This document shows, one piece after another, positions 1-16,626 of a DNA stretch of 16,626 bases. The DNA lies in assembly GCA_026391215.1 (NCBI GenBank), contig JAPLDX010000010.1, positions 1 to 16,626 on the forward strand, in the 5' to 3' direction. The stretch is from Bacteroidia bacterium (GTDB lineage: Bacteria; Bacteroidota; Bacteroidia; Bacteroidales; VadinHA17). The notes beneath the pieces are model-generated. The model had not been told where the DNA came from and did no database searches. It worked only from the letters and a program-made list of their open reading frames with translations. A program made the position numbers and the translations under genes. Each line of letters starts with the position of its first letter. The first letter of the stretch is position 1.

Positions 1-1329
1 AAATGCAAAATTCTGCACTTTTACCAAAGGGGCCATTTCAATTGTCTGCAGTGCTTCAGTCAGGTATCCATAGTACGTTGTCTTAAAGACGGACCAGTCC
101 TGATCTGTCATATCCCTGGGATAACCATTGGCAACTATAAGGTCCTTATCCCCGTCGTTGTCATAATCAGCAAACAGGGGTGACCAGCTCCATTCGGTTG
201 CCTGTATTCCCATCATCTGGCCCACCTCGCTGTAGGGAAGCATTTCACCGTTCATAAAGCCGTTATGAAGGTGGAGCATGTTCCTTACATACTGGTGTTC
301 AAAATTATATAGAGAATCAACCTGATAATGTAAATAGCCAAAGCCGGCTATCGTTTGTTTTCTTTTAGAATAATATTCGGGCAGCATATCAAGAGTGAAC
401 ATATCAGGGTTCCCATCATTATTGACATCAGCCATATCATTGCCCATGGAGGATCTTGACTGGTACGAAAAGTATTTCCTGATCTCGTTGCGAAAGGTTC
501 CGTCTCCCTGGTTAATATAAAGCAGGTCGTTGGTTATGAAGTCATTTGAAACATAAATATCAGGATACCCATCCTTGTTAACATCGCCCATTGCCAGTCC
601 AAGGCCAAATCCTTCATATTTAATTCCTGCCGGGATGGTAACATTAGTGAATTTCCTGTTTCCTTCATTACGATACAGCCTGTCATTATTGACTGCACTT
701 CCGTCTGTTATTCTTACCGCGAGTGAAGTGCTCATCCGCTGATTTACGGTGTTATTCAGAACATAAAGGTCAAGGTCGCCATCGTTGTCGTAATCAAAAA
801 ATGCCGCACCGGTTGATTGTCCGTCTTCTGCAATTCCGTATTCTTCAGCCATTTCCACATAAAATGGATCGCCATTTTCTCTGGTCCCCTTATTTACCCA
901 CAGCCTGTTTTTACATTTCTTTGGGTCCGGATTTGTAGTAGATGTAAGGTAGACATCCAGTTTTCTGTCGCTGTTTATATCGACAAGTGTTACACTGCTG
1001 TACCACTGATCATTTGTGAGCCCTTCAAAATTTGATGTAATGTCCCTGAATCTGAAATTGCCTTCATTAAGATATATCCGTGAAGAGACCTGGTTCCCTG
1101 CGAAAATTATGTCAGGTAGCCCGTCGTTGTTCAGGTCGCCTATTCCGACTCCTGCACCGTTATATATATATTCATAAGTAATTACATTAAAACTGTCAGA
1201 CTCTGATATTGTATTCTTAAAATCAATTCCGGTTTTTGAAGAATCCATCAGCCTGAATTTTGTCGAATCTTTACAGGAGGCAAATAATAAGGCTATTAAT
1301 AAAAGCGACGGCAGGAATAATTTTCTCAT
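1..1329 (-). CDS. VCBS/FG-GAP repeat lipoprotein (ASPIC/UnbV-type), C-terminal part beyond the left window edge
   Basis: Absent from the ORF track because it has no stop in the window. Hand translation from ATG at 1329 gives MRKLFLPSLLLIALLFASC-KDSTKF (lipobox FASC), TGIDFKNTI, YIYNGAGVGIGDLNNDGLPDI, further DxNxDG/DYDNDGD repeats, ending ...EMAPLVKVQNFAF at base 1 (443 codons). Confidence 0.9.
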   Translation of the reverse strand, partial: MRKLFLPSLLLIALLFASCKDSTKFRLMDSSKTGIDFKNTISESDSFNVITYEYIYNGAGVGIGDLNNDGLPDIIFAGNQVSSRIYLNEGNFRFRDITSNFEGLTNDQWYSSVTLVDINSDRKLDVYLTSTTNPDPKKCKNRLWVNKGTRENGDPFYVEMAEEYGIAEDGQSTGAAFFDYDNDGDLDLYVLNNTVNQRMSTSLAVRITDGSAVNNDRLYRNEGNRKFTNVTIPAGIKYEGFGLGLAMGDVNKDGYPDIYVSNDFITNDLLYINQGDGTFRNEIRKYFSYQSRSSMGNDMADVNNDGNPDMFTLDMLPEYYSKRKQTIAGFGYLHYQVDSLYNFEHQYVRNMLHLHNGFMNGEMLPYSEVGQMMGIQATEWSWSPLFADYDNDGDKDLIVANGYPRDMTDQDWSVFKTTYYGYLTEALQTIEMAPLVKVQNFAF

Positions 1330-1366
1330 GTTATAGATCGGTTAGGATAAAATCTTTAAAATCGGG

Positions 1367-1397
1367 TAAAAATAGAAAAAAAGAAGAGGATAGCAAA
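1367..1397 (-). promoter_or_regulatory. Candidate Bacteroidota sigma70 promoter for the VCBS gene
   Basis: Minus strand reads TTTG (1397-1394), a 19-nt spacer, then TATTTTTA (1374-1367); one mismatch to TTTG-N19-21-TAnnTTTG. Confidence 0.4.
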
Positions 1398-1400
1398 AAA

Positions 1401-1516
1401 CATATGTACTCATCACAAAAGCCCTCTCTTTGCTGAGTTTTGTATCACGTACCCACCCCCTTTATCCCCACTGAGTCCCGAGTACTCGGGACTCAGTGCA
1501 GGCTCTCCCTGCTTCG
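1401..1516 (+). repeat. Two degenerate, truncated tandem copies of the REP-like repeat
   Basis: 1403-1437 TATGTACTCATCACAAAAGCCCTCTCTTTGCTGAG and 1446-1516 CACGTACCCACCCCCTTTATCCCC[insert]CTCTCCCTGCTTCG resemble the 5' half of the repeats at 1525-1575 and 2046-2096. Both lack the 3' hairpin arm. Confidence 0.6.
1469..1498. repeat. Perfect 30-bp palindrome with no loop
   Basis: CACTGAGTCCCGAGT|ACTCGGGACTCAGTG is its own reverse complement. Confidence 0.95.
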
Positions 1517-1524
1517 TTTTATCA

Positions 1525-1575
1525 CATGTACTCACCCCCCCAGCCCCCCTCTCTACTGAAGTATAGAGGGGGGAG
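1525..1575 (+). repeat. REP-like hairpin repeat, left arm of the inverted pair flanking the DUF559 gene
   Basis: CATGTACTCACCCCCCCAG-CCCCCCTCTCTAC-TGAA-GTATAGAGGGGGG-AG: 13-bp stem with one mismatch and a TGAA loop; inverted copy at 2046-2096. Confidence 0.9.
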
Positions 1576-1600
1576 TTATTTCTGGCTATATATTTGATTT

Positions 1601-1990
1601 CTAGATTATTTGATCAAGGAATTGTCTAATCTTGTTAAGTACTTTTTCCGTATTTTCTAATTCCTCATTCCTGATTCTTAGTACATGAATACCTATTTCT
1701 TCCAGCTCTGAATCTCTGAACTCATCATATTCATCTGTTTTATCATGAATAGGACCATCCAGTTCTAATACAGCTTTCTTTTCAAAACAAAAGAAATCGG
1801 CAATGAAGTAATTATACCTTTTCAGATTACCCTTATAAAGGATAACATGCTGCCTTAGGAATTTGTATCCTGATAGTTTTCTTCCTCTCAGTTCGTTCCA
1901 AATTAATTTCTCAGACTCAGTCATATTGATCCTGAGTTCCCTTGCTTGTCTTTCTATCCCAGCAAAATCAAATTTTTTAATCTTAGACAT
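1601..1990 (-). CDS. DUF559 family endonuclease-domain protein (Vsr-like, PD-(D/E)xK fold)
   Basis: Motifs ARELRINMTESEKLIWNELR, YKFLRQH, FIADFFC, LELDGPIH, YDEFRD, GIHVLRIRN match the DUF559 pattern. ATG at 1990 is preferred to the GTG at 2005 used by the track because a promoter-like element ends at 2010. Confidence 0.9.
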   Translation of the reverse strand: MSKIKKFDFAGIERQARELRINMTESEKLIWNELRGRKLSGYKFLRQHVILYKGNLKRYNYFIADFFCFEKKAVLELDGPIHDKTDEYDEFRDSELEEIGIHVLRIRNEELENTEKVLNKIRQFLDQII

Positions 1991-2009
1991 ACTTATAGAA
2001 TCCACAGCC

Positions 2010-2041
2010 TAAATATATAAATATCAATCCTTTATTACAAA
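2010..2041 (-). promoter_or_regulatory. Candidate promoter for the DUF559 gene, inside the inverted repeats
   Basis: Minus strand: TTTG (2041-2038), 20-nt spacer, TATATTTA (2017-2010); one mismatch to the Bacteroidota consensus. Confidence 0.45.
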
Positions 2042-2045
2042 TCTC

Positions 2046-2096
2046 CTCCCCCTCTTTACTTCAGTAGAGAGGGGGATAAGAGGGGGTGAGTACATG
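2046..2096 (-). repeat. REP-like hairpin repeat, right arm of the inverted pair
   Basis: Reverse complement CATGTACTCACCCCC-TCTTAT-CCCCCTCTCTACTGAAGTA-A-AGAGGGGG-AG shares identical blocks of 15, 19 and 8 nt with 1525-1575. Confidence 0.9.
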
Positions 2097-2100
2097 CAAC

Positions 2101-2130
2101 AAAAAAAGGGGCTTTTCACAAGCCCCTTTT
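2101..2130 (-). terminator. Rho-independent terminator of susCD (possibly bidirectional)
   Basis: Minus strand AAAAGGGGCTT-GTGAA-AAGCCCC-TTTTTTT, beginning 26 nt after the susD stop. Confidence 0.85.
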
Positions 2131-2156
2131 GAATTAATTATCAGTAAATCCTGATC

Positions 2157-3911
2157 TTATCTGTTCTGAACCAGAACACCAGGCATCAGGTCGAGCTGAC
2201 GCTGAGGTATCGGGAAAGTAACATCTTCAGGACCAACAACTGCAGCTCCCTGCAGGTACATTGACCCATTTTTGCCCCATGGTGTGGTTGTTTCATAGGC
2301 AAGAACCCTGTTAAGTTCAGCTACCGTAATTCCCCACCTGTTAAGGTCGAAATACCTGTGGCCTTCCATTCCGAGTTCAAGTTTTCTTTCCATGTACAGA
2401 GCTTTGCGTGCATTAGCCTGCGTGTCAAAAGGATATCCGGATGTTGGATACTCATTAATAACGTAGTTTGCAGCATTTGTTACACCATCGGCTTCTTTAA
2501 CCCATCCTGCAGGAATGGCAGCCCTGGCACGAACAAGGTTGACATTTATACGTGCATTAGTCAGGTCGTTGGTTTCAATCTGGCATTCTGCAAGAAGCAG
2601 GAGAACATCAGCAAAGCGGATCATACGATAACCATTTGCGGTCAATCCGTTGGTCCAGTTGGTGATATCGGTAAGAACTCTTTCCTGGGATTTCTTGTAA
2701 ACCTGTTTCTTGTTTGAATATGGCCCGGCATAAGTCTGGTCACGAACCCAGTCTGAGCCCGTAACGATTCCCCAGTCAAAATAAGGGATACCTCTTCTTC
2801 CAACTGCCCAGTCAAGTCTCGGGTCCAGTTCTCCAGCATCCTCAACAAAAGGATCGGCAAAATTTAGTCCCTGGTCACTCTTCACAGGATCAAGATTATA
2901 TGTTCCGTCAAGCAGTGGTAATCCACCGACAGTTCTGAATGAATTCACGAATTCCTGAGTAGGCTGGAAGAATCCGCAGCATCCGCCCGGAGAGCCGCCG
3001 CCCTTGTAAGGGAAATTCAGGATCAGGCCGTATCCTGCGTTATATCCGCCACTACCGTCATTTACGGAATACTGAACTGTATAAACATTTTCCGATACGT
3101 TCCTGTTTTCAATCACCCATAGATCACCGTAGTTTGGATAAAGTGCAAGTTTGTCACCCACTGAGTTTGTTCCGCTGGTTTTTACCTCTTGCAGAAGTGT
3201 AAGTGCACCAGCATAGTCATGGTTCATCTGCATCATTGCTTTTGCAAGGATCACCTGGCTTACGGTTTTGTTAAATCTTCCGATCTGCTCCATGTCATTC
3301 GGCAGTTTTGTCCCTTCTGTCATATCATCGAGAATTTTCTGCCTGATATCCGCTGTATTAGCAGTGGCCTTAGCATCAGTTTTTTCATCAATATATGGCA
3401 CTTTTTCCCACATTCTCCATGCTTCAAAATGGTACCATCCGCGAAGCGCTCTTGCCTGCATGATTAAATTGTCTGCCTTGTCCTGTGTAAGTTTGCCGTC
3501 TGCGACAGCCTTGTTGGCAACAAGAATAACATTATTGCACCTGGAAACAGCCTCATAAACCTCTCTCCACTTTGTATTAAGGTAAGGATTGGTAGATGTT
3601 TCCGTAAAGCTCTGCATCGGATTGATATCCGGCTGGTCGCCGGCATCCGTCCCTTTGTTTGCTATCATTCCCCTGATATCGCCATATACCCAGTTTTCAG
3701 ATGCTGAATTCCATGAGTAGTCATTGCCAAGACCATCGAGCACAGCATAGGCTCCTATCAGCAGGCCATTGACGCCGGTTTCGGTTCCCATCACAGATGC
3801 ATCAAGAGCCCCGTTCGGAGTGATATTAAGGAAGTCTTCTTTGCATGCACCCACTATTCCAAGTACAGCAATTATTACAATCAGTAAAATATGATTCTTT
3901 TTCATATTCAT
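2157..3911 (-). CDS. susD: RagB/SusD family nutrient-uptake outer-membrane lipoprotein
   Basis: Lipobox VLGIVGAC-KEDFL; ARALRGWYHF, IRFADVLLLLAE, VNLVRARA, ERKLELGMEGHRYFDLNRWG, FPIPQRQLD; 19 nt downstream of the susC-like gene. Start may be 3905. The symbol denotes family, not orthology. Confidence 0.93.
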   Translation of the reverse strand: MNMKKNHILLIVIIAVLGIVGACKEDFLNITPNGALDASVMGTETGVNGLLIGAYAVLDGLGNDYSWNSASENWVYGDIRGMIANKGTDAGDQPDINPMQSFTETSTNPYLNTKWREVYEAVSRCNNVILVANKAVADGKLTQDKADNLIMQARALRGWYHFEAWRMWEKVPYIDEKTDAKATANTADIRQKILDDMTEGTKLPNDMEQIGRFNKTVSQVILAKAMMQMNHDYAGALTLLQEVKTSGTNSVGDKLALYPNYGDLWVIENRNVSENVYTVQYSVNDGSGGYNAGYGLILNFPYKGGGSPGGCCGFFQPTQEFVNSFRTVGGLPLLDGTYNLDPVKSDQGLNFADPFVEDAGELDPRLDWAVGRRGIPYFDWGIVTGSDWVRDQTYAGPYSNKKQVYKKSQERVLTDITNWTNGLTANGYRMIRFADVLLLLAECQIETNDLTNARINVNLVRARAAIPAGWVKEADGVTNAANYVINEYPTSGYPFDTQANARKALYMERKLELGMEGHRYFDLNRWGITVAELNRVLAYETTTPWGKNGSMYLQGAAVVGPEDVTFPIPQRQLDLMPGVLVQNR

Positions 3912-3930
3912 AGTATATTAATATTATTAG

Positions 3931-6900
3931 TTAAAGGACAAAATTAAGTCCGAAGATTACTTGCTTGACATTTGGATAGCGACCTGTGTCAGAACCGAAT
4001 GCGCGGTCGTCCCCTCCAAGTTCAGGATCCAGTCCGGAATACTTGCTGATCGTGAAGAGATTAACGGTCTGTACATAAACCCTCAGAGATTTCACATTGA
4101 TCTTATTCAACAGACTTGCCGGCAGTGTATAGCCAAGCTGCAGATTTTTCATCCTCAGGTAGGAGCCCTTCTCCATATAGTAGCTGCAAACCTGTGTGTT
4201 GGTTGAGAAGTTGGATGAGTTTGTAGCCATAGGAACATCCGTATTGGTCCTGTCAGGAGTCCAGCTATCATAAAGCAGTCTTTTACCCTTCTGCCCCTGG
4301 AATGAAGGCCAGAAATCGATCCACCACTTGTTCCAGTTGAAGATGTCATTCCCCTGTGAGCCATACATGTATGTGTTCAGGTCTAATCCCTTATAGTTAA
4401 ATGTAAGGTTAAGCCCGTAAGTGAAAGCCGGGTTGGGATCGCCTATGAATGTCCTGTCGGCAGTGGTTATTGCACCATCACCGTTAACATCCTCATACCT
4501 GAAGAATCCGGGAGCTGCACCATCTTGTGTGGGAGCTTCAGCCACTTCAGCGTCACTCTGGAATAATCCCATTACGTTGTAGCCAAAGAATGCTGACATC
4601 GGGTGTCCGACCATGTTCCTGTTGGCTTCATTAATCCTGGTAGTTCCACCTCCCTGGTCAAAGTAATTTACACCTTCAGCAATCTTTGTTATCTCATTTT
4701 TATATGTTGTCAATTCGGCATTTGCATTAAAGCCAAGATCGCCAAAGTTATCCCTGTAGCCAAGCTCAAAGTCAAAACCTGAGTTCTTCATCTCAGCAAT
4801 ATTAATATAAGGTGATGTTGCTGTTCCTGCCTGTCCGGGATTTTCGAGCTGATATAAAAGATCCTTGGTCTGTTTGAGGTACCAGTCAAGTACAAAATTA
4901 AACTTATCGTTTAGGAAAGCTCCTTCAACACCAATATCAGTTGTAACGTTGGTTTCCCATTTTGCATCAGCATTACCGACACGTGTCGGGCGGAATCCCT
5001 GTGTTGATCCTGTCATTGCTCCTGCTATGTCATAATATGATGTAGCTGCTTCACCTCCGTACAGGTTGAACTGGTTCGCGGTCGAAAGGGCCATTTGGTT
5101 ACCCATCATACCCCATGAACCTCTTATTTTCAGATCTGAAAGAAATGAGAGGCTTTCGAGGAATGGCTCGTCGCCAATACGCCATGCAGCTGAAAATGCC
5201 GGGAAAATACCATAGCGGGTATCAGGTCCGAACTTTGATGAACCATCACGGCGGACAGTGGCGCTTAACAGGTACTTGTTCCTGAAACCATAGTCAACTT
5301 TTCCAAATATGGATACCAGTGCAGTAGGTGTATAATAGCTGGAATTTGCATAGTTAACAGAGGCTCCGTTTGTCAGTGTACGATAACTGAGGTCATTTGA
5401 GAAATAGCCGCCTCTTTGTGCTGCCAGTTCACGACCCATACCGGTTTTAATTGCTTCATATCCGGCAACTGCAGTTATCTTATGATCTCCGAATACCTTA
5501 TCATAGGTAAGCTGGTTCGTCCAGATCCAGTTGGAGCCCCAGTATGCATTTTCGCCGTAGCTGGCAGTATTGGTATTTTCAGCATTTTCGTATGTAGCAA
5601 AGTTGAAGCCAACACCATATCCGGAATAGAATCCGCCTCCAAAGCTTGATCTGAAGTTCAATCCGTTAAGGATCTTTATATCAAGATACATATTACCCAG
5701 TACATTAATGCTCTGATCCCAGTTATCCTTACCTCTTGTAAGGCCTGCAAGCGTATTGGTGCTGTTCCCGAGCCTTCCGGCAATTCCGGTGCCGCCCCAG
5801 TCGCCTGCTTTCCATGTACGTGTTGCACCTACATAGTCATCACCTGTCCACACTGCAGGTATTATTGATTGTAACCTGTAACCTGATGCGTTGATTGCGC
5901 TGTTTTCGCCATCGATATTTGCACCATTGCCTCTTTGGTATGCCACCGTCAGATTCTCTCCTATCTTCACCCTGTCTTTCAGGATAGTGAATTCAGAATT
6001 GAACCGTCCTCTGGCTCTTTTAGAATAGTTATATTTTACAATTCCATCTTCATCGAGATAGCCAAAACCTGCAAAAAACTTTGCTCTGTCTGTACCACTC
6101 GAAAAGGTAAGGTCATGATTTGTCTTTATCGCATTGTCGGTTACTTCATCGTACCAGTCGGTGCTTTTTCCAGAATACCAGACCGGCATTGTGGGGCTTG
6201 CCTGGGATGAAGGCCCGTAAACCGGGTGTGTTTCAGTTATACCGTCATTGGCATAAACAAGCCATTGAAGCTGTGCATATTCTTCAGCAGTCAGGAGGTC
6301 TGGTGTAGGACCTACTCCCGGCAACTGTACACCTGTGTACATGTCATAGGTCACCTTGACACCTGAAGAACCTCTCTTGGTATTAACAACGATAACACCG
6401 TTTGATGCTCTTGATCCGTAGACCGAAGCGGCACCAGCGTCTTTCAGTACAACCATTGTTTCAACGTCGTTCGGGTTCAGGTAAGAAATATCAGTGGTAG
6501 GAACACCGTCAACGATGTAGAGCGGATCATTTTCCTCAAATGATGAGAATCCCCTGATCCGTACTTTTGCTGCCTGACCCGGTCTTCCGTCCCCGAGTAC
6601 TGTAACGCCTGATGCACGTCCCTGAAGCTGGCTCGTCAGCTGGCCTGTAGGAATAGCGGTCAGTTCAGCTGTTTCAACAACGCCTACTGAACCGGTAAGA
6701 TCCCTCTTTCTTTGTGTGGAATAACCTGTGACCACAACTTCCTGGAGGGCCAGTACATCTGAAACGAGGGTTAGATCTATTACTGCCTGTGAACCGACTG
6801 CAACTTGCTGTGTTACATAACCGATAGATGAAAACAAAAGTACTGATGTTGGACCCGGCACTTTCAAAGTGTAGACTCCGTTTACATCAGATATTGCTCC

Positions 6901-7062
6901 GATCGTAGTTCCCTGGACCGTAACGTTTACGCCCGGCAGAGGTCCATCCTCAGCAGAAACTCTCCCGGTGATGGTCCTTTCCTGGCCGTACAAAAGACCA
7001 ACAGAAAGAACCATGCTGAATACAAACAGCGCAACGCGCCGCACATTGGTAGAAATTTGCAT
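3931..7062 (-). CDS. susC: SusC/RagA family TonB-dependent transporter
   Basis: N-terminal CarboxypepD_reg-like segment (LPGVNVTVQGT), EVVVTGY, plug motifs DPLYIVDG and LKDAGAASVYGSRASNGVIVVNTKRG, barrel motifs RRDGSSKFG and KWET, C-terminal GLNFVL. ATG at 7062 is preferred to TTG at 7068. The symbol denotes family only. Confidence 0.95.
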   Translation of the reverse strand: MQISTNVRRVALFVFSMVLSVGLLYGQERTITGRVSAEDGPLPGVNVTVQGTTIGAISDVNGVYTLKVPGPTSVLLFSSIGYVTQQVAVGSQAVIDLTLVSDVLALQEVVVTGYSTQRKRDLTGSVGVVETAELTAIPTGQLTSQLQGRASGVTVLGDGRPGQAAKVRIRGFSSFEENDPLYIVDGVPTTDISYLNPNDVETMVVLKDAGAASVYGSRASNGVIVVNTKRGSSGVKVTYDMYTGVQLPGVGPTPDLLTAEEYAQLQWLVYANDGITETHPVYGPSSQASPTMPVWYSGKSTDWYDEVTDNAIKTNHDLTFSSGTDRAKFFAGFGYLDEDGIVKYNYSKRARGRFNSEFTILKDRVKIGENLTVAYQRGNGANIDGENSAINASGYRLQSIIPAVWTGDDYVGATRTWKAGDWGGTGIAGRLGNSTNTLAGLTRGKDNWDQSINVLGNMYLDIKILNGLNFRSSFGGGFYSGYGVGFNFATYENAENTNTASYGENAYWGSNWIWTNQLTYDKVFGDHKITAVAGYEAIKTGMGRELAAQRGGYFSNDLSYRTLTNGASVNYANSSYYTPTALVSIFGKVDYGFRNKYLLSATVRRDGSSKFGPDTRYGIFPAFSAAWRIGDEPFLESLSFLSDLKIRGSWGMMGNQMALSTANQFNLYGGEAATSYYDIAGAMTGSTQGFRPTRVGNADAKWETNVTTDIGVEGAFLNDKFNFVLDWYLKQTKDLLYQLENPGQAGTATSPYINIAEMKNSGFDFELGYRDNFGDLGFNANAELTTYKNEITKIAEGVNYFDQGGGTTRINEANRNMVGHPMSAFFGYNVMGLFQSDAEVAEAPTQDGAAPGFFRYEDVNGDGAITTADRTFIGDPNPAFTYGLNLTFNYKGLDLNTYMYGSQGNDIFNWNKWWIDFWPSFQGQKGKRLLYDSWTPDRTNTDVPMATNSSNFSTNTQVCSYYMEKGSYLRMKNLQLGYTLPASLLNKINVKSLRVYVQTVNLFTISKYSGLDPELGGDDRAFGSDTGRYPNVKQVIFGLNFVL

Positions 7063-7128
7063 AGTCAAATTTTTTAAGGTTAGTTAGGTTCTAATATCAA
7101 ATTTTAGCAATCTTCCGCTAAAATCTAT

Positions 7129-7161
7129 CAAAGATAAGAAAATTTAATTCTTACAAGCAAG
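7129..7161 (-). promoter_or_regulatory. Candidate sigma70 promoter of susCD
   Basis: Perfect -7 element TATCTTTG (7136-7129) with CTTG (7161-7158) 21 nt upstream; implies a 5' UTR of about 60 nt. Confidence 0.65.
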
Positions 7162-7354
7162 AGGCAAACAAATTTTTTATGTAAAAAATTTCAATCTGCC
7201 TGATCATTGATGACAAATTATTGCATATAAGTACATTACATTACTGAAAACCCATTTTTTAGGTTTCTCCATAGCGATAAAATTCTTTAAATTACTTCGG
7301 ATTTGATTGAAAACCTGGCAGAAATTGCATAAAAGTTTCAACTTCACTTTTCTA

Positions 7355-7386
7355 TTTGCATGCTGATACTATGTTTATTACTTTTG
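7355..7386 (+). promoter_or_regulatory. Sigma70 promoter of the two-component operon
   Basis: TTTG (7355-7358), 20-nt spacer, TACTTTTG (7379-7386): exact Bacteroidota consensus, ending 6 nt before the ATG at 7393. Confidence 0.7.
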
Positions 7387-7392
7387 ACAATT

Positions 7393-8070
7393 ATGAAGAT
7401 ATTGATAGTTGAAGATGAACCCAAAGTGGCTTCATTTATAAAAAAGGGACTTGAGGAAAACCATTTTGAGGCAGATACCGCTTATGACGGATTATCTGCA
7501 GAGAAGCTTGCCCGTCAATATAAATACGACCTCTATATTCTTGATCTCATAATCCCGGGCATCAGCGGTCTTGATCTTTGCAGGAAGCTTAAAGTATTGA
7601 ATCCGAATACCCCCGTACTGATGCTTACAGCACTGGGTACTACTGATGATAAGCTTGCCGGTTTCGATGCGGGTGCGGATGATTACCTTGTCAAACCTTT
7701 TGAATTCAGGGAGCTGCTTGCCAGGGTAAAAGTTCTTCTGAAGAAAATCAATCAGCCTCTTGAAACAGTTAACAGGCTTGTTGCAGGTGACCTGGAACTT
7801 GATCTTGATAAAAAAACTGCCCGGAGGGGAAGCACACTTATTGACCTGACCGCCAGGGAGTTTTCCTTGCTTGAATACTTCATGAGGAACAGCGGGCGGG
7901 TGCTTTCACGAAACGACATTGCCGAAAAAGTATGGGATGTGAATTTTGATTTCGGCACAAATATCGTTGACGTATATGTTAACTTCCTGAGAAAAAAAAT
8001 TGACAAGGGATTTGATAAGAAGCTGATACATACTAAAATTGGATTCGGATATATTTTTGGAGAATTCTAA
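7393..8070 (+). CDS. OmpR/PhoB family response regulator (CusR/CzcR/ArlR-like)
   Basis: MKILIVEDE, phospho-acceptor region ILDLIIPG, LMLTA, GADDYLVKPF, winged helix LTAREFSLL...VDVYVNFLRKK...HTKIGFGY. Start moved from 7360 to 7393, the canonical receiver N-terminus, downstream of the promoter. Confidence 0.95.
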   Translation: MKILIVEDEPKVASFIKKGLEENHFEADTAYDGLSAEKLARQYKYDLYILDLIIPGISGLDLCRKLKVLNPNTPVLMLTALGTTDDKLAGFDAGADDYLVKPFEFRELLARVKVLLKKINQPLETVNRLVAGDLELDLDKKTARRGSTLIDLTAREFSLLEYFMRNSGRVLSRNDIAEKVWDVNFDFGTNIVDVYVNFLRKKIDKGFDKKLIHTKIGFGYIFGEF

Positions 8071-8071
8071 T

Positions 8072-9442
8072 ATGCAGATAAGGACAAGATTAACGTTGCA
8101 GTTTCTCCTCCTCGGCGGGTTGATTATGATAATTGCATCTGCTGCAACTTATTATTCCTCAGCCACTTTCCGTAAAGATGACTTTTATAACCGGCTTACA
8201 AACAGGGCCTGGAGTGTCACTAAAATGTTCATTGACACCTACGATCATGATGCCGAAATGGTAAAGAGGATGGAAAGGAATAATCCCCTCAGGTTGCATA
8301 ATGAGAAGATAACAGTGCTCGATTTCCGAAATGAGATATTATACACATCGGATGTTGATGGGGAAATAGAGATCAGAAACGATGTCCTTGAACGTGTAAG
8401 ATTAAGTGAAAGAGTAAAATACAGGCAGGGAGAATATGAAGTGCTGGGAGTATTATATACGTCGGTGAATAGCAGGTTTGTTGTTATTGCCGCCGCAACC
8501 GATACAGACGGATTTTCACACCTCAATATGTTGAGGATAATAATGATTGTCGTTTCCTTTGTCAGCCTTATCTTGTTTTTTATAGCCGGGTGGTTTTATT
8601 CCGGACGTGCAATGAAACCAATATCCAATATGGTGAAAGAGGTTGATGATATTTCAATAACCAGCCTGAATCTGAGGGTTCCTGAAGGCAACGGAACAGA
8701 TGAGATCGGAAGGCTCGCGAAGACATTCAACAAGATGCTTGAACGGCTCGAAATCTCATTTTCGATGCAGAAAAACTTCATTGCTAATGCATCACATGAA
8801 TTGAGAACGCCGCTTACATCCATAAACGGCCAGCTCGAAGTTCTGATGATGAAGGACCGGTCAACTGAAGAATACAAATCCTCACTTGCTTCCGTTCTTG
8901 ATGATATAAGATCCCTTATTAACCTGTCAAACAGACTGTTGTTGATAGCACGCACCAGCGCTGAGGGTCCCGTGAATTTCAGCAATAAGATCCGCCTTGA
9001 TGAAATTCTCTGGCAGTCGCGCGATGAGATGAAAAAGTTTAATGATGATTATCGCATCAATATCTCTATGGATGAATTACTTACTGACTCTGACCAGATG
9101 ATCGTAACAGGTGATGAGTTCCTTATAAAAACAGCCGTTTCAAATATCATTGAAAATGCATGCAAGTATTCTCCTGATCATACGGTTGACATAAGGATCC
9201 AGCATCCCGGAGAATGGATTGAGGTGGTTTTCAAAGACAGTGGTATAGGCATTTCTGAGGAGGATATAGTTAAGGTGTTTGAGCCGTTTTACCGTGGCGC
9301 AAATGCTCATTCTGCTTCAGGCAGCGGCATTGGGCTCCCTCTGGTCAGCCAGATTATCAAAAATCACAATGGCGAAATAAAACTCACATCGTTTCTCGGC
9401 AAGGGGACTACTGTGACTATAAAGCTGCCTTCGGCGTCATAA
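8072..9442 (+). CDS. HAMP-containing membrane sensor histidine kinase
   Basis: Two hydrophobic helices around a periplasmic domain, HAMP EIGRLAKTFNKM, H-box ASHELRTPL, N-box NIIENACKYS, G1 DSGIGI, F-box FEPFYR, G2 GSGIGL. ATG at 8072 lies 1 nt after the regulator stop. Confidence 0.95.
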   Translation: MQIRTRLTLQFLLLGGLIMIIASAATYYSSATFRKDDFYNRLTNRAWSVTKMFIDTYDHDAEMVKRMERNNPLRLHNEKITVLDFRNEILYTSDVDGEIEIRNDVLERVRLSERVKYRQGEYEVLGVLYTSVNSRFVVIAAATDTDGFSHLNMLRIIMIVVSFVSLILFFIAGWFYSGRAMKPISNMVKEVDDISITSLNLRVPEGNGTDEIGRLAKTFNKMLERLEISFSMQKNFIANASHELRTPLTSINGQLEVLMMKDRSTEEYKSSLASVLDDIRSLINLSNRLLLIARTSAEGPVNFSNKIRLDEILWQSRDEMKKFNDDYRINISMDELLTDSDQMIVTGDEFLIKTAVSNIIENACKYSPDHTVDIRIQHPGEWIEVVFKDSGIGISEEDIVKVFEPFYRGANAHSASGSGIGLPLVSQIIKNHNGEIKLTSFLGKGTTVTIKLPSAS

Positions 9443-9455
9443 TCACCCCCGAAAA

Positions 9456-9494
9456 TTTAATCACATTTTAATCTCCTTTTAATACTTGTTTAAT
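9456..9494 (+). promoter_or_regulatory. Four TTTAAT direct repeats at 11-bp periodicity, probable OmpR-family regulator binding site
   Basis: TTTAAT starts at 9456, 9467, 9478 and 9489. One-helical-turn tandem repeats are typical of OmpR/PhoB sites. Confidence 0.75.
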
Positions 9495-9504
9495 AGCAGG
9501 AGCT

Positions 9505-9512
9505 TATACTTG
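9505..9512 (+). promoter_or_regulatory. Candidate -7 element of an activator-dependent promoter
   Basis: TATACTTG, one mismatch to TAnnTTTG, 10 nt after the last TTTAAT box; the expected -33 position is occupied by the repeats. Confidence 0.5.
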
Positions 9513-9516
9513 CACC

Positions 9517-9587
9517 GGTTAGTTTGCATAGTCAATTTTTTAATACTCAGGGAAACCTGTGAAGTTCCACAAGAGTAGGTTCCTTTT
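9517..9587 (+). ncRNA. Candidate small RNA or structured 5' leader antisense to the susC translation start
   Basis: Begins just after the -7 element; 9523-9543 is complementary to the susC mRNA start region; then a hairpin GG-A-AACCT...AGGTT-CC followed by TTTT. The ends are inferred. Confidence 0.5.
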
Positions 9588-9611
9588 GGACTCCTGGTTA
9601 AAACCTGAAAA

Positions 9612-9648
9612 AATTAAGTAAGTGATTTGAAAGAATCACTTTTTAATT
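9612..9648 (+). terminator. AT-rich hairpin, weak terminator or attenuator candidate
   Basis: AAGTGATT-TGAAAG-AATCACTT (9620-9641) followed by TTT, extendable by AATTAA/TTAATT. Confidence 0.35.
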
Positions 9649-9706
9649 AAATGGAACTGAAGATAAAAGTTAAAAACGATAATTGCGCTACACTCTAACT
9701 TTCCCC

Positions 9707-11416
9707 ATGAAAAATAGTTTATTTTCTCATTTATTGAAAGTACGTCTGGAACGGACGATACATTGCACTTATGCTGTTTACATGTCTGTCATGCTTGTTT
9801 TACTTGCCGGATGCCGGTCAGATAATAAAACAGCTGACCGGAATAAACATGGCGCCCCTCCTGCTGCCAGCAATGATTTCTTCCAGGAGATCGGATCTGA
9901 GATCGGAATAGATTTCATTCATTCCATTGGCGATAATGAGCTGACCAATATTATTGAATCAAGCGGTGGCGGTTCAGCTTTTTTCGATTATGACCAGGAC
10001 GGGTTTATGGACCTTTATATCTGCAGCGGCACCTGGATTGAAGGATTCAGCTCCGGTGAAAAACCTGAACAGCTGCCGGGAAACCATCTATATAGAAACC
10101 GTGGCGATGGTACATTTGAAGATGTTACCAGAAAAGCAGGTGTCAGCGGACCCTGGTACAGCATGGGCGTGACTGTAAGTGATTACAATAATGATGGTTA
10201 CCCTGATATATACCTGTGCAATTACGGCCCGAATGTCCTTCTTGAAAATAATGGCAACGGATCATTCACTGATGTCACGAAGAAATCAAATACGGCCGGA
10301 GGCAATGAATGCAGCATCGGAGCCGTATGGTTAGATTATGATAATGACGGACTACTCGATCTGTACGTGGGAAATTACCTGGCTTTTGACCCTGAGTACA
10401 AATATTTTTATGCCCCTGACGGTTTTCCCGGACCTATGGCTTATGACAGCCAGAAGGATGTTCTGTACCATAATAAAGGTGAAGGGGTCTTTGAAGATGT
10501 AACTGAAAGGATGGGCCTCAACGACCAGGACGGAAGGGCTATGGGTGTCGGGGCTATCGATTATGACGAAGATGGATATGTTGATATATATGTAGCAAAT
10601 GACCATACCCTGAACTACCTGTATCATAACAATGAAGGCAAAAGCTTTACTGACAGGGGTACAATGTCGGGAACAGCTTTCAGCCAGGGTGGCGAAGCAA
10701 CGGTAAGCATGTCGGTGGATTTTGCCGATTATAATAATGACAGTCTGCTCGATATGTTTGTATCCGACGACACATATTGCTCTCTTTACAGGAACGATGG
10801 CAACGGAACATATTCTGATATGTCCTATCCATCAGGACTGGCAGTGGCATGTGCCCAGTTTGTAGGATGGTCATCATCATTTATTGATTATGACAATGAC
10901 GGGGATGTTGATATTTTCAAAGCAAACGGCGCTCTGAAACATCTGTACGGACAGGAGGATCAACTGTTTGAGAATGTCGGGGGAGAAAAATTCGTGGATG
11001 TATCGCTTGAGATGGGAGAATATTTTAGTAAGGAATATGTCGGGCGCGGAGCCTGTATGGGGGACTATGACAATGACGGAGACATGGATATACTTGTTGT
11101 GAACCTTAATGATAAAACCAGGTTTTTACGCAATAATAAAGGGAACCAGAATAACTGGATATCGCTTAACCTGACAGGAACTACAAGCAATCGTGACGGA
11201 ATCGGTGCAAGGATCAAGATCAGCGCAGGCGGCAAGGAGCAGATAGCCCAGAAGAAAGGCACGACAGGTTATCTTTCACAGAATGATCCGCGGGTCCATT
11301 TCGGACTGGCTGAAAATAAAATGATTGAAAAGATTGAAATAAAATGGCCTTCAGGAAAGATACAGACACTTGAAAATGTTAAAGCCAATCAGATCCTTGA
11401 AATTAAAGAACCTTAA
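9707..11416 (+). CDS. CRTAC1-family FG-GAP beta-propeller lipoprotein with C-terminal ASPIC/UnbV domain
   Basis: Lipobox LLAGC; seven DYD/NxDG-type Ca-binding repeats (DYDQDG, DYNNDG, DYDNDG, DYDEDG, DYNNDS, DYDNDG, DYDNDG); C-terminal SNRDGIGAR...GYLSQNDPRVHFGL...IKWPSG. Start uncertain: TTG 9683, ATG 9707 or ATG 9782. Confidence 0.9.
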   Translation: MKNSLFSHLLKVRLERTIHCTYAVYMSVMLVLLAGCRSDNKTADRNKHGAPPAASNDFFQEIGSEIGIDFIHSIGDNELTNIIESSGGGSAFFDYDQDGFMDLYICSGTWIEGFSSGEKPEQLPGNHLYRNRGDGTFEDVTRKAGVSGPWYSMGVTVSDYNNDGYPDIYLCNYGPNVLLENNGNGSFTDVTKKSNTAGGNECSIGAVWLDYDNDGLLDLYVGNYLAFDPEYKYFYAPDGFPGPMAYDSQKDVLYHNKGEGVFEDVTERMGLNDQDGRAMGVGAIDYDEDGYVDIYVANDHTLNYLYHNNEGKSFTDRGTMSGTAFSQGGEATVSMSVDFADYNNDSLLDMFVSDDTYCSLYRNDGNGTYSDMSYPSGLAVACAQFVGWSSSFIDYDNDGDVDIFKANGALKHLYGQEDQLFENVGGEKFVDVSLEMGEYFSKEYVGRGACMGDYDNDGDMDILVVNLNDKTRFLRNNKGNQNNWISLNLTGTTSNRDGIGARIKISAGGKEQIAQKKGTTGYLSQNDPRVHFGLAENKMIEKIEIKWPSGKIQTLENVKANQILEIKEP

Positions 11417-11428
11417 CTACCTCGCTTG

Positions 11429-12847
11429 ATGAATTATAAAAGGATTGCCAATATACTTGCTATAAATCTTTCGTGTATATTACTATTGTCGTGTAAAGGC
11501 ACGTCACATAATAATTTGCTTATCATCACCCGGGTACCTGGGAATTTTCAGAATCAGGAGTTTATTACAGGGGAATCCTGGCGTTATGTCACTGGAGCCC
11601 AGATTGCAGTTCTTAATCCTGAAAAGTCAGGATCAATAAAGGTTCTCTCTGACAAGTTTTATTCAGCATGTTGCCCCGAGATCTCCTATGACGGTGAAAG
11701 AATTCTTTTTGCCGCTCAGCAGAAAGAAGGCGATCTCTGGCAAATATTTGAGATGGAGATTAAAAACCTTAAAACCAGTAGGCTCACATCCTTAAAGGAT
11801 AACTGTTTCGACCCGGTTTATCTTCCTTCCGGACGCGTAGCATTTACAGGATATATTGATAACGATACTGTTAAATCAGCCTATTGCCTTTTTTCATGTA
11901 AACCCGATGGCTCTGACACCAGGCAGCTTACCTTTGGTCCGTTTTCCTCATATGCCACAGCTGTTCTGAAAGATGGCCGCCTGCTGACAATAAACCGTCA
12001 GTTGCTTCCTGACAAAAGGGATCCTATGCTTATGGTTCTACGTCCTGATGGAACAAAAGCGGATATTTTCTATAAAGGTCCGGATGGAACTAAGATAATC
12101 AGTCGCGGACGGGAGACAGCAGATGGCAAAATTCTGTTTATTGAAACAGAAAACGGCAATGCTCCTGAAGGAAATCTGATCTCTGTCAGTTATAACCGCC
12201 CTCTGCATACCAGGATCAACCTTAGTTCTGAAATCGATGGCAGCTTTAATTCCGTTCTGCCTATGCAGTCAGGAAATCTGTTAGTATCCTGGCGTAAATC
12301 AGATTCGGACCATTATTCACTTTATGAATTTGATCCGGCAGAAAAAGCTCCTGGTAAAATTCTTTATGATGATCCGGAATATAATGTGCTGGATGTTATT
12401 GAAGCTGTTAAATATGAAAGACCAAAAAAGCTGCCAAGCGAGGTGGACTACCAGGTAAAAACCGGATTGCTCCTCTGCCAGGACATCAATTACATGGGAT
12501 TTCAGTCTGCCGGAAAGGACGCAGGCATAAAAACATCACGGATTGAAGTAATAGGTATTGATTCAACATATGGTGTCGTTCAGGTTGAAGGAGACGGATC
12601 GTTTTATCTTAAAGTAATTGCCGATACTCCATTTCAGATCCGGACTCTTGATGACAAGGGTAATGTTCTCAACGGACCCAGTTCATGGATATGGCTTCGC
12701 CCAAATGAAAGGCGCGGATGCGTAGGATGTCATGAGGATCCGGAAATAGTTCCTGAAAACAGAGTCTCTTTTGCCGTAAGAAAGGCACCAGTGATAATAC
12801 CAGTACATATAACTGAAGTCAGGGAAAAAATCGTGGAGCTTGAATGA
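11429..12847 (+). CDS. HzsA-related lipoprotein: TolB/PD40-like propeller plus hydrazine synthase alpha middle-domain-like region with one c-type haem motif
   Basis: Lipobox LLSC; PEISYDGERILFA, FDPVYLPSGRVAF, PDGSDTRQLTF repeats; GVVQVEGDGSFYLKVIADTPFQIRTLDDKG...SWIWLRPNERRGCVGCHE, with CxxCH at 12719-12733. Confidence 0.75.
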   Translation: MNYKRIANILAINLSCILLLSCKGTSHNNLLIITRVPGNFQNQEFITGESWRYVTGAQIAVLNPEKSGSIKVLSDKFYSACCPEISYDGERILFAAQQKEGDLWQIFEMEIKNLKTSRLTSLKDNCFDPVYLPSGRVAFTGYIDNDTVKSAYCLFSCKPDGSDTRQLTFGPFSSYATAVLKDGRLLTINRQLLPDKRDPMLMVLRPDGTKADIFYKGPDGTKIISRGRETADGKILFIETENGNAPEGNLISVSYNRPLHTRINLSSEIDGSFNSVLPMQSGNLLVSWRKSDSDHYSLYEFDPAEKAPGKILYDDPEYNVLDVIEAVKYERPKKLPSEVDYQVKTGLLLCQDINYMGFQSAGKDAGIKTSRIEVIGIDSTYGVVQVEGDGSFYLKVIADTPFQIRTLDDKGNVLNGPSSWIWLRPNERRGCVGCHEDPEIVPENRVSFAVRKAPVIIPVHITEVREKIVELE

Positions 12848-14889
12848 GTATGAATAAGATTTATAAAAAAATAAGCATAACTGCCGGAGTTATTATTATT
12901 CTGGGAGCAATCACATATCCTCCCTTCCACCGCTGGAGCAGGTCGCACGTTAATTATCTGACTGCCACGGAAGATCATCCTCTGAATTGCCTGTCGTGTC
13001 ATTTGCCTAATCAGAAAGATGGGATTATTGCGGAAATGGTGAACGCAGATTATTATTCACCTTTTAAACTGGCAATATCCGATGATGGGAAAAAGCTGTT
13101 TGCTGTTGCTGAAGAAGGCAATTCGTTACTGATCATTGATACTGAAAAAAAAAAGGTTTTGGATGAAATCCCGGTTGGTATCCGCCCTCACAGTGTAGTG
13201 ATTGATAATGACAAAAACATAGCTTATGTGACCAACCAATGGTCTGATAATGTATCGGTTATAGACCTGAACAATAATAGTGTAGAATATACACTTAAAA
13301 CAGGGAATGGCCCTGCCGGAATTGAGCTGAGCTCAGATAAGCAATTCCTGTATGTGGTGAACTCATACAGCTCCGATCTGTCAGTGTTTGACCTTGCTTC
13401 CGGAAGAGAGCAGAAAAGGCTGACAACCGGAAATAATCCCACAGGAATAACAATGTCTCCAGATAAAAGCAAGCTTTATATAACGAGCCGGCGTGCACTT
13501 ATTGCACCCTACGGAGATCCCGTAATTTGCCAGCTTTCAGTTGTTAATGACAACAACCAGAGGATCGCTGAATACAGGGATGTGGAATCAGCTTATATGA
13601 TGGAAAACATTGCCTTTACACCCGAAGGCGACCTGGCACTGATCCCGCTTATAAGACCAAAAAACCTTGTTCCTTCAATCCAGGTGGAAAGAGGTTTTAT
13701 TATGACCAACGGCATCGGAATAATAGAGCAGAAACCTGACGGAAGAATATTACAGCTGCTGCTTGATGAGCCAAATAAATATTATGCTGATCCCTTCGAC
13801 ATCGAGATAACTCCTGACGGAAAGAGGGCTTTCGTGTCACATGGGGGTGTTGATTGTATATCAGTCATTGACCTTGACTCCCTCAGGGCATTGATAGCCG
13901 TCACCTCGTCTGAAATGCTTGATCACTTTTCCAATCACCTGGGGATCAGCACCAGGTTCGTCATAAAGAGGATCCCTACAGGGGCGAATCCGAAAGGCAT
14001 GGTCCTCTCCCCTGACGGCAAGCTTCTATATGTTGCCGAGCATCTTGAAGACAGGATCGCAGTCATAAATACCGAAAGCCTTGAAACAGTAAACACAATC
14101 GACCTTGGCGGTCCGCGGCGGATAACTGTTGCACGCCACGGGCGCAGGCTGCTTAATAGTGCCGGCCATACTTTTCAGACACAATATTCATGCTTTACCT
14201 GCCATCCCGACACTCATGAAGATGGCCTGGTATATAACATGGCTTCAAAGGATATGGGGCGAAACCTGACCAACACTCAGTCACTGCGCAATATCGGCGA
14301 TACACCTCCCTATAAATGGAACGGCAAGAACCAGACTGTATACAAACAGGACGGCTTGCGCTTTTCAACGGTGCTTACAAGGACAGAAGCTTTCTCATAT
14401 AAAGAGCTTGATGCAATAACAGCATATATTATGACAGGGATTCCCAATCCGCCCAACCTTCTTCATAATCCGGCAGGAGAACTTACGCCGGCTCAGCAGC
14501 GGGGAAAGGCTATCTTTGAACGGACAGTCGATTTTAAAGGGAACGAAATACCTGAAAAGAATCGTTGTGTCACCTGCCACCCTGCTCCATATTTTACAAA
14601 CAAACAGATGTTTGATGTTGGGACACTTGCTTCATCAGATGATTCAATCCTTTTCGATACACCGCACCTTAATAATGTATTTGCTTCACCTCCATATCTT
14701 CATGACGGACGTGCTGCAACACTCGAGGAGATATGGACTCTGTATGGCAAAACAGAACAGCATGGTATTGTGAACGATCTGACCAAAATACAGCTTAATG
14801 AACTTATTGAATATCTGAAATCTTTAAGGGACCCGGCATACGAAACAAAAAGAACTGAAAAACAACTCGCATCAATGTCACATAATTAA
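12844..14889 (+). CDS. YVTN/YncE-type beta-propeller fused to a di-haem cytochrome c peroxidase/MauG-like domain, with an extra N-terminal CxxCH
   Basis: N-terminal hydrophobic anchor; CLSCH (12988-13002); propeller repeats (IPVGIRPHSV, AYVTNQWSDNVSVID, TGNGPAGI, TGANPKGM); CFTCH (14191-14205), NTQSLRNIGDTPPYKWNG, RGKAIF, CVTCH (14566-14580), DTPHLNNVFASPPYLHDG. ATGA overlap with the upstream stop. Confidence 0.85.
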   Translation: MSMNKIYKKISITAGVIIILGAITYPPFHRWSRSHVNYLTATEDHPLNCLSCHLPNQKDGIIAEMVNADYYSPFKLAISDDGKKLFAVAEEGNSLLIIDTEKKKVLDEIPVGIRPHSVVIDNDKNIAYVTNQWSDNVSVIDLNNNSVEYTLKTGNGPAGIELSSDKQFLYVVNSYSSDLSVFDLASGREQKRLTTGNNPTGITMSPDKSKLYITSRRALIAPYGDPVICQLSVVNDNNQRIAEYRDVESAYMMENIAFTPEGDLALIPLIRPKNLVPSIQVERGFIMTNGIGIIEQKPDGRILQLLLDEPNKYYADPFDIEITPDGKRAFVSHGGVDCISVIDLDSLRALIAVTSSEMLDHFSNHLGISTRFVIKRIPTGANPKGMVLSPDGKLLYVAEHLEDRIAVINTESLETVNTIDLGGPRRITVARHGRRLLNSAGHTFQTQYSCFTCHPDTHEDGLVYNMASKDMGRNLTNTQSLRNIGDTPPYKWNGKNQTVYKQDGLRFSTVLTRTEAFSYKELDAITAYIMTGIPNPPNLLHNPAGELTPAQQRGKAIFERTVDFKGNEIPEKNRCVTCHPAPYFTNKQMFDVGTLASSDDSILFDTPHLNNVFASPPYLHDGRAATLEEIWTLYGKTEQHGIVNDLTKIQLNELIEYLKSLRDPAYETKRTEKQLASMSHN

Positions 14890-14900
14890 TAAGAATATCT

Positions 14901-16097
14901 ATGAAGAACCTGATAAAAACCCGTTCCTTTAAAAATATATTATATGCTATTGTACTGATAGTTATTGCAGGAATATTGATTTTTATAAAGCCCGGCAATA
15001 CCGGTGACAATCAATTGCCTGTTAAAGAAACGGTTGTCAGCAATAATGAGAATACCTCTGAAGTTACGCCGGGAAGCAGTTCTGGTGTCATTAAGGAAGC
15101 AAAGGCAATGCCTGTTTACGGTAACTGGCGTAATTTCACAACAAAGGACGGGCTTCCTTCAGATAAGGCTTATACCGTCCGCATTGACGGTGATCGCGTG
15201 CTCGTAGGCACTCACGGCGGTATGGCAGTATATGAAAAAGGAAAATGGCGCACATATACAACAGAGGACGGCCTTGCACATAACGGGGTCGTTTCTATTG
15301 ATGTATCCAGGCTTACCGGGGATGTCTGGATTGCAACTTTCGCAGGACTTAACCGCTGGTCAGGAGGTAAATTTGAAACCTTTAACCAGTTCAACAGCGG
15401 TCTGCCCAACGACCTGGTATACAATGTTTTTTGTGACGGGAAAGATATATGGGTAGCCACCGGCGGGGGTGCAGGTCATTACGATACTTTCACCAAAGAA
15501 TGGGAGATATTCACGGAAATGAATGCCCCGATGCATGAACCATGGTCCTATGCCGTTTCAGCCGGTGATGGGAAAGTATGGATCGCCGCCTGGGGAGGAG
15601 GAGTGATAGAATATACTTATGAGACAAAACATTTCAGGGATTATGTTGACCCTGACGGCTTCATGGAAATAGACCTCCAGCCTGACGATGGTATTATTCA
15701 TGATATAACAACCGCCACATCTTATGCAGACAGTATTTTGTGGGTTTCAACTTATTTTGGGATGAGCCGCTATGACGGCAAAAACTGGAAAGGCTACTTT
15801 AAAGAAGACAGCGGCCTTGCCAGCAATTTCATTAACTTCCTGAGAGCTGAAGGTAAAGTTGTATTTGTCTGCTGTGATAACGGGCTGAGTACTTTTGACG
15901 GGACAACCTGGGTTACATATTTAAAAGATGACAACAGTGAAAACGGAAAAGCTATAATAACCAATGGTACAGAAAAGAAAGAAGTCCCTTTATCGCCGTC
16001 TATTGCCCATAATTTTATTATAGGCGTGGATGCTGAAAATGATGTCCTCTGGGTTGCTACTTCAAAAGGTGTAAGCCGCGGGGAAATAATAAGGTAG
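14901..16097 (+). CDS. Stand-alone two-component-regulator-propeller (Reg_prop) repeat protein, membrane-anchored or exported
   Basis: N-terminal hydrophobic helix, low-complexity linker, repeats FTTKDGLPSD, YTTEDGLAHN, FNSGLPND, EDSGLASN with WIAT/WVAT strands; no kinase domain. Confidence 0.8.
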   Translation: MKNLIKTRSFKNILYAIVLIVIAGILIFIKPGNTGDNQLPVKETVVSNNENTSEVTPGSSSGVIKEAKAMPVYGNWRNFTTKDGLPSDKAYTVRIDGDRVLVGTHGGMAVYEKGKWRTYTTEDGLAHNGVVSIDVSRLTGDVWIATFAGLNRWSGGKFETFNQFNSGLPNDLVYNVFCDGKDIWVATGGGAGHYDTFTKEWEIFTEMNAPMHEPWSYAVSAGDGKVWIAAWGGGVIEYTYETKHFRDYVDPDGFMEIDLQPDDGIIHDITTATSYADSILWVSTYFGMSRYDGKNWKGYFKEDSGLASNFINFLRAEGKVVFVCCDNGLSTFDGTTWVTYLKDDNSENGKAIITNGTEKKEVPLSPSIAHNFIIGVDAENDVLWVATSKGVSRGEIIR

Positions 16098-16116
16098 TTG
16101 CTGATTTTTATAAAAA

Positions 16117-16626
16117 ATGAAAAGAATTATGAAACCGCTGCTTAGGATATTGACGAGTATTTTCCTGCTTATTCTGATGTCGCTTTCAATTGTAAAGGGA
16201 CAGGCAAAACCGTCCAATTATGGAAATATTCCTGATGAACTGGTTGCTTATGATGAATACCAGAAAGCCTATAAATATCATTTTCTTGAACCGGTTCAAT
16301 TCTATGGAGCCGGGCGGGAGAAGCTTCCTCCCGCTGATCTGAAAGAAGTAAGAATCGGATTCCTGGGACCGCTGGAAGGTTCAATTATTTCTTCACTGGG
16401 TAAACAAATGTTACAGGGAGCTGAACTGGGGATAGAAGAGGCTAATAAAAAAGGAGGATATAAAGGAATTCCGTTTAAAATAATGATACACAATGATGTG
16501 GGATTGTGGGGAGCTGCTGCAAATGAAGTGGTGAAAATGGACGATGAGAAAGTATGGGCATGGCTGGGTACAATAGATGATATTAACTCACATGTCGCCA
16601 TAAGGGCAACATTGAAACTGGAAATC
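16117..16626 (+). CDS. LivJ/branched-chain amino acid ABC substrate-binding-like protein (type I periplasmic binding fold), truncated by the right window edge
   Basis: Absent from the ORF track. Hand translation: MKRIMKPLLRILTSIFLLILMSLSIVKG-QAK (signal peptide)...EVRIGFLGPLEGS...GKQMLQGAELGIEEANKKGGYKGIPF...HND...VWAWLGTIDDINSHVAIR; open for 170 codons to the edge. Confidence 0.85.
   Translation, partial: MKRIMKPLLRILTSIFLLILMSLSIVKGQAKPSNYGNIPDELVAYDEYQKAYKYHFLEPVQFYGAGREKLPPADLKEVRIGFLGPLEGSIISSLGKQMLQGAELGIEEANKKGGYKGIPFKIMIHNDVGLWGAAANEVVKMDDEKVWAWLGTIDDINSHVAIRATLKLEI

Follow-up and report, generated by a model that had tools for sequence, protein, structure and literature searches.

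Behind the sensor kinase gene of an uncultured Bacteroidales bacterium, a short plus-strand segment is complementary to the translation start of the divergently transcribed susC gene, and the complementarity is beyond chance. The reading we favour, with a probability of roughly 0.6, is that a transcript activated by the neighbouring response regulator would repress susC by pairing at its start. The window, that is, the whole stretch of DNA analysed, comprises 16,626 nucleotides of contig JAPLDX010000010.1. To our knowledge, only a few gut Bacteroides have so far provided examples of SusC-type transporters controlled by small RNAs (sRNAs), and little is known of the inducing signals. Here, sequence alone yields a full testable circuit of sensor, regulator boxes, promoter, seed and target, which recurs in dozens of environmental Bacteroidales species. 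If true, it would carry the principle of FopS to bacteria outside the gut, provide the first case in the phylum of a classical OmpR-type system acting via a dedicated sRNA, and show how the leader of an operon may turn into a regulator in trans.

On the minus strand of the window, susC (3931-7062, 1043 codons) encodes a SusC/RagA TonB-linked outer-membrane protein (TIGR04056, 829.9 bits against a cut-off of 368; Pfam Plug, CarbopepD_reg_2 and beta-barrel domains). The gene of a susD-family lipoprotein (2157-3911; Pfam SusD_RagB and SusD-like_3) lies 3' of it in one operon, and the same strand carries a DUF559 open reading frame (ORF) flanked by inverted repeats (1601-2005) and the gene of an FG-GAP protein (1-1329). 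The plus strand holds an OmpR/PhoB-type response regulator (7408-8070; Pfam Response_reg and Trans_reg_C) and a sensor histidine kinase (8039-9442; HAMP, HisKA, HATPase_c). Their closest NCBIfam models are the heavy-metal CztR/SilR/CopR subfamily for the regulator (224 bits, under the cut-off of 279) and the heavy-metal sensor kinase family (CztS) for the kinase (198.6 bits, under the cut-off of 292.6). The open frame of the regulator begins at 7360, and homology begins at 7408. Also on the plus strand, the downstream operon opens with a protein of FG-GAP/VCBS repeats and UnbV_ASPIC (9707-11416, ATG at 9707) and continues with two hydrazine-synthase-like beta-propeller proteins (11426-14889), one of them with cytochrome c/di-haem peroxidase-like domains, and with two further genes from 14901 onward. 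The family assignments of this operon are all under curated cut-offs and the hydrazine-synthase-like scores far under theirs, so that the label "haem operon", given to it in an earlier sequence-only reading of the window, is only loosely right. The gene order, with susC on the minus strand and regulator, kinase and FG-GAP gene on the plus strand, is kept in relatives of the same GTDB genus. A -7 box of susC itself, TATCTTTG (7129-7136, minus strand), has conserved counterparts (TATCTTTG or TATATTTG) at the equivalent place in relatives; judged by the position of this box, the mRNA would begin with a leader some 60 nt long, the target lying within it, and the predicted fold of the leader is weak (-13.0 kcal/mol, z -0.47).

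The segment 9523-9543, TTTGCATAGTCAATTTTTTAA, agrees with 7056-7077, TTTGCATAGTCAAATTTTTTAA, over 13 exact bases, one extra A and 8 further exact bases, letter for letter as the sequence-only reading had described. The susC ATG appears as CAT at 7060-7062 on the minus strand, and that reading was also right that a plus-strand RNA from the segment would pair over the susC leader and AUG: the duplex would run from -15 to +7 of the susC mRNA, in 21 bp with one bulged A. The target at 7056-7077 (minus strand) is the susC translation initiation region, which is conserved across orthologues, and the core of the seed on the plus strand is GCAUAGUC. When the susC start region (7044-7107) is aligned to the rest of the window, the best same-strand local alignment scores 37, a score reached by none of 300 dinucleotide shuffles (23.1 ± 2.3, maximum 31). 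The 13-mer occurs twice in the 3,388,213-base draft genome, both times on this contig; with at most two mismatches it has three sites in the window against 0.66 expected, and 6 of 200 shuffles hold at least three. The third of these sites, a 12/13 near-copy at 5345-5357, lies inside susC. Computed in silico, the duplex with susC reaches -20.6 kcal/mol for the seed only and -23.7 kcal/mol for the first 32 nt. A match of the CATAGT core to the susD start had been pointed out as well; the letters are present at 3909-3914, but they make up only a 6-mer, start codon included, and this is at chance level. A small ORF, of 16 codons in the window, runs across the seed on the minus strand; it was rejected because its frame is not kept where the seed of relatives sits elsewhere.

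Upstream of the seed, four TTTAAT hexamers with an 11-bp period (9456-9494, plus strand) match at 24 of 24 hexamer positions and form a putative binding site of the response regulator. OmpR/PhoB-type regulators bind direct repeats about one helical turn apart, as in pho boxes and OmpR sites, and the layout found here has this form, with direct repeats at about the helical-turn period adjoining a core promoter. Ten nucleotides after the array comes a -7 box, TATACTTG (9505-9512, plus strand); judged by its position, transcription would start at a GGTTAG motif (9517-9522), and the seed begins 10 bases after the box. The Bacteroidota primary-sigma (sigma-ABfr) consensus is TAnnTTTG at -7 with TTTG near -33 (PMC7366714). 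TATACTTG fits all fixed -7 positions but one, and the last TTTAAT box fills the -33 region, TTTG being absent at the usual distance. The -7 consensus and the one-turn direct repeats together suggest a regulator-dependent promoter with its start near 9517-9519. Since this promoter is conserved together with an array of OmpR/PhoB style, a link to the two-component system is plausible, as is the view that the array belongs to a response-regulator-dependent promoter, with binding of the regulator as a prediction.

Evidence from related genomes strengthens the promoter-like site that the sequence-only reading had noticed. We searched for the kinase in 201 genomes of the genus and found an orthologue in 97, of which 72 loci were taken and, with the window, make 73. 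An array scoring at least 20/24 follows the kinase gene in 66 of the 73 loci (at least 22 in 64; perfect in 27). A -7-type box, TAnnnTT[GA], stands exactly 10 nt behind the last repeat in 51 of these 66, and GTTA[GA] occurs no more than 14 nt past the -7 box in 32. The array is missed in seven loci; one of them, L036, has just 169 bases after the kinase, and in another, the closest relative G084 (kinase 81% identical), an insertion comes first and a perfect array follows 935 nt further on. Even in Flavobacteriales MAGs (Owenweeksia, Cryomorpha, Schleiferiaceae), the orthologous kinase is followed by a like array and box, a short leader and a gene. Within its own genome the array is unique, as the sole site scoring at least 22, with the next best single site at 21/24; the motif GTTAG[TA]T has 229 genomic sites, eight of them with a -7-like box just upstream, and the full arrangement is found at this locus only.

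The RNA predicted to start here would present its seed at a free 5' end. The first 28 nt are unpaired in both the 83-nt and the 130-nt predicted folds, and the predicted unpaired probability is 0.78 for the seed in the window versus 0.46 for the whole 130-nt RNA. Across loci no general trend in seed accessibility was found (higher in 12 of 23, mean 0.50 versus 0.43), and RNA lengths below 130 nt are approximate in the hairpin and duplex analyses, while the results for the first 130 nt are unaffected by this. Where the RNA ends is less clear-cut than the sequence-only reading had it, namely a 71-nt segment followed by a hairpin with a U-run. The hairpin at 9550-9588 (plus strand, with UUUU) reaches -5.9 kcal/mol, is absent from the minimum-energy fold and falls in a region that is variable in the alignment; it is weak and not conserved. 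A candidate intrinsic terminator lies further on, at 9621-9644 (plus strand), where the hairpin AGTGATT-TGAAAG-AATCACT is followed by T5 (-5.5 kcal/mol). This hairpin is nearly identical, with its T-run, in L052 and L062, whose kinases are 61-67% identical; G084 keeps the hairpin without the T-run. The window, L052 and L062 share one pattern, in which the 5' seed is conserved, the middle is variable, and the hairpin and T-run are conserved again. The candidate RNA is likely to measure about 128 nt, from about 9517 to about 9645, or else to be the leader of the downstream operon; a discrete sRNA is uncertain because the terminator is AU-rich and weak and G084 has no U-run. A scan with sigma-70 and terminator consensus missed the promoter and also this hairpin, the latter because it is AU-rich, and such a consensus is not informative for Bacteroidota. 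Rfam gave 0 matches at E <= 1 in the window and none of relevance in the loci of 10 relatives; the best match, STnc400, was rejected, as it scores 17.9 bits against a gathering score of 80 and aligns to the hairpin at 9620-9647 only.

The sequence-only reading had proposed related genomes as the place to look for conserved complementarity and for compensatory changes, and both were found there. Wherever a divergent susC orthologue was present, we aligned the spacer behind the kinase gene to the susC start region of the same locus, and the duplex between the first 130 nt after the -7 box and the own susC from -45 to +18 was compared with 200 shuffles. At 29 of 41 loci with a divergent susC, the duplex of the predicted plus-strand RNA with the susC of that locus has an energy of z < -2, and in the other 12 the same comparison with shuffles gave no significant complementarity. 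In the window, the duplex reaches -34.1 kcal/mol; the opposite strand gives -11.7, and shuffled sequences give -16.3 ± 3.5.

The long same-strand matches in relatives fall into three layouts. In group A (the window, L034, L043, L052, L062, L073, L084 and G084), the seed stands at the RNA 5' end as GGTTAG(T)TTTGCATAGTCA. In groups B and C (for example L029, L030, L037, L039, L044, L050, L063, L068; L046, L053, L054), ATTTGCATAGTCAG..TCGTTTTT is found some 25-50 nt downstream, in a small hairpin with a GAATTC-like stem that is followed by a T-run. In group D (for example L021, L023, L027, L048, L055, L058-L061 and L067), the start-codon part is absent, and what is matched is the susC leader around -20 to -35, through the modules GGTTAGTT...AACAGGTTAG. 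A start-codon seed is present in 20 of 42 loci with a divergent susC and in 0 of 19 without one (Fisher 9e-5, with shared ancestry uncorrected, as in all counts across relatives). L042, counted here among the loci without susC, does have one (aligned from residue 5), and the recount gives 20/43 versus 0/18. The kinases of the compared species are 53-81% identical in protein sequence, yet seeds of 13-40 nt persist, and a blastn comparison among relatives found nothing else alignable in the spacer between kinase and FG-GAP gene. Being strand-specific, conserved, co-varying by lineage and accompanied by a start-codon seed only where a susC neighbour exists, the complementarity to the susC start is supported as being under selection.

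The co-variation concerns the bases beside an invariant core. GCATAG, which complements the start codon and the bases around it, does not change, and the adjoining bases vary by lineage, in RNA and target together; the variants are CAA(A)TTTTTT, CAA(T)GGTTTTTTTAT, CATTTA..GGTTAGTTTG, CAG..TCGTTTTT and AGTTA. The window has CAATTTTTTAA in the RNA and CAAATTTTTTAA in the target, L062 has CAAGGTTTTTTTAT and CAATGGTTTTTTTAT, L073 has CATTTATGAGGTTAGTTTG and CATTTAGTTAGGTTAGTTTG, and group B has CAGGATTCGTTTTT and CAGTCGTTTTT, respectively; in L024, AGTTA replaces AGTCA in both RNA and target. For ten lineage representatives, hand-picked by the analyst and two of them sharing one target, the own-pair scores with the core excluded sum to 186, against 126 ± 15.5 when permuted, and 27 of 100,000 permutations reach 186. 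Such natural compensatory variation hints at base-pairing. Changes were also sorted by their compatibility with G-U wobble, which gave 20 compatible transitions, 15 incompatible ones and 68 transversions, so that compatible changes are not clearly favoured; this test is uninformative because permissive alignments extend into unrelated flanks, and its outcome leaves RNA pairing inseparable from the same sequence being kept for another reason.

When targets are ranked, susC stands out genome-wide only once sites must be real gene starts. By raw duplex energy the susC site comes 8th among 14,027 seeded genomic sites (after two self-antisense windows), and of the 40 best non-self genomic duplex sites no other coincides with the start of an ORF of at least 300 aa. 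Whole-RNA duplex energies gave no discrimination between own and non-own susC targets, since susC leaders are conserved; with 42-nt seed windows, the own target came first in 7 of 19 loci.

We propose the following order of events. The response regulator (7408-8070) would bind the four TTTAAT boxes at 9456-9494 and activate the promoter whose -7 box lies at 9505-9512, with a start near 9517-9519. The first 30 nt or so of the transcript, predicted to be unstructured, would pair with positions -15 to +7 of the susC mRNA, a target reached in trans since the divergent susC is 2.46 kb away. Pairing would cover the start codon and repress SusC translation, and susD and the genes after it would probably be repressed as well, as they belong to the same operon as susC. 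The RNA would either end at the 9621-9644 hairpin, as a discrete sRNA of about 128 nt, or read on as the leader of the FG-GAP/hydrazine-synthase-like operon; with either 3' end, a single signal would increase the plus-strand transcript and decrease the SusCD importer. In this scheme the binding of the regulator, both transcript ends, the pairing in vivo and the repression are inferred, whereas the match, its conservation and strand specificity, its co-variation with the target and the conserved promoter layout are observed. The sequence-only reading had already imagined a switch in which the two-component system silences SusCD while turning on the haem operon. Its main idea, a prediction at the RNA level, is well supported by comparative evidence, namely the selection on complementarity and the conserved promoter plausibly linked to the two-component system; its name for the operon is loose.

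An alternative that we regard as unlikely is that the transcript is a cis-acting leader of the FG-GAP/hydrazine-synthase-like operon, working through pairing at its own start or through hairpin attenuation, and that its likeness to susC reflects a shared leader motif. The folding of the full 193-nt leader fits this explanation, as the seed pairs with a CUAAC-containing stretch before the FG-GAP start (z -2.41), and so does the absence of a U-run behind the hairpin in G084. In the Flavobacteriales and in some relatives of the genus, moreover, only a short leader separates the promoter from the downstream gene, and AACTAAC-type motifs precede several other genes, the ATG of an ORF of at least 200 aa following within 50 nt in 33 of 241 cases. 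A shared sense motif, however, predicts the same letters in both RNAs, whereas the plus-strand RNA carries the reverse complement of the susC leader, start and second codon; furthermore, the lineage-specific co-variation is with susC, and loci that lack the susC neighbour lack the seed too. In many relatives, another promoter-like box stands between hairpin and gene, which speaks against a leader function. In the window, this possible second box for the downstream operon would be GATAATTG (9678-9685, plus strand), of which ATAATTG is common to the window and G084; its counterparts 5' of the FG-GAP gene are TAACATTG in L052 and TATATTTACGG in many relatives.

Somewhat less probable still is the explanation that one protein binds both copies, whether on the DNA as an operator or on the RNA, or that the copy at 9523 is a minus-strand decoy of the susC leader. 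Sequence identity is predicted by such an arrangement as well as by pairing, and the wobble test did not favour RNA pairing. One RRM_1 protein, of the same type as the FopS partner RbpB, is also encoded in the genome, and RbpB is reported to bind FopS-type RNAs in Bacteroides thetaiotaomicron (PMC11697453). A fixed protein site, on the other hand, should stay conserved and not drift jointly by lineage in its flanks, and it should hardly shift, as the matching segment does by lineage, from the RNA 5' end to a hairpin loop about 45 nt downstream. The supposed site would span the susC start codon and first coding bases, which are coding-constrained, and the sole conserved promoter points to the plus strand. 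Finally, it is very improbable that the copies, which the sequence-only reading alternatively took for a duplication scar and which are indeed direct repeats flanking the regulator and kinase genes, are a neutral remnant of the insertion of the 2.5-kb two-component module between susC and the downstream operon or of occasional gene conversion: a scar would have been favoured if most relatives had lost the repeat, and the opposite is observed, neutral intergenic DNA should be unalignable at 53-81% kinase identity although the seeds persist, seed offsets differ between lineages, the copy is fixed relative to the promoter and not to the module boundary, 20 nt is very short for gene conversion, and the lineage-specific co-variation disfavours it as well.

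Regulator-activated repression of susC by pairing has parallels in other bacteria. Among the OmpR-dependent sRNAs of enterobacteria, MicF represses ompF, and OmrA and OmrB repress TonB-dependent receptors, among them cirA, fecA and fepA. The scheme proposed here resembles theirs in that an OmpR-family system would act through an sRNA to repress the translation of an outer-membrane protein or TonB-dependent receptor at its start. The enterobacterial RNAs differ in sequence and phylum, are Hfq-dependent, serve global regulons and are not encoded beside two-component genes.

Closer at hand are the FopS sRNAs of B. thetaiotaomicron. The report on them (PMC11697453) describes 65-70-nt RNAs in 14 copies, with a single-stranded 5' seed and a terminator, which are transcribed from plain sigma-ABfr promoters and block susC translation at the start region; a FopS covariance model is said there to have been deposited in Rfam. 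The candidate, also from the Bacteroidales, is alike in its predicted pairing at the susC start, here an in silico duplex of 21 bp with one bulge from -15 to +7. Its layout, a seed predicted to be unpaired with a candidate terminator hairpin behind it, recalls that of FopS, although the U-run is missing in G084. It differs in several respects. It would measure about 128 nt instead of 65-70 nt, and exists as a single copy instead of 14 paralogues; its promoter is a -7 box behind a four-box array, not a plain sigma-ABfr promoter; and it is encoded within the locus of its target, with a seed tailored to one susC including the start codon. A comparison with FopS and Rfam had been recommended by the sequence-only reading. 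Between the window seed and the FopS 5' region, TTAG.TT is all that agrees, and the window RNA is outside the 30 best loci for the complement of the FopS northern probe, among which the lowest score is 16. No Rfam match for FopS or GibS appeared at E <= 10 in 9440-9710 or in the loci of 10 relatives, in a copy of Rfam that may not hold the model. The probe complement, taken from the FopS report (PMC11697453), fits the 5' ends of L048, L027, L058 and L059 at 17 of 19 positions, and the RNAs of these four relatives are those of group D. We conclude from these comparisons that the candidate would work like FopS, OmrA/B and MicF, and we do not count it among the FopS RNAs proper.

Two further types of Bacteroidales RNA invite comparison. 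DonS-type RNAs of B. fragilis and B. thetaiotaomicron are described as cis-antisense to susC 5' ends (PMC7366714, PMC13750123). They and the candidate alike are RNAs of 78-128 nt that reside in the locus and run antisense to the 5' end of its own susC, whose expression they lower or, here, would lower. DonS lies opposite susC and overlaps it, whereas the candidate gene is 2.46 kb off, beyond the regulator and kinase genes; because of this distance its pairing would be limited to about 21 nt and must be maintained by co-evolution. SrcF of Segatella copri is reported to be repressed by the hybrid two-component system HTCS-Inu and to act as a global regulator affecting polysaccharide utilization loci (PULs) (PMC13750123). 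It is likened to the candidate by this description, not by sequence, as a Bacteroidales sRNA under two-component-type control with an effect on a PUL; it differs in being repressed by a hybrid system and global, the candidate being proposed as activated by a classical system and local. Our literature search, which covered papers readable without subscription, found no Bacteroidota sRNA under a classical two-component system that targets a neighbouring susC, and the table of a 2026 review names only RteR, DonS, GibS, BatR, MasB, FopS and SrcF.

Pairing at the susC start may be one element of a wider picture, which we put, taken as a whole, at slightly worse than even odds. According to it, in a large uncultured Bacteroidales genus, a classical two-component system, whose nearest families are of the copper/silver type, would have as its main direct output a locus-private riboregulator behind the kinase gene, with a seed that co-evolves with the start of the neighbouring susC. 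The same picture would have the leader of the downstream operon co-opted for this new role, and the seed moving among the 5' end, a hairpin loop and modules against the upstream leader. It would also make the locus a toggle of two-component system, sRNA and TonB-dependent transporter that is tied evolutionarily to the FopS seed and wired differently, and metal or redox sensing might, within it, be linked to the shut-off of an outer-membrane importer. As a separate observation, in G031, which belongs to another genus and is without a susC neighbour, the RNA 5' end has an 11-mer, including the start codon, in common with the beginning of a susC paralogue that lies on a different contig, which we record as a lead only.

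The predicted RNA, a plus-strand transcript starting near 9517 whose seed (9523-9543) is complementary to the susC start region, may have partners beyond that site. G031, a genome of another genus (L026 on contig C17 and L094 on contig C23), lacks the divergent susC neighbour. There, an 11-mer that includes the start codon is common to the 5' end of the RNA and to the sequence around the start of a susC paralogue, which is 47% identical and lies on a different contig; this shared word suggests that the RNA of G031 has a truly unlinked target. Besides the two matching sites, the window has one more near-copy of the seed word on the same strand, at 5345-5357 inside the susC coding region (TTTGCATAGTTAA, matching at 12 of 13 positions). 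The RNA could also pair there, within the coding sequence. Separately, across the window's own genome (G000), a AACTAACC-type motif recurs 15-30 nt upstream of the start codon in several gene leaders, including that of a second susC, with examples on contigs C111, C86, C119, C78 and C42; 33 of its 241 occurrences lie upstream of an ATG from which an ORF 200 aa or longer begins.

Six relatives whose RNA has no start-codon part (L021, L023, L048, L055, L058 and L067) carry two TTTAAT hexamers, 11 bp apart, directly upstream of susC's own -7 box (...TTTTAATGTTATTTTAATTTCTCTATATTTG...), whereas the window has only AATTAAA at this position. In this group, the susC promoter may therefore be a direct target of the regulator as well. 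In relatives of this kind, the middle part of the RNA is filled with G/C-rich palindromes. These resemble an insert of about 900 bp in the closest relative (L140, G084:C114), which is built of palindromes repeated in series (...AATCACACTACATAATCCAGCTCTGAAGGAGCGGGATATTTATTAAGCCCCTTCAGGGCTTGA...) and separates the kinase stop codon from the hexamer array and promoter. The kinase orthologue itself is present as two tandem copies, about 3.7 kb apart, on a single contig of another genome (G042:C44, 133096-138131).

Between susD and the FG-GAP gene, a DUF559 ORF (1601-2005) is enclosed by two inverted-repeat pairs, one nested in the other: an inner pair of 37 nt with 86% complementarity (1545-1581/2039-2075) and an outer pair of 23 nt with 87% complementarity (1517-1539/2082-2104). 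GGGGG/CCCCC runs are abundant in these repeats, and the ORF together with its nested repeats looks like a small inserted element. At 11426-14889, hydrazine-synthase alpha- and beta/gamma-like proteins are encoded adjoining FG-GAP/UnbV proteins in this Bacteroidales genome, with scores far under the curated cut-offs (111 versus 800 bits and 248 versus 1250 bits). These hydrazine-synthase-like genes would stand under a copper-type two-component system.

Follow-up and report, generated by a model that had tools for sequence, protein, structure and literature searches.

Genes 2 and 3 of a five-gene cluster in a sediment Bacteroidales genome (98.9% complete) are, as judged from sequence and fold matches, true but distant relatives of anammox hydrazine synthase (HZS). 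Their products probably assemble into a periplasmic complex that is tethered to the membrane, carries four c-type haems and follows the HZS plan, i.e. with two haem sites joined across a propeller interface. Judging from the residues lost, however, the pair is not a hydrazine synthase and would not make hydrazine for energy. The description given in an earlier note on this DNA, an uncharacterised envelope redox complex, still stands as a tenable reading of the putative complex. The window, that is, the whole stretch of 16,626 nucleotides analysed, contains the following features:

1-1329, minus strand: FG-GAP protein, cut by the window edge; divergent neighbour
1601-2005, minus strand: DUF559 protein; divergent neighbour
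2157-3911, minus strand: SusD; divergent neighbour
3931-7068, minus strand: SusC/RagA (829.9 bits), divergent from the operon
7360-8070, plus strand: OmpR/CopR-like response regulator (NCBIfam cztR_silR_copR subfamily, 229.9 bits, below the cut-off of 279)
8039-9442, plus strand: CopS/CusS-like sensor kinase (NCBIfam cztS_silS_copS subfamily, 198.6 bits, below the cut-off of 292.6)
9683 (TTG) or 9707 (ATG)-11416, plus strand: gene 1, FG-GAP/ASPIC-UnbV (CRTAC1-like) beta-propeller lipoprotein, 577 aa from the TTG and 569 aa from the ATG
11426 (TTG) or 11429 (ATG)-12847, plus strand: gene 2, HZS-alpha-like lipoprotein, 473 residues
12844-14889, plus strand: gene 3, fused HZS-beta-gamma-like, membrane-anchored protein
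14901-16097, plus strand: gene 4, Reg_prop-type propeller with an N-terminal membrane helix, 398 aa
16117-16626, plus strand: gene 5, Peripla_BP_6 (HAAT-type amino-acid/amide) binding protein, first 170 aa, cut by the contig end

The five plus-strand ORFs of the cluster are co-oriented and, with ATG starts, separated by 12, -4, 11 and 19 nt, the same values as those reported earlier. All five products appear to be exported, as recognized by eye from lipoboxes in genes 1 and 2 (LLAGC in gene 1), from helices at the N-termini of genes 3 and 4, and from the signal peptide of gene 5.

In gene 2, a TolB-like propeller of six blades is combined with an HZS_alpha middle domain and a single CxxCH motif (C432/C435/H436); the haem alpha-II domain is absent. 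The middle domain was recovered by the Pfam HZS_alpha profile, a check named in the earlier note, well above its cut-off (66.8 versus 26.6 bits, E 2.5e-18, residues 375-437), and the sequence matched PDB chain 5c2v_A with an E value of 6e-23, in three stretches within chain residues 56-561. The model (pLDDT 85.2) retrieved the same chain as the top Foldseek match (E 1.8e-23, TMq 0.76, identity 21%), the runner-up being TolB (3e-10). Residues invariant in all 35 aligned sequences include C23, C127, W421, R429, R430, C432, C435 and H436, C23 being the cysteine of the lipobox.

Gene 3 is composed, in this order, of an N-terminal membrane helix, an extra CxxCH motif (C49/C52/H53) directly after this hydrophobic helix, a seven-blade YVTN propeller (residues ~66-420) and a di-haem gamma-like domain, which carries CxxCH motifs at C450 and C575 as well as W492. 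Residues 66-410 matched 5c2v_B (E 1.5e-50), also the top Foldseek match (E 1.7e-33, TMt 0.90, identity 28%), and residues 424-661 matched 5c2v_C (E 2.6e-16). For both genes, E values this low lie well outside the range of chance matches. Together with the 5c2v_A match of gene 2, these results support the earlier proposal that the alpha plus beta-gamma architecture is reproduced in a non-anammox host. The proposed fusion of a propeller to a di-haem CcP/MauG-like domain is likewise borne out by the 5c2v_B and 5c2v_C matches and by Pfam CCP_MauG (32.6 bits for a cut-off of 25.6), except that the protein contains three CxxCH motifs, not two, all of them invariant in 34/34 sequences. A profile of the C-terminal domain scored 87 bits against 5c2v_C, compared to 31 for MbnH (6e1c) and 28 for CcP. 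In the alignment, neither the MauG-type Tyr ligand nor the CcP-type Met ligand is conserved, and His640 lines up with the HZS-gamma 'MHG' His. The di-haem domain is poorly folded in the model (pLDDT <50), so that no active-site geometry can be read from it.

The earlier note had named a predicted interface between the two proteins as a check. Such an interface was found: the gene 2/gene 3 complex reached an ipSAE of 0.87, as compared to 0.00 for the best control (the mark for this score is attained by 58 of 80 solved complexes and by 2 of 110 mismatched pairs), and three prediction runs agreed in at least 96% of the contacts, with a partner pLDDT of at least 85. Since a similar complex, 5C2V, has already been solved, this score may stem from the model's memory of it. 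Residue conservation was higher at the predicted interface than elsewhere, both in gene 2 (0.67 versus 0.43, a difference reached by 0 of 10000 permutations) and in gene 3 (0.75 versus 0.65; 369 of 10000 permutations). In gene 3, residues 271-285, which align with the HZS-beta segment PKNWLPVCEAENG, are highly conserved and lie inside this interface.

True hydrazine or N-N bond chemistry, the latter one of the examples suggested in the earlier note, is unlikely, because catalytic residues are missing. Indeed, gene 2 has no Tyr after its CxxCH motif, the protein stopping 37 residues later, W492 of gene 3 aligns with gamma His144, and gamma Cys165 sits in a five-residue insert that is absent from gene 3 (positions counted by hand). 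It is this combination, i.e. the loss of alpha Tyr591, of the haem alpha-II domain and of gamma Cys165, and the replacement of gamma His144 by Trp, that argues against a hydrazine synthase. Moreover, the NCBIfam equivalog cut-offs were widely missed (111 versus 800 bits for gene 2 with hydrazine_alpha, 248 versus 1250 for gene 3 with hydrazine_BC). We therefore regard it as extremely improbable that the pair is a genuine hydrazine synthase and its Bacteroidales host an unrecognised anammox-type organism. This is how such genes are read in the available text of PMC11828985, where they are counted as hzsA in 16 Bacteroidota genomes, with transcripts, and it agrees with the common fold, the predicted alpha/beta-gamma complex and the retention of the haem alpha-I and gamma motifs; the residue losses speak against it, and the available text of PMC12758564 argues likewise. 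In addition, no HAO/HDH-type multihaem protein was seen in the host genome by a CxxCH scan, which, apart from genes 2 and 3, returned a 7-haem c7/c3-like protein and two NapC/NirT-FGE fusions and nothing else (a PF13447 search gave no hit, but neither did its control). Another carrier of the cluster is the cultured, marine and presumably aerobic flavobacterium Maribacter polysiphoniae, which again argues against an anammox-type function.

Co-occurrence of the genes, another of the checks named earlier, proved to be strict. When only loci whose contig extends far enough are counted, gene 2 adjoins gene 3 in 70/70 loci, gene 1 precedes the alpha-like gene in 61/61, gene 4 follows gene 3 in 71/71 and the gene 5 binding protein is kept in 62/62. 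The order is the same in all related Bacteroidota loci of sufficient length, and the conserved operon, with genes 2 and 3 as its core, reads: FG-GAP/ASPIC lipoprotein, alpha-like protein, beta-gamma-like protein, Reg_prop propeller, then (Rid-like protein), binding protein 1, DAHP synthase, binding protein 2 and (TPR-FG-GAP protein). These loci bear out the prediction that the operon continues beyond the window, as probably does contig C45 of the same genome. Linkage to the cluster was found in 52/60 loci for the DAHP synthase, a cytoplasmic enzyme, and in 41/69 for a Rid or weakly chorismatase-like protein. The linked DAHP synthase, one of three PF00793 genes in the host genome, is a true member of the type I-beta enzymes (408.9 bits for a cut-off of 267.75). 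Upstream, the sensor kinase is found in 31/56 loci and the regulator in 29/54. By contrast, a SusC homologue (at least 50% identity) is divergently located upstream in only 13/53 loci; the SusC/SusD/DUF559/FG-GAP block (1-7068, minus strand) is an occasional neighbour and at most a possible member of the operon.

Gene 1 matches FG-GAP_3 (172.6 bits, six stretches) and UnbV_ASPIC (83.4 bits). Of the two ligand-binding proteins announced by the earlier note, only gene 5 was recognised as one: it matches Peripla_BP_6 (38.3 bits), and the PDB matches of a full-length homologue (440 aa, locus L010) are Leu/Ile/Val-type binding proteins (best E 2.1e-24). Gene 4 is a Reg_prop-type propeller (23.9 bits for a cut-off of 20.4), whose nearest Atlas clusters are Reg_prop 'hypothetical proteins' from Bacteroidota and Acidobacteriota (scores 0.98 to 0.94). 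The host genome contains no LivH/M-type permease according to a PF02653 search (the control was positive in 12/14 genomes), and its Peripla_BP_6 genes are only those of the HZS-like cluster; the ligand of these binding proteins would therefore serve a role other than uptake.

These orphan binding proteins, most closely related among solved structures to amino-acid or amide binders, bear on a rather unlikely alternative, an oxidative enzyme of the MauG or haem-peroxygenase type. H2O2 or O2 would charge the di-haem domain, and the target would be either a small amino-acid-like or aromatic ligand supplied by the two binding proteins or else a residue in a partner protein, e.g. the ever-present FG-GAP/ASPIC protein; the frequently linked DAHP synthase and Rid-like protein would have their place in this aromatic or amino-acid metabolism. 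Trp492 lies at the position of the hole-hopping Trp of CcP and MauG, as described in the available text of PMC12758564, and gene 3 gives weak matches to the MbnH and MauG models and to 6e1c, but the ligand pattern is neither that of MauG nor that of CcP, and no protein with a conserved target residue emerged as a candidate substrate. Furthermore, the membrane helix and N-terminal haem resemble an electron inlet, not a free peroxide-driven enzyme, and the DAHP synthase and Rid-like protein are only indirectly tied to periplasmic chemistry because both lack a signal peptide.

The closeness of the di-haem domain to HZS-gamma could instead point to a two-step nitrogen-oxide detoxifier, which would retain the HZS plan without N-N coupling. 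NO would be converted to hydroxylamine at the gamma-I-like haem, and hydroxylamine would be channelled to the alpha-like haem, to be reduced or disproportionated to ammonium. HZS-gamma itself reduces NO to hydroxylamine in the mechanism that PMC12758564 summarises from Dietl et al. 2015. The bis-His-type conservation of His640, as in HZS-gamma, and the conserved interface segment at 271-285 are in line with such a scheme. We nevertheless consider it improbable: no NirK, NrfA, Sec-type NosZ, NOR or haem-copper oxidase was found in the host genome, gamma Cys165 is absent and gamma His144 is a Trp, and no electron wire to the single alpha-like haem is evident because haem alpha-II is lost.

The function that we favour, tentatively and as one possibility, is the quinol-fed reduction of a small oxidant. 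The N-terminal haem of gene 3, close to the membrane, would receive electrons from the menaquinol pool or a membrane cytochrome and hand them on to the gamma-II-like haem, from where they would travel via Trp492 to the gamma-I-like haem, which would reduce a small diffusible oxidant (H2O2 being slightly favoured, NO or hydroxylamine being possible). The alpha-like haem would handle the product, or a second ligand delivered by the transporter-less binding proteins. This reading is suggested by the layout of gene 3 (helix, N-terminal haem and di-haem unit with a bridging Trp), which is that of YhjA/QPO as described in PMC10301912, and by the host genome, which contains cytochrome bd and a fused CcsBA, but no canonical CcP (PF03150 search) and no haem-copper oxidase or NOR (PF00115 search). 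It is also suggested by the linked type I-beta DAHP synthase and by the sensor pair, whose nearest matches are in the CopS/CusS group. DAHP synthase is among the known targets of H2O2 (PMC8115020, available text), and the co-transcribed enzyme would keep aromatic biosynthesis running while oxidant stress inactivates the housekeeping one; it could equally well supply an aromatic precursor.

Several observations run counter to this quinol-fed reading. A plain peroxidase could do without an alpha-like subunit and without FG-GAP, Reg_prop and binding proteins, of which the last three are nonetheless kept in 61/61, 71/71 and 62/62 loci, and the gamma-like domain resembles HZS-gamma more than CcP. 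As for the two-component pair, its scores fall short of the subfamily cut-offs, and it is present at only about half of the loci. Ordinary peroxide defences are also presumably to be expected in M. polysiphoniae, which carries the cluster.

Among characterised systems, the HZS of Kuenenia stuttgartiensis (5C2V) is the best sequence and fold match for both proteins, with the same subunit logic, a predicted counterpart of the alpha/beta-gamma interface and retained haem alpha-I, gamma-I and gamma-II motifs. It differs in that its solved alpha chain has 782 residues, as opposed to 473 for gene 2, which lacks the third domain and haem alpha-II; the Tyr591 ligand and the Cys165 cross-link are absent here, His144 is replaced by Trp, and gene 3 additionally carries a membrane helix and an N-terminal haem. 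The genes also come in the reverse order (alpha first in our cluster), and the anammox gene set was not found in this host. The tri-haem quinol peroxidases YhjA/QPO/PerC, as presented in PMC10301912, share with gene 3 a membrane helix, an extra N-terminal haem, a CcP-type di-haem unit and a bridging Trp, a likeness that may extend, by analogy, to the working mode. In gene 3, unlike in these enzymes, a seven-blade propeller separates the N-terminal haem from the di-haem unit, which is nearer to HZS-gamma than to CcP and lacks a conserved CcP Met ligand.

The novelty implied by the earlier note did not hold, since related genes are already on record. The 'previously undescribed HzsA' of cold-seep genomes (PMC11828985, Nat Commun 2025), including 16 from Bacteroidota and with the most abundant hzsA contig assigned to Bacteroidales, resembles gene 2 by description in the available text (HZS_alpha domain, N-terminal Sec signal, fused beta-gamma partner, AlphaFold-Multimer complex); these genes are interpreted there as anammox potential, against which the residue evidence speaks. 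In Phycisphaerae UBA1845 (PMC10732223, FEMS Microbiol Lett 2023), an hzsA-like gene lies immediately upstream of a fused hzsBC-like gene, in another phylum and together with hao/hox and nxr-type genes; the available text describes no FG-GAP/binding-protein context, and its authors propose a broad HZS-like enzyme family with other substrates. Finally, our layout equals 'clade III' of the HZS homologues of Hagglund et al. (Genome Biol Evol 2025, PMC12758564) as set out in its main text. In both, a FG-GAP (CRTAC1-like) gene is followed by a short alpha-like gene without haem alpha-II, a fused beta-gamma-like gene with exactly one extra haem motif and downstream binding-protein genes (two in clade III), Tyr591 is absent and gamma His144 is a Trp; there is no difference in kind. 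The main text of that article does not name the clade III taxa, and its available text makes no mention of the Reg_prop gene, the linked DAHP synthase, the Rid-like gene or transporter-less binding proteins. To this published picture, our analysis adds binding proteins that lack a transporter partner in the host genome and the linkage of a DAHP synthase in most loci.

The window, a complete contig (C16) of 16,626 bases, belongs to a source genome of 3.39 Mb (135 contigs, 98.9% complete) and carries an operon of which five close-packed genes are seen:

9683/9707-11416, plus strand: gene 1, an FG-GAP propeller with a C-terminal ASPIC/UnbV domain (lipobox read by eye)
11426/11429-12847, plus strand: gene 2, 473 aa, resembling the alpha subunit of anammox hydrazine synthase (HZS)
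12844-14889, plus strand: gene 3, 681 aa, resembling fused HZS-beta and HZS-gamma
14901-16097, plus strand: gene 4, a Reg_prop-type propeller with an N-terminal helix
16117 to contig end, plus strand: gene 5, a Peripla_BP_6 binding protein of which the contig contains only the first part

The intervals reported in the earlier note (12, -4, 11 and 19 nt) were reproduced with ATG starts, and its observation of an HZS-like haem operon was confirmed. Elsewhere in the window, a 134-aa DUF559 gene (1601-2005, minus strand) lies between the SusD gene and a cut FG-GAP gene; copies with 68-73% identity occur on contigs C111, C29 and C3, while five other contigs carry less similar copies. The cut gene at 1-1329 has three closer copies (40-44% identity) on C111. 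FG-GAP/ASPIC paralogues are abundant in the genome as tandem arrays on C31 (~30.7-66.3 kb), C38 (~65-76 kb), C133, C113 and C111, and queries with gene 1 and a TPR-FG-GAP protein gave dozens of separate tblastn matches at 25-35% identity, about 20 of them consecutive on C31.

Gene 2 scored 66.8 bits against Pfam HZS_alpha (cut-off 26.6) and 111.3 bits against NCBIfam hydrazine_alpha, whose equivalog cut-off of 800 was not reached. It matched the alpha chain of the solved Kuenenia enzyme (5c2v_A) at E 6e-23, in three stretches over chain residues 56-561 of 782. This chain was also the top Foldseek match of the gene 2 model (pLDDT 85.2; E 1.8e-23, TMq 0.76), with TolB second (3e-10). The protein contains a single CxxCH and ends at residue 473, the C-terminal domain that carries the bis-His haem alpha-II of HZS being absent. 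In haem alpha-I of HZS, Tyr591 is the iron ligand and His587 is diverted to a zinc site. H436 of gene 2 aligned with this His587 (chain residue 560). As to a counterpart of Tyr591, the 37 residues that follow the gene 2 CxxCH contain no Tyr, and no conserved Tyr column was found there across 35 sequences.

Gene 3 matched 5c2v_B at E 1.5e-50 over the whole propeller, and its residues 424-661 matched 5c2v_C at E 2.6e-16; scores against the NCBIfam equivalogs were all below cut-off (BC, 248.1/1250; beta, 222.1/560; gamma, 75.5/625). It has three CxxCH motifs, at residues 49, 450 and 575, the first of which directly follows the N-terminal hydrophobic helix and had been overlooked in the earlier note. 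The gene 3 model (mean pLDDT 69) had a well-predicted propeller but a poorly folded di-haem domain, where residues 440-546 and 576-644 fell below 50, and its Foldseek matches, headed by 5c2v_B (E 1.7e-33, TMt 0.90), rest on the propeller only. To place gamma residues we used a numbering offset of 39, derived by hand from Cys102/Cys105/His106, the positions themselves being counted by hand from the printed alignment. Trp492 of gene 3, invariant in 34/34 sequences, stands at the position of gamma His144 (chain residue 105); in the HMMER alignment to 5c2v_C, gamma Cys165 (chain residue 126) falls in a five-residue insert without counterpart in gene 3.

The gamma-like domain of gene 3 scored 87 bits for HZS-gamma versus 28 bits for any CcP. 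Pfam PF03150 (CCP_MauG) gave 32.6 bits (cut-off 25.6) over residues 572-631 only, that is, profile positions 21-78 of 149, and the match of gene 3 to MbnH covered only the shared CcP core. In profile alignments to 3o5c, 1iqc and 6qkn, neither the distal Met ligand of CcP nor the Tyr of MauG had a counterpart in gene 3 at the CcP 'TM' stretch. The invariant His640 aligned with the 'MHG' His of HZS-gamma, from which we infer that it is a haem ligand in gene 3. These alignments bear on the idea of a MauG-like oxidative or peroxygenase enzyme that would act on the ligand of the operon's binding proteins or on a partner protein. The missing Met and Tyr count against the idea, and we regard it as rather unlikely.

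We expect with good confidence that the products of genes 2 and 3 assemble into a periplasmic alpha/beta-gamma complex, tethered to the membrane and carrying four haems. Complex prediction with residues 66-662 of gene 3 and 50-450 of gene 2 gave an ipSAE of 0.87, the best of three controls reaching 0.00; the mark used for this score is reached by 58/80 solved complexes and 2/110 mismatched pairs. The runs had at least 96% of contacts in common, with a partner pLDDT of at least 85. A homologous complex, 5C2V, is already among the solved structures, so the score shows likeness and not binding. Conservation at the interface is independent of the model confidence score, the residue set itself being taken from the model: in gene 2 it was 0.67 versus 0.43 elsewhere (0/10000 permutations reached the observed value), and in gene 3 it was 0.75 versus 0.65 elsewhere (369/10000). 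A nearly invariant interface stretch of gene 3, RPKNLVPSIQVERG, aligned with PKNWLPVCEAENG of HZS-beta; this is probably the loop of the sixth blade described by Hagglund et al. (PMC12758564).

Scanning one genome per species yielded 106 stretches with a gene 3 relative, of which 80 were kept; all 80 carry a Bacteroidota label and come mostly from uncultured Bacteroidales, the cultured Maribacter polysiphoniae DSM 23514 being among them. When neighbours were counted in loci with enough flank, gene 2 lay upstream of gene 3 in 70/70 loci and gene 1 upstream in 61/61, while gene 4 was present in 71/71, binding protein 1 in 62/62, binding protein 2 in 55/57 and a DAHP synthase in 52/60. Less constant were a large TPR-FG-GAP-ASPIC protein (41/56), a Rid-like protein (41/69), a sensor kinase (31/56) and a response regulator (29/54). 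SusC/SusD had been considered as a part of the system; a divergent upstream SusC homologue was found in just 13/53 loci, and the pair was therefore treated as a neighbour. Note that in ten related loci (L012, L016, L046, L055, L073, L079, L080, L081, L082 and L087) the alpha-like or beta-gamma-like frame is shortened or split, with for example 274 aa versus ~476, or 435-555 aa versus ~680; either frameshifts in sequencing or decay of the copies could be the reason.

Within the window's genus, 16/24 other genomes had a match to gene 2 (E <= 0.001), 15 of them strong (E <= 1e-120), and an even draw across the phylum gave a gene 3 relative at E <= 1e-50 in 2/400 other genomes. The alpha-like profile, built on 35 sequences and run against 1.84 billion representatives, retrieved 856 clusters at E <= 1e-30 and 7498 at E <= 1e-10 (clusters at 50% identity). 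The family is large. It marks a considerable gap in the picture of envelope redox biology, and among living relatives of HZS, a unique enzyme, it is the nearest. Pfam HZS_alpha also scored above cut-off in a control genome, that of Bacteroides thetaiotaomicron, so the domain is also found in Bacteroidota proteins that do not belong to this type of operon, and alone it is no marker of an HZS-like complex.

The window probably continues into contig C45 (locus L091), which carries binding protein 1 from about residue 50, the DAHP synthase, binding protein 2 and the TPR-FG-GAP protein, and which overlaps gene 5 by 111 residues at 90% identity. The first ~260 bases of C45 encode an unrelated dehydrogenase-like fragment that leads directly into binding protein 1, partway along it and in a different frame. 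This junction (bases 1-312 and 264 onward) could be an assembly mis-join or reflect strain variation. The Peripla_BP_6 genes of the source genome are confined to the HZS-like cluster, and a search of that genome for a LivH/M-type permease found none (control positive in 12/14 genomes), so that the binding proteins are transporter-less there. Whatever putative ligand they hold must, on this gene content, be bound for the system's own use; among solved proteins, binders of amino acids or amides are their closest relatives. The linked DAHP synthase, a true type I-beta enzyme at 408.9 bits (cut-off 267.75), lacks a signal peptide; the genome has three PF00793 genes, this one included. For the sensor pair the CopS/CusS group comes closest, with scores below the subfamily cut-offs. 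A copper link by way of this pair and the MbnH-like matches was set aside, given these low scores and an MbnH match confined to the CcP core. An exported RidA hydrolysing periplasmic imines was also considered; the Rid-like protein of related loci lacks a signal peptide at its N-terminus, a query with the protein of one such locus (L010) did not find the gene in the source genome, and the idea was dropped.

The source genome encodes a fused CcsBA haem-attachment protein and cytochrome bd. Besides genes 2 and 3, the notable c-type cytochromes found (at least two CxxCH, or an ORF above 250 aa) comprise a 7-haem protein encoded next to CcsBA and a pair of NapC/NirT-FGE fusions. The former belongs to a row on C9 (L095:3129-11412, minus strand) of CcsBA (920 aa), a cytochrome b561-type membrane protein, the 7-haem c7/c3-like cytochrome, an acyl-CoA dehydrogenase and a CCG/4Fe-4S protein; the row is a possible electron partner of gene 3 and may form a redox module in the membrane. 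The fusions (C132:1476-2996, locus L096, and C123:1-1401) join an N-terminal NapC/NirT tetrahaem quinol-dehydrogenase module to an FGE-sulfatase (SUMF1-like) domain, and next to the one on C132 come genes for a GFO/IDH/MocA oxidoreductase, a xylose-isomerase-like TIM barrel and a BNR protein. Searches of the source genome did not find NrfA, Sec-type NosZ, NirK or a haem-copper oxidase/NOR. A detoxifier that would convert NO to hydroxylamine and then to ammonium is distinctly unlikely in our estimation.

Our preferred mechanism, which we put forward tentatively, is the quinol-fed reduction of a small oxidant. Electrons from menaquinol or a membrane cytochrome would enter at the N-terminal haem of gene 3 and pass to the gamma-II-like haem and, through Trp492, to the gamma-I-like haem, which would reduce the oxidant. 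The layout of gene 3 (membrane helix, N-terminal haem, di-haem unit with bridging Trp) is common to the tri-haem quinol peroxidases as described in PMC10301912, the comparison being one of layout alone. As the oxidant, H2O2 would be slightly favoured, by analogy with this YhjA-like layout. Two further points lean the same way. First, no canonical CcP was found in the source genome with PF03150, an absence that holds only for that query since it missed gene 3 too (E <= 0.001). Second, DAHP synthase is named as a peroxide target in PMC8115020, and such sensitivity would account for the operon carrying a spare one. The peroxidase reading has its weak points: the other invariant operon partners are superfluous to a peroxidase, and the gamma-like domain is nearer HZS-gamma, with an HZS-type His640 and not the Met of CcP.

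Judged by its residues, the window operon is not a hydrazine synthase, four HZS features being missing or changed: Tyr591, haem alpha-II, His144 (replaced by Trp) and Cys165. The CxxCH scan of the source genome revealed no octahaem ORF; the PF13447 search for HAO/HDH was blank, its control being likewise silent in every genome. True hydrazine synthesis, for which the likeness to HZS would speak, is accordingly rated as extremely improbable. A less literal inheritance, still very unlikely, is that the two-site, tunnel-linked design of HZS has been kept and that hydroxylamine from the gamma-I-like haem would be coupled to an amine or amino acid delivered by the transporter-less binding proteins. 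Were this true, the operon would encode a periplasmic enzyme that forms N-N or N-O bonds outside anammox, and a living model of the HZS ancestor. What probability remains after these alternatives and the preferred quinol-fed reduction falls to something else. Entry points for tests are the cultured carrier Maribacter polysiphoniae DSM 23514, the two putative binding proteins (ligand screen) and the sensor pair (signal).

These features also matter for surveys. In the cold-seep study PMC11828985, genes of this sort from 16 Bacteroidota genomes are counted as hzsA, found to be transcribed and read as anammox potential. The window case, in which catalytic residues are missing and HAO-type, Nir and Nor genes were not found in the genome, argues against counting such genes as anammox markers. 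Another report (PMC10732223) describes hzsA-like and fused hzsBC-like genes in Phycisphaerae and proposes a wider enzyme family.

Finally, the locus is of a kind already described. In the pages of Hagglund et al. (PMC12758564) that concern them, co-localised HZS homologues are sorted into clades I to IV, and homologues with Tyr591 missing and a His144-to-Trp change are judged unable to make hydrazine. Clade III there has an FG-GAP gene, then an alpha-like gene, then a fused beta-gamma gene, with two binding-protein genes downstream; its alpha lacks haem alpha-II and its beta-gamma has one extra haem motif. The window locus has the identical order, a short alpha-like protein with one CxxCH, a beta-gamma-like protein with exactly one extra haem motif, and downstream a first binding-protein gene starting at 16117; both binding-protein genes are represented on contig C45, the probable continuation. 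It is therefore a clade III HZS-homologue operon, with an exact match in layout. The earlier interpretation, a complex of HZS-like architecture in a non-anammox host, is supported by these comparisons; its novelty was overrated, clade III having been published. To the clade III account, as far as those pages go, our analysis adds the transporter-less binding proteins, the link to a type I-beta DAHP synthase, the quinol-peroxidase-like layout and the CopS/CusS-like sensor pair.
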